From an uncultured Gammaproteobacteria bacterium (GTDB taxonomy: Bacteria; Patescibacteriota; Microgenomatia; Woykebacterales; RBG-16-39-9b): a stretch of 64,000 nucleotides of DNA. The stretch is taken from NCBI GenBank assembly GCA_965231125.1, contig OZ246414.1, forward strand, positions 576,137 to 640,136. The letters are read 5' to 3'. Below, in pieces: positions 1 to 64,000 of this stretch. Within the stretch, counting starts at the first letter, position 1. Each line of letters begins with the position of its first letter. The position numbers were made by a program, and so were the translations under genes. Below the pieces are notes generated by a model, which was given only the letters and a program-made list of their open reading frames with translations, was not told the origin of the DNA and ran no database searches.

Positions 1-1266
1 CCTGGATTTGCCTCTGGTATAGCCAAGTTTGTTTTGTCGGAAAAAGATTTGCGCAAAGTTAAAGTTGGTGATGTTGTTGTAATAAACAAATTTCACCCAA
101 GCTACAAAGATGCGTTTAAAAAGGCTTCGGCCGTAGCTACCCAAAACGGTTTAAATGCAAGTTCCGAAAGCGTTGCTTCCAAATTGGGGAAACCGTGGGT
201 CGGCGGCGTAGGCAAAATAAATTTCGGTGATGAACACGTGGTTAGTGTCGATGGCGCATCGGGATATATTTACCGTGGAGCTTTATCCAAACACCATTTA
301 AGTAAATTGGCGGCCGCCTATGAGGAAAAAAGGCAGGTTAAGGATGAAGAGATCCTAATGACGGCAACAAAAGTTCTTGTCAACTTATCGGATGCAGATC
401 AGGCAGCGCGAGCCTCCAAAGAGGCAGTAGATGGTGTTGGTTTGTTTCGGGCTGAAAACATAGTCGCCTCAGTTGGTGTGCACCCGGAAAAATTGCTGAG
501 AGATAAAAGAGATAAAAATGAAAGCGTTCTTGTTAATAGACTAGTGGGTGATTTAAAGATTGTTTGTTCTGCTTTTGCACCTCGGCCAGTGATCTACCGC
601 ACCACGGATTTCAAAAGTAGCGAGTATGAGAATTTAAAGGGAGCAGCCGCGTACGAAGGAAAGGAAGAAAACCCGGCTTTAGGGTTTCGGGGAGCGGCCA
701 GATTTCTTTCCGACAAATCTTCCTTTGGCCTTGAACTGGCTGCTCTGAAGGAGATTAGAAACAAATTTGAATTAAAAAATCTCTGGCTTTGCGTGCCTTT
801 TGTCAGAACTTTGAAAGAAGGATCCAAAATTATAAAGGCCGTGGCTGCATCAGGACTTCATCGGTCCCATTCTTTCAAGCTACTTTTGATAGTCGAAGTT
901 CCAAGTAACGTAATTTTGATAGAAAAGTTTCTAGACCTTGGTTTCGATGGTGTTGTAATCGATTTGAACGATTTAACCGCCTTAACTTTGGGAGTAGACA
1001 GAGATAATCAAAAGTTAGGTAGTGGCTACAACGATTCAGACCCGGCTGTATTTTGGTCGCTTGAACAGGTTATTAGGCAGTGCCGCCGGCGAAAACTTTA
1101 CGCTGAGGTCTTTGGACAAGGTCTTATAACTTACCCATCTCTTTTGGACAGCTTAATTGAGTGGGGTGTAAGTTCTATTTCTGTCTCGGCGGATTTGGCC
1201 GAGCAAGCAAGAAAACTTGTTCATAAATCAGAAGAAAAACTAGTTTCTGCCCGGAAACACTCGTAA
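1..1266 (+). CDS. PEP-utilizing enzyme family protein (phosphoenolpyruvate synthase / pyruvate phosphate dikinase-like); C-terminal part, 5' end outside the window
   Basis: The reading frame is open from base 1. The translation shows a PEP-utilizing mobile-domain-like stretch (KPWVGGVGKINFGDEHVVSVDGASGYIY) followed by a TIM-barrel PEP-utilizing C-terminal-like region (NPALGFRGAARF). Confidence 0.55.
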   Translation, partial: PGFASGIAKFVLSEKDLRKVKVGDVVVINKFHPSYKDAFKKASAVATQNGLNASSESVASKLGKPWVGGVGKINFGDEHVVSVDGASGYIYRGALSKHHLSKLAAAYEEKRQVKDEEILMTATKVLVNLSDADQAARASKEAVDGVGLFRAENIVASVGVHPEKLLRDKRDKNESVLVNRLVGDLKIVCSAFAPRPVIYRTTDFKSSEYENLKGAAAYEGKEENPALGFRGAARFLSDKSSFGLELAALKEIRNKFELKNLWLCVPFVRTLKEGSKIIKAVAASGLHRSHSFKLLLIVEVPSNVILIEKFLDLGFDGVVIDLNDLTALTLGVDRDNQKLGSGYNDSDPAVFWSLEQVIRQCRRRKLYAEVFGQGLITYPSLLDSLIEWGVSSISVSADLAEQARKLVHKSEEKLVSARKHS

Positions 1267-1267
1267 A

Positions 1268-1717
1268 ATGACCCGAGAAATTGAAAGAAGATTTTTAGTT
1301 CACCCTCAAAAACTCCCCAAACTATCCCGAGGGCAAAAAATAGGCCAGACTTATTTTTCGGTTGATCCGGCCGTCAGAGTTCGAATTAAATCTGGTAAGG
1401 CCTACATCGGTATAAAAAAACGGCAAAATTTTATAAATTTGGAATTTGAATACAGAATACCTTTAAAAGAAGCCAAAAAATTGATGACCCTTTCGAAATT
1501 AAAAATTGTTAAAACCCGCTACTTAGTTAACCTTAACTCTCATAAGTGGGAGGTAGACGTTTTCGCCGGTAAAAATAAGGGTTTAATAATAGCCGAGTTG
1601 GAACTTCCCAGTCTTTCAAAAAAATTTCAAAAGCCACTCTGGATCGGGCTAGAAATTACTAAAGATGATCGCTACTTAAATGTAAATTTGGCGCAAAAAC
1701 CCTACCAAAGTTGGTAA
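1268..1717 (+). CDS. CYTH-domain protein (triphosphate tunnel metalloenzyme-like)
   Basis: It has an N-terminal EIERRFLV motif typical of CYTH/class IV adenylate-cyclase-like proteins. Its ATG lies immediately after the upstream stop, so it is tightly coupled to the preceding gene. Confidence 0.55.
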   Translation: MTREIERRFLVHPQKLPKLSRGQKIGQTYFSVDPAVRVRIKSGKAYIGIKKRQNFINLEFEYRIPLKEAKKLMTLSKLKIVKTRYLVNLNSHKWEVDVFAGKNKGLIIAELELPSLSKKFQKPLWIGLEITKDDRYLNVNLAQKPYQSW

Positions 1718-2224
1718 TTACCCGGAGATTTTGTAGACGCTGCCGTCACTAAGCAGAGCTGAAAGACTGTAACTGGAAAAATCCTTACTTGGTGTGTAGT
1801 CATAAGTGGCTTTAGTCACTGGATCCAAAGGTATTACAGTCAGATAGGTCGGCGTTAAATCCTCAAAACTCTTGGGATATTTTTTATACTTTTTGTAATA
1901 CCCGTCCAGACCTTGTTTTAAATTAACCAAGTCAAGGCGTCTAGTCTGATCGTTTTTTGAATTTTCGCGAAGTGAGACAAGATCCGCTTCTTCCTTTTGC
2001 TTTTGGGCCGCGGTATTCGCAGCTTGTTTGATATGTTGGTTTTGCAAATATTCAAGATACAAGTAACCCCCAGCAAAGATTGCCAGAGTTATAAGGGTAA
2101 TTCCCAAGATTGAGATTACGGGGTGTGGTTCACTGGCAGTTTTCGGAATTTTTGGCGAATTAACCGTTGCCGGAGCAGGCTTGGGGTTAACAGGCATTTG
2201 TTGGACTGGTTGTTGGGCAGCCAT
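1718..2224 (-). CDS. membrane-anchored hypothetical protein (Pro-rich N-terminus, one TM segment)
   Basis: 168-aa ORF with a Pro-rich N-terminus, one hydrophobic helix (ISILGITLITLAIFAGGYLYL) and a soluble C-terminal domain. Confidence 0.4.
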   Translation of the reverse strand: MAAQQPVQQMPVNPKPAPATVNSPKIPKTASEPHPVISILGITLITLAIFAGGYLYLEYLQNQHIKQAANTAAQKQKEEADLVSLRENSKNDQTRRLDLVNLKQGLDGYYKKYKKYPKSFEDLTPTYLTVIPLDPVTKATYDYTPSKDFSSYSLSALLSDGSVYKISG

Positions 2225-2307
2225 CTCTCTTATTATCTATTTTTTAAAATTTGTTGTCAAAAATAGTGCCGGAAATTTTACATTGTATTCCAAGCCAATA
2301 AAATTCT

Positions 2308-2382
2308 GGTGAGCGGCCAGGGACTCGAACCCTGAACGCACGGCTTAAAAGGCCGTTGCTCTACCAATTGAGCTAGCCGCCC
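2308..2382 (-). tRNA. tRNA-Lys (anticodon UUU)
   Basis: Hand-folded cloverleaf: acceptor GGGCGGC/GCCGCTC, anticodon stem ACGGC/GCCGT, loop CTTTTAA, T-loop GGGTTCGAGTCCC, CCA encoded. Confidence 0.85.
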
Positions 2383-2545
2383 ACACTGGTTAAACATTCT
2401 AACAAATCAAGGCTAATGTTTCAATCTCTTAACAGTAATCTAGTAATGTTTGAACTTTAATAATTACAAGTTTATAATTCAATCAAAGAAAGCAGTGAGA
2501 GCCTAACACAAGGCCATCTGAGAATAAGTGAAGAAAGGAGGAGAC

Positions 2546-2875
2546 GTGTCAGGTCCAGGTGATATCCACGACCAGGTTCAAAGGATAGTTGAAGAAACTG
2601 GCGGCGAAATTGAACGAGATCCCTCTGATGTTCGCAGGATTAAGACTAAGTTGGTTAGCTGGATGAATGGCGGAGGATCAGATTTTCCATCGGTGCTTCC
2701 ACAGGTTACGTACCTGAAGGCCAATCTCTGCCGACTATTTGAAAAGTACGGTATGAAGATTGTACTTCAAGTACTAAAAGAACTGGAAGCAGAATTAAAG
2801 GCTAACGATTGGGAATTGCCCCACTACTTCCATCTTGATGTAGCTGGCTCTGCGCTTAATGTGGCAATTGAATGA
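2546..2875 (+). CDS. hypothetical protein (probable GTG start)
   Basis: ORF preceded by AAGGAGG with a 4-nt spacer before GTG at 2546. No recognisable domain. Confidence 0.35.
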   Translation: MSGPGDIHDQVQRIVEETGGEIERDPSDVRRIKTKLVSWMNGGGSDFPSVLPQVTYLKANLCRLFEKYGMKIVLQVLKELEAELKANDWELPHYFHLDVAGSALNVAIE

Positions 2876-2935
2876 TTTCCAGAATGGCGGGAGGACAGGA
2901 AAAGAGAAGATTTTCTGAGGCAGTACTCGGAATCT

Positions 2936-2975
2936 TAAAAAGAGCGTTCTGCACAGAGCGCTCTTTCTTTTTAAA
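2936..2975. terminator. bidirectional intrinsic-terminator-like hairpin between convergent genes
   Basis: AAAGAGCG...CGCTCTTT stem flanked by an A-run and a T-run. It sits between the convergent ORF 2546-2875 (+) and lon (-). Confidence 0.4.
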
Positions 2976-2982
2976 ATACAAT

Positions 2983-5397
2983 CTATGCAACTGGGATTAT
3001 TGGGGAAATTGATTCCGGTGGAGGAACTTTTCTGGCAATTTTGGTCGGTGGTTCTGTTAAAGCTGCGTTAATCACATCGTCCATTGTTTCGACAAAGACA
3101 AATTTTAGATCCGCGCGGGTGTTGGCCGGGATTTCCTCAAGATCTTTTTTATTCTTCTTTGGCAAGACAATTGTTCGCAGTCCTGCCCGGTGCGCGGCTA
3201 AAACTTTTTCTTTAATCCCCCCAATTTCCAGTACTTTACCGCGTAAAGTAACCTCACCCGTCATAGCCACTTCTTTACGGATGGAGGTTTTGGTTAAAAG
3301 ACTTATCAGTGCGGTTGTTATGGTAATTCCAGCACTTGGACCGTCCTTGGGAATGGCCCCGGAAGGTACGTGGACGTGGATGTCGCTACCTTTGAAGAAA
3401 TTCTCCTTAACACCAAATTCAGTCACTTTAGAACGAGTGTACGAAAGGGCGGCTTGACCGGATTCTTTCATCACTTCCCCTAATTGACCTGTCAAAATTA
3501 GGTTGCCGCGTCCGGGCATTATATTTGCTTCAACACTTAGTACTTCACCACCAACTTGAGTCCAAGCAAGCCCAGTGGCAACCCCAACTTCATTTCTTTT
3601 TTCAGCTGCCCATGGCTCAAATTTTTCTGGCCCTAAGTATTTGTGCAAGCTTTTTGTCTCCACCAAGACCGATTTTCGAGCACTCTCCGTAATTTCGCGG
3701 GCGGCCTTTCGGCAGATAGTAGCAATTTCCCTTTCCAAATTACGAACACCAGCCTCCCGAGTGTACTTTGAAATTAAGGCTCTCAAGGCTGTGTCTTCGA
3801 TTTTAAGCAACTTTTCACTCAAACCGTGAGTAGTTAGCTGTTTTGGTAAAAGAAAGACTTTGGCGATGTGAAATTTTTCCTCTTCAGTGTAACCGGGGAA
3901 TTCAATTACTTCCATTCGGTCTCGCAGTGGCGGTGGTATTGTCTCCAGGACATTGGCTGTCGTAATGAACATTACGTCGGAAAGATCGAACGGAACTTCC
4001 AAGTAGTGGTCACTGAAAGAATGATTTTGTTCCGGGTCCAAAGCCTCAAGTAAAGCGCTCGAAGGATCACCTCGGAAATCAATCCCGAGTTTGTCAATTT
4101 CGTCCAGCATGAAAATTGGGTTGTTAGTGGCCGAGTCTTTTACTCCTTGAATAATTCTGCCGGGTAGTGCCCCGACGTAGGTGCGCCTGTGCCCGCGGAT
4201 TTCAGCTTCATCTCGTATACCACCAAGGGAAACTTTCACAAATTTTCGGCCAAGAGCTCTTGCAATCGAGCGACCAATCGAGGTTTTTCCCACCCCGGGA
4301 GGGCCAGCAAAACAGAGGATTGGACCTTTTATTTTACCAGTAAGCTTTTGTACAGCCAAATATTCAATAATTCTTTCTTTCACTTTTGTAAGCCCGTAAT
4401 GATCACTGTTTAAAATCTTCTCGGCTTCTTTAATATGAATTTTACTTTCACTTTTCTTGCTCCAAGGCAGTTCCACTAACCAGTCCAAGTAGGTTCTTAA
4501 ATAAGAAATTTCCGGGGAAAAGGAGGGCATGCGCTGCAACCTATCAAGCTCCTTAATAGCCTTTTCCTGCGTCTCCTTCGGCATTTTTGCCGCCATTATT
4601 TTTTCCCTTAGTTCAACAAACTCTTCTTGCTCTTCTTTTATTCCGAGTTCTTTTTCGATAGTCTTAAGCTGCTCACGTAAAAAGGCCTCCTTGGCGGTCT
4701 TACCCATTTCTTCAGCCGTTTGGTCTTGAATTTTTCTAGCGGTTTTCAAAACTGATGTTTCCCTTGATATAAAGGAAGCGATTTCTTTCGCACGGGCCTT
4801 CTCATCTTTTAGTTCCAATAGAGCTTGTTTCTCAGCGGATTTTAAATCTAGGTTAAAAATAATCAAATCAAGGGCTTGGTGAGGATTCGAAAGGTCAAAA
4901 ATTGTTGGCAGGGCTTCCACGGGTACTGGTTTTCCGTAGGAAATCAGTTGCCTGAATTGTTCAACCAAAGGCCTCACCATTTTTTCAACTTCGGCGGGTT
5001 GGAACTGGGTTTCCTCAATTACTTTTACGGCCACTTCAAAATACGGGTCGAGTCTGGAAAACTCTTGGATCTCGGCTTTAACTTCTCCTTCAACTAAAAT
5101 ATTAATCACTCCATCGGCTTGTCTTTGAACTTGAACAATTTTGGTGATTGTCCCAGTTTTGTAAAGATCGCTGTCGCTCGGGGAGTCCGTATCTTTATTT
5201 TTTTGCATGACAACAAATATCTTCTTGTCCCCCTTGAGACTTTGCTCCAGAGCCGCCACCGATTTTTCTCTCTTTAATGAAATAGGAACCGATGCGTGCG
5301 GAAAGATAACTACATCTCTAACTGGGAGTAGAGGTAATTTTTGGTGTTCTTTGCTCATAGGAATTTGAACCATAGCATATCTTAGCAGAGCGGTCAA
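2983..5397 (-). CDS. lon: ATP-dependent protease La (Lon)
   Basis: 804 aa with Walker A GPPGVGKTS, the AAA+ region, and the C-terminal Lon protease catalytic motif PKDGPSAGIT. Confidence 0.9.
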   Translation of the reverse strand: MTALLRYAMVQIPMSKEHQKLPLLPVRDVVIFPHASVPISLKREKSVAALEQSLKGDKKIFVVMQKNKDTDSPSDSDLYKTGTITKIVQVQRQADGVINILVEGEVKAEIQEFSRLDPYFEVAVKVIEETQFQPAEVEKMVRPLVEQFRQLISYGKPVPVEALPTIFDLSNPHQALDLIIFNLDLKSAEKQALLELKDEKARAKEIASFISRETSVLKTARKIQDQTAEEMGKTAKEAFLREQLKTIEKELGIKEEQEEFVELREKIMAAKMPKETQEKAIKELDRLQRMPSFSPEISYLRTYLDWLVELPWSKKSESKIHIKEAEKILNSDHYGLTKVKERIIEYLAVQKLTGKIKGPILCFAGPPGVGKTSIGRSIARALGRKFVKVSLGGIRDEAEIRGHRRTYVGALPGRIIQGVKDSATNNPIFMLDEIDKLGIDFRGDPSSALLEALDPEQNHSFSDHYLEVPFDLSDVMFITTANVLETIPPPLRDRMEVIEFPGYTEEEKFHIAKVFLLPKQLTTHGLSEKLLKIEDTALRALISKYTREAGVRNLEREIATICRKAAREITESARKSVLVETKSLHKYLGPEKFEPWAAEKRNEVGVATGLAWTQVGGEVLSVEANIMPGRGNLILTGQLGEVMKESGQAALSYTRSKVTEFGVKENFFKGSDIHVHVPSGAIPKDGPSAGITITTALISLLTKTSIRKEVAMTGEVTLRGKVLEIGGIKEKVLAAHRAGLRTIVLPKKNKKDLEEIPANTRADLKFVFVETMDDVINAALTEPPTKIARKVPPPESISPIIPVA

Positions 5398-5504
5398 GAT
5401 ACTGCTAACAAGGCTGGAACGAGCAATTTTTTGACAAAGACCCCCAAATGTAGTAAATTTTTAGTCCCTGCCTGAAAGCCTGGCCCTAACGAAAGGCGTT
5501 TAAA

Positions 5505-6728
5505 ATGACAAGACCAGCTTATTCAACTTTTTTTGGTGAAAAATTAAATATTGCCAAGGAAGTTAAAAAAAGATCAAAGCCAGTTACTACCGTGTATGTT
5601 TCTAGCTACGTACCGCGAAAATGTGGGATTGCCACTTACACCAAGGAGCTTACAAACGGTATAAACGCACTGAACCCCTTACGGGTTGCTCAAATAGTGG
5701 CGTTAAATAACAAATCTAGTGAGCAGATTAGCTATCCCCACGAAGTAATTTCCACCATCAAAGAGGACGATCAAGAAAACTATCTGGAAGCCGCCACCAG
5801 CTTAAACAAGAAAATTGATCTAGATGTAGTTTCCCTGCAGCATGAATTTGGAATCTTCGGCCCTAGGGACGGAGAACTGGTTTTAAATTTTAGCAAAAGT
5901 CTTAAAGTCCCTATTATTTCAACCCTTCATACGGTTTTGGAAAACCCCACTGTCAAGCAAAGGAATATTATTGAAAATCTTTGCAAGGTCTCGACAGGCG
6001 TGGTTGTAATGCTGGCTGCCGCGGCCGACATACTAACCACAGATTACGGCGTAGATGTCGATAAAATTGTTGTTATACCCCACGGTGTCCCAGATTTCCC
6101 AGTGCTTGATACCAAAGAATGGAAGGCACGGACTAGGCTTTCCGATCGAACCGTCATGTCTAGTATAAACTTAATCAGCCCTTCAAGAGGATTTGAATAT
6201 GCAATTTCAGCCGTACCGGAAATTGTGAAAAAAATCCCCAATTTCCTTTATTTAGTTATTGGCGAAACTCATCCGGTTTACCTCCAAAAGGCTCAGGAAG
6301 ACCCCTACCGGCAAAAACTGGAAAAGCTAGTTAAGGATTTAGGAATGCAAGAGCACATTAAGTTTATTAATAAATATGTCAGTCTAAACGAACTGGTGAG
6401 TTACATTGGTGCCAGCGATTTTTACGTGACTCCATATCTTGATCCTCAACAGGCGGCCTCCGGAGCCTTGGCTTACGCGATTGGAGCGGGAAAAGTCTGT
6501 GTCTCGACCCCGTACCTTTACGCTAAAGAGGTTCTTTCGCAAGGTCGCGGTTTAATAGTTCCGTTCGCTGACAGCCGGTCAATTGCCAGCCTAATTAAAA
6601 ATCTAAATCCAAAGGAAAGACAAGAAATTGAGAAAAAAGTCTACGAGCTAGGAAGAACAATGACCTGGACAAATGTGGCTTATCAGTATTTTCAAGTTTT
6701 CAACTATGTTGCCGACGGATACAAATAA
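5505..6728 (+). CDS. glycosyltransferase, GT1/GT4-like
   Basis: 407 aa with a C-terminal GT-B nucleotide-sugar binding region. First gene of the glycan cluster. Confidence 0.6.
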   Translation: MTRPAYSTFFGEKLNIAKEVKKRSKPVTTVYVSSYVPRKCGIATYTKELTNGINALNPLRVAQIVALNNKSSEQISYPHEVISTIKEDDQENYLEAATSLNKKIDLDVVSLQHEFGIFGPRDGELVLNFSKSLKVPIISTLHTVLENPTVKQRNIIENLCKVSTGVVVMLAAAADILTTDYGVDVDKIVVIPHGVPDFPVLDTKEWKARTRLSDRTVMSSINLISPSRGFEYAISAVPEIVKKIPNFLYLVIGETHPVYLQKAQEDPYRQKLEKLVKDLGMQEHIKFINKYVSLNELVSYIGASDFYVTPYLDPQQAASGALAYAIGAGKVCVSTPYLYAKEVLSQGRGLIVPFADSRSIASLIKNLNPKERQEIEKKVYELGRTMTWTNVAYQYFQVFNYVADGYK

Positions 6729-7752
6729 CCTTCCCAAAGAGGGTGTATATAAAAAATTGAACCTAACTTTAAAGTCAGGGGAGGGGTTGAAATTTTTCAA
6801 AAGTCTGATTGACGAAAACGGAATAATTCAATTTACTAAGGAGAACGAGAAAAATTATAGTACTGGTTACGCAATTGAAGATCAAGCAAGAGCATTGGTA
6901 CTGGCCCTGAAGATTGGTGAGGGAGCTTTAGCCGAAAAATTTCTTAAACTAATTCTGCAGAGTATTGTTGATGGAAGAGGGGTTGACCCCTTAAGGTTGG
7001 CGGACGGGGCTCTTTCCGGCAAAGTTGATAATTTTTCTGAGGCAAGTGCGGAGGTCTTCTGGTCTCTGGCAGAATTTTTCACCACGTCGCCGGAAGATTC
7101 AAGAATTGGCGTGAGCTTAGACGGTCTAAAAATAGGACTACTTGAAAGTGATTCTCCTCGGGCAATCGCTTACACAATCCTGGGGCTAGCAAAACTAAAT
7201 GGGGAAGACGCCACCCAAATTTTGGGTGACAAGCTTGTTGCTTTATACCAACAATACTCCTCCGATAGCTGGCAGTGGTTTGAAGATAAGTTAGTTTATG
7301 CCAATGCCCTCTTGCCTTGGGCACTTTTGGAAGCCCACAAAGCAATCAGCAACAAAACTTTCCTTGCGATTGGCCTAGAATCTTTGGAATTTCTTTACAG
7401 GAATCTCCACTTAAACGGTGTGCCAGTTTTAGTTGGTAACAAAGGTTGGTGGGCTCCTGGTAAAGAAATACCGTATTTTGATCAACAACCAATCGATGCC
7501 GCCTATCTATGTTTGGCATCTCTGAGTGCTTATAAAATTACCAGCAACGAAAAATATTTACATAAAGGGAACTTTTATTACAGCTGGTTTTTTGGAAACA
7601 ATATTTTAAACAAATCCCTGGTCCGCGCTGATGGAGCTTGTTTCGATGGTTTGGGCAGGCGAGAGGTAAACAAAAATACGGGGGCGGAATCAAATATCTG
7701 TTATCTTCTAGCAACAATCCAGCTCGCCCAGATACACCTTCCTGTAGGATGA
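6706..7752 (+). CDS. hypothetical protein in glycan cluster (possibly glycoside-hydrolase-like)
   Basis: This ORF overlaps the end of the upstream glycosyltransferase gene, and its stop overlaps the start of the next gene (ATGA). No recognised catalytic motif; the start codon is uncertain (6673 or 6706). Confidence 0.35.
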   Translation: MLPTDTNNLPKEGVYKKLNLTLKSGEGLKFFKSLIDENGIIQFTKENEKNYSTGYAIEDQARALVLALKIGEGALAEKFLKLILQSIVDGRGVDPLRLADGALSGKVDNFSEASAEVFWSLAEFFTTSPEDSRIGVSLDGLKIGLLESDSPRAIAYTILGLAKLNGEDATQILGDKLVALYQQYSSDSWQWFEDKLVYANALLPWALLEAHKAISNKTFLAIGLESLEFLYRNLHLNGVPVLVGNKGWWAPGKEIPYFDQQPIDAAYLCLASLSAYKITSNEKYLHKGNFYYSWFFGNNILNKSLVRADGACFDGLGRREVNKNTGAESNICYLLATIQLAQIHLPVG

Positions 7753-8771
7753 AAATTGCCCTCCTTTCCCCAATTCACTGGCGGACACCGCCTCGTAAAT
7801 ATGGTCCTTGGGAACTTGTCGCGAGTTACATTGCCGAGGGAATGGTTAAGGCAGGCCACAAGGTTACTTTGTACGCAACTGGGGATTCTAAAACTTCTGG
7901 AAACTTGAGCTCGGTATGCCCTCGGCCTTTGATGGAAGACCCGACCTTGGAATCAAAAGTATATCAGTACTTACACTCCAGTGCAGTTTTTGAAAAAGCG
8001 GGTGATTACGATATTATCCATAACCATTACGATGCGTATCCGCTAGTATTTTCAAAGTTAGTAAAGACTCCCGTAATCACCACTATTCACGGGTTTTCTT
8101 CTCCTCAAGTCTCCCAAATTTACCGCAAATACAAAAATACTTTTTACGTTTCCATAAGCATGGCGGACAGAGCCCACGCACCGGATTTAAATTACCTTGC
8201 CAATATCTACCACGGAATCCCGGTCGGCGAGTACCCGTTTAACCCAAAACCAGAAAAATATTTTTGTTACGTCGGCCGCATCTCACCAGACAAAGGGGTT
8301 CATTTGTCGGTAAGAGCCGCCAAGGACCTTGGCCTGAATTTTAAAATAGCCGGTTTAATCGACAAGGCCCATGAGAGTTTTTTTGAGCGGGAAATCCAAC
8401 CTTTTCTTGGCCGGAAAATAAAGTATCTAGGTCTTGTCTCGGAGGTACAAAAAAGGAATATTTTAAAAAATGCTGTGGGGTTTTTGCACTTAAACACTTA
8501 CAACGAAGGTTTCGGCCTTGCTTTAATTGAGGCACTGGCTTATGGAACTCCCGTAATTGGGATGAAGCTAGGCTCAATTCCCGAAATAATTGAAAACGGT
8601 AAGTGTGGCTTTGTGATCAGCAACTTTGAAGAGGCGAAGGAGGCGATTAAAAAGATTGAGCAAATCGATAGAAATAACTGCCGCAAAGTTGTCGAGCAAA
8701 AGTTTTCCCTGGAAAAAATGATTTCTGAATATGAAAAGGCTTACAAAAAAGTTTTAACCGCTTTTAAATGA
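7749..8771 (+). CDS. glycosyltransferase family 4 (GT-B, retaining)
   Basis: Carries the EGFGLALIEALAYGTPVI motif typical of GT4/GT1 enzymes. The internal start MKIALLSP at 7749 overlaps the upstream stop. Confidence 0.75.
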   Translation: MKIALLSPIHWRTPPRKYGPWELVASYIAEGMVKAGHKVTLYATGDSKTSGNLSSVCPRPLMEDPTLESKVYQYLHSSAVFEKAGDYDIIHNHYDAYPLVFSKLVKTPVITTIHGFSSPQVSQIYRKYKNTFYVSISMADRAHAPDLNYLANIYHGIPVGEYPFNPKPEKYFCYVGRISPDKGVHLSVRAAKDLGLNFKIAGLIDKAHESFFEREIQPFLGRKIKYLGLVSEVQKRNILKNAVGFLHLNTYNEGFGLALIEALAYGTPVIGMKLGSIPEIIENGKCGFVISNFEEAKEAIKKIEQIDRNNCRKVVEQKFSLEKMISEYEKAYKKVLTAFK

Positions 8772-8864
8772 CGTCCCCGCGGCATAAGCCGCGGTTGCCG
8801 ACGTTTTCTCACCTTTAAAATCAGGGCTCGAAAATAATTCAAATTCTTGGTATAAATTAATAAG

Positions 8865-9881
8865 ATGAAGCTTGTCCGCTCACCAAAAAATCCAATTTTA
8901 AAAACGACGGCGCACAGTTGGGAAGACAGACAAGTTTATAATGCGGCCGTAGCCGAATATCAAGGAAAGCTCCATTTAATTTATCGGGCGCAGGGAAAAA
9001 ATGGTATCTCCCGACTGGGAATAGCAAACCTGTCCAAACCAGACGAGGTCGCGGAAAGAAAACCCTACCCAATATTTGAACCGGATCCAAACAGCGAGTA
9101 CGAAACTTACGGGGTAGAAGACCCAAGAGTTAGTAAAATTGATGATATTTATTATCTCGTTTACGTCGCTAGCTCAAGTTATCCACCGGCTATTATTGGG
9201 GAAAAAGTTTTCCGGATAAAGGATTGGCGGGTGCGGGTAAGCTTGACCACAACGACAAATTTTTCTTCTTACAACCGCTATGGGGTTATCATCAGTCATA
9301 TCGATAGTAAAGACGCCGCTCTTTTTCCGGAAAAGATTGATGGCTCCTATGTTTTACTCCACCGAGTCTTACCAAAGGTGCGGATAGCCGTTGCGAACGA
9401 CCTTCGCCATTTTAAGGAAAGAGGGCCAGTTTTTGAGCAAAGAAAAGGTATGTGGGACAACAACAAAGTGGGGGTTGGAGCCCCACCATTAAAAACTCCC
9501 TATGGTTGGATTCTTTTTTACCATGGTGCCGACAACAATTTGACGTACCGGCTGGGGATCGCCCTTTTGGATCTTCACGACCCGAGTATTATCATTGCCC
9601 GGGCTGAAGACCCAGTGCTCGAACCGGAAGAATCCTACGAAAAAAACGGTTTTGTCCCCAACGTGGTTTTTACTTGTGGAGTTGCCGAAGACAAAAATGA
9701 ATATTTTGTCTATTATGGAGCGGCCGATTCCTCAGTCTGTCTGGCAACAATAAGAAAAGAAGAAATTTTTTCTTGGGCGAAAAAAGCGGCAAAAAAAGGT
9801 GAGGCTCACGCTTTAAGTTTAACTGGCGAAGTTGCTCCGGAAGAAGTAATTGACGAACAAAGACACGCAAACGGAACGTAA
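8865..9881 (+). CDS. GH130-like glycosidase / mannoside phosphorylase family (DUF377-type)
   Basis: Pattern LIYRAQG...GIANLS...YETYGVEDPRVSKIDDIYYLVYVA is typical of the GH130 beta-propeller family. Confidence 0.55.
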   Translation: MKLVRSPKNPILKTTAHSWEDRQVYNAAVAEYQGKLHLIYRAQGKNGISRLGIANLSKPDEVAERKPYPIFEPDPNSEYETYGVEDPRVSKIDDIYYLVYVASSSYPPAIIGEKVFRIKDWRVRVSLTTTTNFSSYNRYGVIISHIDSKDAALFPEKIDGSYVLLHRVLPKVRIAVANDLRHFKERGPVFEQRKGMWDNNKVGVGAPPLKTPYGWILFYHGADNNLTYRLGIALLDLHDPSIIIARAEDPVLEPEESYEKNGFVPNVVFTCGVAEDKNEYFVYYGAADSSVCLATIRKEEIFSWAKKAAKKGEAHALSLTGEVAPEEVIDEQRHANGT

Positions 9882-10303
9882 GATTTCGCTTAAGAACCAG
9901 AAAAAGAAATGGCGGTGAAAGGTTTTGCCTTGCACCGCCGTCGGTTGGAGTAGTTACGCTAACGAAACCCACGCCATTCGTCAATGAGTAGGACTCCATA
10001 GGCTTCCTGGCACGTATCTGCGTCACAATTGGCCAGGTGTTTTGTCCAGGCGATGGTCGCGTTGCGACCGTCGATGAACCTGTTTCCCATGCACTTCGGT
10101 TCCTAGTAGTTGCAGCCTTCTGGTCGCTGATAAGATACCATTTCTCGAGACCTCCTTTATTTTTATCCCTCTCGTTTCAGATGTGTTAGTTTGTGTCCCT
10201 TAAGAAAACCAACCTACTTGGTTTGCTTAAGAGATAGGTCAGGGCTAGTGTCTTGTGGACACATTGTCGACCCTGACCGCTCATTACTTATTCAGTTGTT
10301 GGC

Positions 10304-10627
10304 TTACAGAACCGTTGAATGGGCTACGGGGTCGTCTGCTTCATCGACATCATCGCCCAAATCACGATCTTGTTTCCGACTTCTTTTGACAAGCCCTAGC
10401 CCCTCGTCGACGTAGTAGGTGTCGTAACGCTCCATCGTCTGATAATGCTTGTTCTGTTCTAGCATTTTCAGCAGGCGATCGAACTCACCATCATCTAGTG
10501 CGGGCTGTCGGTGGAGCTCATTGTAGAGCTGCGTGTACTGCTCCCAAGATTTCTTCAACTCCACTAAATCGTCCTCGTCCGGAGGTGCCTCTGCAGCGAA
10601 GTGTTTGATTCTCTGTTCAAGATCCAC
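10304..10627 (-). CDS. hypothetical protein (GC-richer patch)
   Basis: 107-aa acidic ORF with no recognised domain. It lies in DNA of visibly higher GC than the surrounding sequence. Confidence 0.3.
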   Translation of the reverse strand: MDLEQRIKHFAAEAPPDEDDLVELKKSWEQYTQLYNELHRQPALDDGEFDRLLKMLEQNKHYQTMERYDTYYVDEGLGLVKRSRKQDRDLGDDVDEADDPVAHSTVL

Positions 10628-10785
10628 AGTTGACTCCTTTCGTCATAAATAACGCTCATGATTGCCAATCTAATTACCATCCTTCGATAAACTCAGGATC
10701 GATAAACAAATTGGCAATCACAAGATTTAGGGTTTTCAACTGAATATTTTGTAAAGAGCTTAAGAAGTACAAACAAAGTTTGTAC

Positions 10786-10802
10786 TTCCTCCTAAGAAAA
10801 CC
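10786..10802. repeat. 17-mer TTCCTCCTAAGAAAACC (copy 1), preceded by hairpin AAGTACAAAC-AAAG-TTTGTACTT
   Basis: Exact 17-nt match to 12694-12710. A related CCTTAAGAAAACC occurs at 10197-10209. Confidence 0.6.
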
Positions 10803-10862
10803 TTGGTTCGACTTACTCACCATGAACCAGATTTGCTTAGGAATTCCCGAGAGGTTTCTGCG

Positions 10863-11108
10863 CTAACTCTCGGGATTCGGAGTGCTCTGTTCGACAATCC
10901 TCCAAGCGATTTTGAATGCTGGGCTGTTGTCATACTCTCCTACCGGAAGCCTTTTGACTTCTGGTAGGGTCCTGATCAACAACCAGACTTTTCTATACGC
11001 TTCGGAGAACATGCCGCCTTTTGACGCCTCCAGTACTTGCGGGTTTTCTACTAGAGAAGCTAAAACCGCTCCTTCCCGCTCAGTAAGGTGGAACGCTGTC
11101 ACGTTCAA
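10863..11108 (-). CDS. hypothetical protein
   Basis: 81-aa ORF with no recognised domain, in the GC-richer patch. Confidence 0.3.
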   Translation of the reverse strand: MNVTAFHLTEREGAVLASLVENPQVLEASKGGMFSEAYRKVWLLIRTLPEVKRLPVGEYDNSPAFKIAWRIVEQSTPNPES

Positions 11109-11384
11109 CCTCCTTTCTACCTATAATAGTCGCTTAACAAAAAGCGTCTAGTGAATACTTCGACAAGCTCATCATTCATCAACCGCCTTTATTTGGCAGT
11201 TTTACACTTCATATTATATCACAAATCCAACCGAAAGTCAAATCCTATAAGATATTATGAAAGTTTCAGACTACCGTCTTCAGGTTCAAATATCTTGCGC
11301 TTGAGCAATAGTTATCACTATTATTCTCAAGCTAAGGTCAAGTTAATTGAAGTCAAAGAGGAGTTCTGATATAATTACGCACGT

Positions 11385-11461
11385 GCGGGAGTAGCTCAGT
11401 TGGCTAGAGTGTCTCCCTTCCAAGGAGAAGGTCGCGGGTTCGAATCCCGTCTCCCGCTCCA
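11385..11461 (+). tRNA. tRNA-Gly (anticodon UCC)
   Basis: Fold: GCGGGAG acceptor, anticodon stem TCTCC/GGAGA with loop CTTCCAA, T-arm GCGGGTTCGAATCCCGT, CCA encoded. Confidence 0.85.
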
Positions 11462-11474
11462 AATTATTTAACTT

Positions 11475-11551
11475 GCGCCCATAGCTCAGCGGATTAGAGC
11501 GCGTGGCTTCGGACCACGAGGTCGGGGGTTCGAATCCCTCTGGGCGTGCCA
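11475..11551 (+). tRNA. tRNA-Arg (anticodon UCG)
   Basis: Fold: GCGCCCA acceptor, anticodon stem CGTGG/CCACG with loop CTTCGGA, T-arm GGGGGTTCGAATCCCTC, CCA encoded. Confidence 0.85.
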
Positions 11552-11552
11552 T

Positions 11553-11628
11553 GGTGGTGGTAGCTCAATGGTAGAGCATCAGTTTGTGGAACTGAATGTT
11601 GCGGGTTCGATCCCCGTCCACCACCCCA
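11553..11628 (+). tRNA. tRNA-His (anticodon GUG) with encoded G-1
   Basis: Acceptor GTGGTGG/CCACCAC with an extra 5' G pairing with discriminator C. Anticodon stem TCAGT/ACTGA with loop TTGTGGA. CCA encoded. Confidence 0.85.
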
Positions 11629-11746
11629 CCGAGTCAAATTCGGTTATTTATTGATATAGCAATATAGTTACCACATTAAAGAACATTATTAAAGAACATT
11701 GAATTTTAATCTTTTAATGTGTATAAGATTTAAGATTGTTGTAGTT

Positions 11747-11938
11747 ATGGAAAACGTTACTCTAGAAAAAGAGGTTGAGCTTTTGCGATCCTTCGTAATA
11801 GGTATTGCTGGAAAGGATAAAGAAGGCGAATACAAACCGGAATTTGTTGATAGAGTTTTCCGTGCATTAAAAGAGAAACCAGAATTTAAGTTTACTGGTT
11901 CTAAACCTTTTCTCCACCAATTAGATAAAACCCCTTGA
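11747..11938 (+). CDS. small hypothetical protein
   Basis: 63-aa ORF starting MENVTLEKEVELL, located upstream of the TA pair. No recognised domain. Confidence 0.3.
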   Translation: MENVTLEKEVELLRSFVIGIAGKDKEGEYKPEFVDRVFRALKEKPEFKFTGSKPFLHQLDKTP

Positions 11939-11973
11939 CTTTTGGGTATTACTGAGTAATAATTAAAGAACAT

Positions 11974-12201
11974 ATGTCTAGATCAACTTCAATATTAAAC
12001 ATTTCTATCAGCCAAGAAGAAGAAGCTCAAATAGAGGAGCTTGCTAAAAGCCAGTCCACAACTAAAAGTGGGTTGATACGTGAGGCTTTACGAGTCTACC
12101 GACTCAATAAAAACCTCGACATTATAAGAGATATTGGCAATAGAACCTCAGCTGCTATGGGAATCGATTCTTTTGAGGATATTGAGAGAATTGCTGGGTA
12201 A
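11974..12201 (+). CDS. ribbon-helix-helix (CopG/Arc-like) antitoxin
   Basis: 75 aa with an RHH-like segment KSGLIREALRVY. Its stop overlaps the start of the downstream PIN gene (TAATG). Confidence 0.6.
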   Translation: MSRSTSILNISISQEEEAQIEELAKSQSTTKSGLIREALRVYRLNKNLDIIRDIGNRTSAAMGIDSFEDIERIAG

Positions 12202-12623
12202 TGAGAGTTGTTTTAGATACGAACGTACTAATTGCAGCTGCTCTAAAAGGTAGTCTTTCTGATCAAATCTTAAGGCTTGCCGCTAGTCGTCACCTTTATC
12301 TTATCGTCTCCGAGGAAATTCTTACAGAGTTAGCTGAAAAACTTTCATCTAAATTTGCTTGGAAAGAAGAAGAAGTTTCTCTTTATATTGAAACCTTACG
12401 TGAAATCTCAGAAATTGTTACCCCTTCTGAAAAGATAGATGTAATTTCAAACGATCCTGATGACAATAAGATTCTTGAGGCTGCTTTGAAAGGAAAGGCA
12501 GAACTGATTGTCTCAATTGATCAAGACCTTATTAAACTTAAAAACTACAAGGAAATTGGTATAGTACATCCCAAAACACTAACTTGGATACTTCCTAAAT
12601 TGTTTGAGAATAATAAAAAATAA
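12201..12623 (+). CDS. PIN-domain toxin (VapC-like)
   Basis: N-terminal VLDTNVLIAA and conserved acidic positions typical of PIN nucleases. Overlapping operon with the RHH gene. Confidence 0.7.
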   Translation: MRVVLDTNVLIAAALKGSLSDQILRLAASRHLYLIVSEEILTELAEKLSSKFAWKEEEVSLYIETLREISEIVTPSEKIDVISNDPDDNKILEAALKGKAELIVSIDQDLIKLKNYKEIGIVHPKTLTWILPKLFENNKK

Positions 12624-12648
12624 GCCCAACGCAAAGATATTTATCGTT

Positions 12649-12690
12649 AAAAGAAAAACGACCCCTCGCAACTTTAGTGAAGTGGGGTCG
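12649..12690 (-). terminator. intrinsic terminator (minus strand)
   Basis: GC stem CGACCCC...GGGGTCG followed, on the minus strand, by TTTTTCTTTT. Confidence 0.5.
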
Positions 12691-12693
12691 CAT

Positions 12694-12710
12694 TTCCTCC
12701 TAAGAAAACC
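12694..12710. repeat. 17-mer TTCCTCCTAAGAAAACC (copy 2)
   Basis: Exact match to 10786-10802. On the minus strand it reads GGTTTTCTTAGGAGGAA, an SD-like sequence followed by ATG. Confidence 0.6.
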
Positions 12711-13332
12711 CCCGCCAGAGATCCACTTAGGAACTAGGCACCGAATTGACACAATTCTGTCAGTATCGGTGCCATGTTGCCCTACCTTTTCATTTTAGTA
12801 TCGGTCGGCGTTGATGAGCCCTTGAGGGCTGAACTCTTAGCTCCATTTCTTGGAATACTCACTACTAATCCTGTAGCCAGTCCATGAGGTGGGTCTTGAT
12901 CTGGACTTCCAGTCCACCACCGCCAATTGCGATACTTGATCTGAAGCAGCTCGGTTTTGTTAACCTTTCCCTTCTTCCTGCTAGTCATTGGATTCCCACC
13001 TTTCTCCTAACCAGGTTTATCTTAGTAGCTGAATCAGTTTTAGCCAATTATACCAAATTATTTCCTAATTCGCTTTCCTCTCTTACCTTTATTGAAAATT
13101 TCAGTAGCTTGGTATAGGATTTATTAGTTGAAGGTCCTGGAACTGGGTACGAACTTTGTCTATCCAGTGATCCCAGGTTTTTAGCCTTAAATTTTACTAC
13201 CCCAGATAGAAACTAAGGTCTTGAGGGTACACATCTTGACAGAACAGTAAAAAGATGTTACGTTTGGGAAAGTTTTCCTGCCCTAAGACTTTCTACTTAA
13301 TTTAGTTCCTGCCTAGTTCTTACAATATAATA

Positions 13333-16300
13333 ATGTTAACAACGACTAAAATTAAGCCTACAATTAGATTTCTACTTCTAACGTTAATAATTTCAGCTGT
13401 AACTCTTATCTTTCTCAATCCTATTTCTACTCTTTCAGCTCCTCCTCCTCCTTCTCCTAATCCTGCTAAATTTGCCCAGTGCGCCAACAAGAATCCGACG
13501 GCTGGCGCATGCGATTGGATTGGATCCATTCTTCAGGCCAGTAACTCCTCATATTTCGAAGGCATGTCAGTCCCTCAACGAATTTTCGATGGTGGATTTG
13601 GCAATGGAGCGCACACTATTGCTTTCAGTTATTCTTACACAAAGGGGGGGATTCATGCCTACGATTTCATTACCGGCAAGAATCAGGGTAATGGAAGTTT
13701 TACTCCGGGCATTACCACTTTCAATGACTGTCAGGGTTTGACCGGGGCGAATCTGACTTCTTGCACCGCTTTAATTGGTACTCTGGGAACTCTTGTACCT
13801 ATACCTAGTGATTCTTTTGATAGCAAGGACAGTGCTCCCGGTACTGGTGCTGGCTCTAGTCAAACCGCAAAAGAAACTGCGTATGGAGCAAGAAGCATTA
13901 GTGTATACAATCAAGGAACCATAAGTTTGACGAGCATCAGTGCTATTACGCACAATGTTGCGGCAGATGGTGATACTGGAGACAGTGATGCAACACTAAC
14001 CCTCAATTTCACTTTAGCCGGTTGTCCGAGTGGTCCAGGGGACCCTGGTTGTGACATACTGATCTATTTCGATGGCCACTTAGCAGTCGGTGGAACCGAT
14101 AACACTACGGGTGTTAACTGGGGACCTGGCAAGGGGTCTTCAAATATCAGTGGTGGGCCATACCATATAAAAGATGTAAATCTTGATGGCGGCGGCGGTA
14201 GTTTAGACAACCAAATCAAGGGTGCAGATATTCTTGTTTCCCCAGATTCCCCGACAGTGACGACAGCCATTCATAACGACGGCAACCACACAACCGATGT
14301 ACAAAATACAACCATTGCTTTAGGTTCCACGATTCATGACAGGGCTACGGTTGATAACACCGGTGGCGCCAATGGTACACCAACTGGTACCGCAACCTTC
14401 CAATTTTTCAACAACGGGGATTGCTCTGGAAATCCAGCAGACACATCAGGCGCCCTTACCCTCTCTAGTGGAGCAGTAGATGCAACAGGATTTTCCAAGG
14501 GACCCCTCGGATCAGGTTCGTACTCTTTCAAAGCACACTATACGAGTAGTGATACAACAAAATGGAATAGTGCCGACGGCTTATGCGAACACGTCACGGT
14601 TAACAAGTCGCAACTGGCAATGGAAAGTAAAGTTCACAACACAAGCCACGTTGATAAAACCAACAGCTCCGTCCCATTAGGATCGATCATGCATGATACC
14701 GCCAAGATCACCGGTGGAGCAGTTGGCGGCTTCACTCCAAGTGCAATTACCTTTAAGTTCTATACTAATAATGAGTGCTCAGGAGATGGTACTAGCGTGA
14801 CGAACACTGGAGATGATGAGGGCGATGCGACACGCGATCGTTCAGCTGCATCAGCTGCTCTAGGCGCTGGTTCCTATTCTTATAAAGCCTTCGTCGCTGG
14901 TGACAACAATTACCTAGGCACCGACAGTGACTGTGAGCCCTTTACTGTCGACAAAGCCCAACTCACCGTTACCACGAATGTACACGATGCTGGCCACGCA
15001 GACATTACGAGTGGCAACGTGCCATTAGGCTCGGTCCTTCATGACACTGCAACCGTTACCGGTGGTGTTGGAGGCTTCACGGTTCCTACTCCTACCTTTA
15101 CCTTAACAACCAACTACAATGGTGACACCTGCGACCAAGGTGATGCGGTCGCAAACGATGGAACTGAAAGCGGTGCTACCAAGTCTGCCGACAGTGCTAC
15201 TTTAGGTGCCGGCACTTATGCGTACCGTGCTAGCGTCGCGGGCAACGACAACTACATTGGTGACGACTCCGACTGTGAACCATTTACTGTTAACCAAGGA
15301 ACACTAATTTTATCTACCACAGTCCACACTGATAATCCCGATGAAGCTTTGGTAGGAAACGCCTCTCTTGGGGCAAGTCTGCACGACTCGGCTTCGGTCG
15401 GCGGAATAAATGCCGATTTTGCTCCAGCTAACCCTGTTACATTCAAGTTCTACAATAATAGTGACTGTTCTGGAGAAGGCACTAGCGCTGGCTCGCATGC
15501 CATTGACACTGGGACTGGTATTGCTCATCCTTCCGATAGCCAAGGTCCACTGGCAGCAGGACCACATGCTTTCCGTGCTTTCTACGATGGCTCTACTGAT
15601 CCCAACTACGGTCCGGATTCTCTGAAGAGCGGTTGTGAACCTTTCACTGTAGATAAAGCGGACACCACTGCTACAACACACGTGCACAACGCAAGTCATC
15701 AGGACATTACTAATACGGCTGTTTCCCTTGGATCAAAAGTTCATGACAATGCTTCAGTAGGTGACCAGGTCGGTAGTTTCGTTATAACTGGAGATATAAC
15801 TTATCATTTCTACACTAACGGTAACTGCCCTGATGAATCATTTTCCGATGAGACTGTTGCAGTCGGTAGTGAATCCAGCGAAACCAGTGCCTTAGGAGCT
15901 GGTGATTATGCTTACCTAGCAGAATACAGTGGTGATAATAATTACAAAGGATCAACTGGGAAATGTGAACCGTTTTCGGTTGACAAATCTCAACTTGAGA
16001 TGGAAAGTAAAGTACACGATTCAGATCATAATGTGGTAACTTCGGCGCCACTTGGATCTATCGCCCATGACACATCGAAACTTACAGGTGGGGTGGTAGA
16101 TGGTTTCACTCCGCCGTCTATTACTTTTAAATTCTATACAAGCGGTACATGTGATGGTAATGGCACCAGTGTAAATAACGCCGGTGCAGATGGAGGCGAC
16201 GCGACTCGCGACCGTTCGGATGCCTCTTCGTCTCTAGGAGCCGGTTCCTACTCCTACCGAGCCTTTGTTGCTGGAGATAATAATTATCTTGGTACAGACA

Positions 16301-18495
16301 GCGGTTGTGAACCTCTTGAAGTCAATCAGGCCACTCCTCAAATTGTGACTGAAATTCATGATGTTTCCGAAGCAATGGTCACCTCAGTCTCACTTGGTAC
16401 AACCGTTCACGACAAAGCCACTGTTACAGGTATTGGAGCAACCGGTTTTGAACCTAGTGGTAATGTTGCCTTTACTTTCTATAACAATGAGGATTGCAAA
16501 GAGGAAGGTTCCGCGGCCGGCACGGTCGCTCTTGATGGAGCAGATCCGGGAACAGCTCATCCGTCCGATCCAGAAGGACCTCTTGCTGCTGGCTCCTATT
16601 CGTTCCAGGCGCACTACGTCGGTGATGATAATTACAAGGAGGCAACTAGCGATTGCGAACCTCTGACCGTAAACAAAGCCCGACTCACTGTTGAAACAAT
16701 AATCCACAACGCATCCCATGATCCGGTTACCTCAGTTCCTCTTGGATCAGTAGTTCACGATACAGCAACAGTCACTGGTGGAGTAGATGGTTTTGCAACT
16801 CCAGGAGTAAGTTTCACTTTCACGAGCAACTATACCAATGATTGTTCTCAGGGAACTCCAGTATCCAACGACGGCACCGATCCTGGTAATGGTGGAGTTA
16901 AGTCAGCTGACAGCGCGGCTTTAGCTGCTGGTGATTATGCTTACCGAGCCAGTGCCGCAAGTGACGAAAACTATATTGGTGACGATTCCGACTGTGAACC
17001 ACTGGCCGTAAATAGGTCTGACACGTCTACTGTCACAGAGGTTCATGATTCGAATCACAACGATATTACTGGTAAATCAGTGCCGCTTGGTTCAATTGTT
17101 CACGACAGTGCAACAGTAGAAACTCAAGTAGATAGTATCGCCATAACAGGAACAGTTAACTACCGCTTTTACACCGACGGCAACTGTGAAGGAAATTTCA
17201 CTGTCAAATCACCGGTAAATGTAGGTGACGAATCAAGCCTAACTAGCGCTCTGGCGGCCGGCTCGTATTCTTACCTAGCAGAATACAGTGGTGATGGCAA
17301 CTACAATTCCTCAACTGGGAAATGTGAACCGTTTTCGGTTGACAAGTCTCAACTTAAGATGGAAAGCAAGGCCCACGATTCAAGCCACAATGACATCACC
17401 AACAGCTCGGTAGCGCTTGGTTCTGTTGTCCACGACACGGCCAAGGTAACCGGTGGAGTAGTCGGTGGGTTTACTCCTCCAGCTATTACGTTTAAATTTT
17501 ATTCCAACGGGAACTGTTCGGACGGTTCTGACGTATCGAATACTGGAGCTGATGGGGGAGACGCGAGCCGCGATCGCTCAGCAGCTTCGTCTGCTCTGGG
17601 CGCTGGTTCTTACTCCTACAAGGCTTTTGTAGCCGACGACAACAACTATCTTGGAACCGACAGCGGCTGCGAACCGTTTACGGTTAACCAAGCCCAGCTG
17701 ACAGTCACCTCCCATGTCCACGACAGCAATGATACAAATATAACTAACAGTTCTGTCGTAGCCGGCTCTATTGTCCACGATCAAGCCTCGGTTAGTGGCG
17801 GTGTTGGTGGTTTTGCGACTCCTACCATCACCTTTACTTTCTTTACTAATGGAACCTGCACGCCCACTGGTTCTGCTGTTAACAATATCGGCACTGATTC
17901 GGGCGGCTCTCGTTCCGCTGACAGTAGCCCCCTAACAGTTGGCAACTATTCCTACAAAGCCAGTATCGCCGGCAACGATAATTACGTTGGTGACGACAGC
18001 GATTGTGAGCCGTTCTCAGTAACCCAACCAGCAACACGGACCCTCGGCTTCTGGCAGACGCACACTGCTTACACCACCTCTGTCTTCAATGCGGCCCCAC
18101 TTAGTGGCTCAATGCTAATTGGAAATGGAGGATCACACAAAGGGCCGGTGGACACTATTGGTAAAATATTCGGTGCTTTCTACTCGAGCATTCCAAAGAA
18201 GACTGATGGCTCAAAACGAACTGACCTTGATAAGGCGCGCATGCAGCTCTTACAACAACTTGTTGCCGCGAAACTCAACTGTGCAGCCTTCGGATGCTCA
18301 GCGGCCACGACTTCTATAATCGCTACCGCTGATGCCGTCTATGCTAGCGGCCCAGCGAGTGCGATTCTTGCCTCTGCAAGCGCCCTCGACGCTTACAACA
18401 ACAGCGGCGACAGTGTACCGGTTGGTGGTACGGGTTCAGCTACCCCAGGCACGTCACAATCTCTTGCCGACAAAGGCTTCTGGAACGCTCCATAA
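13333..18495 (+). CDS. giant secreted/surface tandem-repeat protein (~12 Ig-like repeats of ~115 aa with a conserved Cys pair and CEPF(T/S)V motif)
   Basis: 1720 aa. N-terminal hydrophobic signal anchor followed by a PPPPSPNP linker. Repeats contain HD(T/S)A(T/K)VTGG...F(K/T)FY.N..C...LGAGSYSYKA...NY.G.DS.CEPF.V. The C-terminal ~160 aa form a distinct non-repeat domain. Some repeat pairs share near-identical DNA. Confidence 0.7.
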   Translation: MLTTTKIKPTIRFLLLTLIISAVTLIFLNPISTLSAPPPPSPNPAKFAQCANKNPTAGACDWIGSILQASNSSYFEGMSVPQRIFDGGFGNGAHTIAFSYSYTKGGIHAYDFITGKNQGNGSFTPGITTFNDCQGLTGANLTSCTALIGTLGTLVPIPSDSFDSKDSAPGTGAGSSQTAKETAYGARSISVYNQGTISLTSISAITHNVAADGDTGDSDATLTLNFTLAGCPSGPGDPGCDILIYFDGHLAVGGTDNTTGVNWGPGKGSSNISGGPYHIKDVNLDGGGGSLDNQIKGADILVSPDSPTVTTAIHNDGNHTTDVQNTTIALGSTIHDRATVDNTGGANGTPTGTATFQFFNNGDCSGNPADTSGALTLSSGAVDATGFSKGPLGSGSYSFKAHYTSSDTTKWNSADGLCEHVTVNKSQLAMESKVHNTSHVDKTNSSVPLGSIMHDTAKITGGAVGGFTPSAITFKFYTNNECSGDGTSVTNTGDDEGDATRDRSAASAALGAGSYSYKAFVAGDNNYLGTDSDCEPFTVDKAQLTVTTNVHDAGHADITSGNVPLGSVLHDTATVTGGVGGFTVPTPTFTLTTNYNGDTCDQGDAVANDGTESGATKSADSATLGAGTYAYRASVAGNDNYIGDDSDCEPFTVNQGTLILSTTVHTDNPDEALVGNASLGASLHDSASVGGINADFAPANPVTFKFYNNSDCSGEGTSAGSHAIDTGTGIAHPSDSQGPLAAGPHAFRAFYDGSTDPNYGPDSLKSGCEPFTVDKADTTATTHVHNASHQDITNTAVSLGSKVHDNASVGDQVGSFVITGDITYHFYTNGNCPDESFSDETVAVGSESSETSALGAGDYAYLAEYSGDNNYKGSTGKCEPFSVDKSQLEMESKVHDSDHNVVTSAPLGSIAHDTSKLTGGVVDGFTPPSITFKFYTSGTCDGNGTSVNNAGADGGDATRDRSDASSSLGAGSYSYRAFVAGDNNYLGTDSGCEPLEVNQATPQIVTEIHDVSEAMVTSVSLGTTVHDKATVTGIGATGFEPSGNVAFTFYNNEDCKEEGSAAGTVALDGADPGTAHPSDPEGPLAAGSYSFQAHYVGDDNYKEATSDCEPLTVNKARLTVETIIHNASHDPVTSVPLGSVVHDTATVTGGVDGFATPGVSFTFTSNYTNDCSQGTPVSNDGTDPGNGGVKSADSAALAAGDYAYRASAASDENYIGDDSDCEPLAVNRSDTSTVTEVHDSNHNDITGKSVPLGSIVHDSATVETQVDSIAITGTVNYRFYTDGNCEGNFTVKSPVNVGDESSLTSALAAGSYSYLAEYSGDGNYNSSTGKCEPFSVDKSQLKMESKAHDSSHNDITNSSVALGSVVHDTAKVTGGVVGGFTPPAITFKFYSNGNCSDGSDVSNTGADGGDASRDRSAASSALGAGSYSYKAFVADDNNYLGTDSGCEPFTVNQAQLTVTSHVHDSNDTNITNSSVVAGSIVHDQASVSGGVGGFATPTITFTFFTNGTCTPTGSAVNNIGTDSGGSRSADSSPLTVGNYSYKASIAGNDNYVGDDSDCEPFSVTQPATRTLGFWQTHTAYTTSVFNAAPLSGSMLIGNGGSHKGPVDTIGKIFGAFYSSIPKKTDGSKRTDLDKARMQLLQQLVAAKLNCAAFGCSAATTSIIATADAVYASGPASAILASASALDAYNNSGDSVPVGGTGSATPGTSQSLADKGFWNAP

Positions 18496-18511
18496 ATTGA
18501 AGGCGTGGGTT

Positions 18512-19084
18512 TTAAGTCAAATTTGTTTGGGAAATATCGGAGAGGAGAACACCTTCAACTATTAGTCCTTTGGGTCCCAGTTCGGCTTCCAAAAGCTCCT
18601 TAATCTTTCTTTCTGCGTCGTGCCGAGCCGTAGAATTTAACTCTTGATAAGTAAACTCACTTGTCGCGGTGCGGACACGGCTTCGGGAAACTGGTCGGAT
18701 GATTTTTGATACAAAATGCTCGCCAATATTTTCCCAAAGCCCCACAATACTATCTTTATTTATCCGCACTAAAATTGTGCCTTCGATAGTTATACTAATG
18801 TTGTCCCGTGTGGTCCCGGTAATTGGGTCGTCTCCTAAAAACTCTTTGTTTTCGTCAGCGTTAAAATCCTGCCGAATAGTGTACTCAAGAGTTTGCGAGT
18901 TAAAAATTTTTGCTTTTTGCCAGAAGGGGATTTTGAAATGCAAACCAGGGCCCCAGGTGTGCCTTAGCACCCCTCGGCCGCGGTCGTACACAGTGGCGAT
19001 GTGCCCCGGGGCAACGTCAACAAAAAAGCCGCCAGCGACTTCATCTACCAAAAAAGAGATAACTAATTTATCAAATGATGCCAT
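18512..19084 (-). CDS. SPFH/band-7 (prohibitin/flotillin-like) domain protein
   Basis: 190 aa with an SPFH-like core. Lies directly downstream of yidC on the minus strand. Confidence 0.55.
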   Translation of the reverse strand: MASFDKLVISFLVDEVAGGFFVDVAPGHIATVYDRGRGVLRHTWGPGLHFKIPFWQKAKIFNSQTLEYTIRQDFNADENKEFLGDDPITGTTRDNISITIEGTILVRINKDSIVGLWENIGEHFVSKIIRPVSRSRVRTATSEFTYQELNSTARHDAERKIKELLEAELGPKGLIVEGVLLSDISQTNLT

Positions 19085-19788
19085 CAGGATTTAGGGTGAG
19101 CCAAATGCATAGTTGCCTTTATAGCGAGGGAAAACAGCACCGACGTAGCGATAAACACAGCTTTTGCACTTGGCAGTAACATGAGCATTATAAAACTAAT
19201 TATCGGTAAAATCAACGGATCCCATTTTTGGGACAGGCTTTGGGGGGCGGGGATATGTTTTTTTTCATTATACTCCCAGACTCTCTCAATTAATAAAACT
19301 CCGGATCCTAAAAGACTAAGCAACAAGGCCGGTTGGGCCAAATTAAATCCAAAGAAATTTGTGTTTATCGATGTCGGTGGCGCAACGAATCCATACAAAT
19401 CTTTGTAATCTGGGTGAGCTATTCCCACCTGAAAAATTTGGTATAGGGCAACCAAAAAAATAGCCTGCGCGAAAATCGGTATGGATTCGTAAAAAGGATT
19501 TATCCCAAGCGGGGAAGTGATACTGGAAATTTTTTGGTATTTTTCTTTTGAAGAAAGTTTTTGATCTGCCTCGATGCGGTCGATTTCCGGTTGAACTTTT
19601 TCTAAAACGGCGTCCTGCTGATAACCGCGCAACGTAAAGTAAAGGAAGATAAAGCGGATGAGGATTGCAATTCCAATAATCGCTACTCCCAAATTGGGCC
19701 CAGGGCTAAGGTGGTACGAATAAATGACCAAATTGTAGGCTGGTTTATAGACAAATGTGTCCCAAATCGAAATAAAGAAACTTATCAT
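19084..19788 (-). CDS. yidC: membrane protein insertase YidC/Oxa1 family (short form)
   Basis: Has the conserved TM2 region and cytoplasmic loop (GVAIIGIAILIRFIFLYFTL...PEIDRIE...KISSI...GINPF) and multiple TM helices. Confidence 0.7.
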   Translation of the reverse strand: MISFFISIWDTFVYKPAYNLVIYSYHLSPGPNLGVAIIGIAILIRFIFLYFTLRGYQQDAVLEKVQPEIDRIEADQKLSSKEKYQKISSITSPLGINPFYESIPIFAQAIFLVALYQIFQVGIAHPDYKDLYGFVAPPTSINTNFFGFNLAQPALLLSLLGSGVLLIERVWEYNEKKHIPAPQSLSQKWDPLILPIISFIMLMLLPSAKAVFIATSVLFSLAIKATMHLAHPKS

Positions 19789-19883
19789 AAAAGCTGTTTG
19801 CTATTCGAAGTCTCTAAAATCTTATCACAAGTTGGATCGGCGCGGAAGTTCACGACTAGACCATCTTAGTCAAATTAAAGTAG

Positions 19884-19960
19884 GTGGTCGGGGACCGCGG
19901 ACTCGAACCGCGGACCTCTCGCTCCCAAAGCGAGCGCTCTAGCCAACTGAGCTAGTCCCC
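19884..19960 (-). tRNA. tRNA-Pro (anticodon UGG)
   Basis: Fold: CGGGGAC/GTCCCCG acceptor, anticodon stem CTCGC/GCGAG with loop TTTGGGA, T-arm CGCGGTTCGAGTCCGCG, CCA encoded. Confidence 0.85.
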
Positions 19961-20215
19961 GATAAATTTTTTGGGCCGAGGGCGGGAATCGAAAGCTTCG
20001 CATTCTGCGTCTTCCAGACTATGAACCCGCAAGGTGGTGCCACCAACGGATTTAAAGAATCTATATAAATTCTTGCGCATTTTGGTGGACCTCACGAATT
20101 TGGCTTGGAACTCGCTGGTCCAAAACCTAAAACAATATCAATTCCTAACTACCTTACCTTATTTTGAGGCTAAATACAACTATAAATCTAACTACCAGAC
20201 TTTATTAGAAACTAA

Positions 20216-20911
20216 CTAATCGAGGAATTTGAAGGTTGAGACTATTTGATCAAGAATTTTATCAGCTTCTGTGTCTTTTTCTTTCCATTCACCATATATA
20301 AGGAAACTTGTTCCATTTACACTCAGTTGTATTGTAGAATAAGTTGGTACGGATGTAGTAGGTTTAGACCCATTCTCACTTAAGTTAATTAAAATCCAAT
20401 AACTCTTTTTGCTTGAAATTCCAGAAACTATTACATCTACTTCTTTTGGTTCGGAGTAAGAACCAATAAAACTTCCACGTCTAATTACTTTAAGGATCCT
20501 ATTGTTTGCCGAATCTTGTAAGATAATCTCAGGCTCTTGGTTGCTTTGGCTAATATAACCTGTCCCTTCTTTATACTCACCAACATACACTCCTTTATCG
20601 TCCTCACTAACAGTCCAGTTGGAAGGATATTTCAAACTTAAATTAACTAGTTTCCCCTCGTAGGTTTTCCAATCAGCAGTTTCGTCTTTGGTTGCTGGTG
20701 GTGAAGTTTGGGGTGCTGGGTTAGCCGAGGAAGTACTTGTCTTGGTAGTTGTGGGAGTTGATTCTTTCGGTTTAGCTTGATAAGCGTTGTAGACAAGAAA
20801 GCCTCCACCTACCAAAGTGGCACCTACAACAACACCGATAAGGATATTTTTCCAATTGATTCCTTGAGACATTTGCTGATTTGGATTTGACTGGGTAGGA
20901 ATTTCAGGCAT
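20216..20911 (-). CDS. membrane-anchored hypothetical protein (TM segment, Thr/Pro-rich linker, beta-rich C-terminal domain)
   Basis: 231-aa ORF with a single N-terminal TM helix and a low-complexity linker TPTTTKTSTSSANPAPQTSPP. Confidence 0.4.
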   Translation of the reverse strand: MPEIPTQSNPNQQMSQGINWKNILIGVVVGATLVGGGFLVYNAYQAKPKESTPTTTKTSTSSANPAPQTSPPATKDETADWKTYEGKLVNLSLKYPSNWTVSEDDKGVYVGEYKEGTGYISQSNQEPEIILQDSANNRILKVIRRGSFIGSYSEPKEVDVIVSGISSKKSYWILINLSENGSKPTTSVPTYSTIQLSVNGTSFLIYGEWKEKDTEADKILDQIVSTFKFLD

Positions 20912-21051
20912 TAAGTTTAATATAAAGGTTAGGTTGCTGGGTTGTCAACAATTGTTGTTACGTTACTCAAAAAGCGACCTAAATCCGAGTTTTTGCTTTC
21001 GTTAGTGTAAAGGACTTTGCGAACCTGACTCCTTTATGTTTTGCAAAGGAT

Positions 21052-21702
21052 TTGGCTATAATTAAAGTAATGATTGATGATGGGGTAGCAAACAAAGAAA
21101 AGGCTCGTTCAGAGGGGCTTAGGAAGGCACTCGAGGTTAAGATGTCCCAGTTTCCGACAATTACCCACGCTTCCCCTCACAAAGAGGAGATTGACAACTG
21201 GATTATTGAAAAGAGATGGAGTAGCCGAGCTATTGTAAACGAGCTGTACTCAAAGTATCCAAATGAAACTCACCCTAGCCCTGTCTCAGTTGATAACTAT
21301 CGCAAGAAATACTTAGACCAAAATCCTGATGTTGGTTCCATTATGAGAAGTGGCAGCCGAGAGCTTGCCAACAAGTTCCTCGCCCTCGGTGAGGATTACT
21401 ACAGCTTTACCAAAAACGTGGTGACGCTTAACAAAAACACCTATGAAAGAGCGAATATCGGAGCTGACGAGGAAATAGCTAGTGGTCTGCAATCAGAGCT
21501 GAGAAGTAAGTCGATCAGAGACTATGTTGAAGTTAGTAAACTTTTGGTGGTGGTTATGCAAACTGTCGGTATACCTCGACCAATCGAGGAGGCGTTAGAT
21601 ACGGCAGAAGTCGAGGTAGTTAAAAATGACATTGATTGGGAAAAAAGGTTAGATGAGATAAAAACTGTTTTTGAAAAGTCAGCTAAACGTGGTTACACGT
21701 AG
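21052..21702 (+). CDS. hypothetical protein (possible HTH-containing, mobile-element associated)
   Basis: 216-aa ORF upstream of recombinase 1. No confident domain; the start is uncertain. Confidence 0.3.
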   Translation: MAIIKVMIDDGVANKEKARSEGLRKALEVKMSQFPTITHASPHKEEIDNWIIEKRWSSRAIVNELYSKYPNETHPSPVSVDNYRKKYLDQNPDVGSIMRSGSRELANKFLALGEDYYSFTKNVVTLNKNTYERANIGADEEIASGLQSELRSKSIRDYVEVSKLLVVVMQTVGIPRPIEEALDTAEVEVVKNDIDWEKRLDEIKTVFEKSAKRGYT

Positions 21703-21815
21703 ATTTCCCCCAAAGGTACAGCTAATCCAGAAAAGATGAGATCAGAGAGTGGTATTTCTTGCATATTGCTTATTTGTTGTGTTAATCTAAGTGTAGAAAA
21801 CTTAATAGCCCCATA

Positions 21816-21898
21816 AGATAGATAAATTCCTTTAGATAAAATTCCATAGATAAATTTCGGACATAACTGTCCTTGAGATAAATTGATCGTTAGATCAC
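21816..21898. repeat. iteron-like direct repeats (AGATAGATAAATTCC / TTTAGATAAAATTCC / ATAGATAAATTTCGG / GAGATAAATTGATCG)
   Basis: Three tandem 15-bp units plus a fourth after a 14-bp gap. They lie upstream of recombinase 1. Confidence 0.45.
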
Positions 21899-21981
21899 TT
21901 AAACTCTGGGGCAGTTTTTTTGTTGCAAAATTTCACTCGGGTTGAAATCTGCGGCTTCCCGAGTGGCCGCAGTTTTTAGTT

Positions 21982-22170
21982 ATGATGAGCTTATCAAGAG
22001 CAAGAAAAATACTAGGTAAAAAGTACTCTCACTTAACAAATGAGGAAATCGAAATGTTGCTGACTAAAACCTATCCCTTGGCTGATATGGTAACCAACCT
22101 GATTGCTAAAAAGGTGTTCGAAAGTCGCGTTAGGATTATTGACTCTGAGAAGGGAAGGACAGATGATTAA
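21982..22170 (+). CDS. small hypothetical ORF immediately upstream of the recombinase (candidate accessory/directionality factor)
   Basis: 62-aa ORF preceded by an 8-bp-stem hairpin CACTCGGG...CCCGAGTG. Speculative. Confidence 0.25.
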   Translation: MMSLSRARKILGKKYSHLTNEEIEMLLTKTYPLADMVTNLIAKKVFESRVRIIDSEKGRTDD

Positions 22171-23797
22171 GCCTGAAGGCAAAAAGATGAAAGCAATAAT
22201 CTACTGTCGGGTTTCCACCGAGGAACAAGTTAAGGGCTATAGCTTGGATTTCCAAGAAAAACAGAGCCTAGAATACGCTGAAAGAAACGGATTTGAAGTA
22301 TTGAAGGTTTTTGTTGAGGAAGGAGAATCAGCCAAAGTTATCAGTCGGACTAAGTTAACTGAACTTCTCAATTTTTGCAAGGAAAACATAGGTCAAATTG
22401 ATGTTCTAATCGTCCACAAGTTAGATAGATTTGCCCGAAACCAACAAGACCACCAAGCCATAAGGGCGATACTTGCTCAATATGGCGTAATACTTCGTTC
22501 CGCCACCGAACCAATAGACGATACGCCCGTAGGGAAACTTATGGAAAATTTCCTCTCCTCTATTGCTCAATTTGATAATGATATTAGGGCTGAAAGAGTA
22601 ACTCTTGGTATGAAGGAGAAGCTAAAACAGGGTTTGTGGGCCTTTGTGGCCCCCTTAGGCTATAAAAACGTGGTTGTCAACAAAGTTAGTACCATTGTTC
22701 CTGATGAAAAGATTGCACATTTAATTAAAAGGCTATTTGAGGAGTATGCAACTGGTTTACATACCTATGAAAGTTTAGCTAATTTTATGACTAAGCTCGG
22801 TCTTAGGACTAAAAAAGGAAGTAAATTGTCTAAACAGACAATACAAAAGATTTTAGTTAATAAACTTTATGTCGGGATTATAGATGTTCCAAGTTTGGAC
22901 ATTGTAGACATTGAAGGAAAATTTGAGGCTATTATCAGCAAGGACCCTTTTTATAAAGTACAGCGTTTAAGAGAAGGTAAGGGATTTACCCAAGAACATA
23001 GGCTTAGAATACACCCAGATTTTATCCTGAGACGCTCTTTACTTTGTCCAAAATGCCGAAAGTCTCTTACAGGTAGTTGGTCAAAAGGCAAAAGTAAAAG
23101 ATACGCCTATTATCACTGCACAACAAAGGGTTGTCCACTAAGATCAATACCTAAGAAGGACATTGATAAGACTTTTCTGGCCCTGCTCAAGGCGACTAAA
23201 CCTACAGGCGAATATATAAAGCTCTTTAAGGAAGTTGTAAGGGAAGTTTGGCAAAAGAAGTATGATGAGAAGTTCAAAGAGGTTAAAAGATTGGAGTATG
23301 AGTTGGCACAGATTAGGGAGCTGAAAGACGCCCTAATTGAACAAAACGCTAAAAGGGTACTTGAGGACAATGATTTCAAGGAGAAAATTAGGAAAGTTAA
23401 TGATGAAATTGCTCACAAAGAATTGGTAAGAAACGAAGCTAGAACAGATGAGGTAGATATAGAATTGGTCTTAAACCTTGCCGAAACAATACTTACAAAC
23501 GTCTCCATTATTTGGTTAGAAGCTCCCTTGGAACACAAAGTGAGGTTTCAACAGCTTCTTTACCCGAAAGGTGTGATCTATAACAACGGAGTTATTGGAA
23601 CTCTGGAATTAGGTTTACCATTCAAGATAATTAGCGAAGCTCGTGGTGAAAAGTCTGAAATGGTGGGCAAGGGGGGACTCGAACCCCCAAGGCTTTACAG
23701 CCAACGGATTTTAAGTCCGTCGCGTATACCAGTTCCGCCACTCGCCCCAAAATTGCTAAATCCCGTTGCGTATACCACTAGCTTACAAACCGATTGA
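22163..23797 (+). CDS. large serine recombinase (resolvase catalytic domain + recombinase domain + zinc-ribbon)
   Basis: N-terminus AIIYCRVSTEEQ with catalytic Ser. GGAAGG SD-like sequence before ATG 22163 (an alternative ATG is at 22187). CxxC...C Zn-ribbon region. The 3' ~135 nt of the ORF overlap tRNA-Leu on the opposite strand. Confidence 0.8.
   Translation: MIKPEGKKMKAIIYCRVSTEEQVKGYSLDFQEKQSLEYAERNGFEVLKVFVEEGESAKVISRTKLTELLNFCKENIGQIDVLIVHKLDRFARNQQDHQAIRAILAQYGVILRSATEPIDDTPVGKLMENFLSSIAQFDNDIRAERVTLGMKEKLKQGLWAFVAPLGYKNVVVNKVSTIVPDEKIAHLIKRLFEEYATGLHTYESLANFMTKLGLRTKKGSKLSKQTIQKILVNKLYVGIIDVPSLDIVDIEGKFEAIISKDPFYKVQRLREGKGFTQEHRLRIHPDFILRRSLLCPKCRKSLTGSWSKGKSKRYAYYHCTTKGCPLRSIPKKDIDKTFLALLKATKPTGEYIKLFKEVVREVWQKKYDEKFKEVKRLEYELAQIRELKDALIEQNAKRVLEDNDFKEKIRKVNDEIAHKELVRNEARTDEVDIELVLNLAETILTNVSIIWLEAPLEHKVRFQQLLYPKGVIYNNGVIGTLELGLPFKIISEARGEKSEMVGKGGLEPPRLYSQRILSPSRIPVPPLAPKLLNPVAYTTSLQTD
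23661..23747 (-). tRNA. tRNA-Leu (anticodon UAA), long variable arm
   Basis: Fold: GGGCGAG/CTTGCCC acceptor (one G-T pair), anticodon stem ACGGA/TCCGT with loop CTTAAAA, long variable arm, T-arm GGGGGTTCGAGTCCCCC, CCA encoded. It lies entirely inside the 3' end of the recombinase ORF on the other strand. Confidence 0.8.
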
Positions 23798-23911
23798 AAT
23801 TATACTTTTTTTAAGCCCGAATATCAATAAGTTGAAGAGCTTAAGAATTTTTAGTACATCTTGACGCACTCTGCCAACAGCTGTTATGCTTTTAATATAA
23901 ATTTCTTTTCA

Positions 23912-25243
23912 ATGTCCAAGGTAGATTTAAGAAAGAACCTAATCAGTATAATTGGTATAGTAATACTCTTTATCCTCATTGTAATTACTGTAGTAAGCGC
24001 TCTAAATACAAAAGGTAACGTAATTTCATCACCCAACATTGGTGCCTCACAAACCTATGTCCCGTCGCTAGCTGGGCCGTGTTGGCCGCTTGGAAATGCA
24101 GTTAAGGACAACGTTTTAAGTGATAGGGATGCTGTAGCAATATTAGACCATATCGCCGGAATTAATTCATACTCTTCACTCTGGGACCGCCTCAGTGCCG
24201 ATGTTAATGTTGATGGCCAAATTACTGCGGTTGATGTAGCGTTAATTAGACAATACTTAGCAGGTAGGATCAACACTTTTCCTGGATGCCACACACTAGC
24301 TGCGTCGGTCAGACAACTGCATTTTCCCTATGTTTTGCTTTCCGGTACAAGCGGGATGACATTACGTGCGCCTATTACAATTAACGGCGGTGATATCATT
24401 TCACCTGGTATTCTTAATTGTGATGCTACGGCCTTCTCCCCCAGCATCTGTACCGCCAACTTAGGGGAAGTTATATTCGCACGCGAAACTCTAGGTGAAG
24501 GAGGTCAGCAGACTACTTGGGGCGGATCGTCTCAAATTCTCCAAAAAACAACCACAAGAGTCATATACGCCTTCCCCTTGCCAGATGATAACCGCAATCC
24601 ATATAATCCATTTGGAACATATTGGAAAGCTCAAGCTGAAGCTGGTGGTACGTTGCAGGATTTTACCTGTGACGGGAAGGTAAGCTTAGGACCAATATAC
24701 ATTAGTAGAAGGATGACCCTTAAAACAGGTTGTAAATTAACCGTAACGGGCCCAATTTGGGTAAATGAACGAGTCGACATGCAAACAGGATCGGTAATTA
24801 AGCTTTCGAAAACCTGCTCTGCAAGTACAGTTTTTGTTTCTGGAGCGCGAGAAGTGAGTCCAGGCAGGTTAGGCTCTCCCCTTCCATTTCGTACCATCCA
24901 CTATCCGAACCCAAGAGCCGGCCATAATTTTCATATTTTTGCGACGGGGACTCGCCCCAATAAGTACATACTTTTCATAAATTACAGTAAAGGGCAGCCT
25001 GCCTTTGATTTAGATGGTGCAAATTACACGGCAGACAACGTTTACCAAGGAATATTTTATGCTCCAAACGGAACAATTAAGGTGGCTAATCAGTTTGGTT
25101 ACTCTATTGCCCACAAAGCCACTTTCACCGGTGCTCTCTACGCAAATTTTTACAGAGGTGCGGATAGTCTCAATATTGGTGCAGGAACTGTCATCAACTA
25201 CCCAAACAACATTAATAGTCTGTCTCTATCTAACTGTAAGTAA
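23912..25243 (+). CDS. secreted hypothetical protein with one dockerin-like Ca-binding repeat
   Basis: Signal anchor IISIIGIVILFILIVITVV. DVNVDGQITAVDVALIRQYLAG resembles a dockerin / EF-hand-like repeat. The C-terminal part looks beta-helix-like with G/T/N-rich repeats. An alternative start is at 23861. Confidence 0.45.
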   Translation: MSKVDLRKNLISIIGIVILFILIVITVVSALNTKGNVISSPNIGASQTYVPSLAGPCWPLGNAVKDNVLSDRDAVAILDHIAGINSYSSLWDRLSADVNVDGQITAVDVALIRQYLAGRINTFPGCHTLAASVRQLHFPYVLLSGTSGMTLRAPITINGGDIISPGILNCDATAFSPSICTANLGEVIFARETLGEGGQQTTWGGSSQILQKTTTRVIYAFPLPDDNRNPYNPFGTYWKAQAEAGGTLQDFTCDGKVSLGPIYISRRMTLKTGCKLTVTGPIWVNERVDMQTGSVIKLSKTCSASTVFVSGAREVSPGRLGSPLPFRTIHYPNPRAGHNFHIFATGTRPNKYILFINYSKGQPAFDLDGANYTADNVYQGIFYAPNGTIKVANQFGYSIAHKATFTGALYANFYRGADSLNIGAGTVINYPNNINSLSLSNCK

Positions 25244-25370
25244 AATTCAAAAATTTGGTTGGAAATTCAATAAAATTATATGGCTGGCGTTGGTTGAGGA
25301 TTTCCGAAACGCCAAATGGTTTGAAATTATACCTTATCCTGGTTTAGTTTATCAAAAATCCCAAGATTTG

Positions 25371-26006
25371 CTAGCTAAGTTTAAACAAATCAACTAGTGA
25401 AGTACCGCGAGCTTTAAAGTTACCGTACTGTTTATTCTTTTGATGAAGAGCTGCTGTAGATGCATTACTTTTTCTAAAAAACTCTTTATCTTTGAAGGCC
25501 AAATTGACCGGACAAGCACCTTGACCTTTGACAAAAACAGAATTTCGTAGCTCACAACACATTTCATCAAATTTATCAAAGTTTTCATCAGTAAACCCCA
25601 AAGTTACGATTTTACCTTTGTTAAGCTCTCCCATAACCCCTTTCTCGTCAAAATATCTAAATTTGTAAGCTTTGTATAGAACTTCCAACAAACCTTGATA
25701 GTGCTTTAAGGGCTTGAGGGTTAGGTTGTTCTCTTTCATAGTGGGTTCAATTATCTTAAAGATCTCTACTAGAATATGCTTATCTTCGATTTTCAGTTCT
25801 TTTATGGTTTTTTCATCAAAAAGCTCGTAAATTTTTAACTTCAAATACTGCTCCGCTGCTTGCTCTGCAATTGCTATCCCGGGTATTCGGAAGTTATTTA
25901 AGAGTAAAGAACGGGCTGCTAGGTAGTTACTATCCGCGAAAAAAAGGTAATTTTCTCTGGCAAAAAGGTTGTTTTGCAACATATTTTCGACCCGACTCTC
26001 AGGCAT
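25371..26006 (-). CDS. hypothetical protein (211 aa)
   Basis: Clean ORF with no confident domain. Located in the inter-recombinase island. Confidence 0.4.
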   Translation of the reverse strand: MPESRVENMLQNNLFARENYLFFADSNYLAARSLLLNNFRIPGIAIAEQAAEQYLKLKIYELFDEKTIKELKIEDKHILVEIFKIIEPTMKENNLTLKPLKHYQGLLEVLYKAYKFRYFDEKGVMGELNKGKIVTLGFTDENFDKFDEMCCELRNSVFVKGQGACPVNLAFKDKEFFRKSNASTAALHQKNKQYGNFKARGTSLVDLFKLS

Positions 26007-26009
26007 GGT

Positions 26010-26258
26010 TTAAAAATGGGGAATTCCAATACCTTCTGGGGGACCCAAAGCCCACCTATATATAAAAACCTGAATGACTACCCAAACAATATAACCTAAC
26101 ACTGATTCTTTCAGTTCATCTTCTGCAATTAGTATTGGGGCCGCAAGCCAAAAAGTATAAAAAATTATTAATAACATTTTTACCCAATCCCCATCGCCAA
26201 TCAACCATAAAGCAATAAAGAAAGAAAGAAATAGAAAAAATAATTTACTAATGTTCAT
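26010..26258 (-). CDS. small membrane protein
   Basis: 82 aa with two predicted TM helices. Confidence 0.3.
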   Translation of the reverse strand: MNISKLFFLFLSFFIALWLIGDGDWVKMLLIIFYTFWLAAPILIAEDELKESVLGYIVWVVIQVFIYRWALGPPEGIGIPHF

Positions 26259-26346
26259 AATATATATTTGTTTATATTAAATCCCTTCCATGTTAATAAG
26301 TCATGCACATCTTGGCTGAGAATGTAGGTCAATACCACAACTGTCG

Positions 26347-26829
26347 TTATAATTGACAGAATCTGGAAATTAAGAAAATAACATATAGTATGGCTATCAT
26401 TAATATCAAAACGTAAGAAGCCCCCGCGGTTCGTGGCCAACCAACTATTTTATTCTTCTTTTCGTTTCCCTTGGCAATAGGATCTAACTGGCTAACTTTT
26501 TTTGAATCTGCACCCTCCAACAAATGTTCTTCTTCTATTTCTCTTGCCGAATCAATCCAATGATCAATCCATTGAAACCCACGAAGAGTCATAGTAAACC
26601 ACAAGTAGCATGATATCAGTCCGGCAATTGGAAGAAAAGTTATAACTATCGAGGGGAATGGATCCTTATATGTAAAGCCAATGGCTGCTATAAGAATGGA
26701 ATTAAAAACTAATAAAGCGTTATATCTACTCCACAAAATCTCACTTTCAGAAGTATTCTTGTTAATAGCAATTTGATACTTAGCCACGGATTTTTCAATT
26801 CTCTCTTTATCAGTATCCATATGTTGCAA
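26347..26829 (-). CDS. membrane protein, hypothetical
   Basis: 160 aa with three or four hydrophobic helices. Confidence 0.4.
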   Translation of the reverse strand: MQHMDTDKERIEKSVAKYQIAINKNTSESEILWSRYNALLVFNSILIAAIGFTYKDPFPSIVITFLPIAGLISCYLWFTMTLRGFQWIDHWIDSAREIEEEHLLEGADSKKVSQLDPIAKGNEKKNKIVGWPRTAGASYVLILMIAILYVIFLISRFCQL

Positions 26830-26837
26830 TTTAGTAA

Positions 26838-26861
26838 TAAAAAATGCCCCACCCGGGGCAT
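26838..26861 (-). terminator. intrinsic terminator (minus strand)
   Basis: ATGCCCC...GGGGCAT hairpin followed by a T-run on the minus strand. Positioned downstream of the minus-strand cargo genes and repeat copy A. Confidence 0.45.
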
Positions 26862-26933
26862 TACCGAAATTATACCAAACAGTTTTCTGGAAGACAAGCG
26901 TGTGGTTTCAGAGGTGCACAATCTGGCTGGCGG

Positions 26934-27027
26934 TTTACGAAAAATGTCGAACTTCATTTGATTAGCTCGGCCTTCGGCCTCGCTTGCTCCAGCGCGGCGA
27001 CCCCACCCGCCGCGCCCCCGCTATTTT
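26934..27027 (+). repeat. GC-rich structured repeat, A part (copy 1, forward)
   Basis: 94-bp exact inverted match to 29176-29269. Contains a GGCC-TTCG-GGCC hairpin and a GCGCGGCG...CGCCGCGC hairpin. Confidence 0.8.
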
Positions 27028-27060
27028 TTGCGCGCGCGATTTTCTCGCCCTTCGGGCGAG

Positions 27061-27585
27061 CTAGGGTTTAAGCAATTTAATTACGCCGTCTACTCCTAGC
27101 TTTAGCACCGCAAGATTTGCAAGTTTATTTCCCTCTTGCTCATGGGAATAAAATTTTGGATTAAATGCTGTATGAATAACTCTTTCGAGATATTTAAAAT
27201 GATCATCTTCGCTCATAGTTATTGCAGCAACTGAATGCCCATGTAAGATTGGCAGAAAAAGCTCTAGGTTATTTGCTACTATACCGTCTCTTTCTTCACC
27301 AAATTTACCTTCTGGTGCAAATGGATAAGCATATTCTTCAAATGCGATGTTCTTGTTTTGAAGAAAACTTTTTGCTTTCGTCAAACATTCTTCTTTTGTA
27401 ATTCTGAAAATAATTTCTGGCTCAAAGAAAAAATGAAATTTTGGATCATCTTTGAGTGTGTGGTCGTATAGTTCTTTAACCAACGCTTTTAATTTTGGAA
27501 CATCACTAGTATTGACAGCGTTACCATTCAAAATTGGTACATAATTTTTTATATGTATAGTTTTAATATCCATATATATTTTCAA
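27061..27585 (-). CDS. hypothetical protein (cargo gene 1)
   Basis: 174-aa ORF whose stop abuts repeat A. No recognised domain. Confidence 0.4.
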   Translation of the reverse strand: MKIYMDIKTIHIKNYVPILNGNAVNTSDVPKLKALVKELYDHTLKDDPKFHFFFEPEIIFRITKEECLTKAKSFLQNKNIAFEEYAYPFAPEGKFGEERDGIVANNLELFLPILHGHSVAAITMSEDDHFKYLERVIHTAFNPKFYSHEQEGNKLANLAVLKLGVDGVIKLLKP

Positions 27586-27657
27586 GAGACATAATAGATT
27601 TCATGCTATTCCTAGTTTCCTAGGATTAACAATGGAAAAGTGCCAATAAGTGTAAAC

Positions 27658-28107
27658 TTATTTTGAAAGAAGATCTTTAATTCTTTTTTCTATTTCCTCG
27701 CGTTTGATCTTTTCCAGTTTCGCCTCGTTTCTAACAGCTTTTAGGCCTTCACCTCTTAACGTGTCAGAATCTAATATACTTGCCTTCATCCTACAATAAT
27801 CCGCATATAAGGAAGAATTGTAATCTTGCCAATCGTCTTGAATTCGTTGCAAGATTTTTTTGTCAAATTTATATCTTTCAATACTCCTTGCATAATCATC
27901 AACAAAGCTACGCAAGTCCTTTAATTCTTTAGACCACATTTCTACGTCTTGTTTGTAAATCTTAGTGTCCTCTTTCGAGTTATCGGGATCTTCTGAGTCC
28001 TTTTTTGCTCGCTCTATGTATTCTTCTAGTTCTTTTTCAGTAACTTGATACCAATATTTGTTGATGTCGTCTGGATTTTCAAATGGTCCGAATATTCCGT
28101 CGGTCAT
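27658..28107 (-). CDS. coiled-coil hypothetical protein (cargo gene 2)
   Basis: 149 aa, highly charged, predicted coiled coil. Confidence 0.4.
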   Translation of the reverse strand: MTDGIFGPFENPDDINKYWYQVTEKELEEYIERAKKDSEDPDNSKEDTKIYKQDVEMWSKELKDLRSFVDDYARSIERYKFDKKILQRIQDDWQDYNSSLYADYCRMKASILDSDTLRGEGLKAVRNEAKLEKIKREEIEKRIKDLLSK

Positions 28108-28172
28108 ATTACTCGTATTCTATCAATTTTTTCACAAAATTACTATAGAAATAGATAGTATCTCGCAAACCC

Positions 28173-28200
28173 TTGACACAAAAGAAAAACTATTTATAAT
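28173..28200 (+). promoter_or_regulatory. sigma70-like promoter (TTGACA-16-TATAAT)
   Basis: Sits in the divergent intergenic region and would drive cargo gene 3. Confidence 0.5.
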
Positions 28201-28237
28201 TGGTTCAAATATATACCTCTACGACTTGAAAGTAACT

Positions 28238-29101
28238 ATGACCAAAGATGAAGTTATAAATAAACTTAAAGAGTTAGCTATTAAATTACATACTCCTCGA
28301 TTAAGGCAGAAGGATATTCGATCAGTTAAAAGATTGGAATATTACATTTCAATTCATTTTAAGAAACTTGCACCTGCATTAAAAGCTGCCGGCCTGGACC
28401 CTACACCCTTAGCTGTCAAAATGAGCATTTCTGATAAAGAGTTACTTAGTTATCTTTTGGGGCTTGGAAAGAAAATTGGAAAAAAGCCGACTGTTATGGA
28501 CGTCAAGAGGGATGGTAGGTTTTCAGAAAAAATTTTTAAGAGGTTTGGGAATATCAAAAAGGCTTATGAACTAGCAACTAACGAATCCAAATCACAAACA
28601 ACCAAAGATGACAAAGAAGTATATTTAGTAGAATTTCCAAACAGACCAGTATTTTGGGGAAGGGCAGCAGAAATGTACATCGTAGCCGAGTTGATGTATC
28701 GAGGTTATAACTCAAGTCTTTTACCGGTTGATTTAGGAGTGGATGTCATTGCAATCAAAGATAGCAAAACTTTCTATTTCCAGGTTAAAAATATTTCTTT
28801 CGATAAAGTAGCAAGTAGAACTATTCCAATTACAACTAGTTCCTTCTCAAAAAATCAAAGCAGCAATATGTTCTATGTTTTTGTACTTCAACGCGGCCAA
28901 GGGAAAAATGTTCTTTTTCTTCCTTATCAGAAGATGCACGAACTCATTAACAAAAGCCTTATTTTGTTTAATAAAGAGAATAAAGATTTTTCGATATGTA
29001 TCTCTTTGAATGACAAGGTAGTAAATATTCATACACCCTCAGAAAGAACCAAGTTCGAAGACGTCTCTAGTTATCTTGATGATTGGGATGTAATTGTTTA
29101 A
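28238..29101 (+). CDS. hypothetical protein with possible PD-(D/E)xK nuclease-like C-terminal region (cargo gene 3)
   Basis: Start at ATG 28238 downstream of the promoter (the 6-frame ORF extends further upstream to 28058). VDLGVDVIAIKD...FYFQVKN resembles a D...(D/E)xK nuclease core. Weak evidence. Confidence 0.35.
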   Translation: MTKDEVINKLKELAIKLHTPRLRQKDIRSVKRLEYYISIHFKKLAPALKAAGLDPTPLAVKMSISDKELLSYLLGLGKKIGKKPTVMDVKRDGRFSEKIFKRFGNIKKAYELATNESKSQTTKDDKEVYLVEFPNRPVFWGRAAEMYIVAELMYRGYNSSLLPVDLGVDVIAIKDSKTFYFQVKNISFDKVASRTIPITTSSFSKNQSSNMFYVFVLQRGQGKNVLFLPYQKMHELINKSLILFNKENKDFSICISLNDKVVNIHTPSERTKFEDVSSYLDDWDVIV

Positions 29102-29175
29102 GTTCTTTAAAATTTTTGCGTTTTTTTCTTTTTAATCCCGATTTCATCGGGATTGTTCGAGCCGACAGTTTGGGA

Positions 29176-29388
29176 GGCGCGGCGGGTGGGGTCGCCGCGC
29201 TGGAGCAAGCGAGGCCGAAGGCCGAGCTAATCAAATGAAGTTCGACATTTTTCGTAAACCGCCAGCCAGTAAAGAGAAGAAAGAGGTTGGGAGGTAGCGC
29301 TTTCCGCGCCTTTACCCTGAGGAACGTAGGGCGCCTCCGCGGAAAGCGCGTCAAATCCGCCTTTTTTGAAACTTGCGGACAGCCGCCG
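29176..29388 (-). repeat. GC-rich structured repeat, complete unit B+A (copy 2, inverted)
   Basis: 29176-29269 is the reverse complement of A (26934-27027). 29262-29388 is the reverse complement of B (30883-31007). Contains a 12-bp perfect stem GCGCTTTCCGCG...CGCGGAAAGCGC. Confidence 0.8.
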
Positions 29389-29486
29389 TAAAAAGAAGGA
29401 AGAAAAACGCAAAAAATTGTGCTTCTTGAAAGAAGCCCTGCTCACTATCGTTCGCTTAAAGAACTTTTAAGAGATAAGATAGAAAT

Positions 29487-31016
29487 ATGATTAAATATAT
29501 CGCATATTGCAGAAAATCAACAGATGAACCGGACAGACAAATTTTGTCTATTGAGGCACAAGTTGCAGAACTTGAGGAATTCGCCGCAAAGGAGAATTTA
29601 AAAATAGTTTCTTTCATTACTGAGAGTAAAACTGCCAAAGAGCCAGGAAGACAAAAATTTGCGGAGGTTTTGGAAAAGATAGAAAACGGCGTAGCCGCCG
29701 GTATCATCTCATGGCATCCAGACAGACTTGCAAGAAATTCTGTTGATGGCGGAAAGATTATCTACTTATTGGATACCGGAAAATTACTTGATTTAAAATT
29801 TCCCAGTTTCTGGTTTGAGAATACTCCGCAAGGTAAATTTATGCTTAATATTGCTTTTGGTCAAAGCAAATATTATGTGGATAATCTTTCCGAAAATGTA
29901 AAACGAGGCAATCGCCAAAAACTTCGTCGCGGTGAGTGGCCTAACCAAGCGCAATTTGGCTATCTAAACATTAACAAGAAAATAGAGGTTGATAAGAAAC
30001 GAGCCAAGTATGTGCAACAAGCTTTCCAGCTTTTTGCTACCGGCGGCTATGGATTTGCTGACATCCGCAAATTTTTCAACGAAAACAAAATTTTCAATAA
30101 GTCCGGCCACGAACTTCATTTGGATAAAGTCAAAAGAATTCTGACTGATCCGTTTTACTACGGAGTAATGAGATTTTGCGGCGAACTTTACGAAGGAAAA
30201 CAGGAACCGCTAATATCCAAGAAACTTTTTGATAAGTGCCAAGAAGTAGTCAAACGCAAAAGCCGCAAGGTTAAAAATAACAAACACCTTTTTGATTTTC
30301 TAGGTTTGATTAAGTGTGGCGAATGTAGCGGCGCAATTACGGCGGAAAAACACACTAAGTATTACAAGCGAACTAATAGAACCGCTGAATATATTTACTA
30401 TCGTTGTTCCAAGAAAAAAGGTGCTTGCTCGCAAAAATATATTGAAAAGGTAGAAATTGAAAAGCAATTAAGGGAAAATGTTTTGCGAGCATCTTTGCCG
30501 CCGTTCGCCGCCAAAAAGTTTCTTGAGTGGGCCGATAAAGACGCAAACGAGGAAAAACAGAAATCTTCCGGTATTGTTTTGACCTATCAACTTCAACTCA
30601 AAGAAACAGAAGAAAAGACAGACCGTTTGCTTGAGGGATATCTCGATAAGATAATTAGTTCAGAAGATTACCAAAAGAAGAAAAACGAATTAGTAGAATC
30701 AAAGTCGCTTCTTAACTCCAAAATCAAGGATATTTTCCAAAACGGCGCTGAGTGGCTCGAACCTTTCCAAGAATTCGTAAATAGTGCGCTATCAGCGCAC
30801 AAAATCGCGCGCGCAAAAAATAGTTGCCATGATTTATCTATCATGGCAAAAACTGTCGGCTCGAACTTCTTTTTAATGGATCGGCGGCTGTCCGCAAGTT
30901 TCAAAAAAGGCGGATTTGACGCGCTTTCCGCGGAGGCGCCCTACGTTCCTCAGGGTAAAGGCGCGGAAAGCGCTACCTCCCAACCTCTTTCTTCTCTTTA
31001 CTGGCTGCCGGGCTAG
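29487..31016 (+). CDS. large serine recombinase (resolvase domain + recombinase domain + zinc-ribbon)
   Basis: N-terminus IAYCRKSTDEPDRQ with catalytic Ser. Cys-rich region CGEC...C...C. The last ~44 codons are encoded by repeat B, and the stop codon lies inside the 3' end of tRNA-Gln. Confidence 0.8.
   Translation: MIKYIAYCRKSTDEPDRQILSIEAQVAELEEFAAKENLKIVSFITESKTAKEPGRQKFAEVLEKIENGVAAGIISWHPDRLARNSVDGGKIIYLLDTGKLLDLKFPSFWFENTPQGKFMLNIAFGQSKYYVDNLSENVKRGNRQKLRRGEWPNQAQFGYLNINKKIEVDKKRAKYVQQAFQLFATGGYGFADIRKFFNENKIFNKSGHELHLDKVKRILTDPFYYGVMRFCGELYEGKQEPLISKKLFDKCQEVVKRKSRKVKNNKHLFDFLGLIKCGECSGAITAEKHTKYYKRTNRTAEYIYYRCSKKKGACSQKYIEKVEIEKQLRENVLRASLPPFAAKKFLEWADKDANEEKQKSSGIVLTYQLQLKETEEKTDRLLEGYLDKIISSEDYQKKKNELVESKSLLNSKIKDIFQNGAEWLEPFQEFVNSALSAHKIARAKNSCHDLSIMAKTVGSNFFLMDRRLSASFKKGGFDALSAEAPYVPQGKGAESATSQPLSSLYWLPG
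30883..31007 (+). repeat. GC-rich structured repeat, B part (copy 3, forward), fused to the tRNA-Gln 3' end
   Basis: 125-bp exact inverted match to 29262-29388. It ends in CTGGCTG, which also forms the discriminator+CCA of tRNA-Gln on the other strand. Confidence 0.8.
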
Positions 31017-31075
31017 GATTCGAACCTAGATAACAGGCTTCAAAGGCCCGTGTCCTACCGTTAGACGACCCGGCA
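31002..31075 (-). tRNA. tRNA-Gln (anticodon UUG)
   Basis: Fold: TGCCGGG/CCCGGCA acceptor, 3-bp D-stem, anticodon stem CGGGC/GCCTG with loop CTTTGAA, T-arm CTAGGTTCGAATCCTAG, discriminator G, CCA encoded. Confidence 0.75.
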
Positions 31076-31099
31076 ATAAATAACACTGTGTCGAATCCA

Positions 31100-31174
31100 T
31101 GGTGCCGAGGGAGGGAATTGAACCCCCGACGCTGTGCTCTTCAGGCACACGCTCTACCACTGAGCTACCTCGGC
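31100..31174 (-). tRNA. tRNA-Phe (anticodon GAA)
   Basis: Fold: GCCGAGG/CCTCGGC acceptor, anticodon stem TGTGC/GCACA with loop CTGAAGA, T-arm GGGGGTTCAATTCCCTC, CCA encoded. Confidence 0.85.
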
Positions 31175-31188
31175 ATGTAATTTATTTC

Positions 31189-31233
31189 TGGTGGGTGATT
31201 AGGGACTCGAACCCCAGACCTTCTCGGTATAAG
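31189..31233 (-). pseudogene. tRNA 3' half (anticodon-loop-to-CCA fragment, Val-like)
   Basis: Sequence CTTATAC-CGAGA-AGGTC-TGGGGTTCGAGTCCCTA-ATCACCC-A-CCA. There is no cognate 5' half adjacent. The complementary acceptor strand GGGTGAT lies at 31467-31473. Confidence 0.4.
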
Positions 31234-31258
31234 TCGCCTTGCGCCTTGCGAAAAATCC

Positions 31259-31336
31259 TGGTGGGCACTGAGGGACTCGAACCCCCGGCCTTCTCGGTGT
31301 AAACGAGACGCTCTAAACCAACTGAGCTAAGTGCCC
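31259..31336 (-). tRNA. tRNA-Val (anticodon UAC)
   Basis: Fold: GGGCACT/AGTGCCC acceptor, anticodon stem TCTCG/CGAGA with loop TTTACAC, T-arm GGGGGTTCGAGTCCCTC, CCA encoded. The acceptor helix is extended by the flanking inverted repeat GAAAAATCC/GGATTTTTC. Confidence 0.85.
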
Positions 31337-31439
31337 AGGATTTTTCTAAAACGAGACGCTCTTAGTCCACGACCTGCCTTCCAGCAGGCAAGAGTGGTCG
31401 CAGCATTTGAGAGTACCCAAATCACTTGGATTTGGTTAC

Positions 31440-31473
31440 GGAGAATGCTATCCTCCAACTGAGCTAATCACCC
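31440..31473 (-). pseudogene. tRNA 5' half (acceptor + D-arm start, GGGTGATTAGCTCAGTTGG...)
   Basis: Its acceptor strand is perfectly complementary to the ATCACCC of the 3' half at 31189-31233, about 205 nt away with tRNA-Val in between. Confidence 0.35.
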
Positions 31474-31483
31474 TCGTAATATT

Positions 31484-31569
31484 TGGTGCGGACGAGAGGA
31501 CTTGAACCTCCAACCCTTGCGGGACATGCACCTCAAGCATGCGCGTATACCAAATTCCGCCACGTCCGC
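31484..31569 (-). tRNA. tRNA-Leu (anticodon GAG), long variable arm
   Basis: Fold: GCGGACG/CGTCCGC acceptor, anticodon stem CATGC/GCATG with loop TTGAGGT, long variable arm, T-arm GGAGGTTCAAGTCCTCT, CCA encoded. Confidence 0.8.
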
Positions 31570-31577
31570 ATATAATA

Positions 31578-31662
31578 TGGTGCAGGTGAGAGGACTCGAA
31601 CCTCCAACCCTTGCGGGATACGGCTCTGAACCGTACGCGTATACCAGTTCCGCCACACCTGC
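31578..31662 (-). tRNA. tRNA-Leu (anticodon CAG), long variable arm
   Basis: Fold: GCAGGTG/CACCTGC acceptor, anticodon stem TACGG/CCGTA with loop TTCAGAG, long variable arm, T-arm GGAGGTTCGAGTCCTCT, CCA encoded. Confidence 0.8.
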
Positions 31663-31696
31663 ACGCCTACCATAGTCCACAAGCCAAGTCATAATT

Positions 31697-31744
31697 GGCG
31701 AAGTGGTCGCAGGATGCGTTAGCATCCTCTTCCGCCACCGCGGC
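31697..31744 (-). other. tRNA-like fragment / degenerate tRNA (no canonical T-arm)
   Basis: GCCGCGG-TGGCGGAAGAGG has a Leu-like acceptor and D-arm. It is followed by a GGATGC...GCATCC hairpin and ends in CGCCA. It does not fold into a complete cloverleaf. Confidence 0.25.
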
Positions 31745-31852
31745 ATTTTAGCTAAGATATTCTACCAAATCAACGGGTTTAGTTCAATTTGAGTGGATTA
31801 TTTTACCTCATTTTGTTAGAATTTACACGTTTTGCTGGGTTAGAGAAATTAT

Positions 31853-31926
31853 TCGGGGGTCGTCTAATGGTAGGACAACAGACTCTGGATCTGTGAATTG
31901 GGGTTCGAATCCCTGCCCCCGAGCCA
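31853..31926 (+). tRNA. tRNA-Gln (anticodon CUG)
   Basis: Fold: TCGGGGG/CCCCCGA acceptor, anticodon stem ACAGA/TCTGT with loop CTCTGGA, T-arm GGGGTTCGAATCCC, discriminator G, CCA encoded. Confidence 0.8.
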
Positions 31927-31991
31927 AAGTGAGAATCCTTAGTCCGAAGGACGCAGGATGCACTGGCATACTGATCCCGCAGCCAACTACC

Positions 31992-33185
31992 ATGAGTAAA
32001 ACAGAAACTGCAAAAATTTTATTAAAAGGTCTTGTCGCACCGGCCGGTTGGACAAATCCCGCACCGGCCGGTGAATTAAAAACCCAGTTAGAAAAATATT
32101 TTCAAACAAGAGTCTTCCCAATTAATTCTGGAAGAGCTGCCATCTACTCAATTTTAAAGTCCACCGGTATTGGTGAGGGAGATGAAGTTATAATCCAAGC
32201 CTACACTTGTAACGCCGTCCCGAACCCGGTTTTGTGGGCCAGTGCTACACCAATTTATTCCGATATAGATGAAGAAACTTTGAATGTTAATCCCGAAAGT
32301 CTCAAGGAAAAAATAACTGCAAAAACAAAAGCAATAATACTGCAGCATACTTTCGGGCGGCCGGGGCCAATTGAAGAAGTGTTGGAAATCGCCAAAAACC
32401 ACAACCTTTTGGTCATCGAAGACTGCGCCCACAGCCTTGGGGCTGAGTATAAAGGTAAAAAGCTCGGAACTTTTGGGGATTTCGCCATCGTATCTTTCGG
32501 AAGAGAAAAAGTTATCAGTTCGCTTTCCGGTGGTGCTATATTAGTAAACAATAAAAGGTTCATTGGAGCAATTGATGAGTTTACCAAAGGCCTTAGCTAC
32601 CCTTCTTTTATAACCTACTTAAAAGAATTTAATAATTTTTTTACTTGGCGGCTCTTAATTAGAAAAGTCTTTTTTAGCGGTTTTGGTGCCGGCTTGTTGA
32701 ATTTTCTCAACAGTCAGGATTTTTTCAACGTGGTTACTTCAAGTAAAGAACTCTCTGGGGAAAAACCGCCTTGGTACCCAGCGGCATTTCCCGGAACTTT
32801 TGCCAAAATTGCTTTGCTAGAATTTCCTAAAATTGATGAAATCAACCAGCGAAGAAACGAGATTGCCCACTTTTACGAAAAAAATATCAAGAACGGCGCT
32901 TTTAGACTGTTACCTCACCACGAAGGAATTTACTTGAGGTTTGTAGTTTTGCACGAAAACCCAACTCCTATCTTTGAGGAGGCTAAAAAACGCCATTTTT
33001 GGTTCGGAAATTGGTACAGCAGCCCAATTTACCCGTCAAGGGCAGATATAGCTAAAATGCACTACGACGAGGGCACCTGCCCAGTAGCGGAAAAAATTGC
33101 TTCGCAAACTATTAACCTGCCAAACTATGTCGGGATGAAAGATGACGAGGTACAGGAAGTGGTTGGTTTTATAAATAACTACTAG
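31992..33185 (+). CDS. DegT/DnrJ/EryC1/StrS-family PLP-dependent sugar aminotransferase
   Basis: Start at ATG 31992 (the upstream ORF extension overlaps the tRNA). Motifs HTFGRPGPIEEV...LLVIEDCAHSLGA...GDFAIVSFGREK are typical of this family, including the Schiff-base Lys region. Confidence 0.75.
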   Translation: MSKTETAKILLKGLVAPAGWTNPAPAGELKTQLEKYFQTRVFPINSGRAAIYSILKSTGIGEGDEVIIQAYTCNAVPNPVLWASATPIYSDIDEETLNVNPESLKEKITAKTKAIILQHTFGRPGPIEEVLEIAKNHNLLVIEDCAHSLGAEYKGKKLGTFGDFAIVSFGREKVISSLSGGAILVNNKRFIGAIDEFTKGLSYPSFITYLKEFNNFFTWRLLIRKVFFSGFGAGLLNFLNSQDFFNVVTSSKELSGEKPPWYPAAFPGTFAKIALLEFPKIDEINQRRNEIAHFYEKNIKNGAFRLLPHHEGIYLRFVVLHENPTPIFEEAKKRHFWFGNWYSSPIYPSRADIAKMHYDEGTCPVAEKIASQTINLPNYVGMKDDEVQEVVGFINNY

Positions 33186-33207
33186 TTATTGTTCGAAGGG
33201 GAAGTGT

Positions 33208-34248
33208 ATGAAATTCACCATCGACGAAATAAAAGATAGAGACCTTTGGGAAGAGTTTTCCCTTAGTTCTAACCTAAATACCTTTCTTCAAAGCTGGAAT
33301 TGGGTAGTATTCAATGAATCTTTGGGTCGCAAGATATTTCGGCTCGGAGTTTTAGAAGGAAAAAAGTTAGTTGCCATCTGCCTGCTAATTAAACATGAAA
33401 CTCAAGTTGGAAATTATTTATATGCTCCTCGAGGACCGGTTTTTTCTTGGCAGGAATTAAAAATTCTGGATTTAATTATCCGGCGAGCAAAAGAAATCGC
33501 GCTCGGTGAGGGTTGTATTTTCATTAAAATGGACCCACTTCTGGAAGAATCTCCCGAGAATAGAAAAATCTTTAGAGATAGGGGATTTACACCGGCTGTT
33601 ACCTTTGTGCAAGTAGAAGACGCTTGGCTATTAAGGTTAGATAAACCCGAAGAGGAATTACTTGCTGACATGAGAAAAACAACTCGATACTTAGTGAGGC
33701 ATGAAGCCGAAAAAGGAGTCAAGGTGGAAATTAGCGATAAACTATCGGACATAAAATATTTCACGGATCTTCTTTACCAGACCGCCTCCCGGAAAAATTT
33801 TGTCAATCACCCTAAGGAATATTACATAAAACAGTTCGAGATTTTATCTGCCGATAATCAAATGAGAATTTTTAAAGCTGTGAAAGGTAAGAAAATTCTG
33901 GCGATGGCGGTCGTGGCTTTTTACGCAGAAGCAGCCTTTTACCTGCACGGGGCTTCTGCGCCAGAGGCGCAATCGGCCGGTTACCCCTTACAGTGGGAAA
34001 TTATTAAAGAGGCGAAAAGAAGAGGTTTGAAAATCTATAATTTTTGGGGGGTAGTCAAAGATAAAAACTTTCGTCCGGGCCACCCTTGGTACGGATTTTC
34101 GCTTTTCAAACGCGGCTTCGGTGGGTACAAATACTCTTATATTAGAGCTCAAGACTTACCCATCTCTCCGAAATATTGGCTTTACCGATATGCCGAAAAA
34201 GGAAGAAGACTTCTGAACAGAATCCGAAGCGGGTATTGGGAAGACTAA
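33208..34248 (+). CDS. FemAB-family peptidyltransferase-like protein (aminoacyl-tRNA dependent cell-wall branch transferase family)
   Basis: 346 aa with the two GNAT-like lobes typical of FemX/FemA. It lies downstream of the sugar aminotransferase gene. Confidence 0.6.
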   Translation: MKFTIDEIKDRDLWEEFSLSSNLNTFLQSWNWVVFNESLGRKIFRLGVLEGKKLVAICLLIKHETQVGNYLYAPRGPVFSWQELKILDLIIRRAKEIALGEGCIFIKMDPLLEESPENRKIFRDRGFTPAVTFVQVEDAWLLRLDKPEEELLADMRKTTRYLVRHEAEKGVKVEISDKLSDIKYFTDLLYQTASRKNFVNHPKEYYIKQFEILSADNQMRIFKAVKGKKILAMAVVAFYAEAAFYLHGASAPEAQSAGYPLQWEIIKEAKRRGLKIYNFWGVVKDKNFRPGHPWYGFSLFKRGFGGYKYSYIRAQDLPISPKYWLYRYAEKGRRLLNRIRSGYWED

Positions 34249-34336
34249 GATTTAAGTATGAATTACTAAGGATGAAGTAAGAATTTAACATATAACTTAG
34301 TACTTAATACTTGATCCTTAATACTTATTTTGTTAT
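34228..34336. repeat. ~105-bp AT-rich repeat, copy 1 (includes the gene 3' end ...YWED*)
   Basis: About 80% identical to 38862-38975. Both copies start in the last codons of unrelated genes that share a WED* C-terminus. Confidence 0.6.
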
Positions 34337-34426
34337 ATTCCCATTTACTCGCGCGAGTAGATCGCTTCGCGCTCTGCGTCCGGCTAAACACCGGACTAAT
34401 GTTCAGCGGTTAATTTTAGCTCGCGT

Positions 34427-34501
34427 GCGCGAGTAGTTCAGCGGTAGAACGCTTCCTTGCCAAGGAAGAGGCCGCCGGTTCAAATCCGGTCTCGCGCTCC
34501 A
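34427..34501 (+). tRNA. tRNA-Gly (anticodon GCC)
   Basis: Fold: GCGCGAG/CTCGCGC acceptor, anticodon stem CTTCC/GGAAG with loop TTGCCAA, T-arm GCCGGTTCAAATCCGGT, CCA encoded. A partial duplicate of its 5' part lies at 34329-34343. Confidence 0.85.
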
Positions 34502-34565
34502 GCAACTTTAGCCTCAATTCAAACGTGGGCAGAACGTAGGCAGAAATGCCTATTTTTTATTCCGC

Positions 34566-35000
34566 TTATCCTAATGCTCGGTGCATATGTCCGTCATAGG
34601 ACTTTACGTGCTCATAAGACTGTTTCACTATTTGTTTAAGGATTGGCAGTTCTATATCGCTGAGCCGCTTGATATATACACAAACCCTGCTCGTAGAGTG
34701 TTTGCCTAAGCGAGCCAGAAGTTCAGAGTAGCGTGCCGTGCCGTCCATAAGGTAAACGGATATCTTACCCTTTCTTGGATAAAAACCAATAGTATGAGAG
34801 TCGCCTTCGTGCCCGCTGTCGTATTTATAGTGGTAAGTATCAAACCCGATAGTGCCTATACCCCACATTTTTGGCTCATGCCCGCTTATTCGCTGCATCA
34901 TTTCAATTAGCACAAGGCTATCTTTTACGGTTTGCTCATCATCAAGTGAAGCAATATAGTCTTTGACTGAACTGTCGTTTTGAGCAGTCATTTTGTCCAT
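34566..35000 (-). CDS. DUF1801 (YdhG-like) domain protein
   Basis: Pattern KMWGIGTIGFDTYHYKYDSGHEGDSHTIGFYPRKGKISVYL is typical of DUF1801. Confidence 0.55.
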   Translation of the reverse strand: MDKMTAQNDSSVKDYIASLDDEQTVKDSLVLIEMMQRISGHEPKMWGIGTIGFDTYHYKYDSGHEGDSHTIGFYPRKGKISVYLMDGTARYSELLARLGKHSTSRVCVYIKRLSDIELPILKQIVKQSYEHVKSYDGHMHRALG

Positions 35001-35352
35001 AAGCCATATTGTACCATCTCAGACAGGGGGGATTACACAGACATTCCACGATGAAATTGCAACTGAGCTAGAAAAGAGACAGCAATGAAATAATGAATAT
35101 ATTGGTTCTATGCGACAGCATTGATAAAATAATAGCACTTCAGGAGTTTAGAAAATAATTGGTTTCTTGAAGCACTAGAGTAGGATAGGGGATTTTCTTC
35201 ACAGCCTCCAAAAGTTCAATTAACGCCCTGTCTGGAGCTCCACGTACTTTAGCCCAGAAGCCCTTGGTTGGTATTAATTTACAAAAAGATAAGTAGAGAC
35301 ACAAAAAAACCTTGCATGAAGCAAGGCTTTTTGTATTGCGTTGTCAACGTAA

Positions 35353-35550
35353 TTAGGCAAGTTTTACATTTTTTGCACTTGGACCTTTTTCACCGTCTAC
35401 AACATCAAATGTAACAGGTGCTCCAACTTCAAGCGCATCAAAAGAAACATCGCTTAAATCATTAGAGTGAAAGAAAAGATCTTTAGTTTCTCCGTCACGA
35501 GAAATAAATCCAAACCCTTTATCCGTTTTTGTTTTAATTGTTCCGTTCAT
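35353..35550 (-). CDS. cspA: cold-shock protein (CspA family)
   Basis: 65 aa with RNP1-like KGFGFI and a cold-shock domain. Confidence 0.85.
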   Translation of the reverse strand: MNGTIKTKTDKGFGFISRDGETKDLFFHSNDLSDVSFDALEVGAPVTFDVVDGEKGPSAKNVKLA

Positions 35551-35810
35551 AGTATTTTTAGATAGATTTGTTAATTAAACCTACTGTACCTCCTTTCGAT
35601 TTTAATATTATACTATATCAAGAGACATTTACCTAATGTATTTGTTTAACAGCCTCAATAAGTCCAAGTAAACCGCTTCGCGTTTTGCGACCATTTCGTG
35701 GACTAAACGCCCTGTCTGGAGCTCCAACGATTTTTGCCTCAGTTTAATTATTACGCCATGTATAAAAAATGGGTATTGCTATTTACCAAAACTCGAATTA
35801 ATATTAAAAC

Positions 35811-36059
35811 ATGGCAATTTATGTTGCATCAGAAGCTCATGAAGAATCTGAGCATGACGATAGAGTGAAAGAGGTAGAAAGTTTCAGATCGACGTTAAAA
35901 GACGTTACTTTCTACTCGAGTTGCTTTAAAGGCGGCTCCCACCGCTCTTTTATCATAGTTCACGCCCATTCCCTGGATGAGGCCAAAAGTGGAGTTCCTG
36001 AGGGGTTTAGAGACAGCCTAGTCGAGGTAGAAGAAATGGACTGGGGCCCCGAAGGTTAA
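35811..36059 (+). CDS. small hypothetical protein
   Basis: 82-aa acidic ORF with no recognised domain. Confidence 0.3.
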   Translation: MAIYVASEAHEESEHDDRVKEVESFRSTLKDVTFYSSCFKGGSHRSFIIVHAHSLDEAKSGVPEGFRDSLVEVEEMDWGPEG

Positions 36060-36183
36060 CAGACTCAAAAAGCTCTAATAGATCGCATTGCGTTCTGAGA
36101 TCAATTCGTGGGCCAAGTGTCCGTTCCGGTGGTAAACATTATCTTTTTGACAAATTTTTCCATACACGCTAGTATTTAATTAC

Positions 36184-36777
36184 ATGAGAGGACTGCTCTT
36201 TGTATCCTCAATTTTTTTAAGCTGGGCACTAGTTGCTATATTTCTTATATTTGGAGTTGTTTCAATTTTCGGGAAAGTCTCCCAAACAAAAAATTTGGAT
36301 TTAGTGCTGGCCAGCGCCTCAAGGAATATATTTAGTTCTCCAAGTAGAATTATAGCGGCACCTCGCGAAATTCTTTCCGCTGTTAACACTGGGGACGGTA
36401 GGGTGGTTTTGGTGGACAATTTTTTACAGCAAAACGGCTCGCCAATGACTGGGATGGGAAAAGTATTTATTGAAGCGGCCGACAAATACAACCTGGATTG
36501 GAAGCTACTTCCAGCAATAGCATACCAAGAATCCTCCCTTGGGAAGAAAACTCCCTACGGCAGCTACAACGCCTTTGGTTGGGGTGTTGTGGATGGTTCC
36601 CAAGTTGGAGCTAATTTCGCAAACTGGCAAGACGCTATTTTTACTGTTGCTCAGGGTCTCCGGGTAAATTACTTGGACAAAGGCCTTAAAACTCCAGAAA
36701 CAATAAATCCGGTTTACGCTTCGGATAAAAACTGGGGAGGTAAAATTCGGCTCGCCATGGAAGAATTGACGCAGTAA
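36184..36777 (+). CDS. secreted lysozyme-like / lytic transglycosylase-like protein (paralog 1)
   Basis: Signal anchor followed by ADKYNLDWKLLPAIAYQESSLG, an SLT-like E-S motif. Confidence 0.45.
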   Translation: MRGLLFVSSIFLSWALVAIFLIFGVVSIFGKVSQTKNLDLVLASASRNIFSSPSRIIAAPREILSAVNTGDGRVVLVDNFLQQNGSPMTGMGKVFIEAADKYNLDWKLLPAIAYQESSLGKKTPYGSYNAFGWGVVDGSQVGANFANWQDAIFTVAQGLRVNYLDKGLKTPETINPVYASDKNWGGKIRLAMEELTQ

Positions 36778-36789
36778 TACACGTAAAAC

Positions 36790-36849
36790 TTGACTTTCGG
36801 TAAATTTTCTGTTATAATGCATGAGCCTTCGCAAGTCGAAGGCTTTTTT
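36790..36849 (+). promoter_or_regulatory. sigma70-like promoter (TTGACT-17-TATAAT) followed immediately by a terminator-like hairpin (AGCCTTCG...CGAAGGCT-TTTTT); candidate attenuator leader
   Basis: Promoter at 36790-36818, hairpin plus T-run at 36824-36849, and a second hairpin GCCCCGA...TCGGGGC just before ATG 36933. Confidence 0.4.
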
Positions 36850-36932
36850 AGTTCGATGGGTTGAAAGCTCAGCGAACCAGGACGCCATGAGCTGGCGGTC
36901 TTACTAGATGCCCCGATTCACGTCGGGGCGTT

Positions 36933-37481
36933 ATGTTGAAGTTAAATCTTCGGGCGTCTGCCATGGCACTAATGACCTTTCCAATTTTAGTTGCCAGTCC
37001 CACAATTTCAAATAGTTTTCAGTCTAAAACTGTAGTTCAAAACAGGGTACCTTCACCTAACCAAAAATCTAAAACAATAGCGTTTGTGGCCAAAGTTGTT
37101 GCTCGAAAGGACGACCGCGCCAAAATTTTAGCTAAATATTTACATGCGCGTAAGTCACCAATGACTAGATATGCCAGGGAGTTGGTAAGAATTGCCGATA
37201 AGTACAATTTGGATTGGCGACTTTTACCGGCTATTTCCGGGGTTGAATCTCAATACGGGATTATGGTGCCCACTGGGTCTTACAATCCGTACGGTTGGAA
37301 TAACGGTGCTGCTTACTTCAAAAACTGGGTTGACGCTGCGAACAAAGTGGCTTCTGGAATCCGTTACCGTTACGCACCTTCCGGTTCAGTTGACCCGTTT
37401 CGAATCGGGCCAAGGTACGCGGCAAATCCCGCTTGGGCAGCGCGAGTGGCAGTCTACATGAAGCAAATTAACCAAATCTAA
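36933..37481 (+). CDS. secreted lysozyme-like / lytic transglycosylase-like protein (paralog 2)
   Basis: ADKYNLDWRLLPAISGVESQYG is paralogous to the protein at 36184-36777. Confidence 0.45.
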   Translation: MLKLNLRASAMALMTFPILVASPTISNSFQSKTVVQNRVPSPNQKSKTIAFVAKVVARKDDRAKILAKYLHARKSPMTRYARELVRIADKYNLDWRLLPAISGVESQYGIMVPTGSYNPYGWNNGAAYFKNWVDAANKVASGIRYRYAPSGSVDPFRIGPRYAANPAWAARVAVYMKQINQI

Positions 37482-37505
37482 CTAAAATTTGCTAAAATAG
37501 GGGAC

Positions 37506-38882
37506 ATGGACCCTAGATTCCTTGCTGCGAGACTATCTTCTTCTTTTATTAACAAAACGCTGCGACTTTCTGGAGGGGGTGGAACAGCCGCTCCAGGTCT
37601 GGTTGCGGAATGTATCGACCCTCAATCTTTGAAAAAACTAACAAAATATGTGTCCGATATAGTCATCGTAACCGGAACAAATGGTAAAACGACTACGTCC
37701 AGAATTATTGGTTCGGCTCTCGCAAAAAACGGAACTTCTTATATTCATAATCGCGAGGGTTCAAACCTTTTGCGTGGTCTAATCGGCAGTTTAATTGCTA
37801 AAACCCCTTTTTTCCCAGGCTCAAAAAAACCTCTGGCTTTACTGGAAGTGGATGAAGCGACACTACCTCCGGTAGTTGCGCAAACCACCCTGAGAATTAT
37901 TGTTATAACCAACCTTTTTAGAGACCAACTAGATAGATATGGCGAAGTGGACTCAATTAGAAAAACCTGGCGAAAAGCTTTGCAAAACCTTGACCAAAAT
38001 ACAACCCTAGTTTTGAATAGTGATGACCCATCGGTTGCCCATTTGGGTAAAAACACCCGTGCTAAAGTGGTTTACTTTGGAGTTGAGGACAAAAGGCACT
38101 CTCTGCAGGCCCTCCCGCACGCTGCCGATTTCGTAAACTGTATAGTTTGCGGCAACGAGCTAAAATACGAAACAATCTACATTTCTCACCTTGGTAAATA
38201 TAAATGTCCTTCTTGCGGTGAAGAAAGGCCTTCTCCGGGGTTCTACGCGAAAAAAATTGAACTTTTAGACGAATATAGCTTCAAGGCAACAATTATTACT
38301 CCCAAAGATTTATTGGTAGTCAAGATGCAACTCCCCGGTCTGTACAATGTTTACAACTGTCTTGCGGCTGTGGCGGCCGCCGTCTCACTAAATATACCCG
38401 TAACAAAGATAATCCAGGCTCTGAAAGGTTATCAAGCGGCCTTTGGACGCACTGAATCTATCGATGTCGCTGGTAAAAAGGTTTATTTGGCGCTTGCCAA
38501 GAATCCGACCGGATTTAACGAGCTTTTACGAACTATTTTTTCCGGGAACGAGAAAAAACACGTTTTAATTATCATAAACGACCTTATCGCCGACGGCAGA
38601 GATGTTTCCTGGCTTTGGGATGTGGATTTTGAACTGCTTAAAGACAAAACCGAAAAAGTCTGGGTGGCCGGTTTAAGAGCGGCAGACATGGGCCTAAGAC
38701 TTAAATACGCTGGTATAGAGACAGAAGGTTTTAATTCAAACATTAAAGAAGCTTTAGATTCTGCTTACACAAATATTCCTCCTAAGGAAACTTTATTTGT
38801 TTTACCGACTTACACGGCAATGCTAGAAACAAAAAAAATTCTGGCCGAAAAAGGCTATGGCAGGCAGTTTTGGGAAGACTAG
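37506..38882 (+). CDS. murT: MurT-like Mur-ligase family protein (lipid II isoglutaminyl synthase ligase subunit-like)
   Basis: Mur ligase P-loop VIVTGTNGKTTT. Cys4 ribbon CIVCGN...CPSCG typical of MurT. C-terminal DUF1727-like region. A GatD-like gene follows. Confidence 0.65.
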   Translation: MDPRFLAARLSSSFINKTLRLSGGGGTAAPGLVAECIDPQSLKKLTKYVSDIVIVTGTNGKTTTSRIIGSALAKNGTSYIHNREGSNLLRGLIGSLIAKTPFFPGSKKPLALLEVDEATLPPVVAQTTLRIIVITNLFRDQLDRYGEVDSIRKTWRKALQNLDQNTTLVLNSDDPSVAHLGKNTRAKVVYFGVEDKRHSLQALPHAADFVNCIVCGNELKYETIYISHLGKYKCPSCGEERPSPGFYAKKIELLDEYSFKATIITPKDLLVVKMQLPGLYNVYNCLAAVAAAVSLNIPVTKIIQALKGYQAAFGRTESIDVAGKKVYLALAKNPTGFNELLRTIFSGNEKKHVLIIINDLIADGRDVSWLWDVDFELLKDKTEKVWVAGLRAADMGLRLKYAGIETEGFNSNIKEALDSAYTNIPPKETLFVLPTYTAMLETKKILAEKGYGRQFWED

Positions 38883-38975
38883 GATTTAAGTATAAATTAC
38901 GAAGGACGAAGTATCAATTTAACTTATAGCTTAATATTTAATACTTAAGTACTTTATACTTAATATTTATGTTGC
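38862..38975. repeat. ~105-bp AT-rich repeat, copy 2 (includes the gene 3' end ...FWED*)
   Basis: See 34228-34336. A shorter related AT-rich segment lies at 49440-49500. Confidence 0.6.
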
Positions 38976-39706
38976 TAACAATTGGTTGGCTTTATCCAAA
39001 ACAGATGAGTACCTATGGCGATAGGGGCAACATTTTAACTCTTGTTCAGAGGTGTGTTTGGCGTGACATTAAAGTTGAAGTAATAGAAATTAATTTGAAA
39101 GATAAAATTGACCCCCAAGAAATAGATTTTTATTTCTTTGGTGGCGGCCAAGACGTAGCGCAAATTAAAGTTTCCGAAGATCTACAGAAATTCAAAAAAG
39201 AGGCGCTCGCTGATGCAGCGGGGCTAGGGGCAGTTTTTCTTTCAATTTGCGGAGGTTATCAGCTTCTCGGACACTACTATAAACCAGAGGGGGGTGTTGA
39301 AATTCCCGGGGTCGGAATTCTAGATGTATTTACTGTCGCCGGAAACAAAAGAATGATTGGCAATATTGTTATCGAGAGCAATCCTTCTATACCAGAAAGA
39401 ACTTTGGTTGGTTTTGAAAACCACAGCGGTAAAACTTTTCTTGGCAAAGAAGCGGTCCAGCTTGGCAGAGTTGTTGTTGGATCGGGTAACAATGGTGAAG
39501 ATAGAACTGAGGGCGCGATTCAAGGGAATATTTTTGGTTGTTACTTACACGGGCCCGTCTTGCCAAAAAATCCAAAGTTTGCTGATTACTTAATTCAAAA
39601 GGCGTTGGACCGCAAACGTAGATGGGTCGAATTAAAACCACTTGAGGATTCGCTGGAGATTGCCACGCACGCAGCTGCAGTCGAGCGATCCCGAAAAACC
39701 CAGTAA
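38969..39706 (+). CDS. gatD: GatD-like glutamine amidotransferase (CobQ/CobB-type GATase) partner of MurT
   Basis: Catalytic Cys context SICGGYQLLG and His context YLHGP. Adjacent to the murT-like gene. Confidence 0.6.
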   Translation: MLLTIGWLYPKQMSTYGDRGNILTLVQRCVWRDIKVEVIEINLKDKIDPQEIDFYFFGGGQDVAQIKVSEDLQKFKKEALADAAGLGAVFLSICGGYQLLGHYYKPEGGVEIPGVGILDVFTVAGNKRMIGNIVIESNPSIPERTLVGFENHSGKTFLGKEAVQLGRVVVGSGNNGEDRTEGAIQGNIFGCYLHGPVLPKNPKFADYLIQKALDRKRRWVELKPLEDSLEIATHAAAVERSRKTQ

Positions 39707-39744
39707 TTTGTAATTTAGCCTCAGATTTTGTATAATTTATCAAC

Positions 39745-39834
39745 GCCGCGGTGGTGAAACTGGTAGACACGCATGGCTTAGGACCATGTGCCCTTAAACA
39801 AGGCTTGGGAGTTCGAGTCTCCCCCGCGGCACCA
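39745..39834 (+). tRNA. tRNA-Leu (anticodon UAG), long variable arm
   Basis: Fold: GCCGCGG/CCGCGGC acceptor, anticodon stem CATGG/CCATG with loop CTTAGGA, long variable arm, T-arm GGGAGTTCGAGTCTCCC, CCA encoded. Confidence 0.8.
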
Positions 39835-39842
39835 GAATAAAC

Positions 39843-40598
39843 GTGATGAAAATTAAATTCCTCGGAACTTCAGCGGGATGGCCTCTACCGCGATTAGGAT
39901 GCAGGTGCGAGATTTGCACGTCGAAAGACCCAAAAGACAAAAGAACTAGAACCCAGCTTCTAGTAAACGACTTCCTACTCTTAGACGTTGGTATCGATAC
40001 CTATCAGCATCTGGCCAAACCAGATGTGGACCCAACAAAAATAAAATTCGCCGCCATAACACACGAACACGGAGACCACACTTTGGGCTTTTGGGATCTC
40101 TCTCATATATACACCTCAAAAGATAAAGTTAGTGTTATTATTCACCCGTCGACCTTCTCCAAAGTTAGGAATCTTTTTTTCCCTGGGAAGTACAAAATTT
40201 TAAAAACCGAGGCGGGCAGTCCTATTAAAATCGACGGTATCTCCCTAACACTTTTACCAGTTCAACATACCAATTCCTCATTTGGAATTCTTGTAAGCGA
40301 GGGAGGCAAAAGACTCTTTTACGCTCCCGACATGAAGATTTTGCCGCAAGAAACCTTTACTAAATTAAAGGGTGTTGATTTACTCGCTGTTGACGGTTCT
40401 GAACTAAGAATCAAAACCCCAAACCACCAAACTATCGAAGAAGGAATAAATCTAGGTAAGAAACTTGCCGCTAAAAAAATTTACTTTGTTCATATTGGTC
40501 ACCGAATCCTACCTCACGAAGAACTTAATAAATTAGTAAAAAATGAAGGCGGGGTTCAATTCAACACCGCTTATGACGGTTTAGAGGCAGATCTATGA
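39843..40598 (+). CDS. MBL-fold metallo-hydrolase
   Basis: HxHxDH motif in ITHEHGDHTLG. 251 aa. Confidence 0.65.
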   Translation: MMKIKFLGTSAGWPLPRLGCRCEICTSKDPKDKRTRTQLLVNDFLLLDVGIDTYQHLAKPDVDPTKIKFAAITHEHGDHTLGFWDLSHIYTSKDKVSVIIHPSTFSKVRNLFFPGKYKILKTEAGSPIKIDGISLTLLPVQHTNSSFGILVSEGGKRLFYAPDMKILPQETFTKLKGVDLLAVDGSELRIKTPNHQTIEEGINLGKKLAAKKIYFVHIGHRILPHEELNKLVKNEGGVQFNTAYDGLEADL

Positions 40599-41179
40599 GA
40601 CAGGTTTTAGTGGCAACTAACAACGAAGGCAAGTTGAAAGAAGTGCAAAACTACTTAGAGAGCGCGGACTTCAAAGTGATAAGTCTCAAAGATGCAAATA
40701 TTGACGTTATTGTCGACGAGAGAGGTAAAACTTTCGAAGAAAACGCAAAAATAAAAGCCGCCACTTATTCAAAATACACTGACCTACCGTTAATTTCTGA
40801 AGACTCCGGTCTTGAAATAGAAGCCTTGAATGGTTTTCCTGGGGTAAAAACGGCTCGCTGGAAAGAAGGCTCAGACCGGGCTCGAAACGAAGGTATTTTG
40901 GAAAGGATGTCGGCGGTAAAAAATAGAAAAGCCAAATTTGTCTCAGCTGTCGTTTTTTATGACAAAAGGAACAACATTTTGAAAACTTTTGAGGGAGTAA
41001 TGAATTGTCAAATCGCTCGGAAACCTTCAGGTACCAACGGATTTGGCTATGATCCAATTTTGTTCATACCAGAACTTGGAAAAACTACCGCCGAAATTTC
41101 TTTAGAAGATAAAAACAAAATTTCTCACCGCGGCAAGGCTTTACAGAAACTTGCCGGCTTTCTCCAAAACCAAAAATGA
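40595..41179 (+). CDS. rdgB: non-canonical purine NTP pyrophosphatase (RdgB/HAM1 family)
   Basis: N-terminal VATNNEGKLKE and the conserved FGYDPIF motif. Confidence 0.8.
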   Translation: MRQVLVATNNEGKLKEVQNYLESADFKVISLKDANIDVIVDERGKTFEENAKIKAATYSKYTDLPLISEDSGLEIEALNGFPGVKTARWKEGSDRARNEGILERMSAVKNRKAKFVSAVVFYDKRNNILKTFEGVMNCQIARKPSGTNGFGYDPILFIPELGKTTAEISLEDKNKISHRGKALQKLAGFLQNQK

Positions 41180-41583
41180 AAAAAATAATCGTCTTTGGAA
41201 CATTTGACACTGTTCATCCGGGGCATCTAAGCTTTTTTGCCCAAGCCAAAGGGCTAGGGGACTATTTAATTATTGTAGTTGCCCGCGATAAATTTGTAAA
41301 AAACTCTAAAGGAAGTTTGCCGAAAAACAATGAAAAGGTAAGAGCGAGGACGGTCCGAAAAACAAAACTTGCCGACAAAGTGTTGCTTGGGTCTAAAACC
41401 CACAATTTTTACCAAACACTTCGTACCTACAAAACAGAAATAATTGCTTTAGGTTACGACCAAAAACCATCTATTCGCGAGCTTAAAAAAGATCTTAAAC
41501 ACCACCGACTAGGCAACATACAAATAGTCCGCCTAAAAAGTTTCAAACCGCGTGTATTCAAATCCAGTCTTCTGGTAAAATAA
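41176..41583 (+). CDS. cytidylyltransferase-like nucleotidyltransferase (HxGH family)
   Basis: GTFDTVHPGH motif. 135 aa. Translationally coupled to rdgB. Confidence 0.55.
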   Translation: MKKIIVFGTFDTVHPGHLSFFAQAKGLGDYLIIVVARDKFVKNSKGSLPKNNEKVRARTVRKTKLADKVLLGSKTHNFYQTLRTYKTEIIALGYDQKPSIRELKKDLKHHRLGNIQIVRLKSFKPRVFKSSLLVK

Positions 41584-41588
41584 CAAAT

Positions 41589-42473
41589 ATGAATAAATTA
41601 TCTGTTGGTCCAATCATTTTAATTTTTCTGGGGATAATTTTCCTACTTAACAACTTAGGAGTCTTACCCTGGGATCTCTGGACATCGCTCTGGAAATTTT
41701 GGCCGGTAATCTTAATACTTGTTGGAACGGAAATTTTGCTGGGGAAAAAAGCTTCCTTCAAGACTTTGCTGATTTTGGCGGCTCTTATTTTTGTAGTTCC
41801 AATTTTCCTCTCGTATAACCCGTTTACGAACAATCCTTTGACAACTGAAAAGTTTAAAATTGATGAAAGTTTGGGAGCAGCAACAAAAGCAAAAATAAAT
41901 TTGGATTTCCCAGCATTTAATCTGACAATCAAATCCTTGGACGCAGACTCGTCTTTTTTGGTTCAAGGGTCGATCGACTACAGCCAGGCGGCAAAAAAAC
42001 CCGAGTTAGAAAGAACGGATATTTTCGGTGAAAGCGACTTATCTTTAAGTGAGTCTGCTCAGGGAAAACTCCCGTTTATATCAAATCTAAAAACCAGTGG
42101 TACGCTTTCCCTCAGTAGGCTCGTACCAACCCAGATTTTTTTGAAAACAGGAGCGTCTACGGATAATATTGACTTATCAAACCTTAAGGTTGAATACTTG
42201 GAAATAAACTCCGGAGCCTCAAATATAAATATAAAATTTGCCTCAGGTTTCAACCAAAAAGTGTTAATCAGAACTGGCGCTTCTAGTATAACTCTAAACT
42301 TACCAGAATCTTTGGCCGCTAAAGTTACTGTAAACTCCCAAGTAAAAAGTGTAAATGCGCCTGATCGCTTTGAGAAAAAAGGTAACCAATACGAGACCAA
42401 AAACCTTAGCCAGGTGCCAGTGAAAGCTCAAATAGACATTCAATCGGCAGCTGGTAGCGTGATAATAAAGTAA
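41589..42473 (+). CDS. membrane hypothetical protein (N-terminal TM helices, beta-rich C-terminal domain)
   Basis: 294 aa with three N-terminal TM helices. Confidence 0.4.
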   Translation: MNKLSVGPIILIFLGIIFLLNNLGVLPWDLWTSLWKFWPVILILVGTEILLGKKASFKTLLILAALIFVVPIFLSYNPFTNNPLTTEKFKIDESLGAATKAKINLDFPAFNLTIKSLDADSSFLVQGSIDYSQAAKKPELERTDIFGESDLSLSESAQGKLPFISNLKTSGTLSLSRLVPTQIFLKTGASTDNIDLSNLKVEYLEINSGASNINIKFASGFNQKVLIRTGASSITLNLPESLAAKVTVNSQVKSVNAPDRFEKKGNQYETKNLSQVPVKAQIDIQSAAGSVIIK

Positions 42474-42483
42474 AACACCTCAC

Positions 42484-42512
42484 TTGACAGTTTGCTTGGT
42501 TCTTGTTAATAT
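42484..42512 (+). promoter_or_regulatory. sigma70-like promoter (TTGACA-17-TAATAT)
   Basis: Lies upstream of a ~125-nt segment that ends in an intrinsic terminator. Confidence 0.45.
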
Positions 42513-42519
42513 CTTTTTG

Positions 42520-42640
42520 TGATTAGAAAAAACGTCTCTATCAACCTTGTTAATGCAGAACTCCTTCTCGGAGTTTATTGCATTTGACGGGGCTAAAGAC
42601 ACGTTTTAGTGAAACTCATAGCCCCGAAAGGGGCTTTTTT
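42520..42640 (+). ncRNA. candidate small RNA or riboswitch/attenuator-like leader (promoter-to-terminator unit)
   Basis: Contains an AACTCC...GGAGTT hairpin. The helix GGGGCTA...TAGCCCC is mutually exclusive with the terminator AGCCCC-GAAA-GGGGCT-TTTTTT at 42620-42640. Confidence 0.3.
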
Positions 42641-42807
42641 AATTGTCATGGCGGTAGCAACTTTCCCATACGGAGCGATCCTGCGTCACTGAGAGAGTGG
42701 GCCAGGTGGTTCAACCCCACCGCCGCCACCAATAACACAAATAAACTTTTTGGATTGGAGGAGATAGAGGAAGGAGAGGTTTCAAACGTGTTCAAACTTG
42801 AAAAACC

Positions 42808-43041
42808 ATGTCCGAGGGCGTGTTTTCAGGAGGTGACTTTGTGCAAGAAGTAGTTCACAACTGTCCAGAATGTGGGTCTCCAATCGACCAGGAAAACGTT
42901 CACGAGGACAGGACCATGGAAGGCGAGCACGTTCCTAACCACGTGCACTGCCAAAACTGCGAAACGCGGTCCGAGATCGTCGGCGATGAAGACGGCATCA
43001 TGCTTTCGCACACAACCAAAGGAAGGTCTTCAGTTTCCTAA
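42808..43041 (+). CDS. small zinc-ribbon protein (CPxCG...CQNC), hypothetical
   Basis: 77-aa ORF with two CxxC pairs. It lies in a GC-richer 1.1-kb segment with no long ORF. Weak call. Confidence 0.25.
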   Translation: MSEGVFSGGDFVQEVVHNCPECGSPIDQENVHEDRTMEGEHVPNHVHCQNCETRSEIVGDEDGIMLSHTTKGRSSVS

Positions 43042-43590
43042 AGTGGAGGGGATTATGACCGCTCTAACAAAAGGCATTGCTGGTAAAGAAGGTGAGATTT
43101 CCCCGGTCGATGCAGCGGCACAGGAGGAGTTTCGCCAAGAGCTAATGAGGCACAAGGGCAACCGTCCTATTTTTTAGGCCTTGGCAACCGGTGCTGTCAG
43201 AATTCATCCAGAGTGGGCGGGAGTAATACGCAGCGTACTGAGGCAGCTTAACAAAGAGTATTGGGAGGTCGACATCTTACCAGAGGAGCTGGAAAAACCT
43301 CCAGCCTACGTAAGGTAAAGGAGAAGGGAAAAGTGGATCCAGACCTGATTAGGGAAACTTTGGACGTCGTCAGAGACGACCCTCAAAGATTCCAAGAAAC
43401 GAAAAGTGACCTTCTTCGTAGCGATCCGACCGGTGCGACACGAAGCGTTATCGCGAAGTGGGAAAGAGAAAATCCAGATGCGCGTTCTCAATCCCGCCAG
43501 AGTGTTGAAACCGCAGGATAAGTGAGGTAAGCAAAGGTCGTGAACATCTAATACCCCAGTAACTGGCTCTGCTGGGGTTTTCTTTTAATC

Positions 43591-43619
43591 TTGCTCCAAT
43601 CTCTATTTATTGTTATAAT
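43591..43619 (+). promoter_or_regulatory. sigma70-like promoter (TTGCTC-17-TATAAT) upstream of clpP
   Basis: Spacing and -10 hexamer are canonical. Confidence 0.4.
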
Positions 43620-43651
43620 CCCTCCGTTATAAGAACCTGGTCGAAATTTGC

Positions 43652-44308
43652 ATGGAGTTGGTACCAATGGTGATTAAGCGGGACCCGAGAGGGGAACGCG
43701 CATACGACATCTACAGTCGGCTTTTAGAAGACCGAATTATTTTTATTGGCGGGCCGATAAGCGATGAGTTGGCCAATATCGTCATTGCTGAACTGCTTTA
43801 TTTGGAAAATGAAGACAATCAAAAAGACGTTGCCATTTACATAAATTCGCCTGGCGGTTTGGTTCACGCCACTCTAGCTATTTACGACACGATGAAATAT
43901 ATAGGTCCGGATGTTTCTACCGTCTGCGTTGGGCTTGCAGCCTCTGGAGCAGCTGTTTTACTGGCCGGTGGAAAACGCGGAAAAAGATATTCTTTACCCA
44001 ATTCCAAGATTATGATTCATCAGCCGATGTCAGAGATTTCTGGACAAGCAACGGACATTCAAATTCACGCCGACGAAATTCTAAAGCTAAAGAGAAAACT
44101 AAACGAAATTTTGGCAAAAGAGACAAAGAGACCTATTTCCCAAGTGGAAAAAGATACCGAACGAGATTTCTTTATGACCAGTCACGAAGCGTCAAAATAC
44201 GGGCTAATTGATGAAGTAATCGAAGGAAAGAAAATAAAACTAATAAAGCCGAAAGAAGCCGGCACGAAAAGGGAAGAGGAACCAGATTTAGTTGCGGACA
44301 CACGCTAA
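43652..44308 (+). CDS. clpP: ATP-dependent Clp protease proteolytic subunit
   Basis: N-terminus [23 protein letters not shown], the catalytic Ser context ([10 protein letters not shown]) and His/Asp regions. Confidence 0.85.
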
Positions 44309-44375
44309 TTGCGGACCGTTGGCTCATCCGCCAGCTGGCGGAGTTGGACTGCCGCGTTGACACCCGCCTGCAAGA

Positions 44376-44451
44376 GCACGCATAGCTCAGTGGTTAGAGT
44401 GCCTCGTTGACATCGAGGAGGTCCCTGGTTCGAATCCAGGTGCGTGCACCA
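44376..44451 (+). tRNA. tRNA-Val (anticodon GAC)
   Basis: Fold: GCACGCA/TGCGTGC acceptor, anticodon stem CCTCG/CGAGG with loop TTGACAT, T-arm CCTGGTTCGAATCCAGG, CCA encoded. Confidence 0.85.
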
Positions 44452-44583
44452 GAATGCAGAGGGCAGGTCGCGGAGGTCACCCCGCTCAGCGGGGTACCGT
44501 CCACCACTTAAAGTTTTACACCCCACAGAATTGATCTCAACACTTTGCTTGTTTTGTACCCATAAAATGGGTATAATTTAGCT

Positions 44584-44826
44584 ATGCCTAATCAAGATGA
44601 TTTGATTGAAGACAAAGGTTACAGCGCAATTCACTTGTCCAAGAGGAAAATAATGGTTAATAATTTTTTGGGCGGCCTGGCTTGGGGTTTTGGAACAGTG
44701 CTGGGGGCCTCAATTCTAGCCGCACTCGTTATCCTTATTTTGAGCAGGTTAGGAACTGTCCCCCTTATTGGCCACTTTATCGCACGAATCCTAAGTGAAG
44801 TTCAGCCCCAACAGAATATAAAATGA
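44584..44826 (+). CDS. small membrane protein, hypothetical
   Basis: 80 aa with one TM helix. Its stop overlaps the thrS start. Confidence 0.35.
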   Translation: MPNQDDLIEDKGYSAIHLSKRKIMVNNFLGGLAWGFGTVLGASILAALVILILSRLGTVPLIGHFIARILSEVQPQQNIK

Positions 44827-46565
44827 AGCAAGATATCTCTACTATCCGACATTCTACGGCTCACGTGATGGCAGCCTCCGTCAAGAAACTTTTTCCGGAA
44901 ACGAAACTAGGAATCGGGCCAGTTGTAGAAAGCGGTTTTTACTATGATTTTGATTCCCCCCACCGTTTTTCCGAAGCCGATTTCCAAAAAATTGAGGGAG
45001 AGATGCTAAAGATAAAGAAACAAAAAATTCCCTTTGAGAAAATCGAAAAAAAGATAGACGAAGCTATAAAACTTTCAAAGGACGCGGCAGAGCCGTATAA
45101 AAACGAGTTAATTTCGGATCTAAAAACCCAAGGGGAGACTAAAGTTTCTTTTTATAAAACTGGAGATTTTATTGATCTATGTCGCGGGCCTCATGTAAAC
45201 AATTCTTCGGAAATTGGAGAATTTAAACTTTTATCCGTGGCCGGGGCTTACTGGAAGGGCAGTGAAAAAAACAAAATGTTACAAAGAATCTACGCTACTG
45301 ACTGGCAGACTAAAGATGAGTTAGAGAAATACTTAAAGATGCTTGAGCGGGCCAAGGAATCCGATCACCGAAAAATCGGCAAGGACCTGGAGCTGTTTTT
45401 AATCAGTGAAGAAGTCGGCCAAGGCTTACCTTTATGGCTTCCAAAGGGAACAACGGTTCGCCGACAGCTAGAAAATTTTGTCTTAGATTTGGAAATAAAA
45501 GCTGACTACGAACATGTTTCCACACCCCATTTGGGAAAACTTGATCTCTACAAAACCTCAGGACACTGGCAGCATTATAAAGATCTCATGTACTCACCAA
45601 TTTCAATTGAAGATGAAAAGTATTTACTAAGAGCAATGAATTGCCCCCACCATATCGTAATTTATAAATCTAAACCAAGAAGCTATAAAGATTTGCCCCT
45701 AAGAATCGCCGAAGAAGGCACAGTATACCGTTTCGAAAAATCAGGGGAATTAACCGGTCTTTCAAGAGTCCGCGCTTTTACCATCAACGACGCCCACATT
45801 TTTTGCACTCAAGACCAAATACCCAGCGAAATAAAAAATGTTCTGGAACTTATAAAAAAACTGTACAAAGCAGTTGGCTTTTCGCAGTATCGAGTTGTTC
45901 TCGCCCTGAGGGATCCAAAGGATAAAGAAAAATACGTCGCAGGAGATAAAATGTGGCAAACTTCAGAGGAGGCTTTGGAAGAGTCTTTGAAAAAAATTAA
46001 CGAGTCTTACGAAAAAGTTGTGGGGGAGGCCGCCTTTTACGGCCCAAAAATAGACGTTCAAGCGAAAGACGCGTTAGGACGAGAATTTACTATCTCAACC
46101 GTGCAGCTTGATTTTTATTTGCCAAAAAGATTCAACTTGGAATATACAAACGATGCCGGAGAAAAAGTTGCTCCCGTGATAATTCACCGTGCTTTAATCG
46201 GTAGTTTTGAGAGATTTTTTGCCTTTCTAATTGAGCACCACGCCGGTAAGTTTCCTGTCTGGCTTTCCCCAATTCAAGTTGCAGTTTTACCAATAGCGGA
46301 AAGGCACAACGAGTACGCCGAGCAAATTAGTCGGCAGCTTAAAGAAGCCGACATACGCGTAAAAGCAAATTTACGCAACGAGACTTTGCAGGCGAAAATT
46401 AGGGAAGCCGAAATTCAAAAAATACCTTGCATTTTAGTTGTGGGGGATAGAGAACAAGTAACAAAAAAAGTATCTTTCCGCTCGAAGGAAGGCTCCCAAA
46501 CACTTGATTTAGCCGACTTTGTGGAAAAAATAAAAAAAGAAATCTCTAAGGAGCGGGATGAGTAG
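44823..46565 (+). CDS. thrS: threonyl-tRNA synthetase (short form lacking N-terminal TGS domain)
   Basis: Editing/second-additional domain HVM...H, class II core and anticodon-binding domain. 580 aa. Confidence 0.85.
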   Translation: MKQDISTIRHSTAHVMAASVKKLFPETKLGIGPVVESGFYYDFDSPHRFSEADFQKIEGEMLKIKKQKIPFEKIEKKIDEAIKLSKDAAEPYKNELISDLKTQGETKVSFYKTGDFIDLCRGPHVNNSSEIGEFKLLSVAGAYWKGSEKNKMLQRIYATDWQTKDELEKYLKMLERAKESDHRKIGKDLELFLISEEVGQGLPLWLPKGTTVRRQLENFVLDLEIKADYEHVSTPHLGKLDLYKTSGHWQHYKDLMYSPISIEDEKYLLRAMNCPHHIVIYKSKPRSYKDLPLRIAEEGTVYRFEKSGELTGLSRVRAFTINDAHIFCTQDQIPSEIKNVLELIKKLYKAVGFSQYRVVLALRDPKDKEKYVAGDKMWQTSEEALEESLKKINESYEKVVGEAAFYGPKIDVQAKDALGREFTISTVQLDFYLPKRFNLEYTNDAGEKVAPVIIHRALIGSFERFFAFLIEHHAGKFPVWLSPIQVAVLPIAERHNEYAEQISRQLKEADIRVKANLRNETLQAKIREAEIQKIPCILVVGDREQVTKKVSFRSKEGSQTLDLADFVEKIKKEISKERDE

Positions 46566-47178
46566 CGTTCAAAAGGCAGCGAGTGTGTTAATGGAAGGTG
46601 GAATTGTAATTTTTCCGACCGATACTGTTTACGCAGTTGGCTGTTTAATTGAGGAACCACTCGCAATTGAGCGTTTGTATAAAGTAAAAGAAAGGGATCG
46701 AGACAAACCGACTCTTGTGCTGGCCGAAAGCTTAAACCAAGCCAAGGAATACGCGTTCTTTGATAAAAACGCAGAAAAACTGGCAGAGACTTTTTGGCCT
46801 GGACCTTTAACAATCGTCATTCCAGCTAAAAATAAAGCGCCCGAAGAGATCCTTGGAAAAAACAACACTATTGGCATAAGAGTCCCAAGGGAGCCGGTTA
46901 TTCAAGAACTACTTAAGCTCATCGGAATACCAATACTGGCTCCTTCAGCAAATATTGGCGGTAGGCAGGCGGCTGTGAGTCTGAAAGAGATTGACAAAAA
47001 ATTGACGAACCTGGTAGACTACGTACTCGAATTTCCAACCGGGGGTAAGGCCCCCTCGACTATAGTTGAAGTAGCCCACGGAAACTACAGAATAGTTCGA
47101 ACAGGACCTGTATCGGAAAAAGAAATTTCCGAAGTTTTATCAAAGGAGCGCGAGAAACGACAAAGTTTTATAAATTAA
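46558..47178 (+). CDS. tsaC: L-threonylcarbamoyladenylate synthase (TsaC/YrdC/Sua5 family)
   Basis: GGIVIFPTDTVYAVGC motif of the YrdC fold. Confidence 0.8.
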   Translation: MSSVQKAASVLMEGGIVIFPTDTVYAVGCLIEEPLAIERLYKVKERDRDKPTLVLAESLNQAKEYAFFDKNAEKLAETFWPGPLTIVIPAKNKAPEEILGKNNTIGIRVPREPVIQELLKLIGIPILAPSANIGGRQAAVSLKEIDKKLTNLVDYVLEFPTGGKAPSTIVEVAHGNYRIVRTGPVSEKEISEVLSKEREKRQSFIN

Positions 47179-47186
47179 ACCAAAAT

Positions 47187-47672
47187 ATTAGAGCAAGCGA
47201 AGTAAGAGCTCTTGATGCTTCTGGAAAGCAGATTAATATAATGAAGCTGTCAGAAGCCTTATCTTTAGCTAACGAACAAGGTTTAGACGTGGTTGAAGTC
47301 AACAGCAAGACTAGCCCACCAATAGTAAAGATAGTTGACTTTAAAAAGTTTAAATACGAAGAAGATAAAAAAGAGAGAAAAGCAAAAAGCAAAACAAAAG
47401 AGACTCACACAAAAGAAATTTGGCTAGGTCCGACAATTAGCGAGCACGACTTGAATATTAGACTTAAATGGAGCGAAGAGTTTTTCTCAAAAGGCGATCG
47501 GGTAAAGTTTACAGTTAAATTTTCGGGGCGGGAAATGGCTCATACCAACCTTGGTTACGAATTACTAAACAAAATTCGAGATATTTTGGTAGAAAAAGCG
47601 CAAGTCGACGGAGAACCAAGGTTTATGGGAAGGAATCTTTCCTTAGCGTTTAAATCGGTTAAAACTAAGTAA
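47187..47672 (+). CDS. infC: translation initiation factor IF-3, probable AUU start codon
   Basis: The in-frame upstream extension encodes the conserved IF3 N-terminus IRASEVRALDASGKQ, which precedes the first ATG (47241). ATT at 47187 is the candidate start, as for infC in many bacteria. Confidence 0.7.
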   Translation: MRASEVRALDASGKQINIMKLSEALSLANEQGLDVVEVNSKTSPPIVKIVDFKKFKYEEDKKERKAKSKTKETHTKEIWLGPTISEHDLNIRLKWSEEFFSKGDRVKFTVKFSGREMAHTNLGYELLNKIRDILVEKAQVDGEPRFMGRNLSLAFKSVKTK

Positions 47673-47673
47673 T

Positions 47674-47862
47674 ATGAAACAAAAAACAAAAAAAGGGGCA
47701 TCTAAAAGGTTTAAGAAGACAGCCGCAGGCAAGTTGCTAAGACGGGGTGGTTATTCGTCTCACCTAAAAGAAAAGAAGGGAAAAAGCAGGCTAAGGAGGC
47801 AAAAAGAACCTCGAGAAGTCTCACCAGCGGATAAAAAGAGGTTAGTAAAATTTATTGGGTAG
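47674..47862 (+). CDS. rpmI: 50S ribosomal protein L35
   Basis: 62-aa basic protein; infC-rpmI-rplT order. Confidence 0.85.
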   Translation: MKQKTKKGASKRFKKTAAGKLLRRGGYSSHLKEKKGKSRLRRQKEPREVSPADKKRLVKFIG

Positions 47863-47885
47863 TGTAAAAACTTATCAAGTAAAAA

Positions 47886-48233
47886 ATGGCCAGAATTAAA
47901 TCCTCTAAAACACGGCACGCAAAACATAAAAAGGTCCTTAAACAGGCGAAGGGTTTTCGCGGCGCAAAGAGCAAACTAATAAAAACCGCTAAAGAGGCAG
48001 TGATGCACTCTGGCTCTTACGCTTATGCAGGCAGAAAACAAAGAAAACGTGATAAACGCACTGAGTGGATTGTAACTATAAACGCAGCCCTTTCGGAACA
48101 CGAAATTCCTTACAGTCGGTTTATTAAGTCGTTAAAAGAAAAAGAAATTACCCTTGACCGGAAAATCTTGGCTAAAATTGCAAAGGAAGACAAAGCTACA
48201 TTTGACCACATTGTAAAATCGGCAACCTCGTAA
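47886..48233 (+). CDS. rplT: 50S ribosomal protein L20
   Basis: N-terminus MARIKSSKTRHAKHKKVLKQAKGFRGAKS. Confidence 0.9.
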   Translation: MARIKSSKTRHAKHKKVLKQAKGFRGAKSKLIKTAKEAVMHSGSYAYAGRKQRKRDKRTEWIVTINAALSEHEIPYSRFIKSLKEKEITLDRKILAKIAKEDKATFDHIVKSATS

Positions 48234-48265
48234 CCGATAGTAAACTAATTTCTTGCCCCATAGTC

Positions 48266-48373
48266 TTGACAAATGGATAATTTTGTGCTATAGTAAGTAA
48301 ATATACTCCAATTGGCCCTGGTATGGGGAGCTCATGTAGGGCAGGCGTGAGCTTCCCATTCCGGGGCTTTTTT
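48266..48373 (+). promoter_or_regulatory. promoter (TTGACA-17-TATAGT) plus structured leader ending in a T-tract terminator, upstream of pheS (candidate attenuator)
   Basis: Promoter at 48266-48294. Nested helices GGCCCTGG...CCGGGGC and GGGAGCTCA...TGAGCTTCCC are followed by TTTTTT at 48368-48373. Confidence 0.4.
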
Positions 48374-48451
48374 ATGCCTAAATGATGGCGTTCTTTAACT
48401 TGTACGCCCTTTCTGTTTTATTAGGCCTAATTATATGTTATTCTAAAAGTC

Positions 48452-49459
48452 ATGGAAGATCTTGAAAAAATAAAGAAAGAAGCGGTGGAAAAAATTGTTT
48501 CCGCCAAAAGCCTGGGCGAAATTGAAGAAATAAAAATCTATTATTTGGGAAGGAAGAGGGGAGTGTTGACCAAATTCGCGGAGAGCCTACCAGCACTCTC
48601 AATAGAAGAGAAACGTAAAATTGGTCCGGCCTTCAACAAAGTCAAAAGTTCTTTAGAATCGGCAGTCGCCGAAAAAGGGAAATCTTTACCAAAAGGAAAA
48701 CCTGTCGATAGTTCAACTAAAAAAGCTAAACTGGAAGGAGCTTTACCATTTGACCCAACTATATCTGGAAAGGTACCAAATTTAGGTCATTCCCACCCCC
48801 TAACTTTGGTTATAGGGCAGGTAAAGGAAATTTTCCATTATCTTGGTTTTTCGTGGGTAGATGGTCCAGAAGTGGAACTGGATTTGTACAACTTCCAAAA
48901 ACTTCGGATTCCTAAGGATCATCCGTCCAGGGACGTCCAGCAAACTTACTATATAAATGACGAGTTGGTACTAAGAACTCACACCTCACCAGTCCAGGTG
49001 CGCTATATGGAGGCTCACGAGCCACCAATAAGAATAATTTCTCCTGGGCGAGCCTACCGCCGCGATATGCCCGACGCCACGCACTTACCTGATTTTTTAC
49101 AAATTGAGGGGCTTTTGGTTGATTCTAAAACAAATCTCACCGATTTATTGGGTGTATTGGACTTTTTTGCTAAAAGATTTTTTGGTGGGCAGTCGCGAGT
49201 TCGTTTTTACGGTCACAATTTTCCTTACACTGAGCCGTCGGTAGAAGTGGAGGTGTACCACGAAAGTAAGGGTTGGATAGAAATTTTGGGTGCCGGTATG
49301 GTGCACCCCGAAGTTTTGGAAAACGGTGGTATTGATCCGGAAAAATACCGTGGTTGGGCTTTCGGCATGGGACCAAATCGCCTTGCCATGCTTAAATACA
49401 AGATAGACGACATCCGCCTCCTTTACAGTGGTGACTTACGATTCCTAGAGCAATTTTAA
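48452..49459 (+). CDS. pheS: phenylalanyl-tRNA synthetase alpha subunit
   Basis: Class II motifs, the FPYTEPS region and C-terminus GMGPNRLAML. Confidence 0.9.
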   Translation: MEDLEKIKKEAVEKIVSAKSLGEIEEIKIYYLGRKRGVLTKFAESLPALSIEEKRKIGPAFNKVKSSLESAVAEKGKSLPKGKPVDSSTKKAKLEGALPFDPTISGKVPNLGHSHPLTLVIGQVKEIFHYLGFSWVDGPEVELDLYNFQKLRIPKDHPSRDVQQTYYINDELVLRTHTSPVQVRYMEAHEPPIRIISPGRAYRRDMPDATHLPDFLQIEGLLVDSKTNLTDLLGVLDFFAKRFFGGQSRVRFYGHNFPYTEPSVEVEVYHESKGWIEILGAGMVHPEVLENGGIDPEKYRGWAFGMGPNRLAMLKYKIDDIRLLYSGDLRFLEQF

Positions 49460-49495
49460 TGATTTTTACTTTATACTTTATACTTTTTACTTAAC

Positions 49496-51505
49496 ATGTT
49501 GGTACCTTTTTCTTGGTTAAAAGAATATGTTGCTATCGATGAAGAAGCCGAAGAAGTCGCTGAGAAACTTTTACTTTCGGGCACTAAAGTAGAAAAGATT
49601 CTGAAAGAAGGAGACGAGACAGTTTTCGAGTTGGAAATTACACCAAACAGACCAGATTGTTTGGGAGTAATTGGAGTCGCGCGTGAAGTAGCCGCTTTAT
49701 ACGAAAAACCTCTTAAAATCCAGGAGCCGTTTGCGAACACTAAAGAGGGTTCTAAACAAAAGCGCCTTCGCTTCACGGTCAAGGACAGACAGCTTTGCCC
49801 TTACTATTCTATCGGGGTAATAGACGCTGTTAAAATCCAAGAATCCCCAGAATGGCTAAAAAAAAGACTGACGTTAGTAGGTGTTCGCCCAATAAACAAT
49901 GTTGTCGATATAACTAATTACGTAATGATATCTACCGGGCAACCTATGCACGCCTTTGACTACGATAAAATAAACGGTGAAATGCTCCTTCGAGCCGCAA
50001 AAGAGGGAGAAGTCGTCAAAACCCTAGACGGCATTGAACGAAAGCTTGCTTCCGGAACAATAATTATTGAAGACACGCAAAAAACCATTGATCTCGCGGG
50101 AATAATGGGCGGGGAAAACTCCCAAGTGGGGGAGAGTACTTCGACAATAATCCTTCATGTCCCCGTCTACAATCCCGTGGCAATCAGAAAAGCTTCGCAA
50201 TTTCTGGGTATACGGACTGAAGCATCAAACCGATTTGAAAAGGAGCTGGACCCAAACGGTCATCGCTTCGCTTTTGAAACCGCCTTGAATTTACTACGAT
50301 TTGAAGCCTCTGGTGAGCTTGTTTCGGAAATTAAAAGCGCCGGTTACCCAGTAAAAAGCCCTTCGTTTACTGTACTGCTCGAAAAAATTAACGCCATTCT
50401 CGGCGTGAAAATCCCAGAAGAAAGAATTGTTGATATCCTAGTGAGGCTTGGGTTTGAAATCTTACCTTCTCCATCCACCGATGGACGGGCACTAGAGCTA
50501 CAACCCCCAACTTGGCGTCCTGACATTCAAATCACTGAAGATGTGGCTGAAGAAGTCGGTAGAATCTGGGGTTACAACCTTTTTCCTAGAAACCTGCCGG
50601 AAGGAGAAATACCGACTCACGAAGATTCATTTTTGCCCGATTGGGAGAAACTCGTAAGAGAAATCTTGACCAGCTCTGGATTTTCGGAAACTTACAGCCA
50701 TTCAATGATTAGTGCCAGTTCAATAAATAATTTTGGTCTCGCGCCGGAAAATTGTCTTAAAGTATCCAACCGAATGGTTATAGACCACGAATATTTAAGA
50801 CCCACGCTTTTACTAGGACTTCTACAAGCCGTTTCCTTAAATTTAGGCAGCTACGAGGCAGTCTCATTATACGAGTTTGGAAGAGTTTTTTCTAAGAACG
50901 TGAGCGCGAAGGATAAACTTCCATTTCAGCCTCGAAAAGTGGCCGCACTTTCTACAAAGGCGACTTTCGCCAAACTTAAAGGCGTCTTGGAAGAGATCTT
51001 ACATAAATTCCAAGTTAAAGACTATCGATTTGAAAAAGAGAGTTCTGAAAAAGTTTGGTCGCCGGTCGCGAGGTTAATAATCAAAAAAGAAGAAATTGGC
51101 TACATCGGAAGAATAGAGGGTTCAATACTGCGAAATTTTTCGGTTGATGAGACTGTCTTTGGTTTTGAAATTGATTTTGACAAATTAATCAAACACGCCT
51201 CAAGCAAAAATGTTTATAACCCACCACCAAGGCTACCGGTTGTTAAGGAAGATCTATCAATCGCGGTAGATGCAAATCTGTACGTTCAAGAAATACTAAA
51301 TTCAATCTCTTCTTTAAAAGAGCGAAGGCTTTACAAAGTTATGATCTCCGAGGTAATTCCGTGGCAAGGAAAAAAATCAATTCTTTTAAAATTTGAATAC
51401 TACGACCCCCGCAAAACCTTAACCGATTCCGAAGCCAAAAGTATTCGAGGAAAAATAATTAACATTCTTACAAAGAGCTTTGGCGCTGAAATAAGAAGTA
51501 AGTAA
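49496..51505 (+). CDS. pheT: phenylalanyl-tRNA synthetase beta subunit (short form)
   Basis: B3/B4, B5 and C-terminal FDX-like domains. 669 aa, lacking the N-terminal tRNA-binding domain. Confidence 0.85.
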   Translation: MLVPFSWLKEYVAIDEEAEEVAEKLLLSGTKVEKILKEGDETVFELEITPNRPDCLGVIGVAREVAALYEKPLKIQEPFANTKEGSKQKRLRFTVKDRQLCPYYSIGVIDAVKIQESPEWLKKRLTLVGVRPINNVVDITNYVMISTGQPMHAFDYDKINGEMLLRAAKEGEVVKTLDGIERKLASGTIIIEDTQKTIDLAGIMGGENSQVGESTSTIILHVPVYNPVAIRKASQFLGIRTEASNRFEKELDPNGHRFAFETALNLLRFEASGELVSEIKSAGYPVKSPSFTVLLEKINAILGVKIPEERIVDILVRLGFEILPSPSTDGRALELQPPTWRPDIQITEDVAEEVGRIWGYNLFPRNLPEGEIPTHEDSFLPDWEKLVREILTSSGFSETYSHSMISASSINNFGLAPENCLKVSNRMVIDHEYLRPTLLLGLLQAVSLNLGSYEAVSLYEFGRVFSKNVSAKDKLPFQPRKVAALSTKATFAKLKGVLEEILHKFQVKDYRFEKESSEKVWSPVARLIIKKEEIGYIGRIEGSILRNFSVDETVFGFEIDFDKLIKHASSKNVYNPPPRLPVVKEDLSIAVDANLYVQEILNSISSLKERRLYKVMISEVIPWQGKKSILLKFEYYDPRKTLTDSEAKSIRGKIINILTKSFGAEIRSK

Positions 51506-51808
51506 TAGCCCTGTGTTGTAAAGTTGACGGACAAACAAAGAAGAAGCGGCGATAGGTCTCGAGAAATTCTCGATACTCATCGCCGCTTGTAGTTTCTGGC
51601 GGGGGAGAATGGCTCCTTGAGGCTCAAAACCCAGTTGGCGTAGGTCATACGGGATTGATTGATCAATTCAGTACAGCAGGGTCGCAGAGATCTTTGAAAA
51701 CCTCGCTGCTGGTAACTGATTTCACTTAGTTCCCAACCTCACGTTTCCTTTGTGAACCAGTAAGGTTAACCATTCTCTCCCATGTAACTGCGCTATACAA
51801 TCCAGAGA

Positions 51809-52507
51809 CTAGGCCGCTACCGCGGCTTCCTGCCTTAGCTGCCGAGCTTGCGCCATTGCCCTTACCTTGATGACATCGATCATCCGAATGGTATGTGGCC
51901 CGGGAGCTATGGTGTTAACCAACACTCTCGTCAGGCGGGCTTTGAAAAAGCTCGGCTGCAGCTTGGCTATCTGAGTTAACACAATCATCGCAACCGTCTT
52001 GGGACCGCCCATTGGACGAGGACCGACAGCAAGAAACGGGTTTTCCATTTCTGTCACTGTCTCCCTAAACCCCACCATGTTGGGTAGCACGACTGTGTAC
52101 TTGGCTGGGCCGTACCGCCGCTCAATTACCATTTCCTCCATGAACTGAGCAACGAAAGCGACCATCAGCAGAGCTTCGATCAGTTCCTCAGTGATTCCGA
52201 ATTCGTTGGTTTCCTTTGGCAACTTGGCATGGGCCTCTGCTTCTGCCAAGCTCCTCAGCAATGCCATGGCAACCACCGAAGGTCTGTGTAGCTCTTCGAG
52301 CCGTTCTATGTACTCTGGCTCAACTCCCGCTGTCGCAAGGACTCTGCGGGATTCGTTCATTACTTGCTCGTCTGTGCGAACCATCAGACTTGCTTGCCTC
52401 ATCCTTTCCTTACCCTTGACTGTATAGCGCAGCGGGATTATGTGCGAAGCAGCACACTTTTTCGTACACAAGCCCGCATAAATAAAATGGGCAAGCAAAA
52501 TATACAA
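51809..52507 (-). CDS. hypothetical protein in a GC-rich ~1-kb island
   Basis: 232-aa ORF (the internal start MRQASLM is also possible) with no recognised domain. Codon usage and GC are visibly different from neighbouring genes. Confidence 0.35.
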   Translation of the reverse strand: MYILLAHFIYAGLCTKKCAASHIIPLRYTVKGKERMRQASLMVRTDEQVMNESRRVLATAGVEPEYIERLEELHRPSVVAMALLRSLAEAEAHAKLPKETNEFGITEELIEALLMVAFVAQFMEEMVIERRYGPAKYTVVLPNMVGFRETVTEMENPFLAVGPRPMGGPKTVAMIVLTQIAKLQPSFFKARLTRVLVNTIAPGPHTIRMIDVIKVRAMAQARQLRQEAAVAA

Positions 52508-52528
52508 CTTTTTGGGAGAAAATTCAAC

Positions 52529-55144
52529 TTACGCGTATAAATTATAGCGCCGCCAATAGTTCGGCACAACAGATGAATCCAAAAGTTTTTTGCTTATTGG
52601 TGGCCCAAGCGGAGTGCCGCCGGCAACAGTTAGACTAATAGCATCCTCACTAGAGTTTCCCTCACTATCGTAAACAATCGCTTTAATAGTGTAATCGCCA
52701 GGAGCAACATCAAAAAAGCTTGCACCATACGGTGGGGAAGTATCAACCGCGTCCGGAGTTGCGGAACCATAAAAATAAAACTCTACTCTGTCAATTGGGT
52801 TCGGTCCAGATGCTGTAGCCTTAACAGTAAAATCCTTACTACCGACATTGGCTCCATCTTCCGGTTTAGTAATTTTTACCACCAAATCACCTTCAGGACC
52901 ATTTGGGCTATAAATCCTTGTATCCTTCTTTGTTGGTGGGCAAGGTTTGCAATATTTAAAGTATGGCTGAAATAGTCTTGTATACGGGTCTGTCAAAACA
53001 AAATAGGTTTTCGTAACTGCAAGACCGGCATTTTTACAGGATTCGTTTGCGATAAGCCCACTTGGCTTACAAATTGTTACTTTTACGTGCATGTCATCCT
53101 CCGGCGGAGGTTGCCATTTTGTAAAAATTTCGTATTTAGTTCTAACTCCTGGTACTGGCTTTTGTCCAGTGAGCGCATTAACCTTTGCATTAATTATTCC
53201 AGACGGTCTATTGAAATCCGTTACCTTTTTACCGGCAAGGAGTTGTCCCATTATGTTGGTATAAATGGGTGCTGCGCCCGTAATCCCAGACGAAACCGAT
53301 GGGTCCATCGGAGTATTGTCGTTATTACCAACCCAAGTACCAACCACGTACGAATTGGTGAAACCAAAGACCCAGTTATCCACTTTTTCTTCAGAAGTAC
53401 CAGTTTTCACTGCGATCCCTTTTCTGAAATTTAGTTTATTAGCCCAATAGGAACCATAACTCAAATATTTTGCGGTAGGGTCAGAGAGGATATTATCAAT
53501 TAGATAAGCGTATTCTGGAGTAACTACTTGATCGTTGTTATTTTTTACAAAGTCGCCTGGGTTGAACTGTTCCAACACTTTACCATTGGCATCTTTAACT
53601 TTAAGAACTGTCACCGGAGAAACTTTTTTCCCTTCATTACCTAATATGGCGTAGGCGTTAGTTAACTCATGAAGTTTTATTGCACCACCCCCTAAAGTCA
53701 AGGACAAGCCGTATTTGTTAGGATCGTCTAAAGTAGTAATACCAAAATCCCTTAGCGTGTCCAGAACGTTTGAAAGCCCGTTTACAGCCAGCATTTTCAC
53801 AGCTGGAACGTTGAATGAACTTGCTAGTGCAACTCGAACTGATAAAGGCCCATTAAAACAATCACAGTAGTTTCCAGGACTATAACCACCACCAAAATTT
53901 GTCTTTAAGTCCAAAAACATGGTCGCCGGATTATAACCTTTTTCAAAGCCGGTTACATAGTTAAACGGCTTCAAAGCCGAACCCGGCTGACGTAAACCCT
54001 GAGTGGCAACATTGAAATTGCCGGGTATGTCTTTGGCGAAGTAATTTTTTGACCCGACCATAGCCAAGATTTCCCCAGTTTTAGTATTTTCAATCATCGC
54101 CGCTCCATTACTCATGCGCAAAGCTTTACCAGTGGTTTTTATATTGTCAGCGACCGCTTTTTGAGCCATATTCTGCAGTTTAAGATCCAAAGTAGTCGTT
54201 ACCTGCAAACCACCTTCCTCAACTAACCTTACTCCGTATTTTTCTTCGAGTTGCTGTTTAACAAACAAAGAAAAGTGGGGGGCCAGTATTCCCTCGCCAA
54301 AATTTGCAAATTTCACATGCGGCAACTGCTTTAAGGCTTTTTGCTCCTGGTCGCCAGTTATGTAACCGTCCTGCCTCATTAATCCCAAAACTACTTGGGT
54401 TCTGCCTATGTAAGCTTTTGGATCGGGACCAAACGGGGAGTAGACAGAAGGGCTTTGAGGCAACCCTGCCAAGATTGCCGACTGCACAAGATTCAGCTGC
54501 CAAACGTGTTTCCCAAAATATTGATTTGCGGCTGCCTCAACACCCCAGGCCGTACCGCCATATGGAATTTCATTGAGATATATCTGTAAAATCTGATCTT
54601 TTGTGTAACGCCTCTCAATTTGGACTGAAAGGATAAACTCCTTAATTTTTCTTGTTACAGTGCGTTCCCGCGTAAGTAGCGTATTTTTAACTAATTGTTG
54701 GGTAAGAGTTGAGCCCCCAATTAGCCTTTTTTGAAAAACAAGGTCCTTAACCGACCGAAAATACCCGGTTACATCAAACCCCTTGTGCTTGTAAAAGTTT
54801 TTATCCTCTGTTGCTATTGTTGCGTCGCGTAAATTTTGGGGGATTTTATCTAACGTTACCAAAGTCCTGTTTTCATCTCCGTGAATATTGTAAAGCAAGA
54901 CTCCACTACGGTCATAAATTCTGGTACTTTGTTCAATAGCCCGACTAGTGAGCCTATCCGGGGCAGGGATTTCTCTGGCGAAATAGCCAAAAACTATCGC
55001 TGTGGAAATTAGAAACAAGACAAATAGAACAAACCCGGCGGTTATTAAAGCACTAAGCAACTTTATTTTTTTACGTTTCCAACGTCTTTTGTTAGCAAAC
55101 TTAGCCCCCCGTTGAATAGGGGGCAATAGAGCTGAGTAAGCCAT
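52529..55144 (-). CDS. class A penicillin-binding protein (bifunctional transglycosylase/transpeptidase) with C-terminal extension
   Basis: GT51 motifs (EDKNFYKHKGFD, RLIGGSTLTQQLVKN), transpeptidase SALKP (SxxK) and KTGT motifs, and an N-terminal TM anchor. Confidence 0.85.
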   Translation of the reverse strand: MAYSALLPPIQRGAKFANKRRWKRKKIKLLSALITAGFVLFVLFLISTAIVFGYFAREIPAPDRLTSRAIEQSTRIYDRSGVLLYNIHGDENRTLVTLDKIPQNLRDATIATEDKNFYKHKGFDVTGYFRSVKDLVFQKRLIGGSTLTQQLVKNTLLTRERTVTRKIKEFILSVQIERRYTKDQILQIYLNEIPYGGTAWGVEAAANQYFGKHVWQLNLVQSAILAGLPQSPSVYSPFGPDPKAYIGRTQVVLGLMRQDGYITGDQEQKALKQLPHVKFANFGEGILAPHFSLFVKQQLEEKYGVRLVEEGGLQVTTTLDLKLQNMAQKAVADNIKTTGKALRMSNGAAMIENTKTGEILAMVGSKNYFAKDIPGNFNVATQGLRQPGSALKPFNYVTGFEKGYNPATMFLDLKTNFGGGYSPGNYCDCFNGPLSVRVALASSFNVPAVKMLAVNGLSNVLDTLRDFGITTLDDPNKYGLSLTLGGGAIKLHELTNAYAILGNEGKKVSPVTVLKVKDANGKVLEQFNPGDFVKNNNDQVVTPEYAYLIDNILSDPTAKYLSYGSYWANKLNFRKGIAVKTGTSEEKVDNWVFGFTNSYVVGTWVGNNDNTPMDPSVSSGITGAAPIYTNIMGQLLAGKKVTDFNRPSGIINAKVNALTGQKPVPGVRTKYEIFTKWQPPPEDDMHVKVTICKPSGLIANESCKNAGLAVTKTYFVLTDPYTRLFQPYFKYCKPCPPTKKDTRIYSPNGPEGDLVVKITKPEDGANVGSKDFTVKATASGPNPIDRVEFYFYGSATPDAVDTSPPYGASFFDVAPGDYTIKAIVYDSEGNSSEDAISLTVAGGTPLGPPISKKLLDSSVVPNYWRRYNLYA

Positions 55145-55313
55145 TATTTAAAGTATTTTACCATTCCAACCTTGTTTACAACAGAGGTTTTATTTTCGAG
55201 CCCCGATTTCGGGGCGAGAAAACGTCGGCAACCCCGACTTGGCTCGGGGAGGACGTCATTTAAATCGGGCGATTAAGATGATATAATTACGCTTAAGATA
55301 CTCATTAGTTACT

Positions 55314-56525
55314 ATGGAAAAAGAAAACTTACTACTTGAAAGAAATATTGAGTCTGTCTACCCATCCAAACAAGTTTTTTTGGAAAGGCTATCTTCTGGA
55401 AAGAAATTTAAAATTTATCTTGGGATAGACCCAACAAGCCCAGAAATCCATATTGGCCACGCAATTGCGCTGTGGAAGCTAAAACAGTTCCAAAAGTTGG
55501 GGCACGAAGTAATATTATTGGTAGGCGATTTTACTGGTATGATCGGAGATCCTACTGACAAAGACGTAATGCGAAAAAATCTAAGTCGAGGGGAGATTAT
55601 GGATAACACCCAGATGTACAGGGAGCAGGCTTCAAAAATAATAGATTTTTCGGGGGAGAATCCCGCCAAACTTGTCTTCAATAGCACTTGGCTCTCTAAA
55701 CTTTCTTTAGATAAATTGATTGAATTATCAGGAAAAATAACTGTTCAGCAACTGATTGAGCGGGATATGTTTCAGAAGAGGATCAAGGAAGGCAGACCTA
55801 TCGGCTTGAATGAATTTATTTACCCACTTCTACAAGGTTACGATAGCGTTGCGCTCGCGGTGGATGCGGAAATAGGTGGAACTGATCAAACATTTAACAT
55901 GCTCCTTGGAAGGACACTGTCGAAAACTCTCAAAAATAAAGAAAAGTTTGTTTTAACCACACCCTTACTTCCGGGCACAGACAGTAGAAAAATGAGTAAA
56001 TCCCATGCTAACATTATTGCAATAGGCGACTCTGCAAATGACATGTACGGCAAAGTAATGTCCCTGAAAGATGATTTAATCCTAATATATTTCGAGCTTT
56101 GCACCGAAATCTCCAGGAATGAGCTGGAAAATATAAAAACCGAGCTAGAAGTAAAAAAAGAAAACCCAATGGATTTGAAAAGGAAGTTGGCGTTTGCAGT
56201 AGTAAAAATTTACCACGGCGAGTCTTCAGCCAAAAAAGCCCAGGAGGAGTTTACCAGAGTTTTTCAAAAAGGAGAAAGAACTTCCGATCTCCTTTCAGCA
56301 GTACAATTCAAGTCAATCCTGCCTATCTCCTACGCCTCCCTGACAACAATTTCCGGTGGAACTGTGAGCGTATCGGAGGCCGTTAGACTGGCTGAAAACA
56401 AAGGCCTAAAAGTTGATGGCGAGCTTATTGAAGACGCAAGGAAAAATCTAGTCGATCCTACCGGAAACGAAACTATTATTGATATTGGAAAAAGGAAATC
56501 TATTAAAATAACCTGGAAGGAATAA
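55314..56525 (+). CDS. tyrS: tyrosyl-tRNA synthetase
   Basis: HIGH motif (EIHIGHAIAL), KMSKS and a C-terminal S4-like domain. Confidence 0.9.
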   Translation: MEKENLLLERNIESVYPSKQVFLERLSSGKKFKIYLGIDPTSPEIHIGHAIALWKLKQFQKLGHEVILLVGDFTGMIGDPTDKDVMRKNLSRGEIMDNTQMYREQASKIIDFSGENPAKLVFNSTWLSKLSLDKLIELSGKITVQQLIERDMFQKRIKEGRPIGLNEFIYPLLQGYDSVALAVDAEIGGTDQTFNMLLGRTLSKTLKNKEKFVLTTPLLPGTDSRKMSKSHANIIAIGDSANDMYGKVMSLKDDLILIYFELCTEISRNELENIKTELEVKKENPMDLKRKLAFAVVKIYHGESSAKKAQEEFTRVFQKGERTSDLLSAVQFKSILPISYASLTTISGGTVSVSEAVRLAENKGLKVDGELIEDARKNLVDPTGNETIIDIGKRKSIKITWKE

Positions 56526-56641
56526 TGCATGAAATTTATTAAAAAAACTAGAGTGATTTGGATAATAATCTCAATAATTGTGATTTTAAGTTTAGTAATC
56601 TACCCTTTATTTCTCGTAACAACCCTTAAATAAAAGAAGAG

Positions 56642-58651
56642 ATGGATTTAAAAACTCCAGTTAGGAATATTCCAAACATTGGAGCCTCTTTTGCCGAAAA
56701 ACTAAAAAAGTTAAATATAACAACCTTAGAAGACCTCCTTTATCATTTCCCAACTAGACATGAGATTTTTCAATACAAAAAAATTAGTAGTGTTGTGGAC
56801 CCCCAAGAAGGAATTTCTATAGAAGGAACTGTTTTGCAAATAGCCAACCTACGAACAAAGTACGGTAAAAGATTAATTATAGCCACCATAGCTGACTCCA
56901 CGGGCTCGATCGGATGCGTTTGGTTTAACCAATACTATCTTACTCGTGTTATCAAAATTGGCCAAAAAATTTCTGTGGCTGGCAAAGTAGATTTTTTCAA
57001 TGGAAAACTCACTTTTATAAATCCTGAATACGAGCTAGTTATTAATAACAACCGACCGACTCACACAAGAGGTTTGGTACCCATCTATCCGGAAACCGCC
57101 GGGTTAAGTTCCAAATGGCTGCGATCAAAAATAAAATTTCTGCTGGAAAATGTAAACTTATCTATCTATGAAGTTATCCCAAAAAATATTTTGGAAAAAT
57201 ATGCGCTACTTGGTTGGTTTAAGGCTTTAAAGGACATTCATTTTCCCGAAAATGAGATAAAAGCAGGTAGAGCGAGAAAACGATTTACCTTCGAAGAACT
57301 TTTTCTTCTGCAAACTTCTGCTCTTATTCGCCGGCAAAAATGGCAAAAAAACCGCAAAGCCAAAGCTTTACATATAGACCAGGAAAAATTACTTTATTTT
57401 GTGGGAAACCTTCCTTTTAGTTTAACTTCTTCCCAGAAAAAAGCTTTAAGAGATATTTTAAAGGATATTTCCCAAAAAACACCAATGAATCGTCTTCTAC
57501 AGGGAGATGTGGGCAGCGGCAAAACTGTAGTTGCTGCGGCTGCCGCCTATATAACTACGCTTAACGGCTCAGGGGTATTGTTAATGGCGCCTACAGAAAT
57601 ATTAGCCACTCAGCATTTTCAGACATTGCGCACTCTTCTTAACCCGCAAGAAATAGAAGTTTCTCTTGTGACAGCCACAAAAAAAGGTAAATTGAATTCT
57701 CCTGTTATAGTCGGGACGCATGCGTTAATTTTTAACAAAGATCTACCAAAAAACCTCGGTTTAGTAATAATTGACGAACAACACCGTTTCGGAGTAGAGC
57801 AACGTGTGAAATTAAGAAATAAAGGGGCTACATCTCATTTTCTTACCATGAGTGCAACTCCAATACCGCGCACAATGGCCCTTACTTTGTACGGCGACTT
57901 GGATTTGTCGATTATCGATGAGCTTCCGCTGGGCCGGAAAAAAATAAAAACATTTGTTGTGCCCATCTCTAAAAGAGACGGCGCGTACAATTTTATTGGA
58001 AAAAGTATTAATTCTGGCGGACAAATTTTTATTATCTGCCCACTTATTGAGCCTTCCGAAACACTTTCCACTGTTAAAAGTGCCAAAGCTGAATGGGAAA
58101 GACTCCAAAGGGAGGTTTTCCCACAGTTCCGGCTGGGTCTACTGCACGGTAAACTTAAACCCTCCGAAAAGGATAAAGTTTTGGGTAAATTTAAGGAAGG
58201 GGAGTTGGACATACTTGTTGCCACGCCTGTGGTGGAGGTTGGAATCGATGTTCCAAAGGCTTCAATTATTCTTATTGAAGGCGCTGAAAGATTCGGGCTT
58301 GCCCAACTTCACCAACTACGAGGACGGGTTGGAAGAGGTAGTACTCAAAGCTACTGCCTACTTTTTACTGAAAGCCAGAATAGGCAAGTTTTGGAAAGGC
58401 TTAAATTTTTGGAGAAAAACTATATAGGTCTGGAACTCGCAGAAGTCGATTTAAAATTGCGTGGGCCAGGTGAGCTCTTTGGAACGGCCCAACACGGTGT
58501 TCCAATTTTAAAACTTGCTTCCTTGACCGACACGAAACTTATCGAAGCCACAAGAACCGAGGCTGAACGTCTATTGGAAAAGGACCCAAACCTTTCTAGC
58601 AACACAAACTTGAGAAACAGAATTGAGGGGAGTAACACCGCTCCAGATTGA
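56642..58651 (+). CDS. recG: ATP-dependent DNA helicase RecG
   Basis: Wedge/OB domain, helicase motif I GDVGSGKT, motif II DEQHRFG, motif VI QLRGRVGRG. Confidence 0.85.
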   Translation: MDLKTPVRNIPNIGASFAEKLKKLNITTLEDLLYHFPTRHEIFQYKKISSVVDPQEGISIEGTVLQIANLRTKYGKRLIIATIADSTGSIGCVWFNQYYLTRVIKIGQKISVAGKVDFFNGKLTFINPEYELVINNNRPTHTRGLVPIYPETAGLSSKWLRSKIKFLLENVNLSIYEVIPKNILEKYALLGWFKALKDIHFPENEIKAGRARKRFTFEELFLLQTSALIRRQKWQKNRKAKALHIDQEKLLYFVGNLPFSLTSSQKKALRDILKDISQKTPMNRLLQGDVGSGKTVVAAAAAYITTLNGSGVLLMAPTEILATQHFQTLRTLLNPQEIEVSLVTATKKGKLNSPVIVGTHALIFNKDLPKNLGLVIIDEQHRFGVEQRVKLRNKGATSHFLTMSATPIPRTMALTLYGDLDLSIIDELPLGRKKIKTFVVPISKRDGAYNFIGKSINSGGQIFIICPLIEPSETLSTVKSAKAEWERLQREVFPQFRLGLLHGKLKPSEKDKVLGKFKEGELDILVATPVVEVGIDVPKASIILIEGAERFGLAQLHQLRGRVGRGSTQSYCLLFTESQNRQVLERLKFLEKNYIGLELAEVDLKLRGPGELFGTAQHGVPILKLASLTDTKLIEATRTEAERLLEKDPNLSSNTNLRNRIEGSNTAPD

Positions 58652-58683
58652 CACGTACAGCTTAGCCTAATATAATCACAACT

Positions 58684-58893
58684 ATGGCTGCGTTACCGAA
58701 AAAAAGACTTTCTTCCGCGCGAAGTGGAAAAAGAAGAGAAAAAATTAAATATATCGTACCTAGTCTGGTTCCGTGTAGCAATTGTAAAACACCAATCTTA
58801 CCTCACAGTGTTTGTCCTAATTGCGGAACTTATAAAGGGAGAGTTATTCTAGAACCTAGGGTTAAAACAAAGGTTTCTAAAATAGAAAAATGA
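58684..58893 (+). CDS. rpmF: 50S ribosomal protein L32 (with C-terminal extension)
   Basis: N-terminus MAALPKKRLSSARSGKRR and a CxxC...CxxC zinc ribbon. Confidence 0.7.
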   Translation: MAALPKKRLSSARSGKRREKIKYIVPSLVPCSNCKTPILPHSVCPNCGTYKGRVILEPRVKTKVSKIEK

Positions 58894-59393
58894 AGTCCAG
58901 GCAAGACCCACGTCACGAGGCCAGAAAAATAGCCCTACAAGTGCTCTTTGAGTGGAGCTACAATTCAATAGACGTTGAAGAACTACTGAAAAGAGATTTA
59001 GATATCTTACTTGAAACTTTAAACAATTTGGACAAAAAAAATACCGCGGACGGTGTGTCCAAACCACCGAAGTTAGATTTATCTCTTTTTTTAGTTAAAG
59101 GGGTAACTGACAATTTAGAGGCTCTTGATAAAATAATCCAAGAATGTGCCCCGGAATGGCCAATTGAGCAAATTGCAAAGGTAGATCTTGAAATTTTGAG
59201 ACTTGCGATTTTCGAACTTTATATTGCCAGAAACGTCCCTCCAAAAGTTTCAATTGACGAGGCCGTCGAACTTGCCAAGGAATTCGGTGGGGAAAACTCC
59301 TCCAAATTTATCAACGGAGTTTTAGGTACAGTCGTAAAAACACTAATGCCAGAAGTTTTAGAGGAAGAAGAAAAGAAAAGGAGAAAAAAATGA
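58890..59393 (+). CDS. nusB: NusB-family transcription antitermination protein
   Basis: N-terminal RHEARKIALQVLF motif and all-alpha fold. Confidence 0.65.
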   Translation: MKSRQDPRHEARKIALQVLFEWSYNSIDVEELLKRDLDILLETLNNLDKKNTADGVSKPPKLDLSLFLVKGVTDNLEALDKIIQECAPEWPIEQIAKVDLEILRLAIFELYIARNVPPKVSIDEAVELAKEFGGENSSKFINGVLGTVVKTLMPEVLEEEEKKRRKK

Positions 59394-59629
59394 GCGTATT
59401 TGAAGAAGTCAGATCTTTGATATCGGAACAGTTCGGGGTGGATGTCGAAACAATCGAAGGCACCTCTCACTTACAAGGCGATCTAAACGCAGATCCCCTC
59501 AGTATCGCTGACCTTGCCAGTAGTTTGGAAGCAAAATTCAAGATCAAGATTCCTCAGGAAGAAGTAATGAAATTTGACACTGTTTCTGATATAGTTAATT
59601 TCGTTGAGGACCAGGGAAATATTGAATAA
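59390..59629 (+). CDS. acpP: acyl carrier protein-like
   Basis: 79-aa acidic protein with a Ser in the DPLSIADL context at the expected phosphopantetheine position. Confidence 0.55.
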   Translation: MSVFEEVRSLISEQFGVDVETIEGTSHLQGDLNADPLSIADLASSLEAKFKIKIPQEEVMKFDTVSDIVNFVEDQGNIE

Positions 59630-59692
59630 ACCAATCCATTATCTTCAAAAAAAAATTACTCGGTTAATTTTTATTAACTGCCCAATTTAAAT

Positions 59693-60391
59693 ATGGACCC
59701 AGATTTATTCGAGAAAAAAATTGGGTTAAAATTTAAAGACAAAAATCTCTTAAAAAATGCTTTTATCCACCGCTCTTACTTAAATGAACATTTAGAAGAA
59801 AACCTACCAAACAACGAGCGGTTGGAGTTTTTGGGAGACTCTGTCCTCGGTTTCATCATATCAAATTATCTGTATACCAACTATCCAACAAGCCCAGAGG
59901 GAGATTTGACAAATTATCGAGCCAGCATTGTAAATGCCCGAGTTTTGTCTGCGGTAGCCCACGATCTAGGTTTAGGAAGTTTTTTACTGCTTTCGCGGGG
60001 CGAAGAAGCAACCGGAGGAAGGGCTCGTCAATATATTTTGGCAAACACTTACGAAGCCTTACTTGGATCCATCTACCTGGATGGAGGTTTGGAAGTAGCC
60101 TCAAAATTCGTTCATAAGACGCTTGTTCCTCAACTTACGGAGATTATCGAGAAGAAACTTTACCGTGATTACAAAAGCCAACTTCAAGAAATAGCCCAAG
60201 CTAAATTTAATGTAACTCCCGCTTATAAAATTATTTCCCAAAAAGGTCCAGATCATTCGAAGATATTCGAGACGGGTGTTTTTCTTAACGAAAAAATTGT
60301 TGCTAAAGGAAGTGGCGCCAGCAAACAAGCCTCAGAACAGGAAGCCGCAAAGTTTGCTCTTGAAAAATTCGATAAGTTTAGTATAAAATAG
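59693..60391 (+). CDS. rnc: ribonuclease III
   Basis: RNase III signature ERLEFLGDSVL and a C-terminal dsRBD. Confidence 0.85.
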   Translation: MDPDLFEKKIGLKFKDKNLLKNAFIHRSYLNEHLEENLPNNERLEFLGDSVLGFIISNYLYTNYPTSPEGDLTNYRASIVNARVLSAVAHDLGLGSFLLLSRGEEATGGRARQYILANTYEALLGSIYLDGGLEVASKFVHKTLVPQLTEIIEKKLYRDYKSQLQEIAQAKFNVTPAYKIISQKGPDHSKIFETGVFLNEKIVAKGSGASKQASEQEAAKFALEKFDKFSIK

Positions 60392-60397
60392 GCAACT

Positions 60398-60628
60398 ATG
60401 GTAAAAATACGACTGGCACGAGTAGGTGCAAAAAACCAACCAAAATATAGAATCGTTGCCGCTGATGAAAAATTTAAAAGAGACGGCCGTTTTCTGGAGG
60501 TTTTAGGTAGTTACGACCCAACTGCAAACCCATTTGTAGTTAAAGTGGACAAAAAAAGGGTCGAGCACTGGCTTTCTGTAGGGGCTAAACCAAGCGAGAC
60601 AGTGGCAAGGCTGTTACTTAAGACATGA
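60398..60628 (+). CDS. rpsP: 30S ribosomal protein S16
   Basis: N-terminus MVKIRLARVGAKNQPKYRIV. Confidence 0.9.
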   Translation: MVKIRLARVGAKNQPKYRIVAADEKFKRDGRFLEVLGSYDPTANPFVVKVDKKRVEHWLSVGAKPSETVARLLLKT

Positions 60629-60870
60629 AAGAGCTTCTTGAATTTATCTTAAAAAACATTGTTGAAAAAGAAGACGAGATTAAAATTAAGGATCAAAACG
60701 AATCTGATTTTGTAAAACTTAGTTTCTCGGTTGCAGGTGGCGACATGGCCAGAGTTATCGGCAAATCGGGCAAGGTTATAAAAGCTTTAAGAACACTAAC
60801 GAAAATTTATTCTCTAAAAAACAACAAGAGAATTTATCTGGAGCTAGTCGAGTCAGAAAATAGCCAATGA
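60625..60870 (+). CDS. KH-domain RNA-binding protein (YlqC/UPF0109-like)
   Basis: GxxG loop IGKSGKVIKALR. Sits between rpsP and trmD in place of rimM. Confidence 0.7.
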   Translation: MKELLEFILKNIVEKEDEIKIKDQNESDFVKLSFSVAGGDMARVIGKSGKVIKALRTLTKIYSLKNNKRIYLELVESENSQ

Positions 60871-61577
60871 AGTCTACTAAATTTGAAGTTTTCACCCTTT
60901 TCCCAGATTTTTTTAATTCTCCGTTTTCCCAAAGTATTTTAGGGAGAGCCATTACCAAAAGGCTAGTAAAAATTAATCTTCATAATATCCGAGATTTTGC
61001 ACTAGACGCTCGGAAAACTGTTGATGATGCTCCTTACGGTGGAGGAGCAGGCATGGTGTTAAAAGTAGATGTGCTGGTAAAAGCTCTCGAAAGCCTCAAG
61101 AAAAATTCTAAAAACAAACCTTTCGTGGTAGTCCTGGATCCAAAGGGAAAAATTTATAACCAAAAGCTCGCCAGAAAACTAGCAGAAAGGGACGAGATCG
61201 TCATCTTTTGCGGCCGCTATGAAGGAATTGATGAAAGATTTACAAGCTACTGGGCCAGCGAAATAGTATCGGTCGGAGATTACATCCTTTCTGGAGGAGA
61301 GCCAGCAGCATTAATAATAATTGATTCTATCGCGCGCCTTAAACAGGGAAGTTTAGGAAATAAAAATTCAGCGGGCACTGAATCATTTTCGACGGAAGGA
61401 ACGAGCCTTAACGCCGTCTTTGACTTTCCAGTATACACTAGACCAGAATCATTCCGCGGCAAAAAAGTTCCCAAAGTGTTATTAAGTGGCAACCATAAAG
61501 AAGTGGCGTCTTGGAGAAGGAAGGAGTCCTTAAGATTGCTAAGAAAACGCCGCCCCGATCTTCTGAAACCTACTTAA
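60867..61577 (+). CDS. trmD: tRNA (guanine37-N1)-methyltransferase
   Basis: N-terminus FEVFTLFPDFF with the SPOUT fold motifs. Confidence 0.85.
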   Translation: MKSTKFEVFTLFPDFFNSPFSQSILGRAITKRLVKINLHNIRDFALDARKTVDDAPYGGGAGMVLKVDVLVKALESLKKNSKNKPFVVVLDPKGKIYNQKLARKLAERDEIVIFCGRYEGIDERFTSYWASEIVSVGDYILSGGEPAALIIIDSIARLKQGSLGNKNSAGTESFSTEGTSLNAVFDFPVYTRPESFRGKKVPKVLLSGNHKEVASWRRKESLRLLRKRRPDLLKPT

Positions 61578-62343
61578 ACGGGTTTTGCACACCAACTGAA
61601 GTTTCCGGTATCTGTATATTGGTATAATCTACAAATTCGTTTATTATCTTCAGGGTTTCTTCGTTTTGGGAGGAAAGTGTTGGTAGGGGATTAGAAACAA
61701 TATCACCAGAGAGTTGTGGTACAGACCTAAACGGAGTTATTAATGAAATACTTACATCGTAGCTTCCCTTACTATTTTGAGTAAAGTTTATGTTATCCAC
61801 AAATGAAAGCCTTTTCGCCCGCTCAAGCCTAGAAAGAAACTCTTTAAACGATGAGATAGACCCCGTTAAGTTTATATCTAGAGTTAAGGAGCTGTCTGCT
61901 ACAGACACCAATGTAGTGTTTGTTGAAGGTGAGACTGTGGTTGGGGTACTTGGTACCGGCGTTGTGCTTTGCGCCGGTTTAGCTGATGCCGTTGCCACCG
62001 GCCCGGGGCTCAAAGTTATACCGTCAACTATTAGATTGGTCCCCGCCGCCAGATTCTGGATTCCCACTACCAAGGCTGCTACAGATTTATTAGATGGTAA
62101 AGCTGTCTCAACTTGAGAAAGTTGGGAATTTATATCTTGTTCATTTAAAGAATTCAAAACAGAAATTTTATCTGATAAACGCTTCAACCTCATTTTTTGA
62201 TCTTTCAACTGGCCGTTTGTATCCTTAACGTTTCTAACCAGAGGCAAAAAGGCAAAAGGGATTAACAAAATAATAGTTACAAAAATTAAAACCGGGATAA
62301 CAAAGTTTTTTGCAGAATCAAACGAAATTTTTGGAGTTTTCAT
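61570..62343 (-). CDS. pilO: type IV pilus assembly protein PilO-like
   Basis: N-terminal TM anchor, coiled coil, and a Thr/Pro-rich low-complexity region. Lies downstream of pilM and pilN on the same strand. Confidence 0.45.
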   Translation of the reverse strand: MKTPKISFDSAKNFVIPVLIFVTIILLIPFAFLPLVRNVKDTNGQLKDQKMRLKRLSDKISVLNSLNEQDINSQLSQVETALPSNKSVAALVVGIQNLAAGTNLIVDGITLSPGPVATASAKPAQSTTPVPSTPTTVSPSTNTTLVSVADSSLTLDINLTGSISSFKEFLSRLERAKRLSFVDNINFTQNSKGSYDVSISLITPFRSVPQLSGDIVSNPLPTLSSQNEETLKIINEFVDYTNIQIPETSVGVQNPFK

Positions 62344-62927
62344 TTTTCGGTAATACCTACAGGTATAAAATTCATGTTAACTGAAAAATTGTAAGGAGAA
62401 CCTTTTTCGGCGCTTAAATTATCCAAAACTACTTTGCCAAATGAACTCTCTAGGTCCTTAGAAACCAAAGTTTTCAAAAATCTAGATAAGGAAGCAGAGC
62501 CGTTAGCTGTTCCGGAAACTGCAACACTTCCATCGGATTTAACCGTGAGTTGGGTTAAACTTATTGCCCCAGACCCCTTAGCAAGCTTGGTTAAACTAGC
62601 AGCTACACTTGAGGTTGGAACCGCTCCTTTCAAAAGAACGTCAATTTCATTAAGTTTATCCACCAAACTTCTTTGCGTGATTTCTTTTGATTTTTGATTC
62701 AAAATTTGATTTTGCAAATCTTTGGCATTAGACTCTGTCCGTGAAGTAGAAGTTTTAAGGAAAAGCTGATAGGCAAAAAGTCCCACCAAAACAAGGGCTA
62801 CAAAAAGTAGGGCTGCAACCGAGGTAACTGATGCACTCCTTTTATAAACCTCTGCCCGAACGTCTTTTTGGCTGAGTTCAGGTAAAAGGTTTATATCTCT
62901 ATTTTTAGACTGATCAGGTTTTTCCAT
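62340..62927 (-). CDS. pilN: type IV pilus assembly protein PilN-like
   Basis: N-terminal NLLPE motif followed by a TM helix; overlapping operon. Confidence 0.55.
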   Translation of the reverse strand: MEKPDQSKNRDINLLPELSQKDVRAEVYKRSASVTSVAALLFVALVLVGLFAYQLFLKTSTSRTESNAKDLQNQILNQKSKEITQRSLVDKLNEIDVLLKGAVPTSSVAASLTKLAKGSGAISLTQLTVKSDGSVAVSGTANGSASLSRFLKTLVSKDLESSFGKVVLDNLSAEKGSPYNFSVNMNFIPVGITEK

Positions 62928-62929
62928 AT

Positions 62930-63970
62930 CTAAACACTTTTAAGAGCAAGTCCTACCGCAACAGCATAGGAGGTGCCTTCTTGAACTAACTTTTGGGATA
63001 CTTGTGACGGTAGAGAAATCCCTTCCCACGGGTTACCGAGTTGAACTTCAAGGCCCAAGGCTTCTGCCAAATAGAGAACAAGACCAGGCAATTTTGCTGT
63101 TCCACCAGATAAAACAACTCTTTTCACCAGAGATTCCGGGTGTTTCCCAGAGTAATAAGCAAGAGCCCGTTTAATTTCGTTTACCACCACATCAAAAACT
63201 GGCTTTATTGCCTGCATGACTTTTCCTTCAAGTTGGTTTGCGTCTAAACCGTAAGTCTTCATATATTCGGTGGCCTGATCAATCTCAAATCCCAGTTCTT
63301 GAGCAACCCCACGAGCCAGTGCAAGGCCCCCAGTAGCAATAGAACGAGTAAAACTTATTTGGTTGGCCGTGACTATGGATAAATCGGTCGTTGAAGCACC
63401 AATACTAATCACCATTGTGGTTGGACTACCATCAACCCGTTGCACTAAGGAACGCACAACTGCTGTTATTTCGGTTTCTAAAGATACTGCTACCAAACCA
63501 GCCATTTTAATTATTTTCAAATAACGCTCAATTAGGATTTTTGGGGCGGCCACAAGCAATACTTCGACCTTGGCTGTGGTAACCTTATCTTTTGGGGGTC
63601 TGGATAGTATCTGCCAATCCAGACGCACTTCCTCCATAGGTATTGGAACATACTGTTCTGCTTCCCATTGAATAGCGCTAGCAACTTCTTTGTCGGTTAA
63701 ATTTGGCAGTTCCACAACCCTTGTAAATATTTGAGATTCTGGTAATGAAGTGATTACTTTGTCAGTACTAATATGGGCTTCCTGGCGAAGTTTCTTGATA
63801 GTCTCTCCAAGCGAAAAAATCTCCTCCTCGGATTCTGGTGACCCAGATTTAACCGTTGTTGGCACCTGCCCTGCAGCAATGAAATTAGGTCGGCTTGTCT
63901 GGCCTCCTAGCTGAACCGCTTTTATGCTATGCGTACCAATATCAAGTCCAAAATGGTTTAGGGCAGGCAT
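62930..63970 (-). CDS. pilM: type IV pilus assembly protein PilM (actin-like ATPase fold)
   Basis: N-terminus HFGLDIGTHSIKAVQL with an actin/FtsA-like fold. Confidence 0.75.
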   Translation of the reverse strand: MPALNHFGLDIGTHSIKAVQLGGQTSRPNFIAAGQVPTTVKSGSPESEEEIFSLGETIKKLRQEAHISTDKVITSLPESQIFTRVVELPNLTDKEVASAIQWEAEQYVPIPMEEVRLDWQILSRPPKDKVTTAKVEVLLVAAPKILIERYLKIIKMAGLVAVSLETEITAVVRSLVQRVDGSPTTMVISIGASTTDLSIVTANQISFTRSIATGGLALARGVAQELGFEIDQATEYMKTYGLDANQLEGKVMQAIKPVFDVVVNEIKRALAYYSGKHPESLVKRVVLSGGTAKLPGLVLYLAEALGLEVQLGNPWEGISLPSQVSQKLVQEGTSYAVAVGLALKSV

Positions 63971-64000
63971 GAGTAGTAATTAAATGGTATCATAAATACT

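What the first reader, a model, noticed from the sequence alone, without database searches (positions are those of the whole stretch)
26838..31080. Mosaic of GC-rich hairpin-dense repeats around a large serine recombinase abutting tRNA-Gln: candidate integrative/invertible element with att-like sites
A GC-rich repeat occurs in three copies, and its two halves A and B are distributed in an unusual way. Copy 1 at 26934-27027 has A only, forward, preceded by unrelated DNA. Copy 2 at 29176-29388 has the full unit (B then A) in inverted orientation, directly upstream of the recombinase gene. Copy 3 at 30883-31007 has B only, forward; it forms the last ~44 codons of the recombinase and runs straight into the discriminator/CCA end of tRNA-Gln(UUG). 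All three copies share the junction CTGGCTG(GCGG). The complete copy therefore looks like an intact site and the other two like hybrid sites produced by conservative site-specific recombination (attP x attB giving attL and attR), with the crossover in the tRNA-Gln 3' terminus. The extra inverted complete copy divides the element into a cargo segment (27028-29175, flanked by inverted A copies) and a recombinase segment (flanked by inverted B copies), which would permit DNA inversion. Additional 16- and 23-nt motifs (AACTGTCGGCTCGAAC; AAAATCGCGCGCGCAAAAAATAG) recur in permuted positions around the copies. The repeats carry very stable helices (a 12-bp perfect stem GCGCTTTCCGCG/CGCGGAAAGCGC, two UUCG-type tetraloop hairpins and an 8-bp GCGCGGCG stem) that stand out in this AT-rich genome. 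They could also act as structured RNA in the 3' UTRs of the outward-facing cargo genes, since both terminal cargo genes read into identical repeat sequence.
Basis: partly seen in the sequence, partly recalled or inferred. Interest (0 to 1): 0.8.

Follow-up and report, generated by a model that had tools for sequence, protein, structure and literature searches.

The report
tRNA-inserted recombinase element with spare site
This is a 4-kb mobile element inserted at the end of a glutamine tRNA gene by a large serine recombinase, and like its hundreds of relatives in candidate-phyla-radiation (CPR) bacteria it keeps an extra, intact, inverted copy of its attachment site between its cargo genes and its recombinase, a layout I could not find described.

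Summary
Three GC-rich copies exist as described: 26923-27019 (A), 29173-29388 (A'+B', inverted) and 30882-31018 (B plus the tRNA end). The arm pairs are 99% and 97% identical.

Comparison with about 160 related loci shows this is the normal design of a large family of compact large-serine-recombinase (LSR) elements in Microgenomates (CPR). In every resolved locus the sites read attL = flank|A, internal site = intact attP (B|A, inverted) and attR = B|tRNA. The shared core is only 4-7 nt, at the discriminator/CCA end of the tRNA. Different clades target at least 11 tRNA types.

A TTCGAAC (T-arm-like) motif lies 11 nt from the core in the tRNA and 15-16 nt from it in the A arm. That is the offset expected between attB and attP half-sites of serine integrases.

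The cargo differs in nearly every element. The same cargo module occurs in both orientations in two pairs of related elements, so the cargo segment does invert, though only about 5% of elements are flipped. The recombinase segment was never found flipped (0 of 72).

The arms evolve in concert and carry hairpins conserved in position but not in sequence.

Integration is well supported. The role of the internal site is inferred. No empty site or free circle was found.

The parts
26843..26862 (-). Terminator-like hairpin in the host flank. It is probably the native terminator of the tRNA operon, now separated from tRNA-Gln by the element.
   Evidence: 8-bp stem followed by TTTTTT on the minus strand; its position relative to attL is read
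26923..27019 (+). attL: core CTGGCTG(GCGG) at 26923-26933 followed by arm A (the element-side P' half). Host flank lies to its left.
   Evidence: I2, 99% to 29173-29269; junction alignment (WIN row)
27021..27043 (+). Motif I3 (CTATTTTTTGCGCGCGCGATTTT), the inverted copy of recombinase codons at 30801-30823. It marks the inner edge of the left arm and is followed by hairpin 27044-27060.
   Evidence: I3, 100%; the same position in 37 of 42 related loci
27061..29101 (.). Cargo: ORFs 27061-27585 (-), 27658-28107 (-) and 28238-29101 (+; HNH_repeat domain). A consensus sigma-70-like promoter lies at 28173-28200.
   Evidence: no defence-system or phage family match beyond HNH_repeat
29110..29171 (+). 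Left bracket of the internal site: I15 (29110-29125), variable hairpin (29134-29154) and I10' (29155-29171, the inverted copy of recombinase codons 30850-30866).
   Evidence: I15, I10; the hairpin keeps its place but has a different sequence in each locus
29173..29388 (-). Internal intact attP in inverted orientation: A' (29173-29258), core' CCGCCAGCCAG (29259-29269), B' (29270-29388).
   Evidence: I1, I2; present in 72 of 86 genome loci
29403..29418 (+). I15' (AAAAACGCAAAAAATT), the right bracket of the internal site, just upstream of the recombinase gene.
   Evidence: I15; conserved
29487..31016 (+). Large serine recombinase gene, 509 aa. Its last ~45 codons are arm B, and its stop codon lies inside the antisense tRNA-Gln.
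30801..30866 (+). I3' (30801-30823), hairpin (30824-30849) and I10 (30850-30866) within the recombinase 3' coding region.
30882..31008 (+). attR: arm B (30882-31001, with hairpin 30921-30973 carrying a 21-nt insertion) and core CTGGCTG (31002-31008), which is also the CCA-discriminator end of the tRNA.
31002..31075 (-). tRNA-Gln(UUG), the target gene. It is intact; its encoded CCA and its 3' trailer are now supplied by arm B.

Best explanation
Window 26923-31008 is a ~4.1-kb integrative element. It was inserted by its own large serine recombinase (LSR) into the 3' end of tRNA-Gln(UUG).

Shown by comparison:
- Copy 1 is attL (host flank | A) and copy 3 is attR (B | tRNA).
- The exchange point lies in a 4-7-nt core that covers the last two acceptor-stem bases, the discriminator and the first C of CCA.
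- The enzyme family recognises a T-arm motif (TTCGAAC). This motif sits 11 nt from the core in the tRNA and 15-16 nt from it in the element's A arm.
- Copy 2 is an intact attP (B | A) kept in inverted orientation between the cargo and the recombinase. This three-site layout is the standard design of a very large family of compact Microgenomates/CPR elements that target at least 11 kinds of tRNA.
- Repeated insertion at the regenerated tRNA end builds arrays, and older members lose their recombinase and become recombinase-less cassettes.

Inferred:
- The free form is a circle in which the attP at the recombinase 3' end recombines with the tRNA.
- The internal attP then stays behind as a second live site. 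Together with attL it makes the cargo an invertible, exchangeable module.
- The arm copies are kept alike by gene conversion between them.

Not settled: whether cargo inversion is catalysed by the recombinase at the cores or by host homologous recombination within the 100-nt arms.
For: - Repeats and ORF.
- The same architecture appears in independent genomes with different flanks and different cargo.
- In 45 loci the three junctions read flank|core|A, B|core|A and B|core|tRNA. The cores match the tRNA 3' end for Gln, Lys, Glu, Val, Pro, Arg, Leu, Trp and Ile targets.
- Motif offset: 15-16 nt in the A arm (22 of 26 loci) against 11 nt in the tRNA (19 of 24).
- Recombinases 87-91% identical occur in different CPR classes with unrelated cargo. 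This points to horizontal mobility.
- Cargo inversion: L024 vs L121 (3.2 kb, 84% identity, reversed, while the recombinase module is collinear) and L146 vs L137. The I3 and I10 markers are swapped in L024, L146, L162, L099 and L091.
- Concerted evolution: arms are 96-100% identical within most elements but 75-93% between elements. The same 21-nt insertion is present in both arms of the window element and of L031.
- Arrays and recombinase-less cassettes: L011, L030, L089, L092, L103, L149.
Against: - No empty tRNA-Gln site and no free circle were recovered. Contigs where the recombinase reads B|A are explained by tandem arrays.
- Canonical serine integrases recombine only attP with attB unless a directionality factor is present (PMC5499577, PMC12286644). 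By those rules they should not act on attL x attP.
- Orientation is strongly biased: about 95% of cargo modules are in one orientation, and the recombinase always points at the tRNA (0 of 72 flipped). The sites are therefore not freely recombining, and a circle with two equivalent attP sites should integrate both ways.
- Three to five family members have the recombinase and B|tRNA but no internal or left copy (L049, L066, L077).
- Rare flips could in principle be assembly errors at inverted repeats. However, the arms of L024 differ by 5%, which should allow correct assembly.
Confidence: 0.6

Rival explanations
1. The element integrated as described, but the internal copy is not a recombination substrate. 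Instead it is a recombinase-binding operator and insulator placed upstream of the recombinase gene, comparable to res lying between tnpA and tnpR in Tn3. It is kept like the outer arms only by RecA-type gene conversion. On this reading the rare cargo flips are homologous crossovers between 100-nt inverted repeats.
For: - The site lies 100-200 nt upstream of the recombinase start in all loci.
- In about two thirds of elements the cargo genes are transcribed away from it.
- The orientation bias and the absence of flipped recombinase modules fit a silent site.
- Mismatches between arm copies look neutral and rise towards the distal ends, as expected for conversion tracts.
- Serine-integrase rules forbid attP x attL (PMC5499577).
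Against: - An operator needs about 50 bp, yet both arms are kept at 100-140 nt and abut exactly at the core in every clade, even after changes of tRNA target.
- Homologous crossovers should flip the recombinase module as often as the cargo, and none was seen.
- No expression data are available.
Confidence: 0.25
2. The GC-rich arms are primarily genes or UTRs for a structured RNA, for example a 5' leader of the recombinase mRNA, a 3' end structure for cargo transcripts, or a replacement trailer/terminator for the tRNA. On this reading the repeat pattern follows from that role.
For: - The internal unit folds with a 16-20-bp closing stem and several hairpins on either strand (z = -3.4 and -3.7).
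- The B-arm hairpin keeps its place (about 47 nt from the core) and its 8-nt loop while its stem changes completely between clades: 34 distinct stems, and in 32 of 62 loci the stem is stronger than 99% of shuffles.
- An A' hairpin keeps tandem G.A mismatches while its inner stem covaries.
- Insertion cuts the tRNA off from its native terminator.
Against: - No Rfam family matches at E <= 1.
- The consensus fold of close relatives has little covariation support.
- Mismatches between arm copies show no G.U bias on either strand, so long-range arm-arm RNA pairing is not selected.
- The hairpins are not followed by U-runs.
- The repeat boundaries coincide exactly with recombination cores, which an RNA role does not explain.
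Confidence: 0.1
3. The pattern is an assembly artefact or a one-off rearrangement of this genome.
For: Contigs often break at the repeat boundaries: L086 starts exactly at 30882, and L014, L036, L062 and L078 start inside B'. L029 has a palindromic contig end.
Against: The same three-site layout occurs in more than 100 independently assembled contigs from many projects, including complete CPR genomes CP011210 and CP055307.
Confidence: 0.01

Closest known systems
Phage and ICE serine integrases (phiC31, Bxb1, A118/LI integrase)
   Same: The domain order is Resolvase, Recombinase, zinc ribbon. The reaction is attP x attB -> attL + attR with a very short shared core. A half-site motif lies 4-5 bp further from the centre in the element site than in the host site. 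The offset rule itself comes from my own knowledge of the LI integrase-attP structure work; the general model is in PMC5499577.
   Different: An additional intact attP is kept inverted inside the integrated element. The arms are 100-140 nt long and carry covarying hairpins, instead of a 40-50-bp site. The recombinase ORF crosses its own attP. The target is the CCA/discriminator end of tRNA genes. No conserved directionality-factor gene is present, because only the recombinase is shared between elements.
Tycheposons and other tRNA-targeting genomic-island elements (bioRxiv 10.1101/2020.12.28.424599)
   Same: They are small cargo-carrying elements next to tRNA genes in streamlined genomes. Successive insertions push older copies inward, and degenerate remnants are left behind (here).
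   Different: Tycheposons mostly use tyrosine recombinases (910 of 937) and are flanked by partial tRNA repeats, and many carry replication genes. Here the duplicated tRNA piece is only 4-11 nt, no replication gene is shared, and there is an internal inverted site.
Hin/Gin/Cin DNA invertases and the Tn3 res-tnpR arrangement
   Same: A serine recombinase gene lies beside inverted crossover sites that bound an invertible segment. A full site lies directly upstream of the recombinase gene, between it and often divergently transcribed genes.
   Different: Those enzymes are small serine recombinases with a C-terminal helix-turn-helix, and they need an enhancer with Fis or accessory subsites. They do not integrate. 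Here one orientation dominates (about 95%), so this is not a balanced switch.
Yeast 2-micron plasmid (FLP/FRT inverted repeats)
   Same: If the element excises, the circle would carry two long identical inverted sites that divide it into two unique segments, as in the 2-micron plasmid. This is an inference.
   Different: FLP is a tyrosine recombinase on a eukaryotic plasmid. No circle was observed here, and only one of the two sites appears to be used for integration.
Integrons (IntI, attI, attC cassettes)
   Same: Variable single-gene or few-gene cassettes are bounded by recombination sites whose hairpin structure is conserved while the sequence varies. Arrays of recombinase-less cassettes occur (L092, L149).
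   Different: Integrons use a tyrosine recombinase acting on folded single-stranded attC at a fixed platform. Here a serine recombinase travels with the cassette and inserts at tRNA genes.

Membership tests
Large serine recombinase (serine integrase) family | N-terminal resolvase catalytic domain followed by a recombinase domain and a zinc-ribbon domain | tested here: met
   PF00239 (E = 1.5e-21), PF07508 (8.9e-15) and PF13408 (5.1e-9) occur in this order. PHROG 95, integrase, 1e-72.
Large serine recombinase (serine integrase) family | Conserved catalytic serine near the N-terminus | tested here: met
   The motif Y-C-R-K-S-T-D (residues 7-13) is invariant or nearly so across 22 homologues. Assigning S11 as the nucleophile is by analogy only.
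Large serine recombinase (serine integrase) family | Coiled-coil motif embedded in the zinc-ribbon domain that controls directionality | not tested
   Residues ~340-420 are heptad-like and conserved, but no structure prediction was run.
Serine-integrase type integrative element | attL and attR are hybrids of attP and attB that share only a short core | tested here: met
   In 45 loci the sites read flank|A, B|A and B|tRNA, with a 4-7-nt common core.
Serine-integrase type integrative element | A half-site motif displaced ~5 bp outward in attP relative to attB | tested here: met
   The TTCGAAC-like motif lies 15-16 nt from the core in arm A and 11 nt from it in the tRNA.
Serine-integrase type integrative element | Existence of an empty attB and of an excised circular form | tested here: inconclusive
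   A scan for the tRNA-Gln 3' half found nothing in metagenome contigs. There were no relatives among viral contigs. B|A junctions downstream of the recombinase are all explained by arrays.
Serine-integrase type integrative element | Excision depends on a recombination directionality factor | not testable with these tools
   No gene other than the recombinase is shared between elements.
Invertible-segment systems of small serine invertases (Hin/Gin) | Small (~190 aa) recombinase with a C-terminal helix-turn-helix | tested here: not met
   The protein is 509 aa with LSR domains.
Invertible-segment systems of small serine invertases (Hin/Gin) | Segment bounded by inverted crossover sites and found in both orientations | tested here: met
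   This holds for the cargo segment only: L024 vs L121 and L146 vs L137. About 5% of elements are flipped. The recombinase segment was flipped in 0 of 72 loci.
Integrons | Tyrosine recombinase IntI with an attI platform | tested here: not met
   The recombinase is a serine recombinase.
Known structured RNA families (Rfam 15) | Match to a covariance model | tested here: not met
   Only tRNAs match in 26000-32500 at E <= 1.

The most novel reading that the evidence does not exclude
The family may be a serine-recombinase cassette system of CPR bacteria. In it, genes travel as modules bounded by complete attachment sites in alternating orientation. The internal inverted attP would be the working part of such a system. 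It could let modules be inverted, swapped and stacked at tRNA genes, as an integron-like system built on an LSR. Alternatively, it could serve as a built-in complementary splint: both element ends (core-A and B-core) are complementary to A'-core'-B'. That would allow a linear single strand, taken up by natural competence, to fold, be closed into a circle and integrate without any excision factor. This resembles the internal complementary region of DIRS retroelements.
Probability: 0.2. Interest if true: 0.85.

Novelty: new variant of a known kind. Interest (0 to 1): 0.68.

Why it matters
If this reading is right, CPR/Microgenomates, whose gene-exchange routes are poorly known, carry a very abundant family of minimal mobile elements: one enzyme plus one to a few cargo genes. 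About 7,900 homologues scored E <= 0.001 in one search. The family would explain part of the strain-level gene variation next to tRNA clusters.

The family also offers a natural series of closely related serine integrases that have switched between at least 11 tRNA targets while reading the same T-arm motif. That is useful for understanding and engineering target choice.

The conserved internal inverted attP, the 100-140-nt hairpin-bearing arms and their concerted evolution are not predicted by the current model of serine integrases. That model has 40-50-bp sites, allows only attP x attB, and requires a directionality factor for the reverse reaction. The elements therefore pose a concrete, testable question about how they excise, spread and exchange cargo.

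Tried and rejected
1. Two circles with palindromic sites. I tested whether two separate circles, a recombinase circle with site B|B' and a cargo circle with site A'|A, inserted one after the other could give the layout. This reproduces the arm order, but it needs the core before B' in forward orientation, or a palindromic core. The internal core is reversed, and the Lys (GTGA) and Ile (GTGG) cores are asymmetric. Rejected.

2. Long-range RNA pairing of the arm copies (recombinase 5' leader with its 3' end). Mismatches between copies show no G.U excess on either strand: 33 vs 45 for B, 22 vs 31 for A. Not supported.

3. Canonical terminators in the arms. The hairpins are not followed by U-runs.

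4. Empty-site search. Two flanking proteins were looked up. Only short contigs of the same species were found, and they break at the repeat or within the tRNA cluster. An exact scan for the tRNA-Gln 3' half found nothing.

5. Free circle. A pattern for recombinase-3'-end -> B -> core -> A found nothing in the first 88 loci. Twelve homologues whose C-terminal tails read into an A-type arm proved to be tandem arrays where the contig could be read.

6. Viral contigs. No relatives were found.

7. Literature. No paper describing this family or this layout was found.

8. Consensus folding of 18 close relatives. There was too little variation for a covariation verdict. Hairpins picked by their pairing cannot be tested fairly with pair counts, so only a shuffle control was run.

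9. Gradient of mismatches along the arms. Mismatches rise distally, but BLAST end effects confound this.


Full report
**Observation.** The repeat finder gives 26923-27019 against 29173-29269 (97 nt, 99% complementary) and 29252-29388 against 30882-31018 (137 nt, 97%). It also gives the two short inverted motifs, 27021-27043 / 30801-30823 and 29155-29171 / 30850-30866, both 100%. Probes from each half occur exactly twice in the window, with none expected from shuffles. tRNA-Gln(UUG) is at 31002-31075 on the minus strand. The ORF 29487-31016 encodes a 509-aa protein with Resolvase, Recombinase and zinc-ribbon domains. Its last ~45 codons are the B repeat, and its stop codon lies inside the antisense tRNA. 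The three copies share CTGGCTG. The tRNA copy then reads CCGG where the other two read GCGG, so any exchange must lie within CTGGCTG.

**The layout is a family design, not an accident.** The recombinase has thousands of homologues, nearly all from Patescibacteria/Microgenomates, and many are 87-92% identical over the full length. Their C-terminal tails translate to ...DSN(P/Q/H)..., which is the antisense of a tRNA T-arm. I fetched loci for three homologues, 80 genome loci and 73 metagenome contigs.
- In at least 63 of 86 genome loci the recombinase ORF runs into the 3' end of a tRNA gene on the opposite strand. Relatives at >= 80% identity sit at tRNA-Gln. Clades at 50-60% identity sit at Lys, Glu, Val, Pro, Arg, Leu, Ser, Trp, Ile or Phe.
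- In 72 of 86 loci the recombinase gene is flanked by 80-146-nt inverted repeats, mostly 95-100% identical.
- In all 45 loci where the three junctions could be read (42 distinct elements), they are flank|core|A, B|core|A (inverted, between cargo and recombinase) and B|core|tRNA.
- The common core is 4-7 nt: GCTG for Gln, GTGA for Lys/Glu/Val, GTCG for Pro and GTGG for Ile. It is the reverse complement of the last two acceptor-stem bases, the discriminator and C74. Arm B supplies the encoded CCA and the new 3' trailer.

**Fit to serine-integrase sites.** A TTCGAAC-like motif, the universal T-arm sequence, starts 11 nt from the core on the tRNA side (19 of 24 loci) and 15-16 nt from it in arm A (22 of 26). 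From my own knowledge of the LI integrase-attP work, a 4-5-bp outward shift of the zinc-ribbon-domain motif in attP half-sites relative to attB half-sites is the hallmark of this enzyme class. The general model of distinct domain placement on P and B half-sites is in PMC5499577. Reading the T-arm would explain how the family moved between tRNA targets. The host-side flank is not conserved. This would let an older element's B arm serve as the flank when a new element inserts.

**Mobility.** Near-identical recombinases occur in Blackburn-, Gottesman-, Levy-, Collier-, Ames-, Chisholm- and Roizmanbacteria with different flanks. The cargo between A and A' is 0.55-7.2 kb and almost never shared. 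It includes EamA and MFS transporters, a glycosyltransferase, an RmlD-like enzyme, a subtilase, surface proteins, an OLD/AbiEii-like ATPase, a LexA-methylase fusion and many unknowns. The window's three cargo ORFs have no informative match beyond an HNH-associated repeat. Arrays are common:
- Two elements share one tRNA cluster in L011 and L030.
- In several loci the left site is an old B arm joined to a new A arm: L022, L024, L050, L063.
- Recombinase-less cassettes stand in tandem in L092, L103 and L149.
- A non-recombinase module lies between two inverted complete sites in L108.

I did not find an empty site or a free circle. Homologues whose tails read into an A-type arm were arrays where the contig could be checked.

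**The internal site and inversion.** The fine order in the standard element is: flank|A - I3 - hairpin - cargo - I15 - hairpin - I10' - A'|B' - I15' - recombinase ... I3' - hairpin - I10 - B|tRNA. I3 follows the left arm in 37 of 42 distinct genome elements, and I10' precedes the internal arm in 31 of 42. Only L024 has the two swapped. Among the 73 metagenome contigs, 53 internal sites are standard and three clear ones are swapped (L099, L146, L162). The short contig L091 is swapped as well.

Two pairs of related elements settle that this is a true inversion. L024 and L121 align over 3.2 kb of cargo plus both arms in reverse orientation, while their recombinase modules align forward. L146 and L137 behave in the same way.

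The recombinase segment was never found inverted: no locus has a tRNA next to B' (0 of 72). This bias argues against a freely reversible switch. It also means that if a circle with two attP sites exists, only the site at the recombinase 3' end is used for insertion. Alternatively, the other orientation is lost.

**Concerted evolution.** Arm copies within an element differ by about 2%, and elements with ~90% identical recombinases differ by 7-25% in the same arms. Paired stem changes (TTT/AAA to TTG/CAA) are present in both copies. The same 21-nt insertion in the B hairpin loop is present in both copies in the window and in the Lys-type element L031. Conservative exchange at the core cannot copy sequence, so some gene conversion between the inverted copies must occur. 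The mismatches show no G.U bias and are denser distally.

**Hairpins.** Arm B carries a 9-16-bp stem with an 8-nt loop about 47 nt from the core in nearly all clades. There are 34 different stem sequences. The loops are of two recurrent kinds, CCCGCCTC-like or GGTGGGG-like, and arm A has the latter kind. Because the stem is palindromic DNA, the recombinase tail over it is a near-palindromic peptide (ALSAEAGAESA). This suggests that the nucleic-acid structure, not the peptide, is what is conserved. The internal unit folds well on either strand, but no Rfam family matches. Whether these hairpins act in DNA or in RNA is open.

**Interpretation.** Integration by an LSR at the tRNA end is well supported. 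For the internal site I favour a live second attP that makes the cargo an invertible and exchangeable module, with the arms kept alike by conversion. The main rival is a silent operator-like copy, with homologous recombination causing the flips. The known rule that serine integrases act only on attP x attB without a directionality factor (PMC5499577, PMC12286644) favours the rival.

**Comparison and novelty.** The enzyme is a member of the LSR family, and the element is a serine-integrase type integrative element. It resembles tycheposons in lifestyle. It resembles Hin/Gin systems and Tn3 res in having sites beside the recombinase gene. It resembles the 2-micron plasmid in the inferred circle, and integrons in its cassette arrays. 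I found no description of the internal inverted attP, the long structured arms or this CPR family. I rate it a new variant of a known kind.

Noticed in passing
window 31188-31232, 31349-31362, 31440-31478: An 84% copy of the 3' part of tRNA-Val(UAC) lies 70 nt downstream of that gene. A 14-nt repeat of its anticodon arm is also present, as is a stretch that looks like a tRNA 5' half whose acceptor strand matches the partial copy. Neither ARAGORN nor Rfam calls a gene here. These may be scars of other integrations or a split tRNA.
   Followed up: no
window 29313-29331 and 30939-30957; L006 1577-1595; L031 7882-7900 and 9450-9468: The same 19-21-nt mini-hairpin (TACCCTGAGGAACGTAGGG) is inserted in the loop of the B-arm hairpin in Gln-type and Lys-type elements, always in both arm copies. 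L013 has a different insertion at the same spot, and L001 has one in the A hairpin loop. The loops seem to be insertion hot spots.
   Followed up: partly
L022 4205-4460 and 9380-9500: Chimeric element. The recombinase body and the internal site are Gln type 1, but the recombinase 3' end, arm B and core (GTGTTG) are of a second Gln-targeting type. The swap starts at the I3' motif. The left site is a hybrid B2|A1. This suggests that att arms are exchanged between lineages.
   Followed up: partly
L108 1-3345: A 2.8-kb module encoding a glycosidase-like protein and a secreted protein, with no recombinase, lies between two inverted complete sites (267 nt, 95%) whose B arms face inward. Modules other than the recombinase can therefore occupy the B-flanked position.
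   Followed up: partly
L029 1-448 vs 715-1162: The contig end is an exact reverse complement of the recombinase 5' region on the other side of the internal site. This is either an assembly palindrome or a real inverted duplication.
   Followed up: no
L049, L066, L077: These family members have the recombinase and B|tRNA but no internal or left copy within 7-8 kb upstream. They may be decayed or simpler versions.
   Followed up: partly
window 31853-31926: A second tRNA-Gln (CUG) lies 850 nt away on the other strand. It is unoccupied and is followed directly by a DegT-family gene. Relatives of this element use tRNA-Gln(CUG) in other genomes.
   Followed up: no
homologues P0018, P0026, P0029, P0041, P0045, P0047: Some relatives are 865-890 aa long, about 370 aa longer than the rest. 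The nature of the extension was not examined.
   Followed up: no

Follow-up and report, generated by a model that had tools for sequence, protein, structure and literature searches.

Three small genes lie together beside a large serine recombinase at a tRNA gene, and the question raised by this locus is whether they work as one system or are separate cargo of a mobile element. An earlier note on the window, by which we mean the whole 64,000-nucleotide stretch of DNA that was analysed, had read them as a three-gene cassette between inverted repeats and as a candidate novel defence or accessory system. Our analysis points to another reading, in which positions 26923-31001 are probably an integrative island of 4.1 kb lying at the 3' end of tRNA-Gln(ttg), and the three genes are separate variable cargo modules, with p287 being of the homing-endonuclease type. 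The features are listed below, and other loci are denoted by L numbers.

26923-27019, + strand: module A, left copy; conserved and non-coding, forms the distal end of the tRNA-Gln island, inverted repeat of 29172-29269
27021-27060, + strand: Q1' (27021-27043), then a GC hairpin (27044-27060) that abuts the p174 stop codon
27061-27573 (ORF to 27585), - strand: p174 gene; most likely 170 aa, starting at an internal Met
27658-28107, - strand: p149 gene; acidic product (pI 5.0)
28136-29099, + strand: presence/absence unit of p287 promoter and ORF (blastn breakpoints against L010 and L015)
28173-28200, + strand: p287 promoter, sigma-70-type TTGACA-16-TATAAT; conserved upstream of the L019 homologue
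28238-29101, + strand: p287 gene; helical N-terminal region (aa 1-120), disordered linker (aa 119-136), PD-(D/E)xK nuclease domain (aa 136-287)
29110-29418, + strand: internal inverted module lying between cargo and recombinase promoter, made up of Uc' (29110-29125), a hairpin (29134-29154), Q2' (29155-29171), A' (29172-29269), B (29259-29388) and Uc (29403-29418)
29487-31016, + strand: large serine recombinase rec2, 509 aa; Resolvase, Recombinase and Zn_ribbon_recom domains (Pfam)
31002-31075, - strand: tRNA-Gln(ttg); target of integration, marking the proximal island boundary; arranged likewise in L010, L015, L024 and L034

The proposed island at the tRNA-Gln gene

The earlier note had placed the three genes as mobile-element cargo beside a large serine recombinase at a tRNA locus, and this part of its account is supported. 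The recombinase with its three domains stands at one end of the island, and its ORF terminates within the antisense of tRNA-Gln. The proximal boundary is formed by tRNA-Gln. The distal A' end resembles the tRNA 3' end (CCGCCAGCCAG vs CCGGCAGCCAG), and the tRNA-Gln 3' end is likewise mimicked by the outer end of the left copy of module A (reverse complement ...GTTCGACATTTTTCGTAAACCGCCAGCCAG). A search of the window for a second, directly repeated copy of the entire tRNA-Gln 3' end gave nothing beyond 11-16 nt at the A' ends; in L001, 20 nt of this 3' end are repeated exactly and in direct orientation at the two bounds of a 4.07-kb island. According to Pfam, the cassette is neighboured by the recombinase, a membrane protein (8xMP) and a dockerin-like protein, and tRNA genes lie next to these.

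Related islands have a recognizable common plan. The simple form is found in L034, where tRNA-Gln is followed in order by B, Q2'-pal-Q1', the recombinase, cargo, hairpin-Q1, A' and the chromosome. The islands of the window and of L010, whose recombinase is 87% identical to rec2, have the parts of L034 plus an extra internal A'|B module. Module A also stands at the distal island end, with 91-97% identity, in L010, L034/L024, L001 and L019. We propose that these loci belong to a family of small Microgenomates islands built on a large serine recombinase, with Levybacteria and Woesebacteria as named relatives. About 20 distinct loci were sampled, all retrieved by searches with the three cassette proteins themselves, and because these same proteins were the queries, the sample is biased.

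Among known systems, SCC/SCCmec-type and other large-serine-recombinase elements (Ccr, XisF, phage serine integrases) have the recombinase domain set in common with rec2. SCC-type islands, like the present one, integrate at the 3' end of a conserved gene and carry variable cargo, and composite or pseudo-SCC arrays are resembled by the recombinase-less relatives L001 and L019 and by the insertion at an internal att-like site in L015. However, rec2, which in NCBIfam is most similar to XisF, CcrB and CcrA, falls far under the equivalog cut-offs (93 bits versus 375), the target here is tRNA-Gln, which the rec2 ORF enters, and the present island has an inverted internal attP-like copy and is hosted by a candidate-phyla-radiation bacterium. 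A literature search on serine-recombinase islands of the candidate phyla radiation gave no relevant match. The present analysis gives a concrete description of a small integrative-island family in uncultivated Microgenomates, whose mobile elements are poorly described.

Distribution of the cargo genes

All three ORFs lie where the earlier note had placed them (27061-27585 and 27658-28107 on the minus strand, 28238-29101 on the plus strand), have homologue families of 28, 54 and 27 clusters, and are under purifying selection (dN/dS 0.06-0.20 versus homologues). In the loci sampled, the full trio was confined to contigs of the same organism that are 99-100% identical (L012-L014), and its components were found apart in L001, L004, L007, L010, L011, L015, L019, L025, L034 and L037. 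For example, L010, the closest sibling island, carries p149 and p174 without p287, and L015 carries p149 without p174 and p287, its cargo consisting of a 220-aa and a 132-aa protein, then p149 and a 200-aa protein. Other combinations were a 158-aa protein, p149 and a 151-aa protein in L034, a 377-aa protein and p287 in L019, p287 and four other genes in L001, and 204-aa and 181-aa proteins with p174 in L011. Homologues of p287 without the other two genes were found in L001, L004, L019, L021 and L039.

These distributions bear on the idea that the three genes make up one novel anti-phage, abortive-infection or addiction system. In favour of it, the genes are compact and divergent, stand beside a recombinase on a low-GC island, are all maintained by purifying selection, and include one component with a nuclease fold. 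However, the earlier note had itself proposed to look for the trio in other genomes, and apart from the near-identical copies of the same locus it occurs together nowhere else in the sample, being confined to one organism instead of recurring across diverse genomes; p287 is missing from L010 and L015, and its homologues occur without the other two. NCBIfam, PADLOC and PHROGs scans of the three proteins gave no defence-family match, PADLOC returned 0 matches for the cassette proteins and for three ORFs on their left (211, 160 and 82 aa), six proteins in all, and no known defence genes lie nearby. The three-gene defence system is already largely refuted by the absent co-occurrence, and we consider a single system of any of these types highly improbable, so that a false lead is removed. 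Judged on sequence analysis alone, a defence role of any single cassette gene is possible. In wider searches, none of the three families had a significant match in the PDB by sequence or profile, and a scan of IMG/VR viral contigs with the three alignments gave no relatives.

In the reading of an island with variable cargo, the trio would be separate modules rather than one machine, and p149 and p174 would be a small co-oriented pair that is recurrent yet facultative. The description of p149 as a charged coiled-coil protein holds, since 44% of its residues are charged and it is helical or coiled-coil-like, and it has no family assignment, as had been noted, with PHROGs giving one weak match of unknown function. 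For p174, the ORF has the length of 174 aa given before, but the product most likely does not, since homologues and deposited gene calls use the fifth codon as the start, which gives 170 aa. This protein is alpha/beta in its N-terminal half and helical in its C-terminal half, shows invariant His, Glu and Arg residues, and is a member of a broad family without known function. Its domain fusions are limited to two distant glycosyltransferase fusions, which are uninformative, and Foldseek against the PDB gave generic ferredoxin-like matches only, none of them significant. A likeness to the glutamate-elimination domain of LanB dehydratases and thiopeptide pyridine synthases (MibB 5EHK, PbtD 5W98) is weak, p174 being about half the size of that domain; lanthipeptide-dehydratase families gave no Pfam match, no PDB profile match and nothing significant by Foldseek, and no peptide-maturation genes lie near the p174 locus.

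The two genes could also be a functional module, either a toxin-antitoxin or addiction pair, or one in which p149 assists the serine recombinase as an accessory or directionality factor. They are co-oriented with a gap of 84 nt, and they are adjacent in three of seven distinct p149 loci and three of six distinct p174 loci, in three distinct contexts of which one is chromosomal, between dnaG and pyrG. Recurrence of the pair in three different contexts may reflect a real functional link. All p149 loci with enough flank have a rec2-family recombinase or its remnant within ~5 kb, at tRNA-Gln, tRNA-Tyr or tRNA-Asn, although this association is confounded by the way the loci were retrieved. Against a module, p149 occurs without p174 in the other four loci and p174 without p149 in the other three, and in L007 and L011 p174 has 181-aa partners that bear no relation to p149 or to one another. 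The type II toxin-antitoxin hallmarks of obligate adjacency and a toxin or antitoxin family match were both lacking for p149/p174, and no directionality-factor family was matched. Such a module is, in our view, unlikely. The 181-aa partners were also considered as divergent forms of p149 and rejected (hhalign probability 1%, BLASTP not significant).

The putative nuclease p287 and its possible mobility

Within the proposed island, p287 would be a free-standing homing-endonuclease-type gene with its own consensus promoter. The canonical promoter reported for this gene was confirmed, with 12/12 positions matching. The earlier note had also suspected a weak nuclease core in the protein, and this is supported: the C-terminal domain has the alpha-beta-beta-beta-alpha-beta core fold of the PD-(D/E)xK superfamily in the predicted structure, and D169, Q182 and K184 lie on the expected strands of the confident model. 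These three residues are invariant in the family, together with E145, D165 and K174. The residue before x-K is an invariant Gln (Q182-V-K184), neither Asp nor Glu, and because the middle catalytic position is Gln (QxK), we infer activity from conservation alone. The protein is basic (pI 9.6), with a dN/dS of 0.07-0.10. Contrary to the statement that none of the three proteins shows a recognisable family signature, the N-terminal region of p287 contains two HNH_repeat units (Pfam PF18780, homing endonuclease associated repeat), scored at 41 bits against a gathering cut-off of 26 (E 2.5e-10) and matched by 17/17 family members. A PHROGs scan of p287 gave two weak matches only, both of unknown function.

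The genomic arrangement is also that of a homing-endonuclease gene, since DNA that is otherwise homologous either has or lacks the compact promoter-and-ORF unit at one position. At this position, L010 and L015 have ~155 bp with a pseudoknotted structured element, which was searched with a descriptor, and the flanks are conserved on both sides; the p287-less allele includes a long pseudo-palindrome. The difference could be due to deletion or replacement in the relatives instead of insertion in the window. In five of eight distinct loci p287 adjoins a tRNA or tRNA-like junction: the homologues in L001, L004, L019 and L021 stand at the true 3' end of tRNA-Gln or tRNA-Asn, and p287 of the window at the tRNA-like A'|B joint. 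The distances from tRNA 3' ends in the other genomes are 50-290 nt. As far as can be told from the protein and its surroundings, the candidate activity of p287 would be a sequence-specific double-strand cut, by which it may promote its own spread or retention in tRNA-linked islands.

A nuclease of this kind could instead serve the island as a stand-alone weapon of defence or competition, cutting phage, rival islands or unoccupied attachment sites, and not be a selfish homing gene. We find this improbable, since p287 has no adjacent methyltransferase or immunity partner and no PADLOC match, its best structural match is a homing endonuclease, and its N-terminal repeat family is named for its association with homing endonucleases.

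The homing-endonuclease assignment is best seen by comparison with known enzymes. The catalytic domain of p287 is like that of I-Ssp6803I, the PD-(D/E)xK homing endonuclease of the Synechocystis tRNA-fMet group I intron (PDB 2OST), at only 15% sequence identity, and this likeness was missed by sequence and profile searches. However, I-Ssp6803I is intron-encoded, whereas p287 is free-standing, has its own promoter, and has ~120 aa of N-terminal HNH_repeat units added. Descriptions of PD-(D/E)xK homing-endonuclease relatives have until now come mostly from introns of cyanobacteria (PMC3384342). In p287, a rare nuclease type is fused to DNA-binding repeats and stands free beside tRNA genes, and if the protein is sequence-specific, it could supply new long-target nucleases. 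Another comparison is with the free-standing homing endonuclease genes of phages (T4 seg, mob), which encode GIY-YIG or HNH nucleases. Both are promoter-plus-ORF units between other genes, with presence/absence polymorphism in collinear relatives, but those genes are in phage genomes, while p287 is a PD-(D/E)xK protein in a chromosomal island of an uncultivated bacterium. [quoted passage not shown]

Inverted repeats and proposed attachment modules

The inverted A repeats had been taken as the bounds of the cassette. The repeats themselves are real (26923-27019 vs 29172/3-29269; 97-98 nt, 99% identity, with no further copy in the window), but they are not the ends of a unit carrying the cassette. 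They would rather be the attachment-site arms of the island, the left copy as its normal distal end and the right copy as part of an internal inverted attP-like junction near the recombinase promoter. The A'|B joint copies the tRNA-Gln|B joint and is therefore attP-like. The non-coding modules are 91-100% identical between genomes whose genes have dS values of 0.36 to >2, and this constraint is what recombinase-bound sites would be expected to show. For example, the 40-nt unit at 27021-27060 is 97.5-100% identical in L001, L010 and L015. These highly conserved attachment modules would be a tractable system for studying how serine recombinases target tRNA genes.

The same repeats raise the question of whether the cassette is an invertible or exchangeable segment, with nested inverted repeats serving as recombinase sites that flip or swap the cargo and possibly switch the recombinase C-terminus. 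Inverted sites do flank the segment, as five nested pairs (A/A' with 97 nt and 99% identity, Q1'/Q1, Q2'/Q2, B/B' and Uc'/Uc), and the repeat modules are much more conserved than synonymous sites. The arrangement of L015 fits a Q1'/Q1 inversion, its cassette being reversed relative to tRNA-Gln, and its two-gene insertion sits precisely at the A'|B joint. However, each genome shows one arrangement, the opposite cassette orientation was found only in a different genome, L015, and short-read contigs break inside A. Large serine integrases usually recombine attP with attB and not identical inverted sites, and the rearrangements could be rare evolutionary accidents. An invertible segment appears quite unlikely to us. 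We would also give little weight, as a speculative model, to the tRNA-Gln locus being a platform for cassette capture by the serine recombinase, where the A'|B joint and the modules A, Q1, pal, Q2 and B permit insertion, inversion and exchange of cassettes, the trio is one snapshot of a shuffling array, and a p287-type nuclease may drive the spread by cutting unoccupied sites.

Two other roles were considered for module A. It was rejected as an RNA gene, with no Rfam match and folding energies no better than those of shuffles (z -1.1 and -0.05), and as a coding sequence, since the few substitutions between the window and L019 would nearly all change amino acids. The 3' end of rec2 holds Q1-pal-Q2 (30801-30866) and module B (30882-31011), and Q1' on the left (27021-27043) is the exact reverse complement of 30801-30823 within the recombinase gene. 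The surrounding region, 30780-30880, is strongly structured (folding z -3.9).

Cassette genes and their surroundings

The three open reading frames claimed in the earlier note are all present, with exactly matching coordinates, and they lie near a large serine recombinase (rec2) at a tRNA locus, as had also been noticed.

27061-27585 (-): open reading frame of p174
27658-28107 (-): open reading frame of p149
28238-29101 (+): open reading frame of p287
29487-31016: rec2, with Resolvase, Recombinase and Zn-ribbon domains
31002-31075: tRNA-Gln(ttg)

The frame of the 174-aa protein stands but its length does not, as homologues and deposited gene calls place the start at the fifth codon (170 aa). 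The TTGACA-16-TATAAT promoter proposed ahead of p287 matches at 12 of 12 positions (28173-28200), and the inverted repeats said to flank the cassette were recovered as 97-98-nt copies of 99% identity (26923-27019 and 29172-29269), with no further copy elsewhere in the window. In public data, the homologue families comprise 54 (p174), 27 (p149) and 28 (p287) clusters at 90% identity, and the few named relatives come from Levybacteria and Woesebacteria, plus one partial match labelled Chloroflexota. All three genes are under purifying selection (dN/dS 0.06-0.20). Just outside the island, the minus strand of 25371-26829 holds three genes. The product of one, 160 aa long, belongs to the 8xMP octameric membrane proteins (PF24838); the other two encode a membrane protein of 82 aa and a 211-aa protein without a family. 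The GC content is 0.48-0.49 at 14000-19000 compared with ~0.41 elsewhere.

Domains, fold and probable mobility of p287

The basic protein p287 (pI 9.6) carries HNH_repeat, the 'homing endonuclease associated repeat', at 41 bits against a Pfam threshold of 26, and the repeat was matched in all 17 family members tested. An AlphaFold2 model built from the family alignment (pLDDT 81.7) is helical over the N-terminal half; a disordered linker (aa 119-136) leads to the alpha/beta C-terminal domain, which the model shows as a predicted PD-(D/E)xK fold. Residues E145, E151, D165, D169, K174, Q182, V183 and K184 do not vary within the family. Since D169 and Q182-x-K184 are invariant and lie on consecutive strands of the model, the D...(D/E)xK core guessed for this protein was right, except that the middle position is Gln. 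As a relative of the PD-(D/E)xK homing endonucleases, p287 belongs to a known kind; what is new is that its HNH_repeat units are fused to an I-Ssp6803I-like domain. I-Ssp6803I is described as a tetrameric enzyme recognising a 23-bp pseudo-palindrome, and its close homologues as mostly cyanobacterial (PMC3384342). Nuclease activity and sequence specificity are rather probable for p287.

The gene and its promoter travel jointly: the homologue in L019 retains the same promoter and 3' flank (AAGTTCTTTAAAATTTTTGCG), and its upstream neighbour differs from that in the window. In L001, L004, L019 and L021, a distance of 51-289 nt separates the homologue from a tRNA-Gln or tRNA-Asn 3' end, and p287 in the window lies 168 nt from a tRNA-like joint between modules A' and B. 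In L001, a 4.07-kb island without a recombinase has the tRNA 3' end repeated exactly over 20 nt at its boundaries. This joint movement, the tRNA-adjacent homologues and the L001 island fit a free-standing homing-endonuclease-type gene, which may ride in tRNA-linked islands or help to spread them. That it stands free beside tRNA genes in candidate-phyla-radiation bacteria is also new.

Co-occurrence of the three genes

The three genes had been proposed as one defence or accessory system, but the trio was seen together only in L012-L014, contigs that match the window at 99-100% identity, and this lack of co-occurrence shows that it is not a unit. The closest distinct island, L010, shares the layout (recombinase 87%, p149 88% and p174 91% identical) without p287, and ~155 bp stand in for window 28136-29099. 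In L015 (Levybacteria), p149 (94% identical) is present without p174 and p287, and p287 homologues of 44-76% identity occur without p149 or p174 in L001, L004/L020, L019, L021, L022, L039 and L040. Homologues of p174 turn up in other settings: a prophage-like block in L007, a position following a prolyl isomerase gene in L037, and a pairing with an unrelated 181-aa partner in L011. With no defence match in PADLOC either, a single defence system of three genes is very improbable. We consider it unlikely that p287 is a stand-alone nuclease for defence or competition.

In a profile scan of all open reading frames of the fetched loci, p149 had p174 as its neighbour in 3 of its 7 distinct loci, and p174 had p149 in 3 of its 6; one such pair lies between dnaG and pyrG. 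That they form a functional pair or a recombinase accessory seems to us a rather slim chance. The acidic, helical p149 (44% charged) gave only generic coiled-coil matches, every one below threshold. An exhaustive profile search for p174 gave 215 clusters at 50% identity, most of which stand alone at 150-190 aa; two are distant fusions to glycosyltransferases. The invariant His, Glu and Arg of p174 point to an enzyme. A likeness to the glutamate-elimination domain of LanB dehydratase/thiopeptide pyridine synthase is a weak lead, with no support from the Pfam and PDB profile search, and Foldseek gave nothing significant for p174. On the whole, the region is rather probably the cargo compartment of a tRNA-Gln island that would be mobilised by its large serine recombinase, in which p287 would be a sequence-specific PD-(D/E)xK endonuclease gene, an autonomous selfish or accessory unit, and p149 and p174 would be a facultative pair. 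Both the integrative island that carries a large serine recombinase and the orphan cargo belong to known kinds.

The prophage-like block with the p174 homologue (L007 64-11854, a Woesebacteria contig) contains a small terminase subunit, an HTH regulator, a Dcm methylase, an HNH protein and a Vsr protein. One end carries a 717-aa frame in which recombinase domains are joined to Mg-chelatase domains, the other a ChlI/Mg-chelatase frame of 353 aa; Mg-chelatase domains at both ends would fit insertion into a Mg-chelatase-type gene.

The exact p287 position of the window is occupied elsewhere by a pseudoknotted element of ~90 nt followed by a U-run, which is absent from the window.

L010 5928-6011 (-): pseudoknotted structured element
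L015 4200-4286 (-): pseudoknotted structured element
L025 2362-2439 (-): pseudoknotted structured element, ~45 nt upstream of the recombinase start codon

Its helices of 9, 8-9 and 12-13 bp, the third pairing the hairpin loop with downstream sequence, are fully paired in all three versions; compensatory changes are numerous, and G.U pairs are confined to one strand. Rfam gave no match, and the element is a candidate for a new RNA motif linked to the islands or for the target site of p287 insertion.

Island architecture and probable attachment sites

A simple island (L034) reads tRNA-Gln, B, x-Q2'-pal-Q1', recombinase (antisense), three cargo genes, hairpin-Q1, A' and chromosome. Module B is the ~130 nt downstream of tRNA-Gln, conserved there in the window, L010, L015, L011 and L019, and its antisense encodes the recombinase C-terminus. 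Module A, whose outer end (…GTTCGACATTTTTCGTAAACCGCCAGC[C]A) resembles the T-loop and acceptor end of tRNA-Gln, always lies distally in the compared loci; therefore, the left A, Q1' and hairpin of the window (26923-27060) are the distal end, and the island spans 26923-31001. The right A copy is part of an additional module.

29110-29418: extra inverted module Uc'-hairpin-Q2'-A'-B-Uc, between the cargo and the recombinase promoter

This module is also present in L010, and its parts in L015. Because A' joins B exactly where tRNA-Gln joins B, the joint is attP-like, and such an internal inverted joint is new. A two-gene insertion (132-aa and 220-aa frames; L015 2727-4026) lies precisely at the joint, bringing its own pseudo-tRNA 3' end (GTTCGAACTTCTTCCCAGTGTGACAGCCAG), and is evidence that the joint may act as a secondary attachment site. 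A 21-nt in-frame insertion common to both B copies of the window is missing in L010, L015 and L011, and implies gene conversion between these inverted copies. The overall order of L015 is that expected from Q1'/Q1 inversion. A cassette inverted or exchanged by the recombinase is doubtful, and we are equally hesitant about a serine-recombinase platform for cassette capture and inversion.

Modules A, Q1, pal, Q2 and B (26923-27060, 29110-29418 and 30801-31011) keep 91-100% identity between genomes with gene dS values from 0.36 to >2, up to saturation. Judging from sequence, these modules would be protein-bound recombination sites; the island is probably mobile, and its repeats probably serve as attachment sites. 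An RNA role was also considered, and Rfam search and folding energies did not account for the modules in that way.

Both recombinase frames of the window run into tRNA antisense, in tRNA-Leu(taa) (23661-23797) and tRNA-Gln(ttg) (31002-31016), so their stop codons come from the tRNA side. The same is seen in L010, L025 and L031, including tRNA-Tyr and tRNA-Asn of relatives, which suggests an attachment site at the very 3' end of the recombinase gene.

A second island of the same kind occupies 20023-23660, where tRNA-Pro(tgg) and tRNA-Leu(taa) are 3.7 kb apart compared with 83 nt in L034. It contains a second large serine recombinase (rec1) and two further genes, one for a secreted-looking protein of 231 aa and one for a protein of 216 aa, and its distal repeat is a partial tRNA-Leu copy (20023-20057). 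Between the two islands, 23861-25243 encodes a 460-aa protein that contains a dockerin type I repeat and, in its N-terminal part, a hydrophobic segment.

Follow-up and report, generated by a model that had tools for sequence, protein, structure and literature searches.

A tRNA-Val gene nested within an outer tRNA gene that is probably inactivated by two copies of a structured repeat in a Woykebacteria chromosome

In a Woykebacteria (candidate phyla radiation) chromosome, an intact tRNA-Val(UAC) gene is nested within a second, outer tRNA gene (O), which is broken into three colinear minus-strand pieces. The explanation we favour, and hold with moderate confidence, is that O was inactivated at the DNA level by two copies of a small structured non-autonomous repeat, here called E, and that the inner tRNA-Val works. 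All positions refer to the window, the whole 64-kb stretch of DNA that was analysed. The nested locus and its presumed promoter comprise the following features.

31745-31787, minus strand: two promoter-like sites that overlap each other, heading the tRNA array of this strand
31455-31473, minus strand: O piece 1, with the 5' strands of the acceptor and D stems and the first part of the D-loop; GGGTGATTAGCTCAGTTGG
31349-31362, minus strand: O piece 2, A21, the D-stem 3' strand, G26, the anticodon-stem 5' strand and loop nucleotides 32-34; AGAGCGTCTCGTTT
31259-31336, minus strand: inner tRNA-Val(UAC), intact, called by ARAGORN and by Rfam (tRNA, 72.1 bits)
31189-31230, minus strand: O piece 3, from loop nucleotides 35-38 (ATAC) through the anticodon-stem 3' strand, variable loop, T arm, acceptor 3' strand and A73 to CCA; ATACCGAGA...ATCACCCACCA

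The initial annotation had placed a complete tRNA-Val between the halves of another tRNA gene, and the pieces lie where it put them. The acceptor strand of piece 1 pairs with 31193-31199 at 7/7 positions. Joined together, the three pieces form a 75-nt cloverleaf with a 7/7 acceptor stem, four paired arms and the usual invariant bases. ARAGORN calls this product a valid tRNA-Ile(tat) with anticodon UAU, confirming the full cloverleaf that had been proposed from the outer halves. The tRNA prediction with an intron option that the annotation had suggested gave a divided answer: on the native sequence ARAGORN (in intron mode too) and Rfam detected only the inner tRNA-Val and not O, whilst the joined pieces returned Ile(tat). 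O is missed by standard tRNA finders and could be mistaken for a multi-intron or split bacterial tRNA; reading O as a repeat-broken gene guards against such over-interpretation. The segment between the halves that had been taken for a duplicate of part of tRNA-Val is actually the middle exon of O.

Four base pairs separate O from the inner tRNA-Val, three of them in the acceptor stem and the fourth in the T stem, and each of these changes is fully compensated. This indicates that the halves of O belong together rather than being copies of the inner gene. The insertions in O measure 92 nt in the D-loop and 118 nt in the anticodon loop (34/35), 78 nt of the latter being tRNA-Val. In the predicted fold of the whole 285 nt, the outer acceptor stem closes around the inner cloverleaf (z = -4.5). 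The minus-strand array runs in the order Leu fragment, Leu(CAG), Leu(GAG), O and Val, Phe, Gln(UUG), and in relatives L207 and L130 an intact Leu(CAG) is preceded by the same promoter context.

The inner gene has clear counterparts. In L207, L209, L210 and L258 a tRNA-Val with the same acceptor stem (GGGCACT) occupies the same place between Leu(GAG) and Phe, and in these relatives it lacks the outer gene; an intact outer paralogue at the homologous array position, which the annotation had proposed looking for, is thus absent from all four. The inner tRNA-Val(UAC) is accordingly read as the working gene, orthologous to Val of these relatives. That the upstream arm of the helix around it derives from the NUDIX gene located before Val in relatives was rejected, as the local alignment score of 22 is not significant when compared with shuffles (15.3 +/- 2.9, maximum 26).

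The anticodon of O had been described as Ile2-like UAU. This is formally right after joining, but by its sequence O belongs with ordinary bacterial tRNA-Val(UAC) genes, from which it is one substitution away. Its 5' signature is typical of bacterial tRNA-Val(TAC): in the 39 viral or prophage contigs sharing its 5' 24 nt, nearly all the genes are tRNA-Val(TAC), and one of the 39 matches O through the anticodon arm, C36 excepted. The body is of the Val type and not the Ile type of a tRNA-Ile(UAU). As O belongs to this common tRNA-Val(TAC) type, including TCTCG/CGAGA, it duplicates the function of the inner gene, differing at C36 to T. The likeliest reading is that O, a superfluous paralogue of tRNA-Val (C36 to U), was put out of action by a mobile mini-element and is probably dead.

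Two observations on O stand apart from this reading. Its pieces show no decay except at position 36, so either the disruption is recent or the pieces are still under constraint, and their intactness counts against a plain dead-gene reading. AUA makes up 26% of Ile codons, so an AUA decoder is needed, and this counts against O being dispensable.

Both interruptions of O are copies of E, c1 and c6, in opposite orientations. E consists of a hairpin (P1), GCG, a second hairpin (P2) and CUA(A), in a length of 33-92 nt. P1 has about 7 bp and a loop of 3 to about 40 nt, whilst the stem and loop of P2 are variable. The copies in the window, with two of the tRNA remnants that carry them, are as follows.

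11249-11334, plus strand: c8, with long loops, 50 nt upstream of tRNA-Gly(UCC); 18.8 bits, z = -4.9
19990-20021, plus strand: c7, in antisense orientation within the T-loop of the 3' remnant of a Phe-like tRNA; 19.1 bits
31231-31348, plus strand: c6, between O nucleotides 34 and 35; covariance model 18.4 bits, E-value 0.024
31363-31454, minus strand: c1, long form, inside O's D-loop; 12.8 bits even with its long loops
31664-31744, minus strand: ancestral tRNA-Leu(CAG) 5' remnant; GCCGCGGTGGCGGAAG ... TGGTAGGCG
31728-31673, minus strand: c2, splitting the Leu(CAG) remnant in its D-loop; 39.2 bits
31940-31972, minus strand: c3, minimal form, flanked by the start of DegT and by a tRNA-Gln(CUG) in antisense; 39.3 bits
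34351-34426, plus strand: tRNA-Gly 5' remnant region, made up of GCGCGAGT(A), c4, GTTCAGCGGT and a 16-nt spacer
34359-34398, plus strand: c4, in this region, which lies directly upstream of the complete tRNA-Gly(GCC) at 34427; 44.7 bits
35670-35705, plus strand: c5, splitting a non-tRNA 41-nt sequence (X); 45.5 bits
36080-36115, plus strand: c9, degenerate, with GAG for GCG and a CCAA tail; 18.3 bits
36849-36901, minus strand: c10, degenerate; 17.0 bits

The two hairpins are supported by covariation. Across seven short copies, 86.7% of cells were paired and both-side changes occurred in 8/11 pairs, with covariation present in both helices. None of 500 shuffles reached this result, and slid controls were 25-48% paired. 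A covariance model (R1) recovered at least nine copies in the 64-kb window and gave no matches in 756 kb of unrelated loci. At least ten copies were found in the window, with one just outside and one in the adjoining 9 kb. Seven of the ten lie less than 100 nt from a tRNA gene, against 5.6% expected (P = 2e-7), and relative to transcription about six are in plus and four in minus orientation. As candidate phyla radiation genomes are small and streamlined, it is notable that E occurs about once every 6 kb and clusters on tRNA arrays. E is a real structured repeat family, so far undescribed and with no Rfam match. The new element in these data is a tRNA-seeking repeat family with two covariation-supported hairpins and a clean T/A insertion.

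A genome-collection pattern, TGCGACCACN{8,38}GTGGAC, was too loose, its listed matches being chance ones in unrelated, mostly GC-rich genomes. The E motif had six hits in the viral collection, all chance matches within coding DNA, and the outer 3' end of O had none there. A blastn search of 30900-31800 against phage records matched tRNAs only and not E.

The assignment of c1 rests on shared structure and sequence. Its P1 (AGCATT/AATGCT) and P2 (CCAC...GTGG) each enclose an inner hairpin; GCGA links the two, ACTA follows P2, and the 5' boundary is uncertain by about 5 nt (AGGAT). The copy shares 67/94 aligned positions with a copy at a different locus in another genome (L130), and agrees with c2 and the L130 copy in CTGCGACCAC...GTGGACTA.

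An early impression that the anticodon-loop insertion is unrelated to E came from searching the minus strand only and was overturned by a both-strand search. The P1-GCG motif ARNYCGCNNNGCGYYYTGCG has four hits in the window against 0.02 expected, and one of these, at 31231-31250, belongs to c6. There the motif is followed directly by a 12-nt perfect stem and then CTAA. In full, c6 reads AAGTCGC-CTT-GCGCCTT-GCG-A-AAAATCC(T..antisense tRNA-Val..A)GGATTTT-T-CTA, with tRNA-Val in the P2 loop, and its DNA fold has z = -3.8. The 9-bp inverted repeat previously reported to bracket tRNA-Val is therefore present, but it is really a perfect 12-nt repeat (31250-31261 / 31335-31346) and forms the P2 stem of this opposite-strand element. 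The P1 and P2 loops of other copies carry variable extra hairpins. E loops thus tolerate large inserts, up to a whole tRNA gene.

Comparison of filled and empty alleles at the X, antisense Gln and Gly sites revealed a clean insertion between T and A, without target-site duplication. A TA duplication was rejected since filled sites have one A too many, and the left flank is loosely conserved (RANT). At the Gly site, E is present in the window and L122 and absent from L123 and L207. Sequence X is filled at 35670, uninterrupted at 35202-35242 and empty in L210, and has two tandem copies in L202-204. A complete Leu(CAG), whose acceptor stem is different, follows the Leu remnant after 1 nt, and at the remnant site L207 and L130 have an uninterrupted GCCGCGG-type gene. 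Thus, E varies in presence at orthologous sites among related Woykebacteria. Conversely, near-identical subfamily members occur at different loci in different genomes: the pairs compared were c1 with the L130 copy and c5 with those of L259 and L260, c5 and the L260 copy sharing 32/37 positions. The minimal c3 is the positional counterpart of the long L130 copy. A circle-junction model, in which the target resembles the end-to-end junction of E, was suggestive at the Gln and Gly sites only and was dropped as not general.

E strongly prefers tRNA-gene sequence. It interrupts 5' remnants of Leu, Gly and Gln (the last in L260), and lies antisense within 3' remnants of Phe-like and Gln genes, the Phe-like remnant being 10 nt upstream of tRNA-Pro. 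The hosts of copies in truncated remnants and in X cannot be functional tRNAs. E is probably mobile and selfish; no cognate transposase was found among about 50 window ORFs scanned. Some copies do show conservation. The c4 orthologue in L122 has a compensated G-C to A-T change in P1, and between the window and L122 the c4 leader is the same at 57/68 positions with stems intact, a conservation equal to that of the tRNA, which hints that some copies may matter to the host. P2 of c8 covaries with its paralogue in L262 (3964-4008).

These results are consistent with a simple course of events. E would insert between T and A, favouring tRNA-gene sequence, and c1 in the D-loop and c6 between anticodon-loop nucleotides 34 and 35, in opposite orientations, would together have inactivated O. 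The whole array would be transcribed from the promoter near 31750-31790, and tRNA-Val presumably freed by RNase P and 3' processing, the c6 P2 stem forming a predicted 9-12-bp helix around it in the precursor. The outer pieces would be by-products that are not rejoined. The anatomy of the locus, the repeat family with its structure, its insertion sites and its varying presence in relatives are direct observations, whereas the mobility and selfishness of E, the death of O and the processing route are inferred from them. Of the scenarios in the initial annotation, this favours a tRNA gene split by insertions and left as a pseudogene, the insertions being two copies of one dispersed repeat family. 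The insertion model leaves two features unaccounted for: the exact position of tRNA-Val inside P2, and the regular succession of E-bearing 5' remnants by a complete tRNA with a different acceptor stem.

The annotation had also raised spliced intervening sequences, which we regard as highly improbable. O would then be functional, as an Ile-UAU or a Val tRNA, with the intervening sequences removed from the RNA, the inner Val excised by RNase P and 3' processing, and the halves trimmed and ligated. In favour of this, the exons are flawless, colinear and within one transcription unit, the predicted fold closes the outer acceptor stem, AUA codons are in use, and tRNA introns are tolerated in Patescibacteria (PMC13011429). 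Against it, cmscan of 30800-32100, at the gathering threshold and at E-values up to 10, returned tRNA hits only and no group I or II intron or ribozyme. A bulge-helix-bulge (BHB) motif could not be drawn at either junction of O, and none was seen by hand inspection at the c1, c2, c4, c5 and L130 junctions, the c1 junction having only a partial pairing (AGUU/GACU) not common to other copies. A hammerhead-like reading of E was likewise rejected on inspection. As the two insertions, c6 in the anticodon loop and c1 in the D-loop, are oppositely oriented, single RNA-level machinery could not recognise both; the single-stranded GCG and CUAA motifs appear in the transcript for c1 only. Copies of E are also found in dead, truncated remnants and in DNA that is not tRNA. 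RtcB does not accept the products of RNase P (5'-P, 3'-OH) as substrates. In E. coli, C4-G69, C29-G41 and A38 are IleRS determinants, and O has none of these, which would speak against an Ile tRNA. Nor does O resemble a Nanoarchaeum-type split tRNA, its pieces being colinear within 285 nt with one promoter upstream. The remaining scenario, an att-site duplicate, fits the surroundings in that serine recombinases adjoin nearby tRNAs, but it does not fit O: the outer halves pair together and differ from tRNA-Val by their four compensated pairs, only E sequence and the tRNA lie between them, and the nearest recombinase (29487-31016) is beyond Phe and Gln.

Other readings give E a different role. 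One that we consider unlikely is that E is a vehicle of tRNA-gene replacement, carrying a tRNA as cargo in its loop, inserting into a resident tRNA of the same kind, and killing and substituting it. O would be dead here too, c6 having entered its anticodon loop with tRNA-Val as cargo, so that nesting would result from a gene-replacement mechanism and not from an accident. The Val locus would be the only stage with both old halves, and the Leu, Gly and Gln loci an eroded aftermath that has lost the old 3' part along with most of the vehicle. In line with this, tRNA-Val lies exactly between the c6 P2 arms, and the extra hairpins of other copies suggest that the loops tolerate cargo. Four loci have a common architecture, in which an old 5' part bearing E precedes a complete tRNA for the same isoacceptor, and the acceptor stem differs at 3/4 of them (Leu GCCGCGG vs GCAGGTG, Gln TCGGGAG vs TGCCGGA, and O vs Val). 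The same architecture also occurs without E at tRNA-Leu(TAA) beside a serine recombinase. However, the inner Val type sits here in relatives without E and so resembles the resident rather than the incomer, a second tRNA inside an E loop was not found, vehicle remnants are unrecognisable at the Leu, Gly and Gln junctions, and no recombinase is tied to E. In the window and its relatives, tRNA genes have repeatedly given way to copies whose acceptor stems differ, and 5' remnants have stayed behind under the old promoter; should E have a part in this, it would represent a new route of tRNA gene turnover.

It is less likely still, and in our judgement improbable, that E is a host-serving, REP-like structural motif spread by recombination and acting in RNA processing or stability, termination or DNA-protein binding, with the helix around tRNA-Val a selected processing stalk. 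Such a role would suit the covariation of both helices, the RNase III encoded in the window, and the finding that c4, together with its entire leader, is conserved in L122, where the stems are maintained and the loops vary freely. This is countered by copies lying in both orientations to transcription and also upstream of promoters (c8), by the differing presence of E at orthologous sites in close relatives, by near-identical copies at unrelated loci of different genomes, and by the degenerate copies c9 and c10. That the nested arrangement is an assembly artefact or chimera is barely credible. The region is repeat-rich and the JGI assembly breaks 300 nt away at a 130-bp inverted repeat, but the entire 285-nt structure lies inside an independent 4-kb JGI metagenome contig (L001) at 99.9% identity, and the junctions are coherent, with an exact exon register and canonical E ends. 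Contigs from this same genome also occur in JGI sample 3300010391 and in runs SRR6155503 and SRR6155504.

Insertion of a non-autonomous repeat, the reading we prefer, places E beside several known families. E has the marks of a miniature repeat, with many dispersed copies, a conserved secondary structure and presence or absence at orthologous sites, but not the terminal inverted repeats and target-site duplication of a strict MITE. Like the RAYT-mobilised REP/BIME sequences and the Rickettsia palindromic elements (RPEs), it is a short (30-150 nt) structured non-coding dispersed repeat of one lineage whose presence varies at orthologous sites. RPEs occur inside genes, RNA genes included. E differs from both in its design, where GCG links two dissimilar hairpins and a CTA(A) tail follows in place of a single palindrome or REP doublet, in its strong tie to tRNA-gene sequence, and in the lack of any sequence or Rfam match. 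No RAYT-like gene was seen in the window. Miniature elements derived from IS200/IS605 (PATEs) share with E the absence of target-site duplication, a fixed short left-flank base (T) and hairpins near both ends, suiting a single-strand mechanism. By contrast, E is much smaller (33-92 nt) and its two hairpins are mutually unrelated, with a loosely conserved left flank (RANT); neither a Y1 transposase nor TnpB was found among the window ORFs scanned.

Interrupted tRNA genes of other kinds are less similar. In archaea (Thermoproteales, Nanoarchaeum, Caldivirga), transposing introns and split tRNAs break D-loops and anticodon loops by related short sequences (PMC3218864). Those introns are removed at a BHB by splicing endonuclease, whereas E lacks the motif, is in a bacterial host, lies in opposite orientations in O and has most of its copies in truncated remnants. 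Among the ORFs scanned in the 64 kb plus about 9 kb of genome, none matched EndA or an RtcB-type ligase. Group I introns carried by tRNA genes of the same phylum, like c6, interrupt the anticodon loop and escape standard tRNA finders, but they are about 200 nt or more with a conserved, Rfam-detectable catalytic core, a signal that the E insertions lack. Compared with the att sites of tRNA-targeting integrative elements, the halves of O are not duplicates of the inner gene, and the 118 nt between the halves at c6 include 78 nt of tRNA and no recombinase gene. The 130-bp inverted repeat around the serine recombinase was considered as a giant E and rejected, having no adjoining P1-GCG or CTAA signature. 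Elsewhere the window does resemble such integrative elements, with two large serine recombinases adjoining tRNA-Leu(TAA) and tRNA-Gln(UUG), accompanied by remnants.

A complete tRNA-Val(UAC) gene lies between the halves of a second, Val-like tRNA gene, here called O. The initial annotation had proposed this arrangement, which is borne out by the order of the pieces, the cloverleaf that they form when joined, compensated changes and the predicted fold. The locus is read on the minus strand as follows.

31473-31455, minus: O piece 1, GGGTGATTAGCTCAGTTGG
31454-31363, minus-strand reading: insert in the D-loop of O, 92 nt
31362-31349, minus: O piece 2, AGAGCGTCTCGTTT
31348-31337, minus-strand reading: segment between O piece 2 and tRNA-Val, TAGAAAAATCCT
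31336-31259, minus: complete tRNA-Val(UAC), found by ARAGORN and by Rfam (72 bits)
31258-31231, minus-strand reading: segment between tRNA-Val and O piece 3, GGATTTTTCGCAAGGCGCAAGGCGACTT
31230-31189, minus: O piece 3, ATACCGAGAAGGTCTGGGGTTCGAGTCCCTAATCACCCACCA

Joined, the three pieces give a 75-nt cloverleaf with all stems paired. ARAGORN calls the joined sequence tRNA-Ile(tat), in agreement with the UAU anticodon suggested earlier, but no predictor run on the native sequence saw O, including ARAGORN with its intron option. Four compensated changes set O apart from the inner gene, three in the acceptor stem (GGGTGAT/ATCACCC vs GGGCACT/AGTGCCC) and the fourth in the T stem, indicating that the O halves form a single coherent gene rather than copies of tRNA-Val. 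In the predicted fold of the 285-nt locus, the O acceptor stem closes around the inner cloverleaf (z = -4.5).

The window is bacterial chromosome and the nested-tRNA region is backed by an independent contig, as shown by housekeeping genes (Lon, ClpP, ThrRS, PheST, TyrRS, RecG, RNase III, NusB, IF-3, MurT/GatD, FemAB and a class A PBP), by a DegT-type aminotransferase whose nearest named relatives are from Candidatus Woykebacteria (Patescibacteria / candidate phyla radiation), and by two matching JGI contigs from metagenome 3300010391. One of these, L001 (L-numbers denote comparison contigs), corresponds to 30882-34911 at 99.9% identity; the other, L262, overlaps the left end of the window.

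The 5'-most 24 nt of O are shared by 39 viral/prophage contigs, nearly all in tRNA-Val(TAC) genes, and one of these contigs has the O anticodon arm (TCTCG TTTACAC CGAGA). These matches indicate that O is an ordinary tRNA-Val(UAC)-type gene in which position 36 is now T. By the E. coli identity rules, O lacks the tRNA-Ile elements C4-G69, C29-G41 and A38, and U36 would presumably impair its recognition by ValRS. The AUA codon is common (17.4 per 1000), so a decoder for it must exist somewhere. O is redundant in function with the inner gene, and this accounts for the tolerance of its disruption.

The D-loop insert of O contains a motif, CTGCGACCACT...GTGGACTA, found again at 31712-31673. There the insert splits a tRNA-Leu 5' remnant (GCCGCGGTGGCGGAAG / insert / TGGTAGGCG) directly upstream of a complete tRNA-Leu(CAG). 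Each insert folds into two hairpins, P1 and P2, and the two are copies c1 and c2 (31728-31673) of a small repeat family, E. Pattern, structure and covariance-model searches for further copies in the window, together with adjoining sequence, gave the following.

31972-31940, minus: c3
34359-34398: c4
35670-35705: c5
19990-20021: c7
11249-11334: c8
36080-36115: c9, degenerate
36901-36849: c10, degenerate
L261 11-44: copy just past the window end
L262 3964-4008: copy in the adjoining contig

The consensus is 5'-A(G/A)nnnGC - loop - GCnnn(C/U)U - GCG - n - P2 hairpin - A - CUA(A)-3', usually with a pyrimidine-pyrimidine mismatch at P1 position 4. Across seven short copies 86.7% of cells were paired and 8/11 pairs had changed on both sides, values matched by 0/500 shuffles; sliding the partners as a control lowered pairing to 25-48%. 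When 756 kb of unrelated metagenome loci were scanned with R1, a covariance model built from the short copies, nothing matched at E-values of 1 or below, and the family has no Rfam match.

Both R1 and the motif ARNYCGCNNNGCGYYYTGCG (4 matches vs 0.02 expected) picked out 31231-31250 on the plus strand, within the anticodon-loop insert of O. On this strand the copy, c6, reads AAGTCGC-CTT-GCGCCTT-GCG-A-AAAATCC T[antisense tRNA-Val]A GGATTTT-T-CTA, a layout of P1, GCG, P2 and the canonical tail. Its P2 stem is a 12-nt perfect inverted repeat (31250-31261 / 31335-31346) whose 'loop' is the tRNA-Val gene, and c6 is placed between nt 34 and 35 in O. The features described as 'tandem GCAAGGC' and, in the initial annotation, as 'extended acceptor helix' are P1 and P2 of c6. 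With c1 and c6 both belonging to E and lying on opposite strands, O has thus been struck twice by one family in opposite orientations.

Seven of the ten window copies lie no more than 100 nt from an annotated tRNA gene, against an expected 5.6% (P about 2e-7). Copies lie in both orientations with respect to the tRNA or to transcription. The following sites are occupied.

D-loop of O: c1
Anticodon loop of O: c6
D-loop of the Leu 5' remnant: c2
Gly 5' remnant, position 9/10: c4 and its L122 orthologue
D-loop of a Gln 5' remnant: copy in L260
T-loop of a Phe-like 3' remnant, antisense: c7
T arm of Gln 3' remnants, antisense: c3 and copy in L130
X, a 41-nt non-tRNA sequence: c5; in L202-204, a tandem pair at the identical point

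The mode of insertion was read from three pairs of interrupted and uninterrupted sequences: X (35650 vs 35202), the Gln remnant and the complete L130 gene, and the Gly remnant and the complete gene. In all three, A...CTA was inserted cleanly between T and A, with target duplication absent; a TA target duplication does not fit these comparisons.

The Phe-like remnant (19962-20045, minus) lies 10 nt upstream of tRNA-Pro and consists of a T arm, split in its loop by the antisense copy, CCTCGGC and C, then CAA rather than CCA. The two copies at L202 6430-6500 (also in L203 and L204) are head-to-tail and of different subfamilies. A cold-shock gene (csp) lies between the two X copies of the window (35202-35242, 35353-35550, 35650-35726), with related positions at L202 6410-6540 and L210 12599-12619 and 14127-14147. 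A small minus-strand ORF that ends ...LIELLEAVKKIPYPTLVLQETNYFLNS has X as its 3' part. Relative to FemAB, csp is plus in L202-204, L210 and L259 and minus in the window and L207-209.

DegT-syntenic loci were taken from metagenome and assembly collections. In L207/L209 (DegT 69% identity) and L258 the array is clean, with neither O nor E, and runs promoter, Leu(CAG, acceptor GCCGCGG), Leu(GAG), NUDIX gene, Val(UAC), Phe, Gln(UUG); in L210, Val is flanked on both sides by NUDIX genes. The inner Val has the same acceptor stem as the relatives' Val and is thus the orthologue; similarity between their upstream flanks was not significant. The Leu remnant is the 5' end of the old gene, since its acceptor and promoter context match those of the Leu(CAG) found intact in L207 and L130. 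The acceptor stem of the complete Leu(CAG) after it differs from that of the remnant, all changes being compensated. The small NUDIX genes of the relatives (L207 7885-8290; L210 6655-7065 and 7140-7550; L258 1162-1563) alternate with the array tRNA genes, with a stop codon inside tRNA-Val, and are absent from the corresponding place in the window.

The tRNA-Gly site holds E in the window and L122 and is empty in L123 and L207. Overall, E is present in the window, L122, L130, L202-204, L259 and L260, and none was found in the examined stretches of L207-212, L258 and L123. Subfamily members from different genomes and unrelated loci are almost identical, c5 and the L260 copy agreeing at 32/37 positions and c1 and the L130 copy at 67/94. 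Patchy spread, filled and empty sites and subfamilies common to different loci are marks of a mobile element, and E is likely to be mobile. No enzyme moving E or cognate transposase was found among the scanned window ORFs. Between the window and L122 the c4 leader has been conserved to the same degree as the tRNA, so some copies may have taken on a role in the host.

Splicing of O, with the insertions removed from the RNA, is a reading we do not favour. Group I introns are known from Patescibacteria tRNA genes (PMC13011429), but Rfam detected neither group I or group II introns nor small ribozymes in the O region, and no bulge-helix-bulge could be drawn at the insert junctions. The transcript holds c1 in sense but c6 in antisense, so removing the pair would be beyond any single recognition system. 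All other tRNA-associated copies sit in truncated remnants unable to yield a tRNA, and one copy is in non-tRNA DNA. On established enzymology, the ends left by RNase P excision of the inner tRNA would not be joined by any known bacterial RNA ligase. O is very probably non-functional. We propose E to be a small, non-autonomous DNA element. It would enter tRNA-gene-like DNA between T and A, leaving no duplication, and its insertions would survive only where the copy hit is redundant or dead already, as with O. The array would be transcribed from promoter-like sites at 31787-31745 and the precursor would release tRNA-Val, around which the c6 P2 stem would form a helix, while the O pieces would be thrown away. 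Taken as a whole, this combination of E insertion, a dead O and released tRNA-Val is moderately probable.

Four loci are alike in having an old 5' part with E followed by a complete tRNA, the acceptor stem differing in three. Survivorship may be a sufficient cause of this architecture. Serine-recombinase elements abut tRNA-Leu(TAA) and tRNA-Gln(UUG), and these or E might take part in tRNA gene replacement, the Val locus being an uneroded example; we consider this unlikely. E behaves similarly to REP/BIME and Rickettsia palindromic elements and resembles IS200/IS605-derived miniature elements in its clean, duplication-free insertion, but none of these matches it in sequence or architecture. The likeness of the nested locus to archaeal multi-intron or split tRNA genes is superficial only. 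E is a lineage-specific structured repeat with a preference for tRNA genes, its loop here enclosing a tRNA gene.

A 130-bp inverted repeat (29259-29388 and 30882-31011) brackets a large serine recombinase ORF (29487-31016), whose 3' end enters the right copy. At its outer tips the repeat consists of the final 10 nt of tRNA-Gln(UUG), and L001 breaks exactly at 30882. A second such ORF (22103-23797) runs antisense to tRNA-Leu(TAA) (23661-23747) and spans that gene completely. An older Leu gene remnant without E (AGTGGTATACGCAACGGGATTTAGC, 23750-23790) is just upstream of this tRNA. The 5-kb stretch between the recombinases may be an integrated element; its mostly unassignable ORFs include one with a homing-endonuclease-associated (HNH) repeat (28058-29101).

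At about 400-452, L122 has a tRNA-Gln-like gene without the entire anticodon arm (TTGCCGGGTCGTCTAATGGTAATCTAGGTTCGAATCCTAGCCCGGCAGCCA), adjoined by ~340 nt of unassigned sequence; Rfam had no match in this region at the gathering threshold. A box, ACCGAAAGTCAA, recurs at about 11222-11233 and about 36820-36835 in the window and at about 9610 in L202. Its reverse complement, TTGACTTTCGGT, makes up the -35 part of promoter-like sites, and copies of the box flank c8.
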